This document shows, piece by piece, positions 1 through 64,000 of a stretch of DNA of 64,000 nucleotides. Numbering within the stretch: position 1 is the stretch's first letter; the number at the start of each line of letters is the position of its first letter. Source of the stretch: Laetmonice hystrix (taxonomy: Eukaryota). Made by a program: the position numbers and the translations under genes. A model generated the notes under the pieces. The model did not search any database. It saw nothing but the letters and a program-made list of their open reading frames with translations, and had not been told where the DNA came from. The stretch spans positions 34,598,001-34,662,000 of the forward strand of contig OZ249436.1 in the NCBI GenBank assembly GCA_965235115.1, written 5' to 3'.

Positions 1-70
1 AATTTGATTCGCTTAAATGGTTTTGATAAATCAAAGATTATTTTTCATGTAAGAAGATTCCCGCCCCCAT
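1..70. mobile_element. Fragment related to the terminal repeat of the Tc1/mariner-like element at 35000-35680
   Basis: tttgattcgctt...catgtaagaagattccc matches 35565-35625. Confidence 0.5.
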
Positions 71-1133
71 GAAAGGTGATTTTTTAAATGTTTTCTTCCC
101 TAACAAGTTTTGCCCAAACATCCACAACCCCAACGCCAACCATGCAGGCCGGTGGGGGTTTCGGGGGTGGGAGTGGCCCACTGGGGCTGGGTGGGGGAGG
201 ATATAGGTATAATGTTAGGCCTATACCAAGAATATTGCCGCTATACTGCATGGCAAGGCCTACATGTGAAGTACATGTAGGCCCTACCCGCTAGACTCTA
301 TACAATGTCTACCTTACAATAAACTTAATAAATATAAAGCAAACAAAACGCTTAGCCTTTTCCTTGAACCTTGGCCTCTGCTCCAGATTCATCCTCGAGC
401 AGGAGACATGCATTTTTACTGTTTAATCCCTATTTAGTACCAGCCTCTGGTGCCAGGTTTTCATAACCTCGGGTAACTGACCTCGCATTTTACGACGGAG
501 GTCGCCTTCATCATCTGCCAGATCGTGACCATGGGGGGCAGCGTGAAGGAAAAACTCTGTCCACAGGGGCGTTCAGGGGGCGACGCCTAATGGCGTTGTG
601 GGAGAGCACATGGGGAATTTTTCAAATGCGACGGTTCGCTCGGATTCAATGCCGATTCTAACTCTCTGTCATGATTTCTACTTACAATGAAATGCCCCTG
701 TCAATGTGCATAACTCCTGGCGACGGCGACTGCTTCGCATACGTGCAGCAAGCGGTCCCTGGTTAAGGTATCACAATGCTATATTAGCAAACCACGTGTG
801 TGTTTATTATTGGCGGGGACGACTCGGTAAACTGGTTATCGTCAGACGGCGTCAAGAAAATGTTGCCATGATGTTGCTATAAATCTGGGCTGACCCAAGT
901 TGGAGAGGGGCGATCACAGGTAGACAGTTCCAAAATGAATATGTGTCAAACAAATAAACACAATATTATACTTCATTAGGAACACTCCAAAATGAAGTTA
1001 GGCCTAGTAGGCCTACATGCCCCTAGCCTAGCCTACAGCTCTTTAAAAAATGGAAATATATAAGGCTTGACCTATTTATACATTTTTCGTCTTGGTCTAA
1101 TTTTATTTTCGTTATATCTCTTCCCCTCTATAG

Positions 1134-4100
1134 GTTGTGGTAAACGTAGTCAACAATTTGCGAACGTCTGGGGTGACGATTCACTGGCATGGCTTGTCTC
1201 AAAAGATGACTCCATGGATGGACGGCGTTCCCTTCATCACCCAGTGCCCCATCCATCCGAGCCAGTCATTCACCTACAGGTTCAGAGCGCAACCTAGCGG
1301 CACCCACTGGTACCACTCGCACCTGGCCAGCCAGCGCCTTGACGGTCTCAGTGGGGCGTTTATCGTCCACGAGCGGAAGCCATCCATGCCGTATTTTGTC
1401 GTCAGCGTCACCGACTGGTTTCCATGGGAGGCTCGAACCCTGGACGCCGCCACCCCGTTCCAGAAAGAGGTCGAGTACCAAGGAACCGGCGACTTGTTCT
1501 TCCTCGCTCACGCCGACCGGGGTTATTCAGCAGATGCTGTGGAGACGACAGCTGTGACGTATCACTCTGCGCTCATCAATGGCCGTGGACGATGGAATGA
1601 CGAACCGTTTCCGCTGACCGTTTTCACAATACAGAAGGACAGAACGTACCGCTTTAGGACTGTGAACTCAGCCGCCGAGTTTGCCTTTGAGATCAGTATT
1701 GACGATCATCATTTGGTGGTTGTCGCCCTGGATGGCTGCGAAATCGTACCTATGGAAGTTCATGCAGTAATAATATTCCCAGGAGAACGGGTGGACTTTG
1801 AGGTTAAAGGAAAGGGGACAGCCGGGCATATCTATTGGTTTAGAGCAAGAACGTTGCGTATAGGTTCTGGAGGGGGCAAAGTTCCAAACCCCAAGGAAGA
1901 TGACATAGTGCAAGAAACAAAGGCTGTAGTGTCCTACGGTGATTTTCTTGAAGGCAATGGCCTTGAACCTACTTCCTTATATATGAACTGTACGTCAGCC
2001 ACGCCCTGTCACATACTGAATTGTCCTTACGAGAGCTACCCCAAGCACAGGAACCGAGTCTGTAGGGACATTGATGAAGCAAGGGCACTGAGGGGTACGG
2101 AATCGATAGAGACATTTCCTGGAGACACAGAATCAGAAATTGACTTCAGTGAATTGTTTTTTAACATTGGTTTTAATTGGGGGTCGTCAATTAATGCCAG
2201 GAGATTCCTAGACCCCGCGGCGCCACTTTACCAGAACCCAAGTGGGGCGAGGCCATGTGACACAGCATGCTCGGATGACAAAACAGGTTGCTTCTGTACT
2301 CACACCATCAAAATTCCTTTCAACAAAACAATCCAGATGGTTTTAACTAATTATCATCATGACGATCCTTACGTCGGCCACCACCCGATGCATATTCATG
2401 GCCATTCATTCGCCGTGTTAAAAATTGGGTTTCCACCCGTGAATTTGACTACTGGTCGGATTTTACGGCCAAATGGTGATGTGAACTGCACTGGTCAACT
2501 GTGCCTCGACGCGCACTGGGCAAATGGCCGACCAAACCTAAACTTGGAGAATCCGCCTATTAAGGATACGGTTGTTGTGCCAGCGCTTGGGTATGTGGTG
2601 ATACGGTTCCGTTCTGACAACCCAGGGCTGTGGTTGTTGCACTGTCACGCTGAGACCCACATGGAAGAAGGCATGGTGCTTCTTTTGGATGGTGAGCATT
2701 ACAAGAGAGTATAGCTAGTGCAAGACTTTCAAAGGAGAAGGGGTCTTATTAACCAAGTGTTAGCAGAAAACGTGCTCAGCCATCGTGTTGGGAATCGAGG
2801 AAGATCTAAGATTTTCCTCCCTGTCAGGATAATTATGGTATATTTCCCCTTCTATGTGGACTTTCTGGCTTCCGATACCCCGGGAGCTATTTTTCATATT
2901 CCTATGCACACGGTACAAATTAGAAGCTCTTCTGTCAGTATTCGCAATAATATTATTTGATGTTCGATTTATACTAGCGAAATCAGATTTCTAATATTGT
3001 CAGCATTATTCTTGGGACAATCACAAGTGCCTTTTTACGAATTCTGGAACTACATTCGTGCTCTACACCACAACAAGATAACGTTCAAACGATTCGCGAC
3101 ATGCCAAATGGCGGCATTCATCGTCTTCGCGTGCACTCCAGCTAGTTTTTGTAATTTTTCCACCACCAGGAAGAATCCATATGAATCAATATAAAAAAAA
3201 TTCAGTTTCATAAAGTATAGGCCTACGTCGGTGGTGAGGAGGTAAGCATTAATTTGAAGATTTCGGTCGATTCCGCGACTGACACATTCCCTTTAAAGGG
3301 AATAGAAATGTTCCTCACTAACGTACCTTTCAACACCAGTAACACAATATAAAGTGTCTAAGGTCACACCGATAAGTGGAACACTGTCAACGGCGACTTT
3401 TTAAAAATACCGCCTGGGTCATACGCTATTTCCCATGCGAGACAGCGGGAGCTATATCTATTAATAGATTGAAATAAGGGCCAAATAGGGTAAACAAACG
3501 GACGAAGCCAGCGGGAGAATGTCTCTACATTTCGGTTGATTATTCCTTTATTAAAGATCAGATAATCACAGAATTGTAGGTAAGAACAAGCTTATTCATG
3601 CTGAACACCCTTATATTGATAGTTTGAACTTTTCTATTTCCTTTAAGCACGAGGTGACATGCAAGGAGACCGTTGCTCCTCAGAATAGCTTTCCTTGCCT
3701 TGTCTATACATAAAAGAAGATTTAAACCCATTTCTTTGAATAGGAAACTTGCCGATCCGAGACCTCAAATTCGCAAATTTTATACCTGCAACACTTCCTT
3801 CTTTGTTGAGTCTGCAAACATCTGTGTTTGTTATGCCACATTTATTTTAAAATCACGCTTCCAATATCCTCAAGCAATCCTCAGGTTATTTTCGTGCGGA
3901 AACAACGGAGGCCGTTCCAAGTGTTAATGCGTGTTAGAAGGTAGACATTTTTTCACTTTACCTTCCGGTCACGTTTTAATTAAATTAAAATTAACCCTTT
4001 CGCACGTTATTGGCTAGCCCCGCAAGAACGTCATTGCAAACACCTTGTATAAAGAAATATTTAATGAGAATTATCTACCAAATTATAAATTTCTCTGCTG

Positions 4101-5628
4101 GTTCCAAGTCCACGCCTATCGATAGGTATTGCACAATTGCCGAGGCAGTACATTGTACGCTGAATATTCTAAGTGACGGTCTTGTTAGAGCTAAGTTTAT
4201 AATTGGATAGTTTTAAAAGGAGTCCTTGCGAAAAGTAGTGAAAAATATACCAAACGCCTATTTTGTCCTAAAGGGGTGAAAGGACATGGGCTTACACTGA
4301 CATTTCTACTTTTAAAACAAACGCTGATTGCTATCTGTTCACTGCCTTTCAAAAGGTAAATTTATAAGGGTCCGTGACCGTTTTTCTCTCCTCTGAAAAA
4401 TATGCACCTTTGTCTACCATATACGCAGTAAAAAAACGTAAAAATTAGTGTTGGCGTATGGGTACAGCAATATTTCTAAACCCTTTACATCTATGTATAG
4501 AGTATAGATCAACATTAATCCCTTTCCGCAAGGTCTACGATCAATACGGTAAGCTCTGCTTAGGGCCTCTCATTGGCTGGTTGAAGCTTCGCAGCAGATG
4601 ATCAGCCAATCAGGGGTCTTAAGCAGAGCTTATGCTAAAATGCTAACCTTTCTGTAACCGGGCCCTGTCGTTGAATTGCATGATGACTGATAATGGAAAT
4701 TTGTTCCCATAATCTGATTTCATTGATTTAATTTCACCGCCAGAGGGCAGCGGACGCTACCCGCCTCCTCCTGCAGGGTTTCCTACATGCCGGAACTTTG
4801 CTTGGAGCGCTGACGAGTACAAGACGTACATGGAACAGTCGGAGACCTACCTCCGAGGGTTGGGCGACATCTGGCGCGAGACCAACGAAAACAATGATAA
4901 TTGTGCTTCCGGTAGGTCATTCATTTTCGTGGTTGATTGGCTAACACCCATACGAGACCCGTGACCAGACTCGTCACTTAGAGGGGGGGGGGGGTGGTTC
5001 ATTCTTAGCCGGTGCTTTCGGGACGTTTTACACAGTATGTACACACAAAAAACTATATTTAAAAATTTATAGTGGGCGAATAATTCGGGAGGGGGGTTGT
5101 TACCCTGATACCAAGGCGAGAAGAAACATCGTATTTGGAAGGCCAAAATAATAGTATTACCCGTTCGGTTAAGTCTTGTGTGTAGGTCTACAAATATGGG
5201 AGGTTTAATTATTCTAGGCCGATCATTTCTATGGCGTTCTACGTTAGTACCAGGGCCGTATAAGCAACCCAAAATTGCGAGAGAGGGCAGACCTAGGTTC
5301 AGAAGGGCACCCTAATCACTTGGATGAATTCACACCTTTAAAAGGGACACTTACTCGTAAAAAAGAACACTTTTCGAAATGATGACTGGGTAGGTACGGC
5401 CCTGAGTACGTATTAACGTAGGTCTAGATACAATTTGTTGTAGCTTTTAAAAAGTGGAGACGATAACGACAGTTGATATTTGTGATTTCAGGGGCCATCG
5501 ACTTCCTTCTCCGGCTGTGTGACATCCTGGGCCTCTTCCTAGGACGACTTTTTCTCGGGGGCCTTGTGTCAGTGTCGCCCTTCATTCTATTTATCCGGTT
5601 TTTAAAGAAGCCAACAAAGAGGACATAG
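1134..5628 (+). CDS. Laccase-like multicopper oxidase, 5'-partial; exons 1134-2691, 4744-4911, 5492-5628 (about 620 aa in window)
   Basis: All four copper-binding motifs are present: HWHG, WYHSH, HPMHIHGH and HCHAETHMEEGM. Canonical splice sites (tatag|GTT at 1134, G|gtgag at 2691, cag|AG at 4744, G|gtagg at 4911, cag|GG at 5492) give consistent phases. Exon 2 reads YPPPPAGFPTCRNF, typical of animal MCO C-termini. The last exon encodes a hydrophobic stretch, then KKPTKRT and TAG. Confidence 0.9.
4220..4537. mobile_element. Short non-autonomous TIR element
   Basis: Ends agtccttgcgaaaag ... ctttccgcaaggtct are imperfect inverted repeats; no clear TSD. Confidence 0.35.
5251..5404. mobile_element. 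MITE with CAGGGCCGTA termini and 5-bp TSD (hAT5-like)
   Basis: TIR cagggccgta...tacggccctg; TSD AGTAC at 5246-5250 and 5405-5409. A related copy lies at about 25225-25365. Confidence 0.75.
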
Positions 5629-7044
5629 GTCAGGGAAGGGGTAGGCCTAAAAATATAACAGTCTGCGGTGAACAGGGTAAGGGCACTCTCTACATGGTTA
5701 ACGTAACCAGGGTGATCCCTCCTTGAGTGGGAGAGTTGCCTTGCCGGAAGAAAAATCTGCCTCGGACTCATCAAGCGACAGAGCTGGAGAACTTGATTCT
5801 CCGACAGATGTCGCTTATGTCGCGGGATTACAGGAGAATGCCAAACGATAGAGTTTAGTTATACGGATGCTCGCCAGGTGGCTATCAGAGTCGTCTTGCG
5901 TTTGGGTCAGGCACGCCTTGGACGGCTAATATACAATCTTGGAATGCAAAAGGCCTTTGACAACAGTTGTCCTTTTCCATTAAAGTAAGATATTAGAAAA
6001 GCGGAAGAGTTGAACACACCACTTTTAGTGAAGTAATACATGTCTCTGAGCTATAACCATTGAGGTCTAGGCCTACAGTTACTGTAAAGTACTGCAAAAC
6101 ATGAAGTTAAACATAAACATAGAACTGCTAAGGAATCCTGGAAGAAACCCTGTCCTAAACTTGGAAGAAATTAGGACGTTTTCACCTAACTTTAAATTAT
6201 TAGGATATTGCACTACCGTAAAATCTACATTGTTCTGCATCGATTTTACATATAATGTCTCCTTTTTAACGGTTTATGTCTGACTGAGAGCATTATATTA
6301 TACAACATGGCTGAAACTTCATAAATATCCAGTAACTAGCACAGCAACGGAAATCGTTATTACATTGATTGTAAAATACAAGCCGCTTTTATTACTCTAG
6401 AGTTAGGATCCATACAAGGGAGTGAGATTAACTTTTAATAATGTCTGCTTAACCCCTCTTATCACAACATGGCAAGTATGCAAGAAATATCACGGGAATA
6501 TAACGACCTGCAATTCATTTAGAATAATACTTTCTGGAAATGCTGCTTCTTCTATCGCACTCCAGACAAGCACACTTTACGACATAAAAATATCATCCTG
6601 ATAATAGATTACTGCCATTTTTGTTATTATCAGATGGACTACCGCACTAGAATATGGCTCATCAATTGACATATAGGTCTCTCGTTATGAATGAATTAAT
6701 GTACATATATGTATTAATGTTTATGGAAGACTTAACATGCAATTTCTCATTATTTGCACGATGACGCGTATTATAATTATGTGCCAACCTATTGTACTGG
6801 AGATGATAAGATAACACTGGGTGTACATATTCTGTAGGTGTGATCTACTACAAATATACACAGAGACAGAAATGCCCTTTCGTACATCGTACATGGCGGT
6901 CCTGCGCAAACCACTGTAATTCTTTTCTTTTTCATAAATCTTACACAATGATAAGCCGGCCTTGCTTCAGAAGACATTGGCATTATGCCGGTATTTGAAA
7001 AAAACACAGGCACACTTGTGACCTTCTTAACAACAGATCCTTAA

Positions 7045-8295
7045 AGGAGACATCTAAGAGTTTTGACGCGTTTTGTGACTAACAAATACTAAGCGAATAC
7101 TAACCTAAATCTTGGCCAAAAGTGTCTAGACGCCTTCCTTAGGTCCATGTGCAACCACAACCATATCATAAACATGTTAAATTTCGTGTGTGAATGTTAT
7201 TTTTTAACAAATAATACACGCCTCAACAGTCGCTTGCCATAGATCTATGCATATTTCTAAAGGCCGCTGTCGGAATTCTGTAATGTGACGTCCTATACGC
7301 AACCTCACTTTGGTTCCGCAGCTTCAGCTGCATTGTTTACAGCACAGACCAACGAGATAAATAAAGCTCTAGACGCTATATCTATCTCATTGGCCCTGAC
7401 TAAGTTATAGTCTGTGGTAGCAGGCAGAGATATGGTATGCTGTGTTGTTTATGGATGCTCAACACAAGCCAAAAACCGTGTGGGATGAGTTTCCACCACA
7501 CTGCGTGTGAGCGTCAATCAGCACGGGTCCCGACTCCCGACCGACCGGTGACAGTTACTGTAGTAGTAGACATGGTTCCGTTGATCATCCTAGATATCTC
7601 CGTCTCCGAGTGGGAATTCCGCAATCCCAATACACAGTTTCTTAAAATGTGTAAATTGTAGAACGTTTAAATACTATTTCCAGTATTTAGATTGTCAACT
7701 AAGAGGTACCGTACGCCTATGCTGGAAGGTACGTAGGCCTACCCAGACATCTCCGCCGGTTCCCTTCGCCGCCCGCACGGCACGGCACTGACAGTATCTC
7801 AGCTTCCCGGCGTCGAGGGCCCGAAGGCCCGGGCGAGTTAGTAGCCCAATAGCGGGCTTTCATTCTAGGTCCTGACAGCCCTGATCCTGTATCTCGTGCC
7901 GTATTCTGCTGGAAATGTCAAGGGATTACGGGCGATCGATTTCTACTGAAAATTGTATTGCAAATATTTCTGGGGAAGACCGCTTGGACCCCCCCACCCC
8001 ACCCCTTTACGTCCGTCGGAAGAGCTTTCAAACACCTCTGGCTCTGTCAAACTTACTCCTCGTGCCCCATTTTTATTTACTCTCTCGAACAAGTAGGCTT
8101 GACAGGGTTGTTGCTGTCTTCAGACACGTTAAACATGTCAAACTTCTCTTCACGGTCGTGTCTAGCCTGTCTACTATAGGCTTAGCACGGCCTAGAAGCT
8201 ACAGTGGGTTGCGTAAATTACGTCACGGCGGTCACGTGACTCAGCTCATTAAAAGTTGGCATCTTACCAAGTCGGAAAACTCTTAGATGTCTCCT
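7045..8295 (+). mobile_element. Kolobok-like non-autonomous DNA transposon with a THAP-domain relic
   Basis: TIR aggagacatctaagagtttt...aaaactcttagatgtctcct; TTAA TSD at 7041-7044 and 8296-8299. A frameshifted MVCCVVYGCS/NTSQKPCGMSFH lies at 7432-7496. Confidence 0.8.
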
Positions 8296-8365
8296 TTAAT
8301 AAACACAGACTAAAGCAGGTCGTTCTTCTGGTTTACAACATAAAAAGACGGACTCCTTGTTTGAG

Positions 8366-8371
8366 TTTATT
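8366..8371 (-). promoter_or_regulatory. Candidate polyadenylation signal (AATAAA) for the Nav2 gene
   Basis: tttatt on the plus strand, about 130 nt past the stop codon. Confidence 0.35.
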
Positions 8372-8498
8372 ATCACAGTCCAGATGAATGAGTAGAGTAT
8401 TATTTACATAATCCGCACGTAGCGAGCGTCCATTACATTGGCAGCATACCGTCCATTATATGGATTATGTCTATGAATGTCTCATCGGTATGCTACAA

Positions 8499-11400
8499 TT
8501 ACACTTTAATGTCGCTGCTCGATGGCAAGACAATATCACTCATGGTCGGTACTCTTAATGTATTTCCCAGTTTCCTTTGCGGAGTCGTAGGCCTACTGGC
8601 CCTGACCACACTGCCCATACTCGAACCACTAGCATTCAGATTGGCAGAGAAAAATGACAACCGGCGCCCACTTTTTGGACTGTTTGATGCAAAACTAGAG
8701 ACACTGGACCTTCTATCCGACCCTTTCTTTGCCTCCATTGCCATTTCGGTAATTTTTCGTATGCTCTGCTGTGCCTTGTGCTTGCGCCACGCGCGCTGAA
8801 GTGTTTTGGCTGCGACGTCCTCTTTCTTACGCCGCATTGTCGTCGAAATCTGAATCTGTGTGACCCGCGTGGGGAAGGCCTCTTTATATTTGTCTTCCAT
8901 CTGCGACTTCAAAGTTCGGAACTCCTCGGAGTCTTCTACGGAACCCAGTACGTATTTTACCAGAGAGGTTAAAATGTCCAAACAATGGAGTCTTTCCCCT
9001 TGCATGATGGGCAGGTCGAACGCCACCAATGCTATCTCGTTGGGTTTTGGTATGCCCAAGGGAAGGTCAAGGTCAGCCACAAGGTCAGATAAGTATTTCA
9101 CCTTGATAAACTGGGTGGCGTGTGGGTCGTAGCGCTCCCACACTACATAAAACATCTCGAAGTCATCTTCAGTGATACCCACCTCCTCCTGCTCGTGAGC
9201 CTGACTGAAGTTCTCCAGGATCACGGCAATGTACATGTTAATCATTAATATATAGGTAAAGAATATGTAAAAGACCATGTAAAGAGCGGCGAAGGTTGGA
9301 AACGTGCAGTCGCCATTGGGCACCTCTTTAATTGTGCCGTCTGGCATGATTCGATGCGTTCCGTTGCAGCCATCGGTCGTCATCATTGGTTCAAGGATGT
9401 CGTTCCAGCCAGCTGCTGTAGTCAGACGAAACAACAGCACAAAACTGCTGTAGAATGTCTCGAAGTTGGATATATCGTCCAGTGCACCTCGGTGTCTGAT
9501 TTCGCCGAATGTCGTCATGCCGAAGATGGAGAATATGAAGATGACTAGTAGAAGAAGCATGCCGATGTTGAACAGGGCTGGCATTGATATAACCAACGCA
9601 AACAGTAACTTTCGTATGCCCTTGGCGGCCTTGATGAGACGCAAGACGCGACCGATACGGAAAACCCGGACAACTCGAAGCAATGTTGGCGTGATGAACA
9701 CGTCACGGAGGAGGTCGTCCAGAATCACGCCTGAAAAGACAACACACTTTAATAAGTGATTTACGGGACATTTGAAAAACTTACTTTTACTATTGCTGAG
9801 ATGTTGAGGTGTGAATATTTAGAGGCTAAACTCGTTAGTTGTGCTATGTGTAATTATCACATGTCACATGTGTACTTTTCATAGAAACTTCGCACCAAGA
9901 CGACTAGTGTGTCCAGTGTTCTCATTCCCTAATTGAAATTTTCAACAAATATTCCATTTTAATAAAATAAAATACCATTCCTTATAGAAGTTAGGCATTG
10001 AGTCAGCTGAACCGCTTACCTATAATTGACAGCACGACGACGATGAGATCAAACACGTTCCACGCCCGGCGGAAGTAGTGCCAGCGAAGACCAATGATTT
10101 TCGCCAAGGCCTCGAGTGTGAAGACAGTGGTAAAAATAATGTTGATGATATCGAGCGCATCACCATATGATACACTCTGGTGGTAATGTTCAAACGCCAT
10201 GGCCACCATGTTCATGAGTATGAGCACAACAATAGCAAGTTCGAATTTCGTGCTGACCGCTACGTCAAAAAAGAACCCTTGGACTTTATTCTGCAAGGAA
10301 AAGGATGATAACATGTTAGTCCACGAAGAAAAGGACATTGTGATGTCCTTTTATATAGACGAAAGGATAGAAGATAGAACGAAAAGAAGGGGGAAAGAAA
10401 AAACATGATATACCGTTAGACTAGAACAGATAGCTAAATGATAGTTTAATGTGTTTGTGCTGCTTCTTATTTTTGTTACTTGATAGTTGAATGTTTTATG
10501 TCTTGGAGTGTTGTTGAAATTATGGACCTTTGGATATTTATATAAACAAATCGGACCAATGCCCCATTTGTTTAAAGTATATATTTTTAGTAACATGATA
10601 CATTCGGCAGGGTGTGATGTCAACTTACCAGGCACCCGTTCTGTCGTCAGAAAGGACAATACGAAGACGTGTTAAAACGATACTTACGTCACAATATTTA
10701 TATTTGGTTACAAGTATAACTTTATATACATTATCAATAAACACGGCTATGACTGCTCGTTACTTGTGAAATCGCCTTCCTTTTCATTATATATTTGTCA
10801 TATGCAGACCGCATTCAATTACGATTGATCGTTACGATTTAAATAATTATCTCGAAGATAATGTCAAATATTCGGCTTTCTTTTCATCCCGGCTAACACT
10901 ACTTTTTCGTCATAAAAATTCTCGGTTAATGCGCTTTACATTATAATCCACTATGTAATCCTCTCGAAGAGCTCAGGAATGTAGGCCAGACAATTAAAGT
11001 TAATTATGCAACTTTAATTACCCAAGACTTTTTCATAACAATTCAAAAAAACTTCTAAAAGCAAACTTATAACGCCATGCTTAATTGAATAATACGAGAC
11101 GAAATATTAGGGTATTTATAGATGATCTCAATTATATTGTACCAGAAGATTTAAAAATATTAAAAACATGATTACCGCAAGCATAACTCTATGGCGAATC
11201 TACGTTAAATCTTAGTGAATAGATATTGATGAAATTTCCTCTGTAAACTAACAGGTCATGGCCATGCATAAAATGATGAATATTTGTTTGGTGGATTCAC
11301 CACATAATTTAATATAAATCCGACTAAACTAATCGCAGAAGAAATTTAAAGAAAGTTAACGGGTGACCATGAAGCAGCAGCTTGCCTACAGCAAAGGGGC

Positions 11401-14400
11401 AATGGCGTATTTTATATTTACATTATATTACCTCTCATTAGCTGCATAGCTATGAAAATACATGCATTTATTAAAAAGGAAGGCCATGCTAATTCATCTC
11501 TTACTAACCTTCCTCTACATCCATCAAAGTTTGCAATCAGGTGGTGTACGTAGTACCATGTATCATTGAAACGTTTACAATCCGTAGAAATCTTAGTAGG
11601 TCAATCTCGACCGATTTATTAATTACTTACAATTATCAACTCGCAGTGGGAAAGGAAGACGTTCAATATTATAAATGTTTAAATTTTTCAGACATCATTT
11701 TGTCTCTGAGCTGGTCAGGATTTTTCTAACTGACCTCCTTCCAAGGTCAAGGTCAACGAGAATGTTGGGGCGTTTACCTTTGGCCGTTTGATGGTTTTCT
11801 GCGGTTTACGGTTACCAAGTTTCTTCATTGTGTTGTAGTAGCTCTTCTGGTTGGAAGTTAGGAATATGTCCAGGTAGCCTCCCTCATACTGTTACATCAG
11901 GATACAATACAATATTAAAACAGGCAGGTATGAAGAGTATAGGATGATTACTATAGCATGATTCCACCTTTCAAATTTCCAACATATTTTAATCCTTTTT
12001 TCTTCTTCTTTCTTTTCCAAATAAAAAAATTGTAAAAAACATAATACAGTCTATGATTTCACTTCGGTGGAAAAATAGATTAGTACAAAAGTCCAATAAT
12101 TCTCTTACCTTTTTCTTTAATCTATTAAAGTTGTCAATGATAACACCGATAAAGAGATTGAGACTGAAGAATGATCCGACAAAGACGAAGGCGTAGAAGA
12201 ACCAGATGGCACTGAAGGTGGCGTGCCGGACGGGCTGCAGGTCGACACCTCTCGAGTCCATGGCAGCATCCATGATCTCCATCCAACCCTCAAACGTCGC
12301 CTGCAAACCACGCGTTCAATCAGGTAACCATCCCGACACAGACTGTGGACACGTATCTCAGGATCTGGGTAAGCTACCTGGCCCCGGTTTCAAGAAACTG
12401 ATTTGGGTGGTCAAATTTGACTACCCTAGTCAAAACCTAGGTCAAATCTGGATTTGACCAATCGGGTTTTGACTAGGGTAGACTACTCAAATCAGTTTCT
12501 TGAAACCGGGGCCTCTTTATGTCATCTGTGGACTTGCATGACATTGGATTCCTTGAGCGTTAAGTTGAGTTATCCTCAGTAAAATACAGGTACGACTCAG
12601 AAAGACCTACCACTTGAAGCAGGGCCAGAAACCCAATGATTGCATTGTCAAAGTTGACGTAGAAGTTTTTCCATCTGGCGTCCGAGCCGTTGTTTTGCAT
12701 GGCCTCACACACCGTTCGGTTTGGTACGATCGCGGCGTCCCACATCGTACCATCGGCCATGCGGCAGGCGGCAAACTTTCCAGCGAACAGTTGGAACCCG
12801 GCGATCGCGAAGATGAGCCAGAAAACCATACAGACTACAAGTACGTTGAAGATGGAAGGAACCGCGTACACGAGCGCATTCACCACGATCTATTCATAAA
12901 CAAAAATGTCATATATAAATATTATAGAGATTTAGTATTCCGTGACTGTGCAAGGACTGTCGTATGCAGTTTGTTGGGAGAAAGGGGCAATTGAAGAGGA
13001 AATTACGATTGGGATAGGGGTTTTACAACTCAGCAACAGCCAGAGTCATATCGAGCCGGTCTGTTTTACTTGTGGTATATAAAAATAAACCTCAAAGAAA
13101 AAAGGAAATTATCTCTTCTAAATAAGGCAATTTAAACGCATTTGCATGAAGACAAGTCGGTGGACAGACAGTCATGCATGTATGTAAAAGTGCACTGTGA
13201 TGACATCAAACTTACCTTCATTCCTTGCCACCGAGACACAGCTCGCAACGGACGGAACGCGCGCAGGGTTCTCAAGGCAACGAATGCACTGATCTGATCG
13301 AGACCAAGACTCTCGGCAGCCAGCGAAACGAGAGCAACCTGATGGAGTAACAGAATACAATGTACATCCTTTAAGATATCACCAGTCAGACCTTTCTTTA
13401 TTTACTGACAGATATCCCAGAGCGATTGTCCCCGGGGCGATAGTCCTACGGAGCGATTGTCCCCGGGATGGCTGTCCTAGAATCATCATTCTATGAGACA
13501 CCGTCAAAAAGTAATGGAACAACTTATGATAATTCAATTCAAACTTATCAGTCGACTTCCTTGTTACAATTCGAGATTTTTATCATGAATTCGACAGTTT
13601 GTCCGTGAAGTACACTGATTGAAGAATGTCCCTTTTGCTTTTAAAAAGAAGTCTTACCACAACAATACAGAAGTCGAGCACCGTCCAGAATTTCGTAAAA
13701 TATGTCTTGAATCCTAGGGACACCCATTTCATGAGCATCTCGATGGTGAAGACGACAGCAAATAAAATGTTTAGGTAGTACAACACCTCCTTCATGACCG
13801 GCCTCTGGTACAAGTATATATCTTCAAAACACAAAGCTATGCTACTGCAGAGAATGATCAACAAGATGAAGTATTCAAACGCCTTGTGTTCTGTGATTTT
13901 GAAGGACATCTCGCGGACGCGGTGCCAGAACCTACAGCAGCGAGTATCTTGCATCCGTTCACAGCATGAAGACCTGAAAAAGTGCAATAAAAACCAAAAT
14001 GAGGAAATCTTATGTTTATGAATACAAGGTATTTGTCTTCATTGCGTAGAAACATCTAGAATGCCAACAAACAGACCTAGAGATAGGTATCAGTATACCA
14101 CTTTTGAAAATAAAGAAGAGAAAACTTATAAAACTACAATAGTGAAAAAACGTTATAATTGGTCAAAAACAGGTAAAGTGATGTAAATTATGTTAAGACA
14201 GTTGGATAACGGAAATAACTAATAGTTTCACGAGTTTCTGGGAATCTAAATCTACCTGTAACAAATCGGAGGGAAGCAGTCTTCGACTTCCTTAACGTCT
14301 CCATTTTCATCATCATCGTCATCGAACTGGTCAGCCTTCTGCTTCGTCGTATACCTGACTCTCTTGTTCTCTTCACCTTTCTTCTTCCAAGGAGCCCAGA

Positions 14401-17400
14401 GAGACCTGCTCTTCGTCTGCTTCACATCGCCCTTTTCCGCACTGTCAATATCCTTGGCCAAACCTTCTTCCATCGTTTTGGGTTTTGGTGATATTGACAA
14501 GGGAAATTCAACGAATTTCTCCCGTTCTGTAGTAAACGCCTCAGACATACCCTTTAAAAGGTAGAAAGATTATGTGAAAATCTTCTTTTCGGTCTTTATT
14601 GAATAAAATATGGAGTCAACAACACAAAAATTCCCATGACAATGCAAAAAAGATCGACAACAATGGAAATGTCATTTATAAAGTTTTCAATAGAAAGTTG
14701 CTTGGGAAAAATGTCACTCACGTTGGGTTTGCTTGGTTTCAGGATTCCATTGATTGGATTTTGGCGCTCTCCCTCCCGTTGGCTATCCTCTACATTATCT
14801 TGACCAGAGGAATCCTCAGTGGAAGATACCGGGTTGATTTGTACAACTGCATTTGGATCATCTTTAAAAATTAAAAATATATTTCTATCACACAATATAA
14901 ATATGGTTTCAGGCAATTGCGGCGTCTAACTCATAGAATGAGGCATGCTCTGCAGGTCTTAACTGACAACTGGTTTAAACTGACAACAGTTGTGAAGTTA
15001 GATCCAGATCCAGGGCAAAGTGGGGACAATAGGAAAATCAGAAAAGATATCTTTTACAAGTAAATTAAGGACTTTGGCGGACTTCAATGACGGTTCATTC
15101 GAAGAAGAACTTACCTTTATCTTCCCCTTGCTGAGATTTATTAGAAATCTTCTCCTCGTTATCATACATTTCCTTCTGTTTCTTCATGACTTCGGCCAGG
15201 ATGTCCGCAATAGTTGGTTTCTTCGGTTCGGCATCGTTTGGTTCTATCGTGTTATTCTTGGACTTGAAGATTCCTTTCAGTTTATCCCAGCCTTGCTTCA
15301 TCTTGTTCTGAGACGCCTCTTCCTTCCCCTTTTGGAGCGAGTCCGTCGCGAAGGAGTTGAGCATCAGGGCCAAGAAGAGGTTCAGGACCTAAGGTATAGA
15401 ATAGATATGATTTCTTCTATAGATAATCATAAATTATATCATATAAATCGATAAATAATCCGGTGTCTCTCACTGCCTAAAGTATGAAAAGTAACGTTTC
15501 TAAGTGGACACGCAAAAAGGAACCAAGGAAATGATCTTATCGTGAATAAAAGCGGACGAAATCAATTTTCCTAAGATCCAACAATCTAAAATGGATGGAC
15601 GTAGGCCTTTTCTGTTGGAGTCTTTTCAGATTTAATATAGACAAATTCACCTCAAATCCACTTTAAAAGCCGAACCGCCCCCTCCCTATATGCAACCTTG
15701 TATGAAATATCACACCGAATCACTTCAAAAGCCGAACTCCCCTCTCTGTATACAACCTTGTATGAAATATTATGCGGAATCACTTCAAAAGCTGAACCCC
15801 CCCCCCCCCCTCTATGTATGCAACCTTGTATGAACTATCACGCCGAATATGTAACTATGAAGATAAAGGACTTAATCCATTTTCAATCGAAGGTATTTTT
15901 TTCACTGATACTTACCACCATGTTTCCTAGGACAAGAGTTGGCAGAAAGACGACCATACAAAGCTCTCCCGCCACCGACATGCAGTCCCACATCGGTTCG
16001 ATCCACTCCCCGCATAAAATCCGGAAGATCAGTACCAACGAATGCTCAAAGTCGACGAAAGTCCACCTGAAGAAAGAGTCGTTTTCATATCATGTTTGGG
16101 TATCCACATGTTTAATGGCGAACGTGGATTACGATCAAGGCATCTGTGATAATAACCGTTTTACATTGGTGTCAAATATTTCTGACATTAATTCAGGCTC
16201 GGGAATCAGGGGGCAAGGGGGCTAGTCTCCTCCCTGAACTTTTTGTATTTGAGTAGACTGCACTGGCAGTGCTCCGCCACTTTTTGATGGCTTAGCCCCC
16301 CTCCCCCTGGAAGTCTGCCTCTGTTATTCCTACCTCGGGACTTCATTCGGTGCAAATCTCTCCGCTGTGTAGTAGCTTCCAAACAACTGCATGCCCATGA
16401 CGGCAAAGATGTATATTACAATAAATAGGATGACGGTCAAATTGCCAAGGGCTCCGAGAGTCCGGACAATAATGGATATCAACATCTTCATGGTCGACCA
16501 CGTCTGGGCTAGTTTGAAGATACGCAACAGGCGAAGCTTAAAAAGGGGAAATGAGGTTTAAAAGGTGAAACTGTAAGCATGATACTCGACATGAGATTCA
16601 ATGTTTGTATAAATCTTTGGTGAAATTCAAATCTGGAGAAACTTTACTTACCAGCCTGATAACGCCGAGCCCTTCGACGTCTGGTCCACTGGCTATGTCG
16701 ACGATCGATATCATCACGACAAGCAAGTCAAATAAATTCCATGCAGCTCGGAAATACATTCTACTCATTGCTAAAATCTTTAGGAAGGCCTCAAGAATGA
16801 AAAGTCCCGTGAAGACCTGTTCGAAAAAAATAAATCACTCATCAGAATAGAGGAAAGGCTATGCTTGGCCCGGTTTTCCTAAAAAAAAACATATTACAAA
16901 ACTAGCAAAAATAATCGATTAAAACGGATTTACCCAAATAATAATTAAAATAATTTCACCTACATAATTAAGACTATGAAGGACGTTTTGCAGAGACGTG
17001 TCCATCGGGTAATGTTCTATGGCCATGCTCAGGACATTGAGTGTGATACAAAAAGAGATGAACAGCTCAAAAATAATGTCGGTGACGATCTTGTAGAGAT
17101 AATTCTGGACAGCCAACCATTGGGGGTAGGCATAGCAGGAACGGCCACAACACTGACAGTTACGATCTGTCAGTGCGTTATCATCGTCATCTGAAAAATA
17201 TCAAGTAATGTTATAACATTAGACAAAGTTCGATGATCTAAGCTTGTACTGTCCATCCATAGCAAATGTAGGCTAAGGCTACAATGCAAAATACAAGTAG
17301 TTCTCATTCAAATTGGAGGAGTTATTAAAGTTTACTATTATTAGGTAAATTCGCACCTTCGATTTGTTCAGTTGGGGCATCACCGTCATTGCCTTCGGAA

Positions 17401-20400
17401 ATTATACTTTCTAACTCTTCGTCGTCCATCATCGACACAGTGTTGACATGGCCAAGTGGCTGGGAGATGCAAAAACCAATTGTTATTTTTCACATCACTG
17501 ATCATCAGACAGTTTATAGTCTTGTTAATGATGGTTCCGAAAAATAAATTCGTGAAAAGAGGTTTCTTAAAAGAGATACGTCATGGTAAAACAGCGCGGG
17601 AATAGGCCGATATTTTTACTAAAAATCTGTTTTGTTTCTGTGGTTGTTTAAATTTATTTAAAGCACTGGCTCAGAATGAACAATTCTAACCTCAGAGTGA
17701 GTTTTCTTTAGTTGGTCTCCGTCCACGAGCAGCTCTTTTGATCCCGTTTTGCAATCCCTCACTGTCGTCACGTCGTCTGCCTCGTTAGCCTCGTTTCCGA
17801 TACTTCCTTGAATGCCAGTCTCAGTGTGTCTGGCGAGACCTTCGACCTTGGAGCTCGGTTCGACCTTGACGATGTTTCTAGGCAGGTACATGCTCTCTAG
17901 AGCGCTGTCCATTATACTGATTGTGCTGTTCTTCAAATGGCCGTTGCTCCTCAAACTGGCGTAACTAGCAGAATTGGAACCATTCATGTTACCAGCTATG
18001 TGGAGGTGGTTGGTGTCCGTCTTTGAGAGGTCGTCCTGTTCCAGCGGACTAGCTGAGGCAGCGTCTGTTGTGGCCTTGGTCTCCTGGCCCGATCCTTCCT
18101 TTGATGTTGCACCGGTTTTTCCTTTCTTTTCCCGAGCCCTTCTCTCCTTGCGTTCTTGTTTCTCACGCTTTCGTTCCTTCTCCTTTTCGATCTGATGGAA
18201 ATAATTTTGTTTATGTTCATTTGTTATACAGATTGACACTTTATTGTTGTTTTGCTCAGTTGTTCATTCAGTTTATGAAGAATAACGCACATGTTTTTTT
18301 CTTTGTCTATTGCTATAATTAAATATATATAATATTTATAAGAGGAAGCAGCCACTGCTACGTCTAAAGAAAAGCAAGCTTTCTTTACTAATTACTAACA
18401 CGGTCACATGCACCATTATGGGGGTAATAAAATAATAATAGGCCTACAGCGTAAAACCTATCGAGAAGCCCATGGCCTCCGATGGCATTGACTGCTATAC
18501 AAGTCAGACATCATTGAAGGCTGGCTATATGAGCCCTTATTTTTCAGGGGAGCTACAATGGTGCCACATAAGAAATAATGCAAGACTCGGTGATGTAGGG
18601 TCAGATAACAGAGAGTGAAAATAAACAAAGCGGAAGCGATATGCTATCAATGAAGATCTACAGTGGTACTTGCCATTTCTCCCTTTGTCAGCAATAATAA
18701 TGATACATACAGATACAATTGATATTATTGAGTTGACGTTGAAGATATTTGTGTCGGGAACGTGACAAAACCACAATCTGGACTGAGGGCTTACTTCCGA
18801 TAATACTCACCCTGCCTGCGTTTATAGCCTCTTCCTCGTAACTCATGCTGACGACGGCCAGCATCAAATTGATCAGGTAGAATGAACCGAAGAAAACTAC
18901 GAATCCAAAGAAGATGATGTTTGCAGGCCCATTGGCACGAATGACCTAAAACCGAAGACTTATTTTATCATTCATCAGACTACAAGACGAATACCACAGT
19001 CAAATATATCAATAAATAATCATTATCGACTATTGATCCATGCCGAAGAGAAAATGTCAGTGTACCTGTATCTTTAAACCTAGACGCGTATTAATTATTG
19101 ATGGGTATATTCCAGTATCCATAATTAATAATCTAACAGACACCTTTACGTCATATAGACCAACCCCGAGGTCCAAGTTGGGGCCGAGGCCCGAGGATAT
19201 TTACTGTTATAGGGGATGTCCCAAGGACAAGTCGAATGGCCCCTCAGTTTTAGAATCATGGGGGTCCCTTGCCCCTCCCCGATTCCGGCGACTATGTTTT
19301 ACATAATCACCCCCTCCCCCCACACACACTTTGTACTCCCCCCTTAGAAGCTGGGAACATGTGTCTACTTCCGGCATTGGAAACTGACCTTATTGTACAG
19401 ATCTTCCCAAAAGTCTAATGTGATGAGTTGGAAGGCGCTGAGCATCGCCCAGCCGAAGTGATCAAAGTTTGTGTATCCGGAGTTAGGGTTGTCTCCGATG
19501 TCTGGCAGGCAGGTGTAGTTTACCGGACATCCCCTGTGGTCGAAGAAAAGTAAATCTATGCAATATTCACGTGTATGTTCAATATTCAAGGAACAATGTC
19601 GAGTCATTTATGAATAGAAGCAACACAGCTAATAAAAGTGTAAGAAATGGAAGGCACTGTGTTCAAAAGATCGTAAAAATAGTTGTCCTCTAAATGGTAG
19701 AAATAGTTTGTAGAAAATAATTGGACTTCTTCTTAATATTAGCAATACGATTTGAAACGTCTTCACCATTAACCTAATAAAAACAGGTTCTTACCCAACT
19801 CCTGTACCATTGCCACATAGTTTATATTCGTCTTCATCTAAAAACCAGTTGTCTGCAATTACGAAACATAACATCCATGAGAGCCATAATAAATCGATAT
19901 TCCGAGCCCCCTGAGGATTGTCTGGACCTACATCAGTAACCCGCCCTCTATAATTCATTGGACATATATAACGGAGGTAACGATATCTCAATAAAACCCA
20001 ATAACCCCCTTTGTATAATGGTTGTATTATAATAACTCATTATAGAATATTGGTATCGCTAGCTAGATTCCGTCCTAAACCTTTTGATTATTACTGACTT
20101 TGTAGCATTCCGCTACAATTTTGGTGCACGTAATATATTGCTAGACGACTTACCAGAATCTTTGATATACAAGGAGTATTCATAATGAGTAAGGACCGTA
20201 TTAGTTGGAATGTCCTTGACACATTTTTGACGAAGGATGCCTGCATATACTTGAAGAGCGAAGAGTGCAAAGACCATGATGCAGAAAAGCGTTAAAAACA
20301 TGACCTCGGCAAGCATCTTCATAGATTTCATCAAAGCAGCAATAATGGTTTTGAGACCTGTAAAATAAAAGAGACGGTATAAGAGTTTAACAATTATTCA

Positions 20401-23400
20401 AGACTGATTTAATTCTTTCTCCACAATACGGGAAATGGGATACATTTTCTTAGGAATTGAGGTAACCATGTTGTGTGCTTACCTGGTACTATAGAAACTG
20501 TTTTTAAAACTCTTAGAACTCGGAATGTCCGCAAACCGGTGATGTTGCCCAGGCCAGCTCCTCCTGTGGCAGCTAATATATATGTTAAATACCTAAAACA
20601 AGAATATATAGGGCTAGAGTTCCATACAGATTACCAATAGGTCTACAGTTTGTAGAAACACCTAACATTTCTATTTTGAAATTCGAATTTTATGTAGAAT
20701 ATAGTCAGTCGACTCAATAGGCGTAGTTAACGGTTAGCTGCATGGGCGGTTTTTGGTAGCCTTGATGCCCAATATATGAAGGCTATTTCTAGGTCAACTG
20801 CACTTTGGATGTGTAAGGAGTAGACGGGATATCAAAAAGATACTTACGCTGACCCTATGACTAAGAAATCTAGCCAGTTCCAACCGTCACGTAAATACGT
20901 GAACGTATTTAATACGAAGCCTCGGGCCAGTAACTTCAGTAATGCTTCCACCGAATAGATTGCCAGGAAAACATATCTAAAACAATACACAAAAAACGCT
21001 ATATTCCAACCTAGGAAAATGGACAACAACGAATACATAAAAAATAGTACTACAATGTGTGCTTATAGTTACTTCATTTCGGCACCTCAAATAACTCCGG
21101 TAGGTCAGCCGGTGAAGATTTTTGTTTATGTTTATACTTACTCGGCGACGTTTGTGAGTCCCTTGGTCTCGGGTAAAGCCAAGAAGACGCAGTTGACCAA
21201 GATGGTGAGAATGATGAAATAATCGAAGATCTGATTGGTGACTATGTACACAGCGAGACGTCTGAGCGGGTTCCATGGTGCCAGAAGGAAGAACGCTTTA
21301 GTGGCAGTGAACCGATGGATGAATGTCTTCTTGAATCTCTTGGTGATGACGACGAACGTCTATGCAAAGTGGACAAACATATAATGTTATCAGTATTTTA
21401 AGTTACCAAGATGGAATCATGTTTGAAAGTCTTTGATGTCCCTGCTAGGAAAGGCAGACCACTGTTCCTCAGGGGTGCAACACGTTCCTTCTATGAGCGT
21501 ACAGTTTTAATTCACCAGAAAACCATGGGATTGAAAATGGCCTAAGTTCAATAACACCTAAATGTATATCTAAATGTTTATTTCATCTTCAATAATAGCC
21601 AACGAGCTCCTAGCGTCGTACTTTGACTGCTTTAATTTTAGGCCTCTAGTTTCAAGCATTTCATCTAATATTCGATACAGACAAAGCAACTCAATACAAG
21701 AAGCAGACATGTTCAAAATCCCCTAAATCTTGGGATTTTGATAACTATACCGACGTAATACAAACACTCCAGCTTGGAATAATTTTGCATACGCTCTAAG
21801 CCGGCATATGGAATATAAAGCAGACGTTAGCGGTAGACTATGGGTCGTCAGCTTTCTAGTTGTCGGTATTCAAAACAAATAAAACAAAGTTAGACTTTCG
21901 GTGAAAACCATAGGAAAGGGCCCTGAAGGGTCTGGTAAATTGTTCTATTTTACGACCGCTATATAAGTGTAAGTTTCTGTGTGAAATATAATAGGCCCAG
22001 GCCCTATTGTCCATTGTGTCGTGTAGTTTTATTTTGTGACTTGTGTTCGTTTTGTGTGTGTATTTCAACCGTGAAAGCAGCATAACCATGCAGCATGCGA
22101 CTCCCTGAAGAAGAATTCATTTTCGTATTACACTGGACCAATCCTTTTTATACCATGTAGGCCTACGCAACAGCCCGCACTTTTCTCGACGTTTCCAGAA
22201 CGATCCACGATGAACCACGGTGTACAAATAATATACCTGTGACGACATGCTGTCTACACCTGTGAATATGACAATATGAACGACTATAATGTAAAAGACG
22301 TTATTGACAACGTGCCGACCACAGTGAAGGGTGCACAGCTAGACACATGGAGGATTAAGTACAATGATGTGGTAGCTGAACGCTGTGATTGGTCAGACCA
22401 GCCGGGGTCCACCGGTCCCTTACCGGTTGCTGGTCTCGGGAACACTTCACGAAGATAAACGATGGACATGAGAACGACCCGCATCTTTCCTGAAGTTCCT
22501 GCAAAACACCCATCTAGAGTGCTATCCATAATCTCATATGATAGGCCTATTAAATAGTAGTATACGTATGCTCAACCAACCCGTATAGTAGGCCTATCTG
22601 TGACAGTTACAATCGTATATGATTTATCCTGGAAGCTGGCATCTCAACAGCACGTTCCGACCCCTAGAAGTAAGAACTGATCGGGTACAACGAGAAAGGC
22701 AGAGTGATTTCAGCCCGGTATATCGAGCACGTTTCGACCCCTAGAAGTAAGAACTGATCGGGTACAACGAGAAAGGCAGAGTGATTTCAGCCCGGTATAT
22801 CGCCCATGATAACTTAAACCCCACGAAATTTGGTGGAAAGTAAAGATCCATGGCCCTGACCTTATCCCTAACCCCTAATCCCAGTCCCTACACCTCCACA
22901 ATAAATATCCCTATCCTATCCCTATCCCTATCCCTGACCTTAACCCTAACCCCTGCCCAAACATTTCGTGGAAAGTTATCATGGGGGAAGAACCTTCAGC
23001 CCTGCTATACCCATTATTATATAGAAGGTGCGTATGTGTGTCGGGAATAGTAATATTTTCACTGCGTAAAAAGGAGTAAGAAAAGTTTCATGACTTTCAA
23101 CAACTTTATTTTTAAGCCAGATTTAAGATGGGAGCTAGCCAGGGAGGCGTACAAAGCGAGATGTTCTGCTACATGGGGGTGGGGGGGGGGGGTGGGCGTC
23201 GTTCTCTCAAAACAGATGTTTGCCTAGTAATAGGGAGTGAAAGTCACAATGTTGTGGGAGTTTGCCAGTTCCGTGGAATAGGCCACTTGGCGGAAATGGT
23301 TAAAGCAATGGACCAAACCTTACGACATCCCCCACTAAGCCTATACTGCAATTATTAATTTCCAACTTTGCACAGATGATTTCTGTCACTGAATGAATCT

Positions 23401-26400
23401 TTAAATCTAGCCTCAAAATATTTTTAACTCTGCTTGTATCTTAACATGCCACGATTCTTCTATGTTTACAACTGTGCGCCATTCCCCGGAAGTGGCTCTG
23501 TTTCATCTATTATCGTCCCACTGAACGCCGTCACTTGCACGCCCTATTGCTTGTTTTAAAGAAAACTATCTCCTACTATAGTCCACTCGTTATGTATCCA
23601 CTCTAATATTATGTTGATAACTCTTTCATAAGGCGATCTACCACAGACTGTTAAAGGGCTGAAAATGAATTATGAACCGACTGCCCTTCTGACTTGACTA
23701 CCGACAAGTGATTCATTGGTCGCTGAACTATACATTTTAACTGAATATATAATCAATGTAACAAATATATCAATTAAGCGTAATAAGCCACTGTCACAAA
23801 CATCGACCAGACGTAGGTCTATATGATATACATTATGAAATTAATGACGGTAGTCAGTCGATACTGCACCGAGTCTGGCTTCCAACTTTCGGTTTGTTAT
23901 CATGAACTATTTTCCCTGGATTATTTTTAATGTATACTCCATGCGAGGTATTAATAATGTCTTAGAAATAGTTGATTAACCGGGTGTATACGCTTATTTA
24001 GTATTTCTTTCTTCAAACACGTTATCGTGACAGCAATCGGAAATTTACGTCGACATTTGCTATGTATGAACCATCTAGGGCTATATTGACATCGCATTTC
24101 ATCGTCTGGCGGCACGGGTCAATACCAAATGATGCCATCCCATTATATAATCGATTGCTTGTAACTCAAACATTTACCAAATCATATATGTGTGAAAACC
24201 TCATGGAAAAATGATTTGAGCTGTACAAGCAATCAGGCAGAGAGATCAAGCGTGACATGCTAAAGAAAAGGGGGAAAACAGAAGAGGAAGTGTGAAGTAG
24301 GGGCAAGTTTTAGTCAGGTCCATGACCTAAATGATATAATTTACTTTCCTTCTTTTAAAGCATTTGCTAAAAAAAATTATGTAGTAGCAGCCATCTTGGT
24401 AACCGTTCTCATGTCGAGTAGAGCCGTTCAGAGACATAAACGATGAGCCAAGTCGCTAAGTAAGGTTCCAAGAAAATGTGCTCTTGTGAAATATCATCTT
24501 TTGACAAATATAGGGGTTGAAGAAATCCCAAGAGAATCGTATATTGTATCATGACCTGCCAAGTACTATAAAGGGTAGCCGGCATCAGGGCCAAAATAGG
24601 CGTGCAACCGTCTATAGGTTGAGGTACATTTAACAACGGGACACAATTGTTCTTCATTGTAGGAAAGGTCTCCCAAAACTGGACATGAAGACCTAGGCCT
24701 ATTCATAGATGGCCGGCCAATTGGCATCTTATATCTTTTGACCAGCCGATACGCATGTTCTCTCCCTCTTCAAAAAACAGAAAGCTCTTGGTCTCTCCTT
24801 CTTGAAGAAGAGAGTTTCACCCAACGCGCCTCGTGGTGGGCGCAATGGGTGGAGAATTCCTTCCTCAAATTAAGACTACCCCTAACCTATCCTTAACGCT
24901 CTGTGATTGGCTATAATAATCTATAAGGACTTATCTCAGCACACCACTCGGCACGCTGCGGTGAAAACTCTCTTCTTGACGAAGCAGAGACTAACAGAAT
25001 TCTTTCCCTCTGTTTCTGGTGTTCAATGCTGTGAACAACGCTGCATTGTTCAGTGCCTCCCCGTTGAGAAATAATCACACATTATGAAATATTCATCCTG
25101 AACCGGAACGCTCACATCCGGTTGGGGCGAAATGCCGGTACACTGGGAAACCGGAATCTTGTAGTACTTGTAAGGACTACAGTGACTCATTCCCTGAGGA
25201 TGATGACCGAATCATCGATGTATACAGGGCCGTATATGCAGCCTAACATTGCTAGAGGGGAAGACCTAAGTTCAGAAGCGCACCCTGATCACAAGGATAA
25301 ATTCACACCCTTAAAAAGGGCACCTGTTCATAAAAATGATACTTTTTCACCATGATTACTGGCGGGCCCCCTGGATCCCCCACTGATATTTCATGCCCCT
25401 TTGCGCCAAATGCGTCATATTCTTTGGCGAGGAGGGAGCTGTCCCAGAGATGAGAACGAACAGCTTTGTCTCAACAAGTTTTATAAGCCCCCATTTTTAG
25501 GTGAACCTCGAGGCAGGGCATGAGTAGGCCTAACCTATAGTCCAAACGGACCGTTTTACGATACAGTACTGTTCGAGACAAGATAATTGATGGTCTTAGG
25601 AATATCGCTCAAGTTAAAAGTAGCTGCCGACAGTAGAAATATCTGTCTTATTGAGTTGAGCTTTGGTGTACAAAATGAATGACATGAAAGAAACTTTTCT
25701 AAGCTAAATAGACACCTTTAGACAGGCATCCTTTGAAAGAAACGATATTTTCATACATTATTTTTTAATTTGTTTCTGGTTGTGACAGTACATGTCAGAA
25801 AATGCTGACTGTCACAATACGCGTAGCGACTTCATTGATTCGTGTAGTCCTAGGAGAGAGGCTTAGTTATTTATACGTGTACGAACATGCATCCACAGAA
25901 AACAGTCACGGGATTCATGTCTCTTTGTTAGCCGTTATAATGAGGATAATGGGGACAAAATACTGTTGCTAGTCCAAGGTAATTTTATACTGATTCCTGA
26001 CTATGGTAACTCTATGAAAACAATGCAATATCGCATGAATATAAAACTAGTGGTCAGCTATAGCACGATTAGAGAGTTTTCAAATTCACAAGTCCATCTC
26101 TGAAGGGTTTATGCAGGAACATAAGGTAGAGATAAATCAAACATTAAGTTTTCATTAAGCATACGCTTCGCAATATTTGTATTACGTGTACCTTAGGTAT
26201 TGCAAATGGAATACGGTGTTGCAAATGGAATACTCAGCATTCAATGAAGACGAGGCCCAGTTATCTAACTCGTCCTCTAGGGACAAAAGCAGAGATAATT
26301 GAACGAACGTCAGAGAAATCAATTACACTGCATGTATACCTCAGCTAGACCGCCAGCGACAACTGACATACACCCAATGGGTAAACTGTCTCCTCATACA

Positions 26401-29400
26401 AACACAGTCATGTATACCTCAGCTATAGACCGCCAGCGACAACTGACATACATCCAATGGGTAAACTGTCTCCTCATACAAACACAGCCATGTATACCTC
26501 AGCTATAGACCGACAGCGACAACTGACATACACCCAATGGGTAAACTGTCTCCTCATACAAACACAGTCATGTATACCTCAGCTATAGACCGCCAGCGAC
26601 AACTGACATACATCCAATGGGTAAACTGTCTCCTCATACAAACACAGCCATGTATACCTCAGCTATAGACCGACAGCGACAACTGACATACATCCAATGG
26701 GTAAACTGTCTCCTCATACAAACACAGCCATGTATACCTCAGCTATAGACCGACAGCGACAACTGACATACATCCAATGGGTAAACTGTCTCCTCATACA
26801 AACACAGCCATGTATACCTCAGCTATAGACCGACAGCGACAACTGACATACATCCAATGGGTAAACTGTCTCCTCATACAAACACAGCCATGTATACCTC
26901 AGCTAGACCGCCAGCGACAACTGACATACACCCAATGGGTAAACTGTCTCCTCATACAAACACAGCCATGTATACCTCAGCTATAGACCGCCAGCGACAA
27001 CTGACATACATCCAGTGGGTAAACCGTCTCCTCATACAAACACAGCCATGTATACCTCAGCTATAGACCGCCAGCAACAACTGACATACACCCAATGGGT
27101 AAACTCTCTCCTCATACAAACACAGCCATGTATACCTCAGCTATAGACCGACAGCGACAAATGACATAGGCCTACATCCAATGGGTAAACTCTCTCCTCA
27201 TACAAACACAGCCATGTATACCTCAGCTATAGACCGACAGCGACAACTGACATAGGCCTACATCCAATGGGTAAACTGTCTCCTCATATAAACACAGCCA
27301 GCACTTTATGTGCTCCCATTGCCAAATTTATAACCTTTTCTCCGTCATTACCAGACCAAAGATATACGCCACCGTGTAGATGGACGTCGCTAGGATTTAT
27401 TTCAGGGCACACAACCTGATATGGAGGGTGGAGCCAATCACATTGGCGTTTCATATTGATACATTTTATTTTTTTCTCATATTTTCCAGGTGGCCACGTG
27501 CCCCCCCCCCCCCTCCCGAAGCCGATGCATCAGGGCCGTGGCATGGGAACATATATAAAAATGTATTTTCTATGTTTGTTTCATGAAATGTAGCTTATCA
27601 ATGAGCTTGCCAATTTGCAGTTCCCGTCACAACGCTTAGCATCGAGGATGAAACCGACAGCTGTTGATTGACGGATTAGTTGGCAAAGTGGGCGCGAGCA
27701 AACTTTCGAGAACACAGCATGTGTTTTGACGGTGCTTTTCTATCCTTTTCAGTTACCGATGACCTGGCCAAGTGGTGTTCTATCTATGAGGCTAGCCCTT
27801 GTGGCCCCCACAAGGAGGGGCGGCCGAACAGGTCACCGGATGCCAGACATCCCCACAAACGGCACGGTTATAGATGTCTCAATAGGCCGCTCGGTGTTTC
27901 AATAGGACGTGCCGTGTCGTCAATATTACATTACACTTTGCAAGGTTATGGTGGACGGCCGTGTATGAGGGACAGAGCACCGCTCGAATCTTTTGGTCGG
28001 CGCACACCTGAGCCCTGAGGTCAATGTGTTTACAGCTAGGTTTGTGTTGTTATCTGCCCTTGTTTGGAATCAAGCATCAAAGTGACCACCAACTGTGGCC
28101 TGACGAGGATACACCCTGGCTTGTACGGCGTTGTACTTTCTGTACATTATCAACTTTGTAAGGCATGCCTGTTTAAAATAATTTAAGTTTAGATTTTTTT
28201 CTTTAATTGATTTTCAGAAAAAGGATGGTACCAATCCTCACCTTGTGCATCAACTATAGGGGTTTCGTTCAGCCTATATATACTACTAAAGACATTACAT
28301 AAATAGCTTCCAGTGGCTAACATTATGTTTATAATAAACCATCACTGCTGCCTGCATTCATGGCGCGGCAGAGGGGAGCACTAGGAGCGAGACGCTACAA
28401 ATGTACTAAATTATTTAGCATGTTGTTGAAAAAAATTTATAATTCATAGAACTGAGTAAGTGACAATAGTTACAGGCAGTAATTGAACATAACAATATTG
28501 GCTGATCCCGCCCACATAACCCAACTGGCTCGAGGCAATGGATTGGTATACGGTAATCATGTGGCTGGAAGAGGAAGAGGTTCGCCTTGAGGTCTGTGGC
28601 GGCTGAGAATGGTTCGTGCTGCACAGACCACCAAATCAATCAGAAGAAATAACCGATATTATCTCCCACGGTGCTTTGTAATGCTACAGCATACCATGTC
28701 CTTGATCCGTAAGGTTGCTTTTAGCCAAATGAATGGTCGTATTGTGGAACGGCCTCAATGATGTCTGCCTTAAGATAAGTAGGGTAGGTAAGGGAATGCA
28801 CGAAGATATGTGCAGATACTCTCTGTGTGCACCTCACGTCGCAGGTTCATATTTCTATATATAACAAAGGCCACTCGAGGTGAACAAATGGGACTATCAG
28901 GTGATGTGCACTAAATGTACCAGGTTGTCACAGCGAATGCCTGAGGCAATCCACAAGCCACGTTCCACTTGAGCAATCTCCCAACAACTGTCATGAAACG
29001 AAGAGCAAGGGCAACAATATCGCTATGCTGTAGATAATACAGCAACTCTGGCCGAAAATTAAAGGAGGTCACCATTTTCTCTTCATTTAGCGGAACTATT
29101 ACGTTTTTGTGATTTCATTGTGAGTGCTAGAAAACTGTAGGTTGGATGGCGGGAACTCCTGTTACAAGTGTGCCTTCCTAAGTGCCCGACAAACCCGACA
29201 TCAAAGTGGCCACATAAAAATTCATTCAAGTAATATCATGAGAATGCTCATTTTTTCGTGTTTAATGGGACATGAGCCAAGGCTAAAAGCTTCTATATAT
29301 AGGCCCATAGTCGTCTTTTCTCATGGTACTTCATTTTTGTTCAAAACAGGTATTATGAACATCAGTATAATAATTTATGTTATAATGTAACTATGGCTGG

Positions 29401-32400
29401 AAGAACACTATAGGTATATTATTATTATTATCGCACGGCTTTTGCTATAAGAGACGATTTGGTTGTAGTTTCTTTACGTCAATCACAATACACGTAAATA
29501 TAATATAAATTAATCAAGGACAGTAATTACTCCTAATTTATCTTGGCCGTCGTTTCCTTTCCTAAGAGACCGTATGGCGAACTGTAATTCCCTTCGACTT
29601 TGCTCAGCTCCTAATACTAGGTTGTATAGGCCATACCACAGAGGACACCTAACAAATGACCGCTAAACATGGGGCAGATTTGACATGTCAGTTCTCTGCC
29701 GAACACATACCCAATCATGGCTAGCACTGAATGCTCAGCTTTTTCGAGAAGCCGACTTAGCGTTTAACCAACTGGACCTATACGTCGCGCTGGATGTCGG
29801 CCAAGATGTTATGGTAAGGCCAAAAAAAAAAATAGATTCGTTTCTTGTCCCCGCGCGCGTCACCTAAAAACCCCCGCGTCAAGTCTTTTTTTTTCAAATC
29901 CGACTGCTTCATATGGTGGGCAGTGTAGTGCTGTGACAGAACGTTGCAACGGTTCTTTGGCGTTGGCGCTTTTCTGTTAGTCTTGTTGATTTTATGTGAG
30001 TTTTACACATTCTAAAACATTGAACATCATTGCATTAGTCTTTTCTTCAAGATTTATGTACCCAACAGCAATTGCATTCGAAGAATCGGCCGTTCTCTAG
30101 TTGCATCCAAAAAAAAAAAAAGAAAGACGAAAAAAAAAAAAAAACCGCGTCACCGCACCAATTTTTTTATATGAAAGGACAAGAAACGAAACTTTTTTTT
30201 TTTTTGGCCTAAGTAACTACTTAGCTGTGGCCGGACTTGATCATATGGTCGCTTTACAACTCACACGTTAATGTCAATAACAGGGACATTCAAGCTATAA
30301 TTAAGTCTTCCTCGACGCCATTTGGAAAACGTCTTTGTTGAAGCAGTTAATACTATAAAGACCCACACAATCAATTTACATTAATGGGGGCAATGTACAT
30401 GCTGTTGTAAACAGATTATGATGATGGTTTTGATGATAACAAATGTACAAGTCGAGAAGTATTGCATGTGGATCTGTTTAGGAGTATTACAACTTACAAA
30501 CTAGTACGCTTTGTTATTAATGATGCCTGTTTGCCTATAGCCTAGTTGTATGTTTATATGATTTACATGAGGTCCGTCTAATAAGAAGTCCGTTTTGGAA
30601 CCTGGTAGACCGGACGGTTCATTTTGGTCTAGATATTTGTCAAGAGGATTTCCAAAGAGAATATAGCTATGAGTAATTATGTAATGGTGATATGTATTGA
30701 GATACACCACTGAGCTACCTCTTAGAATCAAAGAGATAAAGCCAAGGACAAAACACCATACTTGTGTCAAGTTCTGGTCACTCGCAGTCACTCGACTTTG
30801 TCGAAGAAATGAGTGGCATGCCGTAATGACGTATGGATATTGTCCCATAAGAAGACAGGGGGTTCCAGGATTTTTATAAGGGGGAGGGGCACTAACATTT
30901 TTTTAGCCTCGCTACGCCCGGCATGATTTGATTGTGCCTGTATCACACACACAGAATCACCCCTATTAACACACTTTTTCACCATTACTCACCCACTAAC
31001 ACACTTCTAAATGTTTTATTGTATTGAAATACTATATATTATTCAAATATAGTCATAGCATCTTCATTAAAAAAAGAATATCTAAGGGGGCCTGGGCCCC
31101 CTGGGCTCCTTTGAATCCCCCAGTGGACGAATAATAGCGTTATTCACTGCTGGTTTCAACAGAAATGCGCCGATTTAGTAGGTGTCATTTTTCACCAGCC
31201 TGTATACTCCCATACTGATTTTCTTATTGTGGCCAGGTTTTTCATTTCCTGTGTTTAACCCCCCGTTTCCGAGGAGATAAGCCTGTACTAACTATAATAC
31301 AGGCATTGGTATTATACCCTAATACCACCAGATGCATAGACTACGCTTTCCACCTTATTGGGCACTTATTCGACCATTGCATAATCTGCTGTCGATTTGA
31401 GATGTAGGTTCTATAAATAGACTTCTTCATAAATGTCAGACCATATACTCGCTTGTGTGACGATACATTATTCCGTATGGCGATTATGTATAGAAACTAG
31501 CTTAATATCGCAAGGATCTTATAAGCAGCCAGTATATATATAGCTATAACAGATGTAGAAAGATATAATACTGCAAATAAGACGTTTACAACTCAGCATA
31601 ATTCTGCAAAGTAATAATCGGTTTTGTTGTTTGCTTCAGTGTATGCATGGCCTCGATATAATTATTTAACATGAATTAACATATTAAACTTGAATTATTC
31701 TTAAAATGATAAATAATGAAAGAGGGTGAAGAGCCAGGAAAGTACAGCACTCACCTTATCCTTGAGCAGGTTATCGATCTCCTCAATGGGCTGACTAAAT
31801 AACTCCTTGGGAAAGTCTTGTTCGAGGTGTTCGGGTAACATATTGCCCTCCACCAGGTAAGGATCCCGAGCCTTGACTGGTTCGTCCCCATCATCCCCGC
31901 CCTCATCGTAGACCAGTTCACCATCCACAAGCCGGCCTTCTCCGGGTCCATCGGACTTCTCTATCGCCTTTCTCTTCCACTCTTCCTCCTTTTGCAGCAA
32001 ACGTTTGTAAGAGTCAACGGTAAATTTCCTGAATTGGAAAGGGGGAAGGCTTGAGGATGCGTTGCTGACTGCGTCGTCGTCCTTGGGGAGTGGTGGTTGG
32101 TCTGAATCCGGTGGTACGGCCCGGGACTGGTCTGATTCAGGTGGTACGGCCCGGGACTGGTCTGATTCAGGTGGTACGGCCCGGGACTGGTCTGTCTCAG
32201 GTGGCACGGCCTTGGACTGTTCTGATTCAGGTGGCACGGCCTTGGACTGCTCTGAGTCCGGGGGCACGGCCTTGGACTGCTCTGAGTCCAGGGGCACGGG
32301 TTTGGACTGGTCTGAGTCCAGGGGCACGGCCTTGGACTGGTCTGAGTCCAGGGGCACGGCCTTGGACTGATCCCCGATAGACCCATCTGACGCTGGAACG

Positions 32401-32588
32401 TGAATGACCTCGATGGATTCACGATCATCACTGGACTCGGACGCCGGTGGTCCATCTCCGACAGCCCCAGCAGTAGGACCAGCAGCAGGAGCAGGAGCAG
32501 CAGGAGGCACAGCCGTGGCCTTGGCAGGGGAACCGCCCTTTTTATCCTTACCCGGGCTGCTCCTTAACCCTTCTCCTTGTGCTTTCAT
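8499..32588 (-). CDS. Nav2: Voltage-gated sodium channel alpha subunit, Nav2 (DSC1/NaCP60E/BSC1-like, DEEA filter); 24 coding exons, about 2138 aa
   Basis: Exons in transcript order (plus-strand coordinates): 31755-32588, 21142-21359, 20848-20976, 20483-20592, 20154-20357, 19795-19852, 19389-19533, 18811-18945, 17691-18191, 17357-17459, 16964-17190, 16652-16816, 16334-16536, 15916-16066, 15115-15388, 14722-14861, 14256-14551, 13658-13973, 13216-13338, 12611-12889, 12109-12300, 11778-11888, 10020-10290, 8499-9730. All introns are GT-AG with matching phases; total 6417 nt. Four S4 segments; pore loops [24 protein letters not shown] and [15 protein letters not shown] linker [19 protein letters not shown]-like motif LQRAWRKH. 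Confidence 0.95.
12380..12513. mobile_element. Palindromic MITE with GGCC termini in a Nav2 intron
   Basis: ggccccggtttcaagaaactgatttg...caaatcagtttcttgaaaccggggcc forms a near-perfect foldback. Confidence 0.75.
15658..15848. repeat. Tandem repeat, about 60-bp unit, about 3 copies
   Basis: cactt(c/t)aaaagc(c/t)gaac...caaccttgtatgaa...gaat is repeated three times. Confidence 0.75.
22650..22802. repeat. Direct tandem duplication, about 77 bp x2
   Basis: gcacgtt..gacccctagaagtaagaactgatcgggtacaacgagaaaggcagagtgatttcagcccggtatatcg occurs twice. Confidence 0.85.
22803..22985. mobile_element. Foldback element with a degenerate (CCCTAA)n core
   Basis: Arms cccatgataactt...ccacgaaa and tttcgtgg...aagttatcatggg flank ccctaacc/ccctat repeats. 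Confidence 0.55.
24790..24993. mobile_element. Foldback element with a ccctaacc core
   Basis: gtctctccttcttgaagaagagagtttcacc ... ggtgaaaactctcttcttgacgaagcagagac are inverted arms. Confidence 0.6.
26331..27300. repeat. Minisatellite, 80-bp unit, about 12 copies, in the first Nav2 coding intron
   Basis: Unit catgtatacctcagctatagaccg(a/c)cagcgacaactgacataca(t/c)ccaatgggtaaactgtctcctcatacaaacacag(c/t). Period 80 (gtaaactgtc at 26461, 26541, 26621, 26701, 26781, 26861), with 78-bp and 86-bp variants. Confidence 0.95.
29818..30209. mobile_element. MITE with GGCC termini and TAA TSD (PIF/Harbinger-like)
   Basis: TIR ggcc(a)n...ttcgtttcttgtcc / ggacaagaaacgaa...(t)nggcc; TAA at 29815-29817 and 30210-30212. 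Confidence 0.75.
32097..32372 (-). repeat. Coding minisatellite, 30-bp unit x9, encoding (D/E)QS(K/R)AVP(L/P)(D/E)S in the Nav2 N-terminus
   Basis: 30-nt periodicity on the plus strand (tctgagtccaggggcacggccttggactgg and variants), in frame with the 295-aa ORF. Confidence 0.95.
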
Positions 32589-34338
32589 TGCTGATTCTCG
32601 TCTTGTCAGCTCTGTGGACTGTCGGACGTTTCCAGATCCCTGTTTGAATACGTCAGCGAGTTACTGTGATTGTCTCCCACTGACAAGGGCAAGGAAATTT
32701 GCCCGGAATGTGTATTCACAGAAGATGGTTGTAAACAATTGAGTTGTCCATGAAGGCAAATGACACCAGGTAACGATCCTCCAACGCCCATTACACAAGC
32801 GATCCGGACATCCATACCCTTCGCCCTGTTTCCATAATCGATTCCAAACTTGCACTCACAGAGACTCTGTATGGACAGGGCCTCCTTCTCTCCCCGGCAG
32901 ACTAATTTCCAACGGTAAAGGTGGTGTAGGCCTACCTTGATTTCGCAACCTTTAGGGAGTGCCACCTTTTGTGTCCATGTATAATCCGCCTGACGACGGC
33001 GGCTCAGACCAGATTTTTCACCTGGATGGTGAATGCCCCTCGCTTGTGCTTGTGTACATATATATTTAAAGCTCCATGCCGGATAGGTTAAGTCAAAAGG
33101 CTTATCCTATCTGATGAAGAACTTTATCCTTGGCCACTGAGTCAGCCAACGGTATAGAGACCAAACAACTAGCAGTAAAAATCAAATCACCATGGCCAGT
33201 AGCAACGTCAGTATTGTAGTTGACTCCTAATTTGTCCAAATTTTCTATCTGCAGTCGGTCCTCTGAACAATAAAAGAATATGTCGAGTCAAGATTCCAGA
33301 AGCGAGTCCAGGCACTTGGTAAGAAGACACTGCTGTTACTCCAGGACGTTCCTTCCGTTCTCCGGTTGTCATCCCGATACAAAAGTTACTAACTCAATAC
33401 ATCACTAGCCTTCTGATAAAACATCCCAAGATCTGAGCTGTTGTTTGCTGAGGACAAACGTGTGAAAGCCAATATGTTCTTCTTCAGTATCATCCGCCGG
33501 TGGGCTTCATGACTGACGGCTTATAGGTTACAAAATAACAGTGACGGTAAGGCGACTTCCTTGGCCTGGCCGGGGCGTTAAGCTATCGACGGTATGCCGA
33601 GTGGTCAGTGACCCGCCTTGGCAACGCGGCTATTATCCAGCTATATGTTTGTGACAACCAAGGTGGTCAACCGGTCGCCTATTGTTTGTGGGGACCAATG
33701 ATAAACTAGGACTTGGAGGCATTCCGCTTACATCACGGCTTACCGACAACTTCACACCCCTTCCAAAGTTTTTAACACGTGTTCCTTCCATTTTCTTACC
33801 GATACTCCATGCTCTGTAACATCAAACATGATCATTTGTTTATTTGTATGGTTGAGTAAGAAGTGAAAGTTTACAGGGCCGGATTTATCTCTGAGATAAT
33901 AACACGTATGCACATTCTACTGACCATTTATCATAAACAATTCATGTTTTCATTTAACTTAAATTTTTCTTATGAAAAATTAAACTATTCAAAGTTTTAA
34001 TACTAATCCGACCCCGCCCCCAAATTAAAGAATAAATGTGATCATCTCAATCGCTTTATCTGTCATTTGAAATATCTCTTGGCGTAATAAACATAATCTT
34101 AACGGGCAAACCGGACTGGTCCAGTTCAAATGGTAATCTATAGAGGGTTTTGTGACGTACCCGACAAACCCTATGATGTGAACGCTTTTCGTATGGTCAT
34201 GGGTGTTGTGGTGGTTACAGTTACAGTTTATAGTGGTACCATCCGGGCCGTAACCAGAACTTAAAAAGCGACGAGGCGAAGACAGCTCTTCTAGGGGGGT
34301 CTGGTGGCATGCTCCCCTAGAAATAGAAATCTCTTATA

Positions 34339-34600
34339 TCAATGACTCCAAAAATGCAGACATGGGCTGTTAGGTGAATGAAATTCATCGGTTTTTCGCC
34401 CGGTGAAATTCATTGATTTATATCGCTCGATGAATTTCATTGGCTGTTCAAGTCAATACCAGGTCAACTATTTTGTCAACAAACAACCATTAGACGATCG
34501 CTTCATAGCGACAATAGCGTGGGTATACATTTATTGATTTATGTAGTCTAAGGCCTTATCTAACTATACCAACCCATGTCTGCATTTTGGAGTGATTGAA
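34339..34600. repeat. Inverted repeat / MITE-like element
   Basis: tcaatgactccaaaaatgcagacatggg ... cccatgtctgcattttggagtgattga, with internal aatgaaattcatcg palindromes. Confidence 0.55.
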
Positions 34601-34999
34601 ATAAGAGATACTCGGTGATTGCTTTAATTAGGCAGCTATGTCTCTGAAACAAAACAGTCCTTCCAGAAAATGTAAACAGAGCGCTAAATAGAGACTATAA
34701 TGTATCCATTTCCAAATAAGACATAACGCTTTGTTCATGATCTAGTATAGACAAATAATGACGTTAGCCATCCATTACTTAAAGGTCGGCACAGGTGTGT
34801 CTGTGGGGGAGATGAGCTTACCAAGCCACGGAGGTCCCCCTATAATTATAATACGAGGCGTCTATCTTCAAACACCCCCTCCCCGAGACAGACAAATAGG
34901 TGTATGGTGATAACGTTGGCCTTGGATACTCTGCTTGATTGATCAAACCTAGCTCACCTATAGCGCAGCCGTCAGTATATACTGGGCATTCATTATATA

Positions 35000-35680
35000 C
35001 AGGGTGTCCCAAAAAAATGTCCAGGCCAAAACAGGCAATCTCAGAATATATGTTTCCCCGGAACCTGATGGGGACCTTACATGAAAAAATACTCTTTATA
35101 TCATGAAAATCAGTCAAGCGAATCATTTTTTTTAGCTCTAGTTCATGAACTTCATGAACTAGATCTGATTATCTGAAAAATAGGCAGTCACTGGCCGTAG
35201 TCAATTAGTCTGATGCTTATTGGGGTTGGGAGCTTTTTTTTATATCATTTTGTCCACATGTGTATGCATGGCCAAGATGGGTGGCCAACAGTTCATAACT
35301 GAGCAGCGTGTCTTTTTGGTCGAAACAGTTTGAAGGACAGGTAGGTGGTGAATGAAATGTCATTAAAAGTGAATGTTAATGTAAATGGTGTTAAGAAAAT
35401 TTATTGTAAATGATAATAGTAATTGCAAATAAAGCAAAAAATAAAGAATAAATAAAGAATAATGAAAACAAATAAAGGAAAGAAAATGCAATGAAAAATT
35501 AAGAAAAGTCACACACTCCATGCAAGTTTAGGGCTGACCTTGCCGCGCCAAAAATGATATAACTTTTGATTCGCTTGATCGATTTTGATGAAATAAAGAC
35601 TATATCTCATGTAAGAAGATTCCCCGTCAGGTTCTGGGGAAACATAGATTCTGAGATTGCTTGGTTTGGGGGACACCCTG
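35000..35680 (+). mobile_element. Tc1/mariner-superfamily non-autonomous element
   Basis: TA|cagggtgtccc ... gggacaccctg|TA, with about 120-bp imperfect TIRs. Internal relic MAKMGGQQFITEQRVFLVET* (35268-35333) resembles a transposase N-terminal HTH start. Confidence 0.8.
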
Positions 35681-38600
35681 TACAGCCACCAATTTTCCGT
35701 TCTCCCCATAGGAAATTTCTGAAGTTCATATAAAATAGACATTTCATAAATAGAGAGGCGCGCCTTGAGGCGTAGTCATATTATGGACATTCGACTATCT
35801 GCATGCGATTACAAATATTTTCTTTACTTTTTATCTTTTTTTCCTTGCGTGTTAGCCAGATTTATTAATGCACCAGGTAGACGCACATGTTTGTAAACCG
35901 CTGTGTTTGCTCCGCATAAGTCTTTTTTCATATGCACTCTATTTACATTGATTACGACATTACTTCCCCTGCGGAGCTCACACTGGCGATGTACCAGATG
36001 TCTCTGTGTTATTGCTATAGCGACGACAGAATTTGTGCGACTGTTAACCATACAAGTGAACTCAATTAGCCGTTTGGTTGCTTTGGTTTGAGTATTTCCG
36101 CAACTTGGCCGCAAATATCTCCATCTCACCCCAAAGATGTCGACAGGTATAGGCCGATCACTGGTAGACCCCAGTGAAAGCCGTCACATGAAGTTTTTTC
36201 ATATCATCAGGGACGATTCATATTTCAAACTGCTGCTGTGCGTTAGAATATGCAGCCCTTTGCATGAGCCATTGGCAGTACGCAGTGACGATACGTTCTG
36301 ACGCTCACAGAATGCGGTGAGTTCGGTCGTTCTGATTGAAGTCAGTTTGCTATTACAAAGATCTTTGAGAAATGGGTTGGAATCAGTAACGTCTTTGAAC
36401 CCACCGATATCTGGTTCCCCGACTATTCCAATGGCAGGCAGACAGAAATGATATACTTCTTTTTAATAGTCCAGACCGATCCACCGAGGTCATTCCAGTA
36501 AACCATAAAACAGGGAGAAATCTGAGTAAAGCGTCCACCCCGAAAGAAAATATAGTATCTCGCAATTTGGATAAAACTATTTCGTTTTATCTTAAAGTAC
36601 AATACATCTCGACATACGAGGTTTTCCTCCGAAACCGGCCCCTAGGTGGTTTAAATATCCCACGTAAATGCTAGGTCTGACTACATTTTCTATGGTTGTA
36701 GTAGTGTGATGGGTTTACTGAAACCAGATTAAGTCGTCTAGTGATATTTAGTACAGGCATGCTGCATGGGTAAAGGGAAAAAAGGTTCCAAGAAACTTTT
36801 GAAATAGACGGTTAGTGCAATCCTTTGAAATCAGAAATGAAGTGCATCATTATCAGTCGCCGATGCGTTTGGCCTTTCGGTTGTATATGGTCTTCTCTGC
36901 CACAAAGGTAATGACGTCAATCCCCAGAAGAAATCGTTTGCAGGTAGGAATACTTATGAGCATGCAGTTTTATCAGTGTCAAAGGAAATAACCATTTAGG
37001 ACGGCACCAATAAAAAAAAAACTTTTCGTGTCAGGGGGCTTTAGGAGATGCAAGGGGTTGTATATTGTAATAAGTTCAGCCAACAAGAAAATATAAAGAA
37101 ACTAGCATGTGGAACCCGTCCAGACGGAACTGATCTCAAAGACGACCGACCAACTCTTCAGGAATGCACGCCAGGTCAGTTTTAACCTATGATCCTGTTC
37201 CAAGTCTTCTTTTATTCGGCCAGTCCCAATCGTATTCACTCATCAGGTGTAGAATTATAGCACTCTGAGCTCGTGTCAAATTGAAAGTGCCACCTACAGC
37301 TTCAGAATGGAGGCGAGCAGAAACGTCGTCTATACGATTCGTGAGGATGGATGCTGGCACCTTATCGCGCTCGTATATTTAGGAATACAGTATCGGTAGT
37401 TGTATCGAATCAATCTATCCATTCGTCGTCATTATAATGGCTCAATGATGGAACCGTTAGAGTATACATCAAGTGTATCCTCACCAACCGGTCGATTATA
37501 TGCCACACATATTTCTACCATTGCCTTCTCACTCTGCAAGGACAGGTCCACGACACGTAGATTCCAGATCGATTTTGAAGTTATGCCCAAAAGGAAGGTG
37601 TATATGTATTTATACAGGAGAGTTTGTAGTTGAAAATTAATCCCTCTCATTACAATGAAACTGCATAATTGTTCGATTAAACAAGGTAGACTAAGTCATT
37701 TCAAGTATTATTGCTTGTTGTTTTATATTTGTTATTCCATATGGATGGGTATGGCTCTATAATGATCGATTTCCCAATCGACAACCCTGTGTATACACTA
37801 GTAACCTTTAAAGCCATCCCCAATGATGCCGTCATAGAGGCCAACAGGCCAAGTGCGGTCATGAAACACAATTGCATGTAGTATATCCTTGATATACTAC
37901 ATTCATATTGGGCTGAGGTCCGCCGTCCACTATATCTTAAGGTTGTGGTGTTTTAGCTGTCATGTCTATAAGTATCTGTATGTGTAAAACTGTTCAATTG
38001 TTCCTGTCTCACCTGTTACGATTGGCCCACGCCCACGCATCTATTGCCAGCGAAGTCAATCGATGCTAAGCCTACTCGTACGTTCTAAGATATACCTTTC
38101 TATAACGCATTTGAGATAGTAGTCAAGAAAAATAATACCCACCGTGTCCATAATGCGCCTACGTTCTGTTCATTAAATCTTCATAATGCTGCCCTTACCA
38201 GGTTCTTACACGATCCTTGTCCCTATCTCTCCATTGCGCGTGTCGGGTTAATAGTCCGGAAGGTTGTTACAGGCAGTTTTCACGGAGCGTGCCCGGAGGT
38301 GAACGATTTGTTTGAACGACACGTGGATCCGTGGATCCGTCCATCCCGATACGTTCCACACGATCTGCTGTACGTGATGGCGCTGGTCTCCATGGCGCCG
38401 GCCGGCCGGCCAGCCCGGGGGAGGGGGTCATGCTCACTAACTCCCAGGTGGATACCTCCCGTCAATGTAGACTCTAAACGTCCTGAGGGAGATCAAGTCC
38501 CACCACGCGTCGGTCGATTCGGCGGCGTGTTGTATAGACAGGGAGATGGAGAGTATCGAGGCCATAAGTAAAGAAAAGACGGAGGGGGCTTGTGTCGAAG

Positions 38601-38688
38601 TTGAAAGTATATGTCACTAGCACGTGGTTGTCAGGGCGGCGTCCTCTGAACACCTTCATACGTGCACATGCCATAACGAAGCTGGCCG

Positions 38689-38697
38689 TATATATAG
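38689..38697 (-). promoter_or_regulatory. Candidate TATA box for a distal Nav2 first (non-coding) exon
   Basis: On the minus strand, ctatatatac is followed by a GC-rich stretch that ends in the donor TG|GTAAGG at 38199/38198. The assignment is inference only. Confidence 0.25.
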
Positions 38698-38868
38698 ATT
38701 TAGAACCGAGTGAACCCTTTGTCTACCTGTGTAGGCCTATATATAATGAGTAGACTAGTTACAGGCTCGTGGCCCTACAAATATAGTCACCCGAGAACCA
38801 GATCTTGCATGGGTTGTTTTTGTTATATTTTCACTATACCAAGCCTTGCATTTCTCCGAAACTGTTAA

Positions 38869-40007
38869 AGGTAATATGTCACGAATTTTAAATAATACGT
38901 CGTGTTTCAGCAAAAATATGTCTGCATTGCGGTTCTCCGATATGCCCCAAAGATTCCCTGCCTGTTTATGTAGCTTTGGCCGGTATTTTGTAAAAAAAAA
39001 TCGCCAATTTTTAATGCGGTCACTGAAAATGACACACTTAGATTCCGAGACCCCGGGATTTGCAGCCGGCTGTGTTTTGCACCCTTTTCACACGATCGGC
39101 GGCATTCGGGACTCCCTCGGCCATATCTTCGAAAGTATCCTCGGGTGAAATAGGCGCCATTTTGAGCATTGCATCGCGGGTACATTTAGCCAGGACTCTC
39201 GACAGCATGGCAGTGCTTGCAGTATTTTGTCTGCATGAGGCATGGAAGCAACTAAAATAAGCCTACAGTGCTTTCCCCGAAGTCAGTGGGCAATATTACG
39301 ATAGTATCATGTTCACGATACAACTTAAATTACAAGTAGTCCTACCATGTGTCGTCCAGTTGTCGTTCATGGGCGCGGCCATATTGCTTCCCGTAATTTA
39401 ATAAATTACCGTATTGACGCCCATTTAGGTAAATTAGGTGACTCATTTTTCTTCTTCAAACGTTCCCCTTCATACCAGAAATTTATATTTGCACATACAA
39501 CGCCGAAGCAGCAGGTGTCAATAATGTCCTACTTCCTGGCTCGATGGGATATGACGGTTCACTCAGTGCCTCGCTACCCACCTCCATTTGGCCATGTATC
39601 CGGTTGCCAAACATGGCCGCTAATCCACCCGAGGGTATATTCGAATAGCAGGAAGTGACGTCATATATGCCCGAGGGAATCCCGAATGGATCGGCGGATG
39701 GGCCATTATAGCCCCGTGTTTACATCTCGAGTAATCACAGCGAGAGTCACGTGATCATGGGACCCGTTCAAACGATTCGCGGCAGCCAAAGGGGGCCAAA
39801 ATGGCGGATTCCTCGCACTTTGCTGACACTGCAGCTAGTTTTATTCATTTTTCTACATTACCTAAGGGGGGATTTCACAGCTGTCTACTCGTAGTATGTG
39901 TGACAGAATCAATATTAAAAAAACAATCAGTGCCATAAAGTACGTCAGTGTTAAGCAGGTAAGCAGAAACTGAAGATTTCGGTCGATACTCCCGTGACAT
40001 ATTTCCT
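38869..40007. mobile_element. Kolobok-like non-autonomous element (TTAA TSD) carrying a nested 9-bp-TSD element
   Basis: ttaa|aggtaatatgtcacg ... cgtgacatatttcct|ttaa. A related truncated copy lies at about 54208-54561 and an end fragment at about 3240-3295. Confidence 0.75.
39103..39688 (+). mobile_element. CATTCGGG-family DNA transposon, copy A (9-bp TSD)
   Basis: Termini cattcggga...tcccgaatg; TSD GATCGGCGG at 39094-39102 and 39689-39697. Confidence 0.9.
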
Positions 40008-40547
40008 TTAAATGAGAATTACGGTATTCTCCTTTGATAAATACGGCCCAAATAATCCATACCACGGAGTGGGCTATGTTAAAAAAATAGAAATTCTATT
40101 GACATTAAAAGAGTGTTAATTTTAGTGCACATGTGTAGACTCTCTACTAACAGATTTCCAAGTCCCCCTAGAATGGAGGTGTGACGGATCTGCACTCCAA
40201 AAGCCTAAAGTCCGTGATATTGTATTATATCAATATATCTTCATAATCCTGCATGTCCAGGGATTCCTGGTCTGGCGGACTTCCATTCCGGTTGACTTGC
40301 ATTGCTTTCACACCTGCGGTGCCCAACTGGACCACCCCCATCTCGGCTGACGCTAGGTGGCGCGTCTAGCATGCTGTAAGCGCCATCTTTCGTTACGTGA
40401 ACAAGTTATTTTGAAACCTCAATGCCTCTCTGAGTCACCCGTCTCTGCACGCTCACGATCGCGCCCATTTAAAAAATATTCTTGCCCATTTGCTGAAATG
40501 ACCGCTCATTGATCCTGCACGGGACCATTGGTAAGCCACAGGGGACC

Positions 40548-40668
40548 AGGGACCTTATTCACAAAGCACACGCAAAGCTTACGGGACCGTAAAGCTATTA
40601 TCCTCCCGTTGTTTAATAATAGTTTGCGGGTCCCCAAGTCCTACGTATCCTTTGTGAATAAGGTCCCG
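40548..40668. mobile_element. Palindromic MITE
   Basis: gggaccttattcacaaag ... ctttgtgaataaggtccc are foldback arms. Confidence 0.7.
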
Positions 40669-42777
40669 GGCATTCGGAACACCTCGACTTCCGGTTCCGC
40701 TTCGCTACTGTTGTAGTCTCGGACCTCGCGACACATTCATTTTTGCAGTATTAATGAATAGCCTGGTACCCGGTGCCTTAACCATACGCATCCGCTATGT
40801 AAGGCCCGGTGATGGCTAACAGAAAGCTGTAAAACGGAAGTGGTTAACTCCAAGCACTTCCGCCTCGGAGCTAATCACTTCCGCCTCCGGCGTTAACAGA
40901 GTGATTGACTTCTGCTTGGAGCGTGGCCGGGGAGTGGCGTATGCAGACCGTAGCAGGTGTGGGGACTGCTGACGCTGTGTTTACATCCAGAAAAGCGAGG
41001 ACATTTAACACTTGTATTTTAAAGGGATTGGCGAAAATATTTGTGTCTTGTTGGAGAAATACGGAGGGTACGGAACTATACCTCGTTTGCGTCCATGTTT
41101 TCGATGGGCCAATCACAACGCTTGCTTCGATTGGCCATCACCAGGCTTTATATACGAAGTCAATATAGAGCTGGGGACCAGGCCATATTAATGAAATCAT
41201 ACGACTTTACTAGCTTGCATCCACACTCGCACTCCCTCGGATTTCCGTAAATCCTCATTCGTATACCGTGCAAAGCTTCACAGGAGAAAAATAGTTCAAA
41301 ATGGCGGCCGCCATCGGGGGAAAATAAAAGTTGTGATTTTAGTAAAATTTGAAGTTGTAACAAGTTTTTAACTGAAAGCTAATGTAGTAATAACTCACAC
41401 TCTTTAATCATTAAGGGGGATTCTAGAATTAATATTGACCGATGCCAGCTTACAAAGCGTTTAGGCCTACTGCTAATCCGAGTCTCCTGTCAGGTGTCGA
41501 GGAGTTGCAAACAGTACGAGTTTTGAACTGTCTTTGATTAAACGTTTCTGTCACCAAATTGTATTTATTTCAACAACTAGATTAAGCCACGAAGATCATT
41601 CGTATAAATACCCACCACAATTCATCCTTTTTAACACCTAAGTTGTCCTAGTTATGATGGTGGATGCACCAAACAGAGAGTGTCATGAGCTCTGCCAGTT
41701 GAGAGAAAGTATAACTGGCGCCACCTGTTGAGTAGGGCTTGCATCGACATAAGAAATGACGTCATATGCCTGAGGGAATCCCGGGGGAATCCCGATTGAG
41801 ACAGCGCGTCCATGGGACGGACGTCGACATCTGTTAAATTACCTTACACAGTGCCAATAGGCGACTTCATTTAACTGACCATGACCTCCTAAATACGCAT
41901 TGATATTCACTTTTAATGTGGCTCAATAGCTATCAGGGATAGCCATCTAGACCTGCACTTTATCACTCAAATTTTGTGTAGGCCTAAGCGAGCATGCCGC
42001 CAGCTGGGGGTCGATCTACTGCCTGACGATAAACAATGCCAATGGGAATGTTAACATCTAAAAAAAAATATCTATATTTGCCGGAATAGATTTTCTTTGA
42101 CCGCTAATCTAGGCCTACCTGTCAGGGGTATCAAGCCGATATCTGTTTTTAACGAAGCCAGACACTGATTGTCTTTCACCTTTGTCGGTGTGTCGGCCAT
42201 CGTCATTTTGACCATCGTGTGTCACGTGATAAAAGAAGATCCAACATGGCGACGACCGTGCGATGGCCGAGGGGGATGTCCCACGCTCACATTCGCGCCC
42301 ATTTGCTAAAATGAACGCTCACAGATCCTGCACAGGACCCTGGGCAAGCCGCAGGGGGTAACGAGGACACCGGGGCGAAGTACTTTCACCGTAGCACATG
42401 GAAGACATGGCTTCCCGCGTGACACCAGTCAAACCAACGGTGGGTAAGCTCAAGACAGTCAACCAGCGTAAGTTTAATTCAAGACCTGTTCAATAACGTC
42501 AGACATCTTGCCGACGGGCACGCACTACTTTGTATCCACGGGGTAGTAATCTAACGAGTGTGACGAGTGAGGTGGCGCGGATGCTCCTAAACGGGCCGTG
42601 AGTGATATGTAATCTGTGAGAGTGCTTTCCCCGCACGAACGAAGATTGCCGAAGACACTCGAGTGTGAGAATGGGGGGATGTCCCAAACAGTCCCGAGGT
42701 GGGCCGAATGGGGAGGCCCATTTCACTAAGCGAGGACATCCATCTACGATTCAGAGACATCCCGTTTCACTAAAATG

Positions 42778-42946
42778 CAGTAGCGTACCGGGGGGGGGGG
42801 GGGTGCTTGTGGTGCTCAAGCACCCCCCTCAATTTGCCCAATCTTTTTTGTGCGGTTGTTGCCCACAGCCCCCTCACAATTTGCAGCGCCTACGACATTG
42901 GTTATTTCCAGCACCCCACTGGGTCCAGTTTCTGGGTAGGCCACTG
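42778..42946. mobile_element. CAG-ended MITE with 5-bp TSD
   Basis: cagtagcgtacc...ggtaggccactg; TSD AAATG at 42773-42777 and 42947-42951. Confidence 0.7.
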
Positions 42947-43017
42947 AAATGTCCTTGAAATTAACATTGCCTGAATTAGGGATGTCGCCAGGGAGGGACA
43001 TGTTAGTGGAACATTTT

Positions 43018-43870
43018 CAGGCCCGTAGCCAGGGGGGGGGGGGTCGGACTATAATTTCCCTGGCCCTGTAATGACCCCCCGCTCATGTCTTGGAGCCTTC
43101 GCCTTCTCCTGGATCCACCCATGACTGCCCCCCCCCCCCAACTCAGAAATTTCTATAGCTACGGCCCTGTAATAGACTGCCCAACCATACCTTGTTCCAC
43201 CCCATTCGGGACTCCCTCGGGCATATGACGTCACTTCCTGCTATTCGAATATACCCTCGGGTGGAATAGCGGCCATGTTTGGCAACCAGATACACCGCCA
43301 AATGGAGGTGTGTAGCGAGGCACTGAGTGAACCGTCATATCCCATCGAGCCAGGAAGTAGTGCATTATTGACACCCGCTCCTTCGGCGTTGTATGTGCAA
43401 ATATAAATTTCTGGTATGAAGGGGAACGTTTGAAGAAGAAAAATGAATCACCCAATTTACCTAAATGGGCGTCAATACGGTAATTTATTAAATTCTGGGA
43501 AGCAATATGGCCGCGCCCATGTACGACACGCGTACGACACTGGCCCGACACATGGTAGGACTACTTGTAATCATGTTGTAATTTAAGTTGTATCATGACA
43601 TGATACTATTGTAATATTGCCCACTGACTTCGGGGAAAGCATTGTATGCCTATTTTAGTTGCTTCCATGCCTGATGCAGACAAAATACTGCAAGCACTGG
43701 CATGCTGTCGAGAGTCCCGGCTAAATGTACCCGAGATGCAATGCTCAAAATGGCACCTGTTTCACCCGAGGCTACTTTCGAAGATATGGCCGAGGATTCC
43801 CGAATGGTTCCACCCATCGAAGTCCAGACCCCCCCCCCCCCCCCCACCTGGAAGGCTGGCTACGGGCCTG
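43018..43870. mobile_element. CAGGCCCGTAG-ended element with 5-bp TSD
   Basis: caggcccgtagcc...ggctacgggcctg; TSD ATTTT at 43013-43017 and 43871-43875. Confidence 0.75.
43203..43806 (-). mobile_element. CATTCGGG-family DNA transposon, copy B (9-bp TSD)
   Basis: Reverse-complement match to copy A; TSD GTTCCACCC at 43194-43202 and 43807-43815. Confidence 0.9.
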
Positions 43871-44632
43871 ATTTTTAGTGGGGATGGCCCCAGATCAGGG
43901 ATGTCGCGGGGATGTCACCGGTAGTGAAACGGGCCCAGGCTAACGAGGACATGAGCTGGTTCGCGGCTCACTCGCTAGGTGGCTCTGTAGTCGACGCGAG
44001 TAGGCGCCACAATCGGGAATCCTCGGCCGTTTCTTGGAAAGTAGCCTCGGGTGAATTCAACGCCATTTTGAGCATTGCTCACCGCTAATATTCTGTATAG
44101 CCTACCTATCTTAGGCCTATTCCGTGCAAAACATATGATATAGCCACAATAGAATGCATTTCAGACCATGATGTTTCTCTAAGATTTATTGTAGGCCTAA
44201 CTAGCTTCAATCTTGCAGAGATCATAAAAGAGGATGCCCTGACTACATTAGGACACCCCACCAAGATTACATGACGGTTTTAAGAAACCCCGACGGAATA
44301 AAGCATAGTTGGGGCATCTTAGCGGTGAACCATTTATCAATTAGGCCTCACTCGGCACACCGTTCGACTGACCGACGTCATGTCTCGGCTGTACGACGAA
44401 GGTCGCCATGTTAGGGGTGTGTTGGACTTTACAGAGTTAGAATATCTGGTTTGCTCGCAGATGAAGAAGAGACTGCTCTGCCTCTACGGTAGAAAATTCG
44501 GGAAGGATAGGTATGTTGAGAAATTATTGAACTATGTGCCTGTGCGTAGGGGGGAAATTCGACTATTTATAGCTCATCTCTACATCCGCGATGCCGCTTT
44601 ACACGACTTTGCGCAAATCCTGGGGCCGCTTC

Positions 44633-45760
44633 CATTCGGGATTCCCTCGGGCATATAACGTTATACGTGTATCTGCATATACCCTCGGGTGTAATGGGCG
44701 AAATCGACCTGTCAGGGCTGTCCATTTGTCGCTATGTCGCATATTGGAGCGACAACAACAACGCAAATGAGACAAGGAAAAAACTGAGCGACAGATTGAT
44801 TTGGGAACCAGGCCTAGGTGACGCATTCTATTTGGTGGTCCCCCATGCAGTGACCCATAGTCAAAGCACTGTAACCACGCAATCTCCCAGGAGGAAGCGT
44901 GACGGAGATAGGCCTAGTGCCTTTTTGGGGTAAAGTTGAGCAGATTTGACTTTAATTTGAAAAGATTATACTTGGCCGTCTGTTTCCCAACGCCTTTGCC
45001 GCCTACACCCATCCCCTTCCTTGTAAAATAGCTGCGAAAATGGGCGTGTGGGGACTCTGTGGTTAAGGGGGCCGAGGAGTTGACTTGCTCGAAATTTCTC
45101 TGTCCGGTTTTTGTTCTGGTTGCTTTGCCTGAATTATCCCCACTGTTTTGCCCGAATTGGGGCTGGACTGCCCTCTGCCCCCGTCCCGGCTCGTACGCCT
45201 GGCTTCTAATTTGCTGGGGTTGATAGTTCTGGTGCGCAGATTTGGATGTGCTGCGCACCAAACAGCCGCAACTTTGGACAGCCCTGCCCACATGTGTAGC
45301 GAGGCACTGAGTGAACCGTCATATCCCATCGAGCCAGAAAGTAGTGCATTATTGAAACCTGCTTCTTGGCATCGTGTGTGCAAAAATATATTTTGTGGTA
45401 TGAAGGGGAACGTTTGAACTGAAAAAAATCAATTACCTAATTTACCTAAATGGGCGTGATACGGTAATTTATCAAATTATGGGAAGCAATATGGCCGCGC
45501 CCATGAACGACAGCACCACGACAGATGGTATGACTACTTGTATCATGAACATGATACTCTCGTAATATTGCCCACTGACTATGGGGAAAACACTGGAGGC
45601 CTATTTTAGTTGCTTCCATGCCTGATGCAGCCAAAATACTGCAAGCACTGCCATGCTGGCGACAGTCCCAGCTAAATGTACCCGAGATGCAATGCTCAAA
45701 ATGGCGCCTATTTCACCCGAGGCTACTTTCGAAGATAATATGGCCGAGGATTCCCGAATG
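44633..45760 (-). mobile_element. CATTCGGG-family DNA transposon, copy C (9-bp TSD), with an internal CAGGGCTGTCCA-TIR insert at 44713-45286
   Basis: TSD GGCCGCTTC at 44624-44632 and 45761-45769; the right about 470 bp match copy B. Confidence 0.85.
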
Positions 45761-45859
45761 GGCCGCTTCATACATCCGAGGGAATTAGGCCTATGTGCAA
45801 TGATGGCATATGGAATTTCTTTGCTATGTCACTACATGTAAACTGTAAACACTCACAGT

Positions 45860-48800
45860 AGGGGTATACATGGGTAAAATTCGACACGATCGACACGCCG
45901 ACACGGCCGTAAAATGAAGGGCGACATTGCGACATCCTCTTCTTAACGTGCGACGGACACACCTCCCAAATGGCTGATAAAATTCGACGTGAGACATCCA
46001 GAATTGCAATAAAAATAGACATGCGACACATTGATTTACTTAACAGGTGACACACGACATCGACAATTATTAAATTAGCGACGTGCGACGTAGGCCTACC
46101 GTAAAAGCGATCTATAGGTCAGTCTCTTGTGTTAACTAAAGCCACGTGTCACAGCATTTTGCCCCCTGCTGCTGCCCTCTACCGCTGCACCAGACCAAAA
46201 CCAGACGCGGCGATAGACAAACTGCCACCAGAGGGCGCAGGTCTCCAGCATTAGCCAACCGCAGCGCCATCTCTTGTCAGAGTGGCCCCCTTTTCAACGT
46301 CACAGATGTAGGCCTAAATGACGACGGCAAGTACCTACGGCAAGAGGAAAGTCTTGCTCTTGGTAGGTCCAGGCCCGTAGGCTGGGGGCATGGCCGTATT
46401 TAGGGGGGGGGGGGGGCTGAGGGGGCTGCAGCCCCCCCAACCAAAATCAAGTCAATTTTTTGTTCCTCTTGTATCAGTGAATGTTTGTATGACGAGGAGA
46501 ATCCAAAATATACGCTGGTACATAACAGTCCAGCTTTAACCCAGCAGGTCTAACGTTAGGCCTAAAAGTGTTCAAGCTAATCATGGGAAGCACCATGGTC
46601 CATGCCTCTCTTGAAATGCCTAATAGGGGGGCCCGGGGGGGCCTAAACCCCGCTAGGTGAGTTCACCAGGCATTGACAAATCAGTCATTTTCTGTCCCAG
46701 GTGCCGGGAAATCGCATCTCCGGGCTTCCTAATTTCAAAATTTTCTGGGGGAGTAGGGGAAAGCGGGGCATGGCGGGACTCGGGGCATGAAGGGACATGG
46801 CTCTAGTTCCTACACTTTCCATCAGATGGGGCTGGGATTCCCTATAGTTGTCACAGCCTTGATGGAAGACATATTGGTGTTGACGGATCCGAACGTCAGA
46901 CCCACATTTATCTGTAATCATCTACAGACTGAAATTCTTGGCACCCAAACTTCCGCCAGGTAAATACTTAACACCCCCTGAGTCTCTAGAACTAAGAATG
47001 ACTGACTATTCTCACACCAACAGTTAGTGTCGGCATTATGGAGTAAACATTCATTACGTAGCTCGTGATGCATCATCTACTCTGGCGGGAAGAGGACATC
47101 TTTGTGACGTTAAGGGTGGGGCATAATGGGACAGTGGCTTATGGGCCACAATGGGTAACTGTCCCATCATACCCCATGAGTAGGTAGCGCATGGGCATCC
47201 ACGGAGGGCGGGGGGCAGGGCAATGGGGGCAGTACCCCTGCATATTACGTCTGTGATTTGTGTCTGTAAACTGACTGTACCGGTCAGCCCCGACCCTGTG
47301 TTAACAGCGTCCCGTAATACCCCGTACTCAAGGGGCACGATGGGACAGTGTTTAATTTTTTAAAAGTTGTGTTTTTTATTTCCTAGAAGTTAAAACTGTT
47401 CCTAATCAGAACTGGTAATAAAGGTTGGTAGTAGGTATACTGCTGTACTATTTTCATGTTCCAGGTGGGTAACGATTTTTCAAAAAACACATTTCAAAAA
47501 GTGTGGCCCGTTATGCCCCGCTTTCCCCTACCCCCCGACCCCCCTCCTTTTCGTTTACTCGCGCCTGCGGCGCTCGATGACGCGCGCCTACGGCGCTTGT
47601 CAGCCCCCCCTGAAACAATCCTGGCTACGGCCCTGGGGGGGGGGGGGGTTACTTGGGTTACTGGTAACCTACCCGCAGAGCCAGCCAAGGTCCGCCTAGT
47701 CAAGATAAAAAGGTCTGCCCAGGGGCGTGGGACCGATTTTTCATTTGGGGGAGGGGGCACAAAATTGCCCTGCCAATTGAAAATACCCCAGATGTATGGT
47801 TGTTAGGGCTCCAATTTTTCATTTTTTTCTGGGGGAACATGTCCCGGACCCCAGATGCAGACCCCCCTAGCACGCCCATATTCAACATCACCTGACCAGG
47901 GGCAGAACTGCACTGCCACTGGTATCTCAGAAGGGGCGGGTACCACCCGGGGGGGGGGGGGTACTTCCCAATCTAAAAATCTAAAGAGATTCCTTGTAGG
48001 CCTATACTGTGCCTCAGTAATTGCTCTCAGATTTCTGAAACATGGCCAAAATGCCCCATTTCACTCCTAGTTTAAAAAAATTCCTGCCGGGGGGGGGGGG
48101 GGGAGCATGCCCCCGGACCACCCTACACACAGTTCGTGCCTACAGTGGCTTTGCTGCTGCATTTCACATTCTTAAACGTTGGAACCACTGGTATTGGAAA
48201 CCAGTTTCAATATCAGTGCATGGTCAAGAAACAGCTCTGGATCCACCCCATGCAAATTTATGGAACTCATTTCACTATAAGCAGTGCACCCCTTTTCTCT
48301 CCCCCTCAAGTGCCCTTTTTTATTTTTACGAAAGATATTTAAAATCTAAATGTCCAATTGTCTAGGCCTATTATAGCCCTAAAGACTATATCGCGTATTT
48401 GGCACAGTAATTTATATTTTTTTCTGGGGGAGGGCCCCCAGCCCCCCTTCATGGCTTCGCGCCTTCGGCGCTCGCACCCATGGGGGGGCATCCCCTTTAC
48501 CAAATTCCTGGATTCGCCCCTGACTGCCCCCACACTCTAACTACGGCCCTGTTGATATGTGCATAGGTCTATAGGCCTATGCCACTTTTATTTGACTGTT
48601 TAGGCTATACTCACTGGGGGGGGGGGGAGGGGGAGAAAGTGCCCTTTTTCCATAGCACCCCCCCCCCCCCCCACGTTTTGAAAATCCTGGATCCGCCCCT
48701 GATAAGTAACCCACCCATTTTCAGACCAGCCTACGGGCCTGAGGTCTCTGCATTTATCTCGGCCTAATTTTAAATTTATCTTTGATCACACCCTCCTGCA

Positions 48801-49699
48801 GACAAACTACGGCTCACTGTTTGCAGATAATTATGTATGTACATGTTATTCACTCTTGTTCAACTTCAGGCTTAAAAGATCGACGGTGTGCTTCTTTTAC
48901 GTTAAACGTTAGTCGAATCGCCATGAACGAAGATGGCTAGGCCAGCAGATGTCTCAAAGTCTGTCAAAGTCCGATAAGAATCAGGCGTGTTCTTTGATTA
49001 GATGTCAGTCGGAAAAATAGGATTTGAAACAAATTATGGCGACTGTACAGTTACTACTAGCCTACAGTACAGTCGCCATACTGCCATTATGATTTACTAT
49101 TATAACTTAGATCTAGCCTAGGCCTACTGGCCAGTGGCAGTGTCGTTGCCGTGGGCGTTAGTGAGAGATAGTGGTCAGTGGCAACCTCTCTGTTACGTTC
49201 TAAACATGCCAATAATATCCATCTATCAGTGGCATAAGAATTAGGCTAAGGTATTTTCAGTTTGGAGGACCATTCACGTCATGAACCCATTGACACAGAT
49301 GAAGCTGAGCCTGTCCCACTACCTGCTCTGTCCACTACAAGAATGGGCCGAGTAGTCAAACTTCCGTCACGTTTTAGAGACTAGGGGACATGAACTAATG
49401 GTACTAGGACCACATCTTGGACCACTCCTATGTAGGAGACTGCCAAACTATCTCCATATCTTGCGTAATACTATATGCACTGCTAATATTCTATTATTTT
49501 TATCTCTTTGTTTAAGTGTTATACGTAGCCGGTAGGCCTATAATTATGTTAAAACTTGACATTGGACATAAGAGCACTGCTTAAAAAGTGACACACGACA
49601 CGGTTGAATCATTTTAAAAAGTGACATGCGACACGGAAAAATTTCTTATCATGTGACACTGGGACACAGGCATAAAAAATAGGACCCATATATACCCCT
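45860..49699 (+). mobile_element. Large degenerate DNA transposon (Sola-like?) with subterminal CGACAC repeats
   Basis: TIR aggggtatacatgggt ... acccatatatacccct; flanking duplication (C)ACAG(T); clusters of cgacac(g) inside both ends; relic exon ending TTRMGRVVKLPSRFRD*. Confidence 0.65.
46370..48741. mobile_element. Composite CAGGCCCGTAG-ended element with 5-bp TSD, filled with G/C-tract MITE fragments
   Basis: caggcccgtaggctgg ... ccagcctacgggcctg; TSD AGGTC at 46365-46369 and 48742-48746. Confidence 0.75.
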
Positions 49700-50890
49700 C
49701 ACAGTCATCACACTGCTTGCGTTGGGTCGTAATAGCCTTTTTTCTGTTGCAATTGTTTCATTCGCTTTCGGAGGTCTTCCCCTGCTTCGCTTTACCGCCA
49801 CTAAAATACAGGGTAGACTATTAGAGAATGACCTTACAAACAATTAATACATAACAAGAGTGGTATATAGCATTCACAGATTAGGCCTATAGTATTTCTA
49901 TTGGAGTAGGCCTACTCTATTAAAAGCTACGCAAAGGCAGGGCATTCAGTACATTATTTAGCACACTTTTCTTCACATTCTTACTACTTTTGCGGTCATT
50001 CGGAGAACTCTAAATGGGGAAGGGGGGGCAGAACTTCCGGTAGTCCACAGTGATTCACAGCTGATGTGTTTGAGGACCAACCAGTGGAGCGCCCGATGAC
50101 GTCATCTCGGCGCGCTGAAGATTACACACACCTCTTTAAATCATGCCAAGAACTGGGAAAACGTCTTTTCGCTTGCGGTTTTGTAATGACCACTGCAGTC
50201 CCAAATACATTACAACTGGGGGATTCGACTCCAGCAGGCGCTCCCTAACAGTGGACAATGAAGGCGTATACGACTCGACACGTCATAACTACTATAAAGG
50301 CGCCAACGCCTTTAATATATGCTGTTATGGTTTGTTTAAAAATATCGCAGTCTCCCCGTTATATACCAGATGGGGATTGTTCCTTTAAATTAATAGCGCC
50401 ATAATAATTAGGTCACCCCTGATGGAATAGGGACCATTTCAAATATATGGCGCCTTAATTCCGTCAGATAAGCCCTTTTTTTCAGGTCCTAATTCCGTCA
50501 CCTCGTTATAGTTTTGTTTTTTCAAAATAGTAGATGCTCCCTTTTGTTACGAACATGTCTGAGCGATAATAGAACATGTTTCAAAGGTAAAACATTATAA
50601 TATTTATACTGTCTGAATATAATATACTGTAGATTTTAACGCAGAACCAGCCAGCCATTGTGACAGGCATGAACATGCAGGCGTATTGTACCGTTGGGCA
50701 GCTGTGGACCACACCGAACCTGTAACAGAAGGCCAGGTATGCGTGTACAGACTCACCACCAGTCCTCCTATATCCCACGCTGGATACGGACTGGACGCAA
50801 ATACATCTGCGAGCTGATGCCACCATTGCCATCGATGCAACTTGAATCTGTATAAATCAGGTATAGTTATATATTTTGAGTGATACATTC

Positions 50891-51064
50891 CAGGGCCGTA
50901 GCCTGCGGGGGGGGGGGGGGCAGGGGGCAGCTGCCCCCCCTGGGATTTCCAGTTTTATGTGTTTTTTTAACCGACACCCCGGGCCAGCTCGACCGGCGCA
51001 ATGACGCGCTATCACTTGGCAGGCCTACTGCACCCCCACGCATTTGGGCCAGGCTACGGCCCTG
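50891..51064. mobile_element. MITE with CAGGGCCGTAGCCTG termini and 5-bp TSD
   Basis: TSD CATTC at 50886-50890 and 51065-51069. Confidence 0.85.
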
Positions 51065-53238
51065 CATTCGACAGATACAAAAGGGTTACATTGGACTAAA
51101 TTATGTCGGATGGGAATAGGACTACGGGCAACTTCAGACAATTTCTGAAGTCAACCTCTCAGTGTCTATATTGAGATCAAGGAATTGCAGTACTATGTTA
51201 CCTCAAAGTTCAATGACCGTGGTCTTGATTTTAGGTTCCTAACCCCAAAAATACCCTGCACCCCCCCCCCCCCCCCAGTGGAGAACTAGACCTATACATG
51301 GTTCAAGCACAAACCAATGTTTCTAAGTCTTATGTCCCCATCAAATTTCATGTGATGACACGGTGCTTTTGTCTGCGTGTGCAGTAGCGACGGAACAGAT
51401 AATATATGGGGGGGATTTCGCTTGATGCAATATTGCTTGACGTAGTGGGCCCCTGCCCCCCCCCCCCCCCCCCGCTTCCGCCGCCTATATATGGTATTTG
51501 GACAATACTATTATTTTGTATCACCATGCCTAATTTAAGGTCCATTACAAAATGCGCCTTTTTTATTACATGGTTTCTGACATGTTTTTTACAACAATAT
51601 TAATAATTAATGGGCCTGATGTTATGACAAAATGGATATCTCAATAATTGTCAAATTGATCGTTTTGCTCAGAGTATACTTTTAGTGCATGCTGGGCTAT
51701 ATCTAGATCTGCTCCTATACGCGTCGTCAGATAGGGGGGCCTAGCTCCAGCATTGTAGTGACGGGGGGAATTTGCCCCCGGGCGCAAAGGTATAGGGGGC
51801 GTCAAGGTGTATGTAGGCCTATATGTAGGCCCTGCTGTTCTTTTTAGTTGCAATTTGGGGGGGGGGGCATAAGTTAAGTTTGCCCCCCGAGCCCCGATAG
51901 TTCTCACTACCCCACTGCCCTAGCTGGCGGCCTACTCTGGTTACCATCATTATTATTCTGTTGACCTACATATGCCAAATCTGTAAGACTGTTACATTAG
52001 TTTCACAATAGTAAGTCACATAGACGGCTCCAAGGAAGGCTAATAGCCTCCAAAGTTCAAATTTTCTATCGGTCTATTCAAAGATCTAAATGTCATCCAT
52101 TGAGGATAAAATAAACAGCTATATGGGGGACGGTGTCATAACGATGTACCATGCATACAATAGGCCTACCAAAATTTTGATTTGTAAAATTGTTTGTTAG
52201 TAGCTTTGGTAGAACAGGTCTGTTTTAAAGAATACAAAGTTGTTGTTTTTAATTGCTGCTAGGCTAATACAGAAAGTTTAGCAGTAGAAACCCCAATGAC
52301 ACACAATGATACTGGTATGCGATAGATGTATACATATACATTATATAGTATTGTTACACGCCATCTATCAATCCGAATTTTTGTAAAATTTGTCTAATAA
52401 TCTAAAACGAAAGATACTTGGGCTGGCCAGAGGCGCCGTTCTTGTATGTTCTGCAGTCTATACCCAAGTATGGCCTCTAGGCCTATATAGAGACGAAAAG
52501 TGCTACCTTTTTAAAAGCCATTTGCACGAAAATAGATCCACCAGGAAAATATTCCTATCTAAAGTAATTAAAAATGTTTTTAAAAACAGGATCTCATTGT
52601 TGATAACCCAAAATGATTGTTGCCAATTTAACCGCTTTTCCCTCATTTTCCTGTTGTTGCTTGTGTGTTTGAGCAGGCTTTAAAATGCTTCAAACTTTAA
52701 AAGGGGTTTATGAAACATCTAAGCCCCATACATTAATGTTTCAATCACTCATTTCAGGCGGCTCAAGATTGATAGATGGGTCAGCTTCACAGCCGAGTGA
52801 ATGGGCGACCCACTTGTCAAGTAAATGTTGGGTCAGAACAATTACAAAAATTGGTTGTATTGTCAGATGGGTTGTAACAGTATCAATACCGAAGATGATT
52901 TCCATGATAAGAACGATACATGTGCCTATTCAACAAGCTTTCCGACATGACTGGGTCTCCAGGACATCACGCTATCCCTTTTTCTCCCCGAAAACTGTTC
53001 GTGAAACAAACCCTCAAATAAGTCTGGCCTTAAAACGATTTACCCATGCACACATGCTTTAGATTTCCTTTTAGACTGCTGGTTGATTGTGGGCTGAGAA
53101 ATCCACATTTCTTAAATTCTGTGGGCACCCCCTGCCCGGTACATACACCTGCGCTACAGACCCGTTTGTTTCACCAAAATATCCTGTATAGTTGCCACTA
53201 CGTCTGAAGCCGAAGTTTAGGTACCAGAAGGTTGGGCA

Positions 53239-56200
53239 ATGTCGACGTCCATGAGAGAAAACGATGCACTGGTTGAACTTGATAAGGCGAGACGGCCTTG
53301 TGTGTCAGTGGAGCAAGCTCGGGACATTCTGAGCTCGATCTACGGCCTTGAAGGGGATGTCGTGCGGGAACTGGACAGCTATGATGACAGGAATTTCCTT
53401 ATTCAAGTTGATGGTCCGTCATCGAATGTGAACCATACCAAGATTCTGCCGAATGGATACGTACTGAAAATTATCAATCCGGCGGAATCGAAGACGAAAC
53501 ATATTGGTGAGCTAGTTACTAAATCTCTAAATCGTTTGGTATCCCATAAAAATGCCAGTTCTTCTTTCAGAAATTGTGCAGGCGTTCCAGTATACGATGG
53601 CCCAGAAAGGAGATGCCGGGCATTTACTTTTATATTGACGATTTTGCCCTCCGTTAGCGCGGAGAAATATCTCTTTGACTCTCATTATAATGTGCCTTGT
53701 TTTCTCTTCATTGCAAACGTTTTCTGTCTTCTGAATTGTTGTTTCAAGTTAATTCTTCTAGTAAGAATGCAAATTCATCGATTATTTAAAGCAACCCCCG
53801 AAAGAGGTAATATGATTTTCTCGGAAAGAGGTAGTCCCTTTTAGGGAACCGTATCAAGGGTCCCCGACCATGCACACCCTAGAAACAAAAACTTTTGTAG
53901 GAGTTGTATAATATTATATCATAATTGACTTATATTCAAGCTCCTTCTCAAGACAAGAGACTAAAAAGGGGGCAGGGGGCTGCAGTCCACCATATCCAAA
54001 GGGGGGGGGGTGAAGTATCCCCCCCCCTCCCAACACCATGCTCATTAAATACCGTTTTGGGTCTTCCAAATTAAACATTGTTTCGGGGAAGCCAAATTTT
54101 AACAAATCCCAGGGTTGGCCCCTCTGGACCCTCCACTGAATATACGGTTCGCCCCCTCGGTGCTCGCCGGACACCACACTCTAGCCACTCTCAGCAAAAA
54201 TATGTTTCAGCAAAAATATGTCTGCATTTCGGTTCTCCGATATGCCTTAAAGGTCCCTACCTGTTTATTTAGCGTTGGCCGGTATTTTGTAAAAAAAAAT
54301 CGCCAATTCTTAATTCAGTCACTGAAAATGACACACTTAGATTCGGAGACCCCGTGATTTGCAGCCGGCTTTGTTTTGCACCCTTTTCACACGATCGGCG
54401 GATGGGCCATTATAGTCCCACTATCATTTTATAGATTTATTATTTACTTATTTATTTATTTATTTATTTATTTGTTTATTTATTTATTTGATATTTACTT
54501 AGATGGTAAGGGTAAGCAGAAAACTGAAGATTTCGGTCGATACCCCCGTGACATATTTCCTTTAAAGGGGCATGCTATGAAACACGTTTTTGAGGATTTC
54601 CGGCAATTATCCAACATGACCGTGTACTAGGGATCCAAGTAAATAATCCTCCCACAGCATTTTGTCCTCCGACGTGTTTTCGCTGCGTATGCAGCACAAG
54701 TAGATTCTATACGACCAAACCTATAGATTTCTCCCAATAGCACATCTCCCGCCATAATTTGGTAGACAACCTCCCATCAACCCATGTAATCGCGTACTGC
54801 GTCACATCCTGCGTGTGCACTCACTGCATGTGCTTAGTCACGTCCTTCGCTTAGTTCTAAACAATTCAGCAGTTGCACTCGATCGTCCGGCATCAGAATG
54901 CCACCCAAAAAATATTTTATGAAATCGGCAGAAAAGCGGGCAAGAGAGCTTCATAAACTTCGATTTCTCACACAAAATGAAACTGATAAGTCTGTCTTTG
55001 TTTATCAAGCAATATTAATGAAGGATCTCTTTATGAAAACAGCAAAAGTTCTTTGAAATACCGATTTTTCACGTTTCCTCATAATATGCCCCTTTAACAG
55101 ACTGTTTTCCTCGACAGATGCCGAGTTGGCGGCACAACGACTTCTTGAACAGCAGGGATTCCGGTGTCCACAAGCAGTACCTGACAAACATGGAAAGTTC
55201 TACAGCCTGCTCGACCTTCACGTCCAGCAGCAACACGACCGTGCGTTTTGTAATTCTCACTCTACAAAATTTACTCGCTAGAAATAGTAAGGTTAACCCT
55301 TGTAAGGGCACGTGCAGGGTTTCCGCCAGAGGGTAAAATGGGTAAAATTCCGTACCCAAAAATTTTCCAGGGTACGGATCCGTACCCTCAAAAGTGTTGG
55401 GTAACAATTTTTCCATGAAGTGATTAAAACCTCCTGATGATGCCTTGAGCAACTTAAAGGAATCAAATATAATGGTGTACAGTATATGCATTGATTAATT
55501 CACATATTTGTAACATCAGTTAGGGTTAGGGTTAGGCTAATCCTAAAAGAATGTAGGCCCAAATGTCCTACATTCCTCTGGTCCGTACCCTAAATTTTTT
55601 TTCTGGCGGAAACCCTGACGTGGGGTATTTTTGGACCCCAAGCAGGTATTTTTGAAAATATTTTCATTAACACTGAAATTTGAATTCTGCACTTCTATGA
55701 TATCGTTTCCTAGTTGATTTTTAACATATTCATTTAAAAATTTTGCAAGTTTTGATAACCTAAAATGTAGGGTCCAAAGAACCCCTTGTGCCCTACAAAG
55801 CAACTCCCTGGGCGTGCCCTTACAAGGGTTAACCGTTTATAGAACATATATATAATTATTGCAATATCTGCCGGACCACCCATCTCAGAGCAGAGCCCAC
55901 AGCCGTCGAGGTGTACCAATTAGCGGGACGTGGCTGTATTTTGATATCCCCAATTTAGATCCTTGATTAGCTCTGCAAGAAAACTTATGGCCGGTTTACA
56001 GTCCGTCGGCCGACCATCGAGTTCGAAGTTCACGTAGACTTAACTCTCAGCGATCGGCTGGGCCGACTGACTATAAACTGGCCTTTACTGTTATATCAGC
56101 AGACACACGCCAGGGTTTCGGGGACGACAGCAGTTGTCTATGCCAAGTCCGTTTGATGAAATACGTTCCTGGACAGTTGTTTATTTCGGTCCCCTACAAA

Positions 56201-57890
56201 CCATCGTTACTCATCAAAGCTGGCGCCTACCTCGGACGTCTCCAGACTGCCCTGAAGGTAGGTGAGGAAACTAAACGGTAAGAGTGGTCCCAGCAGACTA
56301 TAAGGGAACATGTATAATACCCTATGGTCTTTATACAAAACAATTCATTGTGCAGGCCTCGAGTACGTCCAAGTCACCCCCCCCCCTCCCCCCCCCCCCC
56401 CCCCCCCCCCAATCCTGAACTTTTCGCCATACACCTTTCCTTTGAATCCACCGTCATTAACCGTCATCAGTGTTAGTGCCGCCTGCAATTGCATTGCGCA
56501 TCATAATTATTTGACTCTATTTCCAATGGTATTTTGGCCATTCTCAGGTCACCTCTTTATTGTTTTATGGTTAACATTTTTTATATTTTCCCTTTGTTAA
56601 TAGGGTCTGTCTCACGAGTCCCTGCAAGGCCCGGGTACGATCTGGAACCTTACCAATGTTCCCGTCGTGACCAAGTTCTTGTTTGCTGTTGAGGACGATC
56701 AATTACGCCATCTAGCGACAGACGTTATCGATGGTTTCCGGAAGCAAGTACTGGGCAGACTTCACCTCTTCAGTCGGGGTAAGCCTCAGCGAGATTTACT
56801 GAGAGCAGGGATCCCATAGGTGTCGCTATAGTATGCAAACGACTACAACCCCTCCTGGCGGGAGCTTATTTACCACTGCCGCGTGATCATTATGAGAGGG
56901 GGGGCCACAGATGCATGCCTAAAAGAAACATTATTATTTAACTGCATGAACCTAGTGTGTACGACATAAACTTCTGGCTCTAGACATATCGGCTCATGTC
57001 GGGTAATGGTCGAGACGTCATAAAAATGAGCGATAAAAGGTGCTAAACCTAATCCTAGCCCTTACCTACCACTCATTATCGCTCATTTGGTGACGTCACG
57101 GTCATTCCCCGACTTGTGCCGACATATTGTGGTATCGAGGTTACTCTGAACTGAAGTGACGAACACGTGTGACGTGGTAAATTTTAAACCAAATATAATA
57201 TGCACTACAGATATAGTCTGACCTTAGCGACTAAGCTATAGGCCTACCTCAAAGATATGACCTTTTTATGGACAGTACCAGTGGGCCTAGTTTTTCCTTT
57301 TCTGCGCCTGTTGAAAGTTTATGGGGCTTCCGGTACATCCCTCTCGCAGCCACAATATGATTGATGTCTGCATTCTGCCCATACTCTTACCAGGACCGGT
57401 ACACAATGATTACAACGACATGAACATCCTGGTCGAGCCGTCCCTCTCACCTCAGCCTGGAGTTACAAATAGCCACTCGAACGGATCACGTGACGAGGAT
57501 TACGACGTCACCGGTATTATTGATTTCGGCGATCTCCTCGATACGTACTACGTGTGTGAGGTTGGGGTTGCCATCATGTACATGTCGGTTGAAAGTAAAG
57601 TCGTGGAACCTTTAATGGCTGGGGGGTACTTCTTGGCCGGGTATCTTCGCCACCGGACCCTGTCCTCCGAGGAATGGGAAGTTCTCAAGGTTTGTACGTG
57701 CGCCCGTTACGTTCAGTCACTTGTAATGGGTGCGCACCACAAGCGATGTGATCCCACCAACGACTACACCCAAGCGACAGCGATAAGAGGATGGGACCAG
57801 TTGGTCAAAATGTGGACGACACCAAAGGAAGAACTGTACAATGCTTGGCGGGCGATCATATCTGAATACGGTCCGAATGTTCTTGATTGA
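53239..57890 (+). CDS. HYKK: Hydroxylysine kinase / aminoglycoside phosphotransferase domain-containing protein (HYKK/AGPHD1-like); exons 53239-53506, 55118-55240, 56100-56257, 56604-56778, 57394-57890 (about 406 aa)
   Basis: N-terminal ELDSYDDRNF...YVLKIIN, VRLMKYVPG, WNLTN, catalytic HNDYNDMNIL (HxDxxxxN), IIDFGD and ARYVQSLVMG. Canonical splice sites give consistent phases (1221 nt). Confidence 0.88.
54566..55093. mobile_element. Kolobok-like non-autonomous element (TTAA TSD) in HYKK intron 1
   Basis: ttaa|aggggcatgctatga ... tcataatatgcccct|ttaa. Confidence 0.7.
55297..55828. mobile_element. piggyBac-like MITE (TTAA TSD, CCC termini) with a nested 5-bp-TSD MITE at 55315-55617
   Basis: ttaa|cccttgtaagggcacg ... 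cgtgcccttacaaggg|ttaa. The nested cagggtttccgccaga...tctggcggaaaccctg has TSD ACGTG. Confidence 0.8.
55988..56084. mobile_element. Palindromic MITE with TTA TSD (PIF/Harbinger-like)
   Basis: tta|tggccggtttacagtccgtcggcc ... ggccgactgactataaactggcct|tta. Confidence 0.65.
56987..57126. mobile_element. Foldback element with a cctaa-like core
   Basis: tcggc.ca.gtcggg.aatg...aaatgagcgataa and ttatcgctcattt...cattcccgacttgtgccga flank aaacctaatcctagcccttacc. Confidence 0.6.
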
Positions 57891-58116
57891 TTAATTACTT
57901 GCTGGGTGGCATGTCTTACCACAAATCCAGTTCTTGATTGATACGACATATAGATCTTATTTTACCAACTAGGCCCCTATGTTTCAAAGTAAAGTACACA
58001 TGTATTTTTGAAGGGGCAATTTGTTTATATATTGTTCATTTAAAGCCGACTACCTATGTTTATTCGAGAAAGAGTATAGTAAACATCGACATATCAACTT
58101 TTCTGCTTGGCCTATT

Positions 58117-58122
58117 AATAAA
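58117..58122 (+). promoter_or_regulatory. Candidate polyadenylation signal for the HYKK-like gene
   Basis: AATAAA about 230 nt after the stop codon. Confidence 0.4.
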
Positions 58123-59826
58123 AAGAATTAAACATAATGTTACATATATTACCGTTTAAATGTTTAAATCTCCGATATAACAATATACAAAAAGATGACA
58201 TAGAACGTAGACCTCCCCCACCCTCCTCATATCAAACCTACGATGGCCAGCTCCCTACAATCATGTCCTCACAGTCTAAGCCCGTAACGACCATTGTTAA
58301 TTAAGTAAATCTTAATACAGGTTGACTGAAAGCACGATTAGACTGCCCTCAATCGAATGAATCAATCTCACAGGACTTAGCAGTGTCATTATGACCAGAG
58401 GTAGTGCCGACGTTCAAGCTTCCATCGTCAGACCTTAAACACCAGCGCGTATAGTCTTGCAAAAAGCATGCCCTCCATGGGGAGCCGAGAGACGATAAAA
58501 TAGCTTCCTAAGGTTGTCAATAACGCACAAACACTCACCATGCACATTCTTCTATAATACAGGTACGGTATTTCGTTACGTTTACGGTACTCGCACACGA
58601 TACACGTATCGTGATTCACTTGTTTGAAACGAAACAATATTTAATATAAAATGTCGCATACAATTTATAATAATATAGAACCAACCCTATTCGAAATCAA
58701 AGAATCAAACTGATATATTACATCGAATGTACCTTCCTTAAAAATTGTTAAAAGTTGCATGATAAATACATCAATAAGGCATGCGTTATTGGGTATAGCA
58801 ATGGGTCTAAATCTGCAATCAAGACAATAATATACCCGGACAGCAAACATTTTAAACTATTTATCACAATCCAGTTATTATTCTTCAAATAAGTAGCTGT
58901 GGGAATTAGTGGATAGAGTCAATTCCCGCTTGGTAACCAATCAGACTTTGCATAGAGAGGTCCTACGTCATTGGTCGCCCGCAGCTGGCTGATGGTTGAG
59001 CAACATGAGAAGCCACGCTCCCTCCACCAACCAACACCATCACCATTTCGCCAATACCTCATCCAATATTAACCTGCTTGTATCATCACTGCAGCAGAGA
59101 AAAGTTTTCCCAACAGGACCATCCGCACGGTATACCTTAGTACGAATGAGATTAATCTGTTTGGTGTTGACATGGACCAGTTATTCAATATCTACTCGCA
59201 AATGTTCGGCTTAATGCCAGTTTCAATCTGCTTTTGTGATTCACCTTGCGTTCGAGCGGACAGTTGAATACCACGGGATGCTTGCGTTAGATGTCATATT
59301 TAACCTTAACGCTAGCGTCTAGAATGATAAAACCAATATATGTATATATGGCGAGTATCAATAAGTACAATTGATTCCTCCCTGAAAAAAACTGAGAAAC
59401 ATCATTCTAGAGTTGTATAGGCCACTCATATAACTTGTTTTGTTCTTGGCCTTGTTAAACAAGTGGTACATAGTTGCGCATTCCACAACAGGCGCCGAGT
59501 GTTGGCATTTGTCCGGCGTAGAACCTTGATTAAAGTTTTGCTCTGCGGTGTAGTGGGAATTGAACCAACAAAACCGAAATGAAACGTTGAATAATATATC
59601 CGAGCCCGGTGTTCACGAGCGTGACGGTCAGAAGTATGGTTGTCCCTTGAGGGCCATCGTACTGGCTGAAATCGCATTCAGTTACTCTAATTAAGTTCCC
59701 GCTCAGCATGAGGATTCCGGAAGTTTCTGAACTTGCCACAGACGTTGTTGAGGCACACAAACCGAAACAGCTCGAGGAAGAGGAGATTCTGAACCACGAA
59801 CTACGCCATCGCGTTTGTCAGGATAA

Positions 59827-62800
59827 ATGCACTACAGTCTTTGGAGAAATAATGTGATCAGGAATCGCCACACCTGGGTGATGGGGGTATCCTTTGTGCG
59901 GTCCGTCCTTCCACTGTGGATACTGTTCATACATATCACTTACGGTAAGTGGTTTTGCTGTCGGTGTATCTCACAATCGGAACATCATTTGGGTCCATGT
60001 AGCTGCTGAGATATAAGCTGAACCGTCACGGAAAGGCGATTTCAATTATTTTAAAACACCACAATATAAAAATGTCACATGATGCGTTCGGGGTACAGAT
60101 GTGACTTCATTTAAGCCTACTTACAATTTCCAAAGATGGGGGGCTGTCTCACAAAGGACACGCTCAAATCAGCCCCGCTCTAGTATTTTGAGGCCCAAAA
60201 CACAATTGGCCGGTTGCAAGCCTAGCCTAGATTTAAGGTTGGGTATGTTTGGTAGTCCTGTTTAATGGAATTTTTTTGTGGTTGTCCAGCGAAATAAGGG
60301 CCAGTCTCCAAAAATGAGAAAAGGCTAGAAAATTCTGACTTTCTGGGAACTGAAAATATGCGTAAATCCACAATCTCGAGACTAACTATGTCCTTGCAAC
60401 CGGCCAAATAGTTTGTAGATCCATGGAGATTTTGACAATGAATAATTTGAGAAAAGCTGTAGACAGTTTCAGGCCTGACAAAAACAAATTACCCCAGGTA
60501 GAACAATAAACATCCTTTCTCATTATGATATTAACAAAATGCCTTTCTACTTTCAGGCGAAGCCCAAGATGTAACGTTCCTGTTGAATGGAACAACATCC
60601 CCAGCCACCTTTCCACAGCAGCTGGGCGAATATCCCCACGATTGTGTCGGCAATGTGAATCAATGTACCAACGGGTTCACCATTGGGTTATGGTTCATGC
60701 CCGAACCCGGGGTATCCACCATTCCAGAGCAGTACCTTCTTTCCAGTGGCGGTCAGTCGGAAATGTCTGAAGGGTATTACATCCGGCGTAACTACGGCCT
60801 GGAGTATGAGGTAGGAGTGGCCAAGAACACCACTCTCTGGTCGGTCAGTTTCGATCTTAGGGACAACCCGAGGCCGGACAACAAAGTCCATGTGCTGTTC
60901 ACATGGATGCACCACACCACCGGTCAAGGATCAGGAGACACTGGACTCCACGTGTACATTGATGGGATCCTGGTAGGTTCAGACAGCGTCGGAACGACTC
61001 GTTTGTACACCGACCCCCAGTACGACACGTACCGGGAGATTTGGGCAGGGAAAGCGAACAACGACTTTGCAGGCCCGATGCCATCGGAGAAGGTCATGTA
61101 CGGCATCAAGCATTGGAGTAGCTTCACTGAAGAGACGGAAGCCCCAAACCATGTCGGTACGTATGCTAAATACTCTATCACACAGGTTTGAAAGCCCTGC
61201 ATGATCGACTTGGGCGATGTTCATCTTTTCACGCCATTATTCAGGATCTATGCAACCCACCAAATATTTGCTTGTTACCAATCTCTGATTTCGAAAAATG
61301 GGCCGAGCCTTCAAAGAACGAACGACACAGTGAAGCAAGGGCAGTCAGCATATCAACTTATATTCTACACATATTTTCAGAAACAGTTATATGCGACAAT
61401 ACGACAATTCAAAATAATAGAATGGTAAAAATTTCCAATACATGTATAATGGATGGTCTTCAGGGAGGGTTAATATACATTTTTTAGTGTTTATTTCTTA
61501 TTTATTGTCACAATAATATACACAAAAAATAGTGATCACATACTTCTGAACAATAACGCAGTGTAAGTGCTTATTTTAGTTTTTAAGGCACATGTCCACA
61601 TATTCGATTGTCCTTTCGACGTCCACGCGATTTTAATATCACCCTTTCATTTTACTGTGATTTTGAGACTAAAGAATGGGGCCCATTCCCAGAAACAGGG
61701 AAGGCCAGCCACGAAAAATTACAGAGTAAAATTCCACAATTAAGTCAAAAATCATATATGGCCGTTGTAAGGACAATCGCCTTCCTTCAATGAAACATCG
61801 CCTGCATGTGTAACCTTGATTTTTCTCTTCAATGGTATAACAAAGAGGATTTTTTTAAACTTTGACCACCACAATTCCGACTTTCTCATAATTTATCAAT
61901 GAACCCAACTTTCTTTTGAAAAGCCAAAGCTCACCCCCTTTACAAATTAGATGTACATTTTACTGTTATATTGATTAATATTACATTCCTCGGAAAAAGC
62001 TTTATTTTTCCTCCTATTGAACCCGCAAACTATAGATGACTTTTCTTCTGAGAGCGAGCTTGCACGCATGCATCTGTTGATAAATTGGCTTGTTGAGAGG
62101 CGCAATATGATCAGTCAGTATACAACAGGTGAGCTTCTCTCCATCATCTGCGTCACGCGAACATGGCGTCATCGGTACCATTGAGCTGAATAACTGATGG
62201 CGCTATGTGCACCTGCTACCTAGCAATGGTACAGGGTTTGCCAGGACATTGCGCAAGCAAATGGGTGGGGGAGGGGGCGGAGGGCTACAATAATAAGCCG
62301 AGTGGGCCTATAACCTTAGCCTTGTTTCTTGTGACTTGCGCAGGCACAACTTGAAAAGACGAAGGCTCTTGATAGAGACTCCAGTACTTCGGAAAGTTGT
62401 ATCTATAGGGTGTAAACATGCAGTTATCATCTGAGGGAGTGCAACCAAGCCCAGTCTTATAGGCTTCAATAGAAGGGCCCCTTGCGTTACAGCATGACAT
62501 GTACGCTTGTATAAGCGGAAGTGCTGTAAAAGAATATTCAAATGTTATCATTCCCTAGAACCTTGTAACGGATACTTAAATTAATATCCCACTATGCGGG
62601 AAATGTTTCTGTCTATTTAATACGGGAAGTAGATGTCAGTTTACACATCTTTTAAAAATGTGGATACATGTACATGTATATATGTTCATTCATCATAAAG
62701 TACAAGAAACTACGTGATGTCGAACTTTCCTCCCCCATGTACATAGTCCCAGTATAAAGTTGCTATAATATTGAATCCAGCCTAGATATTGCATACTGAG

Positions 62801-64000
62801 ACATCAAAGACACGTAAAACGATTCTAGTTAACTGCTGGGTATTTGAAAGTACATTACACATGTTACAGATGAGGACTTCCTTGAGGGGTGCGTCTCCCA
62901 GTTACCAGCAGAGGCAACGTCCACCCTTACAACTACAGCCGCGGTCCCGTGCAGGAAACACTGCTCAGGGACCAGCGCCATTGCCCTTCTTAGTGGCAGC
63001 GGATGTTCATGCTATGCCCCTTCCAATCTCCAAGTATATCTCGCCAGTCTGGAGTCCACCGGGCCCTGCAGTCAGTCATGGGGCGTCTATTACACGTCGG
63101 CAGGTCACGCGGCTCATCCTCATCCAATCAACCTCGACGTCACTGTCACGAATCCAACCACTAAAGGCTACACTCTCCCTCAAGAAACGGTCGTGTTCCA
63201 TTTCAACACCATCACACCGGAAATGGTGACCTTTCTCGTCAACTTTGATGACGGGTTAGCGGCGGAGACGCAGGACAATTCGACCAGCCACTACTGGCAT
63301 ACGGTTGGTACGTACAACGTCAACGTGACAGCGATCACGCGCAGGACCATGGACACAGAGATAGAAACAATTGAAATCACAATGGTTGACGAAGGAGTGA
63401 AACCGGAAGTGGACCTGCACAACAGTTTCTATGAAGCAGCACGTTCAGTGGCCGCGTGTCCAGTTGTGATCGGAGTCGGCCCTATCATGTGCACGGTATC
63501 CCTTGGAGACGGTACTGAAGACACGAGAAGTAACCTCAATCAGTTTGTCAACGAGTTCTGTATCAGTCACACGTTTGACACGGTGGGTCTCTATGACTTT
63601 ATTACAACCTGCCAAAACACGTACGGATCGACGAGTAAGACCAAAGTCATGCTTGCAGTGGACGACGTTGTGCATTTTGTGACGCAGCCTAAAAATGAAA
63701 GTGTGCTCATCCCTTACAAAGGATCCGTCATGAACACAGCGGATGTCAAAGTAGTCGTCAACGATAATGACATCAACTATTCCTTATTAACGTCTGGAAT
63801 TCTGGTTGAAAGCACAACCTTTCTCAATTCAGGCGAATATTTAATCAACATTAAGCATGTGGACACTGAACAGATTATAAGCTCACACTTATATAACTTG
63901 CAAAGTATCATAACGGGAGTGACACTGACAACGAATCTGATTCATTGCACTTTAAGTACAGAAATTAGTTTCGTCTTTGAAATTGTCTCTGGAGATCACA
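59827..64000 (+). CDS. Polycystin-1 (PKD1)-like large extracellular protein, 3'-partial; exons 59827-59944, 60557-61156, 62036-62128, 62870->64000
   Basis: Exon 1 encodes a signal-peptide-like segment (VLPLWILFIHITYGEA|Q). Exon 2 is LamG/ConA-like (GFTIGLWF...HVLFTW...GLHVYIDG). The last exon is an open frame to the window end (absent from the ORF track, having no stop). It has a WSC-like Cys pattern (FLEGC...CRKHC...CSC) and PKD-domain motifs (VNFDDG...SHYWHTVGTYNVNVTA; SLGDG...SHTFDTVGLY...CQNTYG). All three introns are phase 1, GT-AG. Confidence 0.75.

What the first reader, a model, noticed from the sequence alone, without database searches (positions are those of the whole stretch)
27167..27260. 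TAGGCCTA is hugely over-represented, and a minisatellite shows it arising as a GGCCTA insertion at TA
Seen: about 38 TAGGCCTA copies by eye (e.g. 216, 999, 1008, 3218, 5642, 6068, 7734, 18439, 22158, 22542, 22589, 24694, 25525, 32927, 38732, 41462, 41979, 42110, 44112, 44192, 46091, 47997, 49119, 52161, 57239). Roughly one is expected for an 8-mer in 64 kb at about 40% GC. Only one (8588) lies in a CDS. In the 80-bp array most units read gacaTA-catcc or gacaTA-caccc, but the last two read gacaTA-GGCC-TA-catcc (27167-27174, 27253-27260): TA duplicated with GGCC between. TAGCCTA and TAGGCTA variants also occur (about 1023, 17268, 48601, 49058, 49114). Established: TA-targeting cut-and-paste transposons leave TA + a few terminal bases + TA on excision. 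Inference: these are footprints of a very active element with GGCC ends, or of another site-specific micro-insertion process, that has written a palindrome across non-coding DNA. The two array copies probably descend from one event.
Basis: partly seen in the sequence, partly recalled or inferred. Interest (0 to 1): 0.75.

Follow-up and report, generated by a model that had tools for sequence, protein, structure and literature searches.

The report
Transposon excision scars at TA sites
The eight-letter palindrome TAGGCCTA is about 40 times too common in this invertebrate DNA and, where an unaltered copy can be compared, sits as an insertion at a plain TA, so it is most likely the scar left when a cut-and-paste jumping gene with G-G ends cuts itself out: a known kind of scar at unusual density.

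Summary
TAGGCCTA occurs 39 times; 0.7 to 1.4 are expected from shuffles and low-order backgrounds. One copy lies in coding DNA. Two of 12 array units carry exactly GGCCTA added at a TA. A second site (3218) is 8 bases longer than its paralogue. The duplicated target is TA, which rules out TAA/TTA-targeting elements for the array site.

New here is a candidate donor family: a 773-bp non-coding element (46756-47528) with GG...CC ends and TA on both sides. Contigs show its empty site with a single TA. Keeping two bases from each end gives TA-GG-CC-TA.

Against it: the one-end scars typical of Tc1/Tc3 (TAGGTA/TACCTA) are not enriched; no transposase was found; no locus was seen both occupied and scarred; and 9 of 9 sites spanned by listed contigs kept the motif.

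The scan has reported this motif before in the same genome (e1-7908793) and analogues in diatoms. Verdict: real, likely Tc1/mariner-type footprints, a new variant of a known kind, interest 0.42.

The parts
27167..27174 (.). TAGGCCTA in array unit 11: GGCCTA added at the TA of GACA-TA-CA
   Evidence: 86-bp unit against 80-bp units; 6-nt gap in every alignment to a plain unit
27253..27260 (.). TAGGCCTA in array unit 12, probably copied from the same event
26331..27300 (+). 80-bp minisatellite, 12 units, in the intron between the sodium-channel exons mapped at about 31728-32288 and 21174-21359; serves as a built-in before/after control
3216..3225 (.). Second insertion site: TA-TA-GGCC-TA where the paralogous repeat copy at 39906-40012 has one TA (+8 nt: an extra TA plus GGCCTA)
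   Evidence: blastn 75% over 115 nt, E 3e-13; MAFFT
46754..47530 (.). Element A: 773-bp non-coding TIR element (46756-47528), ends GGGGAAAGCGGGGCAT on both sides, TA on both flanks, seven subterminal/internal GGGGYA-n-GGGAC-like boxes; candidate donor family
   Evidence: TIR search; empty site in 3 contigs of X1 and 2 of X3 (table 7); no transposase family hit in its ORFs
216..57246 (.). The 39 dispersed TAGGCCTA copies, with unrelated flanks, densest at 44-52 kb (15 of 38 in two 4-kb bins)
8588..8595 (-). Only coding copy, reading Ser-Arg-Pro-Thr in the poorly conserved tail of the sodium channel; insertion or chance cannot be told
29815..30212 (.). Element B: 392-bp TIR element (29818-30209) with GGCC ends and TAA on both flanks; considered as donor and rejected for the array site

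Best explanation
TAGGCCTA marks places where six bases (GGCC plus a second TA) sit added at a plain TA, and these are most likely scars left by the excision of TA-targeting cut-and-paste transposons of the Tc1/mariner/pogo group whose ends begin with GG. Steps: (1) an element inserts at TA and duplicates it (shown for element A by its empty site); (2) the transposase cuts two bases inside each end, leaving GG on each flank (inferred from Tc1, Tc3 and ISY100); (3) germline end-joining keeps both overhangs, giving TA-GG-CC-TA (inferred); (4) scars persist outside exons, decay by point mutation and are sometimes copied inside repeats (seen for the array and for two sites in a high-depth repeat; decay inferred from the excess of one-mismatch words). 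About 0.78 that these are excision scars; the two-plus-two geometry from a family like element A takes about 0.45 of that, and the self-annealing geometry (first rival) about 0.3.
For: Insertion at TA in 2 independent places (array; site 3218). The duplication is TA exactly, not TAA/TTA or TAC. Flanks of the 39 copies are unrelated, so this is not one repeat family. The flanking base is biased: C follows the motif in 33 of 76 half-sites against 15.9 expected, chi-square P = 2e-5. That fits a G-TA-C target preference, as at element A's own site (G-TA-C) and as reported for the pogo element Passer (AAGTACTT; PMC9976928, passages). Element A has GG...CC ends, TA on both flanks and an empty site; contig depth over it is 7,000-16,000 against 20-60 on single-copy pieces, and a 214-nt internal contig of depth 3,810 differs from the window by one base, so the family is probably young and abundant (depth is not a copy number). 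Published biochemistry: two-base 3' overhangs at Tc1 breaks (PMC4490562, Fig. 1 legend); cuts two bases inside ISY100 ends (PMC2170065); mariner-type footprints keep both TAs plus element bases (PMC4561436; PMC1925063).
Against: The usual scars of two-base cutters keep one end only: TACATA and TATGTA for Tc3 (10.1101/659086) and a +4 scar in 78% of somatic Tc1 excisions (PMC13148408). The equivalents here, TAGGTA/TACCTA, are not enriched (28 against 24-29). Germline Tc1 scars (26 products in 103 animals) and rice excision scars (8 perfect of 94) are very varied, whereas one word dominates here. No transposase in 122 ORFs scanned against Pfam. No locus was seen with element, scar and empty state together. 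No GGCCTA indel among the 12 of 131 indel rows shown, and 9 of 9 spanned sites kept the motif. The second flanking base is mostly A (0.40), not the T of the Passer consensus. Only two insertion events were actually aligned.
Confidence: 0.75

Rival explanations
1. Same kind of scar, different donor: a TA-targeting family ending in GGC (three-base overhangs that anneal through their GC) or GGCC (four-base self-complementary overhangs; the first reader's version). Sticky ends would give one uniform scar. This is a sub-case counted inside the 0.78 for excision scars.
For: Explains why one +6 word dominates while TAGGTA/TACCTA is flat, and why TAGCCTA/TAGGCTA, the canonical three-base scars of a GGC end, are enriched about 2.5-fold (12 against 4.3-5.4). 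Precedent: ISY100's self-complementary overhangs religate efficiently to one junction, TATATA (PMC2170065). A 6-bp Minos excision insertion is on record (PMC6980720); its four-base make-up is recalled, not read.
Against: No TA-flanked element with GGC or GGCC ends was found among all TAGG...CCTA pairs up to 12 kb apart or among all TA-flanked inverted ends; only 64 kb was searched. GG(G/C)CC ends are listed for Harbinger elements with TAA/TTA targets (PMC4423477 Table 1), and the one GGCC-ended element here has TAA flanks.
Confidence: 0.3
2. Scars of TAA/TTA-targeting elements with GGCC ends (Zator- or Harbinger-like, such as element B), trimmed during repair.
For: Element B has GGCC ends and lies 2.5 kb from the array.
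Against: The array's empty site (GACA-TA-CA) has no TAA or TTA. TAAGGCCTAA and TTAGGCCTTA occur 0 times. The commonest flank is G/C, not T/A. Zator duplicates TAA/TTA (PMC12905397); Harbinger-type elements usually excise precisely (PMC4561436).
Confidence: 0.04
3. A repair or replication quirk unrelated to transposons (template switching, hairpin-derived palindromic filler, or a nuclease with a fixed filler) writes GGCCTA at TA.
For: The word is a perfect palindrome and unusually uniform, and no donor transposase has been tied to it.
Against: GG is not copied from the flanks at either aligned site, which excludes flank-derived palindromic bases of the Ac/Ds type (PMC4561436). Other TA-NNNN-TA palindromes are not enriched: 13 tested, the highest TACATGTA at 5 against 2.0. 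No such fixed-filler mechanism is known to me.
Confidence: 0.12
4. The motif is a protein-binding site or part of repeat ends, built up by substitution and selection or by repeat copying, not by insertion.
For: Sites 49119 and 49533 lie in the consensus of a repeat of depth 1,900-2,940; sites cluster in the repeat-rich 44-52 kb stretch; 37 of 39 copies have no aligned empty counterpart.
Against: Both aligned cases are insertions; flanks are unrelated; about 1% of all non-coding TAs carry the motif, with no fixed distance to exons.
Confidence: 0.06

Closest known systems
Excision footprints of Tc1 and Tc3 (C. elegans) and ISY100: two-base cutters (PMC4490562, PMC13148408, PMC2170065, 10.1101/659086; passages read)
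   Same: TA target kept twice, with terminal element bases between; two-base overhangs would give GG and CC from element A.
   Different: Their commonest scars keep one end's two bases (+4); here the word with both (+6) dominates and the +4 words are not enriched. Theirs were seen at single reporter loci, not as the top k-mer of a genome.
Sleeping Beauty footprints TACAGTA/TACTGTA and Passer (pogo superfamily) footprints of 0-4 bp (10.1101/659086; PMC9976928; passages read)
   Same: TA plus a few terminal bases plus TA; Passer's target has G before and C after the TA, as is favoured here.
   Different: Different terminal bases; a mixture of scars; the second flanking base does not match Passer's consensus.
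Historical Stowaway/mariner footprints read from plant genomes (PMC1925063; PMC4423477; passages read)
   Same: Scars inferred from sequence comparison; repeated hits at one TA, as at site 3218.
   Different: Varied scars with frequent deletions and filler; no single dominant word.
Zator and PIF/Harbinger elements (PMC12905397; PMC4423477 Table 1; passages read)
   Same: Element B has GGCC ends and a TAA duplication, like the Harbinger row of that table; Zator also duplicates TAA/TTA.
   Different: Three-base target, which the array site lacks.

Membership tests
Tc1/mariner/pogo (ITm) excision footprint | Target TA present twice around the added bases, once at the empty site | tested here: met
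   Array units 11-12 against 1-10; site 3218 has one further TA
Tc1/mariner/pogo (ITm) excision footprint | Added bases match the ends of a TA-flanked TIR element of the same genome | tested here: inconclusive
   Element A supplies GG and CC, but only if two bases of both ends are kept; no GGC/GGCC-ended TA element found in 64 kb
Tc1/mariner/pogo (ITm) excision footprint | One locus seen as occupied, scarred and empty | tested here: inconclusive
   Occupied and empty seen for element A, scarred and empty seen for the array and 3218, never all three; the read tables were cut to 12 of 131 indel rows
Tc1/mariner/pogo (ITm) excision footprint | Canonical one-end scars accompany it | tested here: not met
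   TAGGTA/TACCTA 28 against 24-29; TAGCTA 8 against 8.5-9.6; only TAGCCTA/TAGGCTA is raised. This is typical of studied elements, not a strict criterion.
Element A as a non-autonomous ITm element | Terminal inverted repeats and a TA target duplication | tested here: met
   16-nt perfect ends, 20 of 22 matching; empty site with one TA in 5 contigs of two runs
Element A as a non-autonomous ITm element | A DDE/D transposase with the same ends | tested here: inconclusive
   No transposase family in 122 window ORFs; end-pattern scans of viral, metagenome and prokaryote collections gave no coding element. The host genome is not held, so the subfamily (pogo-like is a recalled lead) is unassigned.
Zator / PIF-Harbinger footprint | TAA or TTA target duplication | tested here: not met
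   Array site GACA-TA-CA; 0 TAAGGCCTAA or TTAGGCCTTA
hAT (Ac/Ds)-type hairpin footprint | Added bases are an inverted copy of the flank | tested here: not met
   GG/CC absent from the flanks at both aligned sites

The most novel reading that the evidence does not exclude
This animal's germline repairs nearly all excision breaks of one transposon type to a single 6-base, frame-preserving scar, either because both overhangs are kept or because an undescribed TA-targeting family has self-complementary ends. About 1% of non-coding TA sites would then be a countable, datable fossil record of past transposon jumps, and the top enriched word of an unannotated genome would reveal the ends of its most active elements.
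Probability: 0.35. Interest if true: 0.68.

Novelty: new variant of a known kind. Interest (0 to 1): 0.42.

Why it matters
Excision is the half of cut-and-paste transposition that genome annotation normally cannot see. If these are scars, this window holds one per 1.4 kb of non-coding DNA (38 in about 52.6 kb; about 1% of non-coding TAs). That would make transposon turnover a major source of small insertions here and would let past excisions be counted and dated. One dominant two-ended scar also differs from the varied or one-ended scars reported in worms, cultured cells and rice, so it bears on how this germline joins broken ends. In practice the word will appear as a false regulatory motif in motif searches. 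The idea itself is established, and this scan has already noted the motif in this genome.

Tried and rejected
Whole-genome tests: no genome is held, so all counts are for 64 kb.

Polymorphism: the one read-laying run (41200-53000, 20 of the 39 sites; three contig sets under one sample label and one study, possibly the assembly's own source) was swamped by repeats. It showed 12 of 131 indel rows, none a GGCCTA indel, and 24 of about 59,850 pieces. These span 9 sites, and none has room for a 6-base deletion. At 51814, 52161 and 52478 the X1 and X2 contigs differ from the window at 11 and 14 of 1,088 bases yet lack no six bases (net +4 with 4 gap letters; net +2 with 10). The other 11 sites are untested.

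Paralogues: self-alignment and an empty-site search gave counterparts only for the array and 3218, and none for the 12 seven-letter variants.

Coding copy at 8588: the tail of the channel is too divergent among 10 relatives to show a two-residue insertion.

Autonomous partner of element A: the end pattern gave 3 viral and 9 metagenome loci. Ten look like chance matches in phage, bacterial or fungus-like DNA. L008 and L009 resemble one such end in eukaryote-like repeat DNA, but no second end was found and they hold 0 TAGGCCTA. Longer degenerate patterns gave 0 hits. No look-alike of element A among the scan's notes.

Paired-motif scan of prokaryote genomes: 121 loci; of the 77 held at 4 kb or more, one contig was dense, with an unrelated repeat.

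Longer partial scars (TAGG-n-CCTA, n = 1-24): 22 matches, no recurring form.

Literature: ten searches. The motif occurs in 283 papers; none of the 40 listed titles concerns a genomic excess. No listed paper or 68 describes footprints as a genome-wide k-mer signature. The library lacks most subscription papers and Repbase. The FASTA supplements of PMC7325037, which hold element sequences, could not be read and may bear on the family of element A.

Full report
Setting. The window is eukaryotic DNA of 44% GC. It holds a multicopper oxidase exon (1134-2714), a voltage-gated sodium-channel gene on the minus strand (exons mapped from about 8500 to 32300), a Ras-family exon near 50140, a phosphotransferase-like gene and LamG/PKD exons. 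The best full-length named relatives of the channel's last exon are from an annelid and two nemerteans (62-65% identity), so the host is probably a lophotrochozoan invertebrate. No whole genome is held.

TAGGCCTA occurs 39 times against 0.70 in dinucleotide shuffles and 0.8-4.5 under Markov orders 1-4. With the array masked and the motif removed from the background, 37 are seen and 0.7-0.8 expected. The 39 copies have unrelated flanks. One of 38 sites lies in about 11.4 kb of roughly mapped coding DNA, against 4.6 expected from TA content (P = 0.045); about 1% of non-coding TAs carry the motif. Of 13 other TA-NNNN-TA palindromes tested, none is clearly enriched; the highest is TACATGTA, 5 against 2.0. 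The seven-letter TAGCCTA/TAGGCTA is raised about 2.5-fold (12 against 4.3-5.4). One-mismatch neighbours are 41 against 17.5-19.8, which suggests older, decayed copies (inference). Contigs of three public runs carry the motif at the 9 sites that listed pieces span, so it is not an assembly error.

It is an insertion at TA. In the 12-unit array, units 11 and 12 read GACA-TA-GGCC-TA-CA and the other ten GACA-TA-CA. The duplication is exactly TA: a three-base duplication (ATA, TAC, TAA or TTA) does not fit. The two copies sit at the same one of seven TAs in adjacent units, so one event followed by unit copying is simplest, though the units differ at three other positions. A second, independent case is site 3218. 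The window has AAAG-TA-TA-GGCC-TA-CG and a paralogous repeat at 39906 has AAAG-TA-CG, a difference of 8 bases: an extra TA plus GGCCTA. No other site had an alignable counterpart in the window. GG is not present in the flanks at either site, so the added bases are not an inverted copy of neighbouring DNA. The base beside the motif is biased: C follows in 33 of 76 half-sites against 15.9 expected (P = 2e-5), which looks like a target preference.

Candidate donors. A search of all TAGG...CCTA pairs found one element with G-G ends and TA on both sides that is not just an internal match between repeat copies: element A, 46756-47528, 773 bp, with 16 perfectly matching terminal bases and seven GGGGYA-n-GGGAC-like boxes. 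In the laid contigs, three of run X1 and two of run X3 continue from 46755 straight into the bases that follow the right-hand TA. That is the empty site, with one TA (table 7); these contigs may be other copies of the host repeat and not the other allele. Depth over the element is two orders of magnitude above single-copy pieces, and an internal contig differs from the window by 1 of 214 bases, so the family is probably young and abundant; depth is not a copy number. It codes for no recognisable protein, and no transposase was found in 122 ORFs of the window (of 173 of at least 75 codons, plus shorter ones in the two elements). Element B, 29818-30209, has GGCC ends but TAA flanks. That pattern fits Harbinger (GG(G/C)CC ends, TAA/TTA target; PMC4423477 Table 1) or Zator (TAA/TTA; PMC12905397). 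Its predicted scars occur 0 times, and it cannot explain the array site.

How it most likely works. Tc1/mariner-type transposases insert at TA and duplicate it. On excision they cut a few bases inside each end: two for Tc1 and ISY100 (PMC4490562; PMC2170065), three for Sleeping Beauty (10.1101/659086). The flanks keep both TAs plus element bases (PMC4561436). For an element starting GG and ending CC, joining the two flanks with both overhangs kept gives TA-GG-CC-TA. Shown here: the insertion at TA, the duplication, and an element with the right ends and target. Inferred: the cut positions, the repair step, and that element A's family is a donor. The G-TA-C preference matches element A's own site and the centre of the pogo element Passer's target, AAGTACTT (PMC9976928), but the next base out is mostly A here.

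What does not fit. For two-base cutters the commonest published scars keep one end only: TACATA/TATGTA for Tc3 and +4 in 78% of somatic Tc1 excisions (PMC13148408). The matching words here, TAGGTA/TACCTA, are at background (28 against 24-29). Germline Tc1 and rice scars are very varied. ISY100's self-complementary overhangs do religate to one junction, and the mild excess of TAGCCTA/TAGGCTA fits GGC ends. No such TA-flanked element was found in 64 kb, so this stays a live rival (about 0.3, against 0.45 for two-plus-two). No locus was seen in all three states.

Activity and counting. Current activity is not shown. Of the 20 sites in the laid stretch, 9 were spanned by listed contigs and all kept the motif, including three in single-copy DNA where two runs carry an allele about 1% different from the window. 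Only 12 of 131 indel rows were shown, none a GGCCTA indel. Sites 49119 and 49533 lie in the consensus of a high-depth repeat, so motif counts overstate the number of events. The three runs share one sample label and may be the assembly's source.

Literature and earlier notes. I read passages (term look-ups, not whole texts) of PMC13148408, PMC7325037, PMC2170065, 10.1101/659086, PMC4490562, PMC12905397, PMC4423477, PMC4561436, PMC9976928, PMC6980720 and PMC1925063; all other papers were seen as search listings only. Footprints of this kind are established. Ten searches listed no paper describing TAGGCCTA as a genomic excess or footprints as a genome's top k-mer, but the library is partial and the FASTA supplements of PMC7325037 could not be read. 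The scan has an earlier report of the same motif 29 Mb away in this genome (e1-7908793), which did not find the main donor, and analogous TACCGGTA reports from diatoms. These are unchecked notes and are not counted as support. My first reading was recorded before seeing them.

Verdict. Real, and most likely Tc1/mariner/pogo-type excision footprints (about 0.75-0.8). It works like such a footprint; membership is met for the TA duplication and unproven for the donor. What this window adds is two aligned insertion events, exclusion of three-base-target elements, a target-flank bias and a concrete candidate family with a verified empty site. New variant of a known kind; interest 0.42.

Noticed in passing
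window 29815-30212: 392-bp TIR element with GGCC-poly(A) ends and a TAA duplication, Zator- or Harbinger-like.
   Followed up: partly
window 35000-35680: 681-bp element flanked by TA with CAGGGTGTCCC ends and long subterminal inverted arms; Tc1-like ends (recalled label). Its two-plus-two scar would be TACATGTA, seen 5 times against 2.0 expected, P about 0.05.
   Followed up: partly
window 7041-8299 and 55291-55834: Two TIR elements with TTAA at or near their tips (24-nt perfect arms; 29-nt arms at 93%), resembling Kolobok- and piggyBac-type ends (labels recalled).
   Followed up: no
window-wide: TACCGTA (13 against 5.3) and TAATGTA/TACATTA (26 against 13.9) are also enriched; they may be ends or scars of other TA-targeting families.
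   Followed up: partly
window 26345 and 26903 (array units 1 and 8): These two units have TA where the others have TATA, a 2-base indel from slippage or a precise-excision scar.
   Followed up: no
window 32098-32369: 30-bp tandem repeat (9 copies) inside the long ORF that holds the channel's first mapped exon, coding 10-residue repeats.
   Followed up: no
window 39115-39690, 43207-43806, 45293-45737: Several 92-94% identical copies of one high-depth repeat in both orientations.
   Followed up: no
window 42778-51482 and 56377-56410: Many poly-G/poly-C runs, often next to CAGGGCCGTAGC/CAGGCCCGTAG-type element ends; poly-C is the other top k-mer.
   Followed up: no
   Followed up: no
L008 797-814, L009 848-865: Metagenome contigs with eukaryote-like repeat DNA carry the same TA plus 16-nt end as element A; no second end within the contigs and no TAGGCCTA.
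   Followed up: partly
L075/L076 (one bacterial MAG contig): 27 TAGGCCTA in 20 kb, inside low-complexity TAGGC/TATGC-rich repeat patches; a different phenomenon.
   Followed up: no
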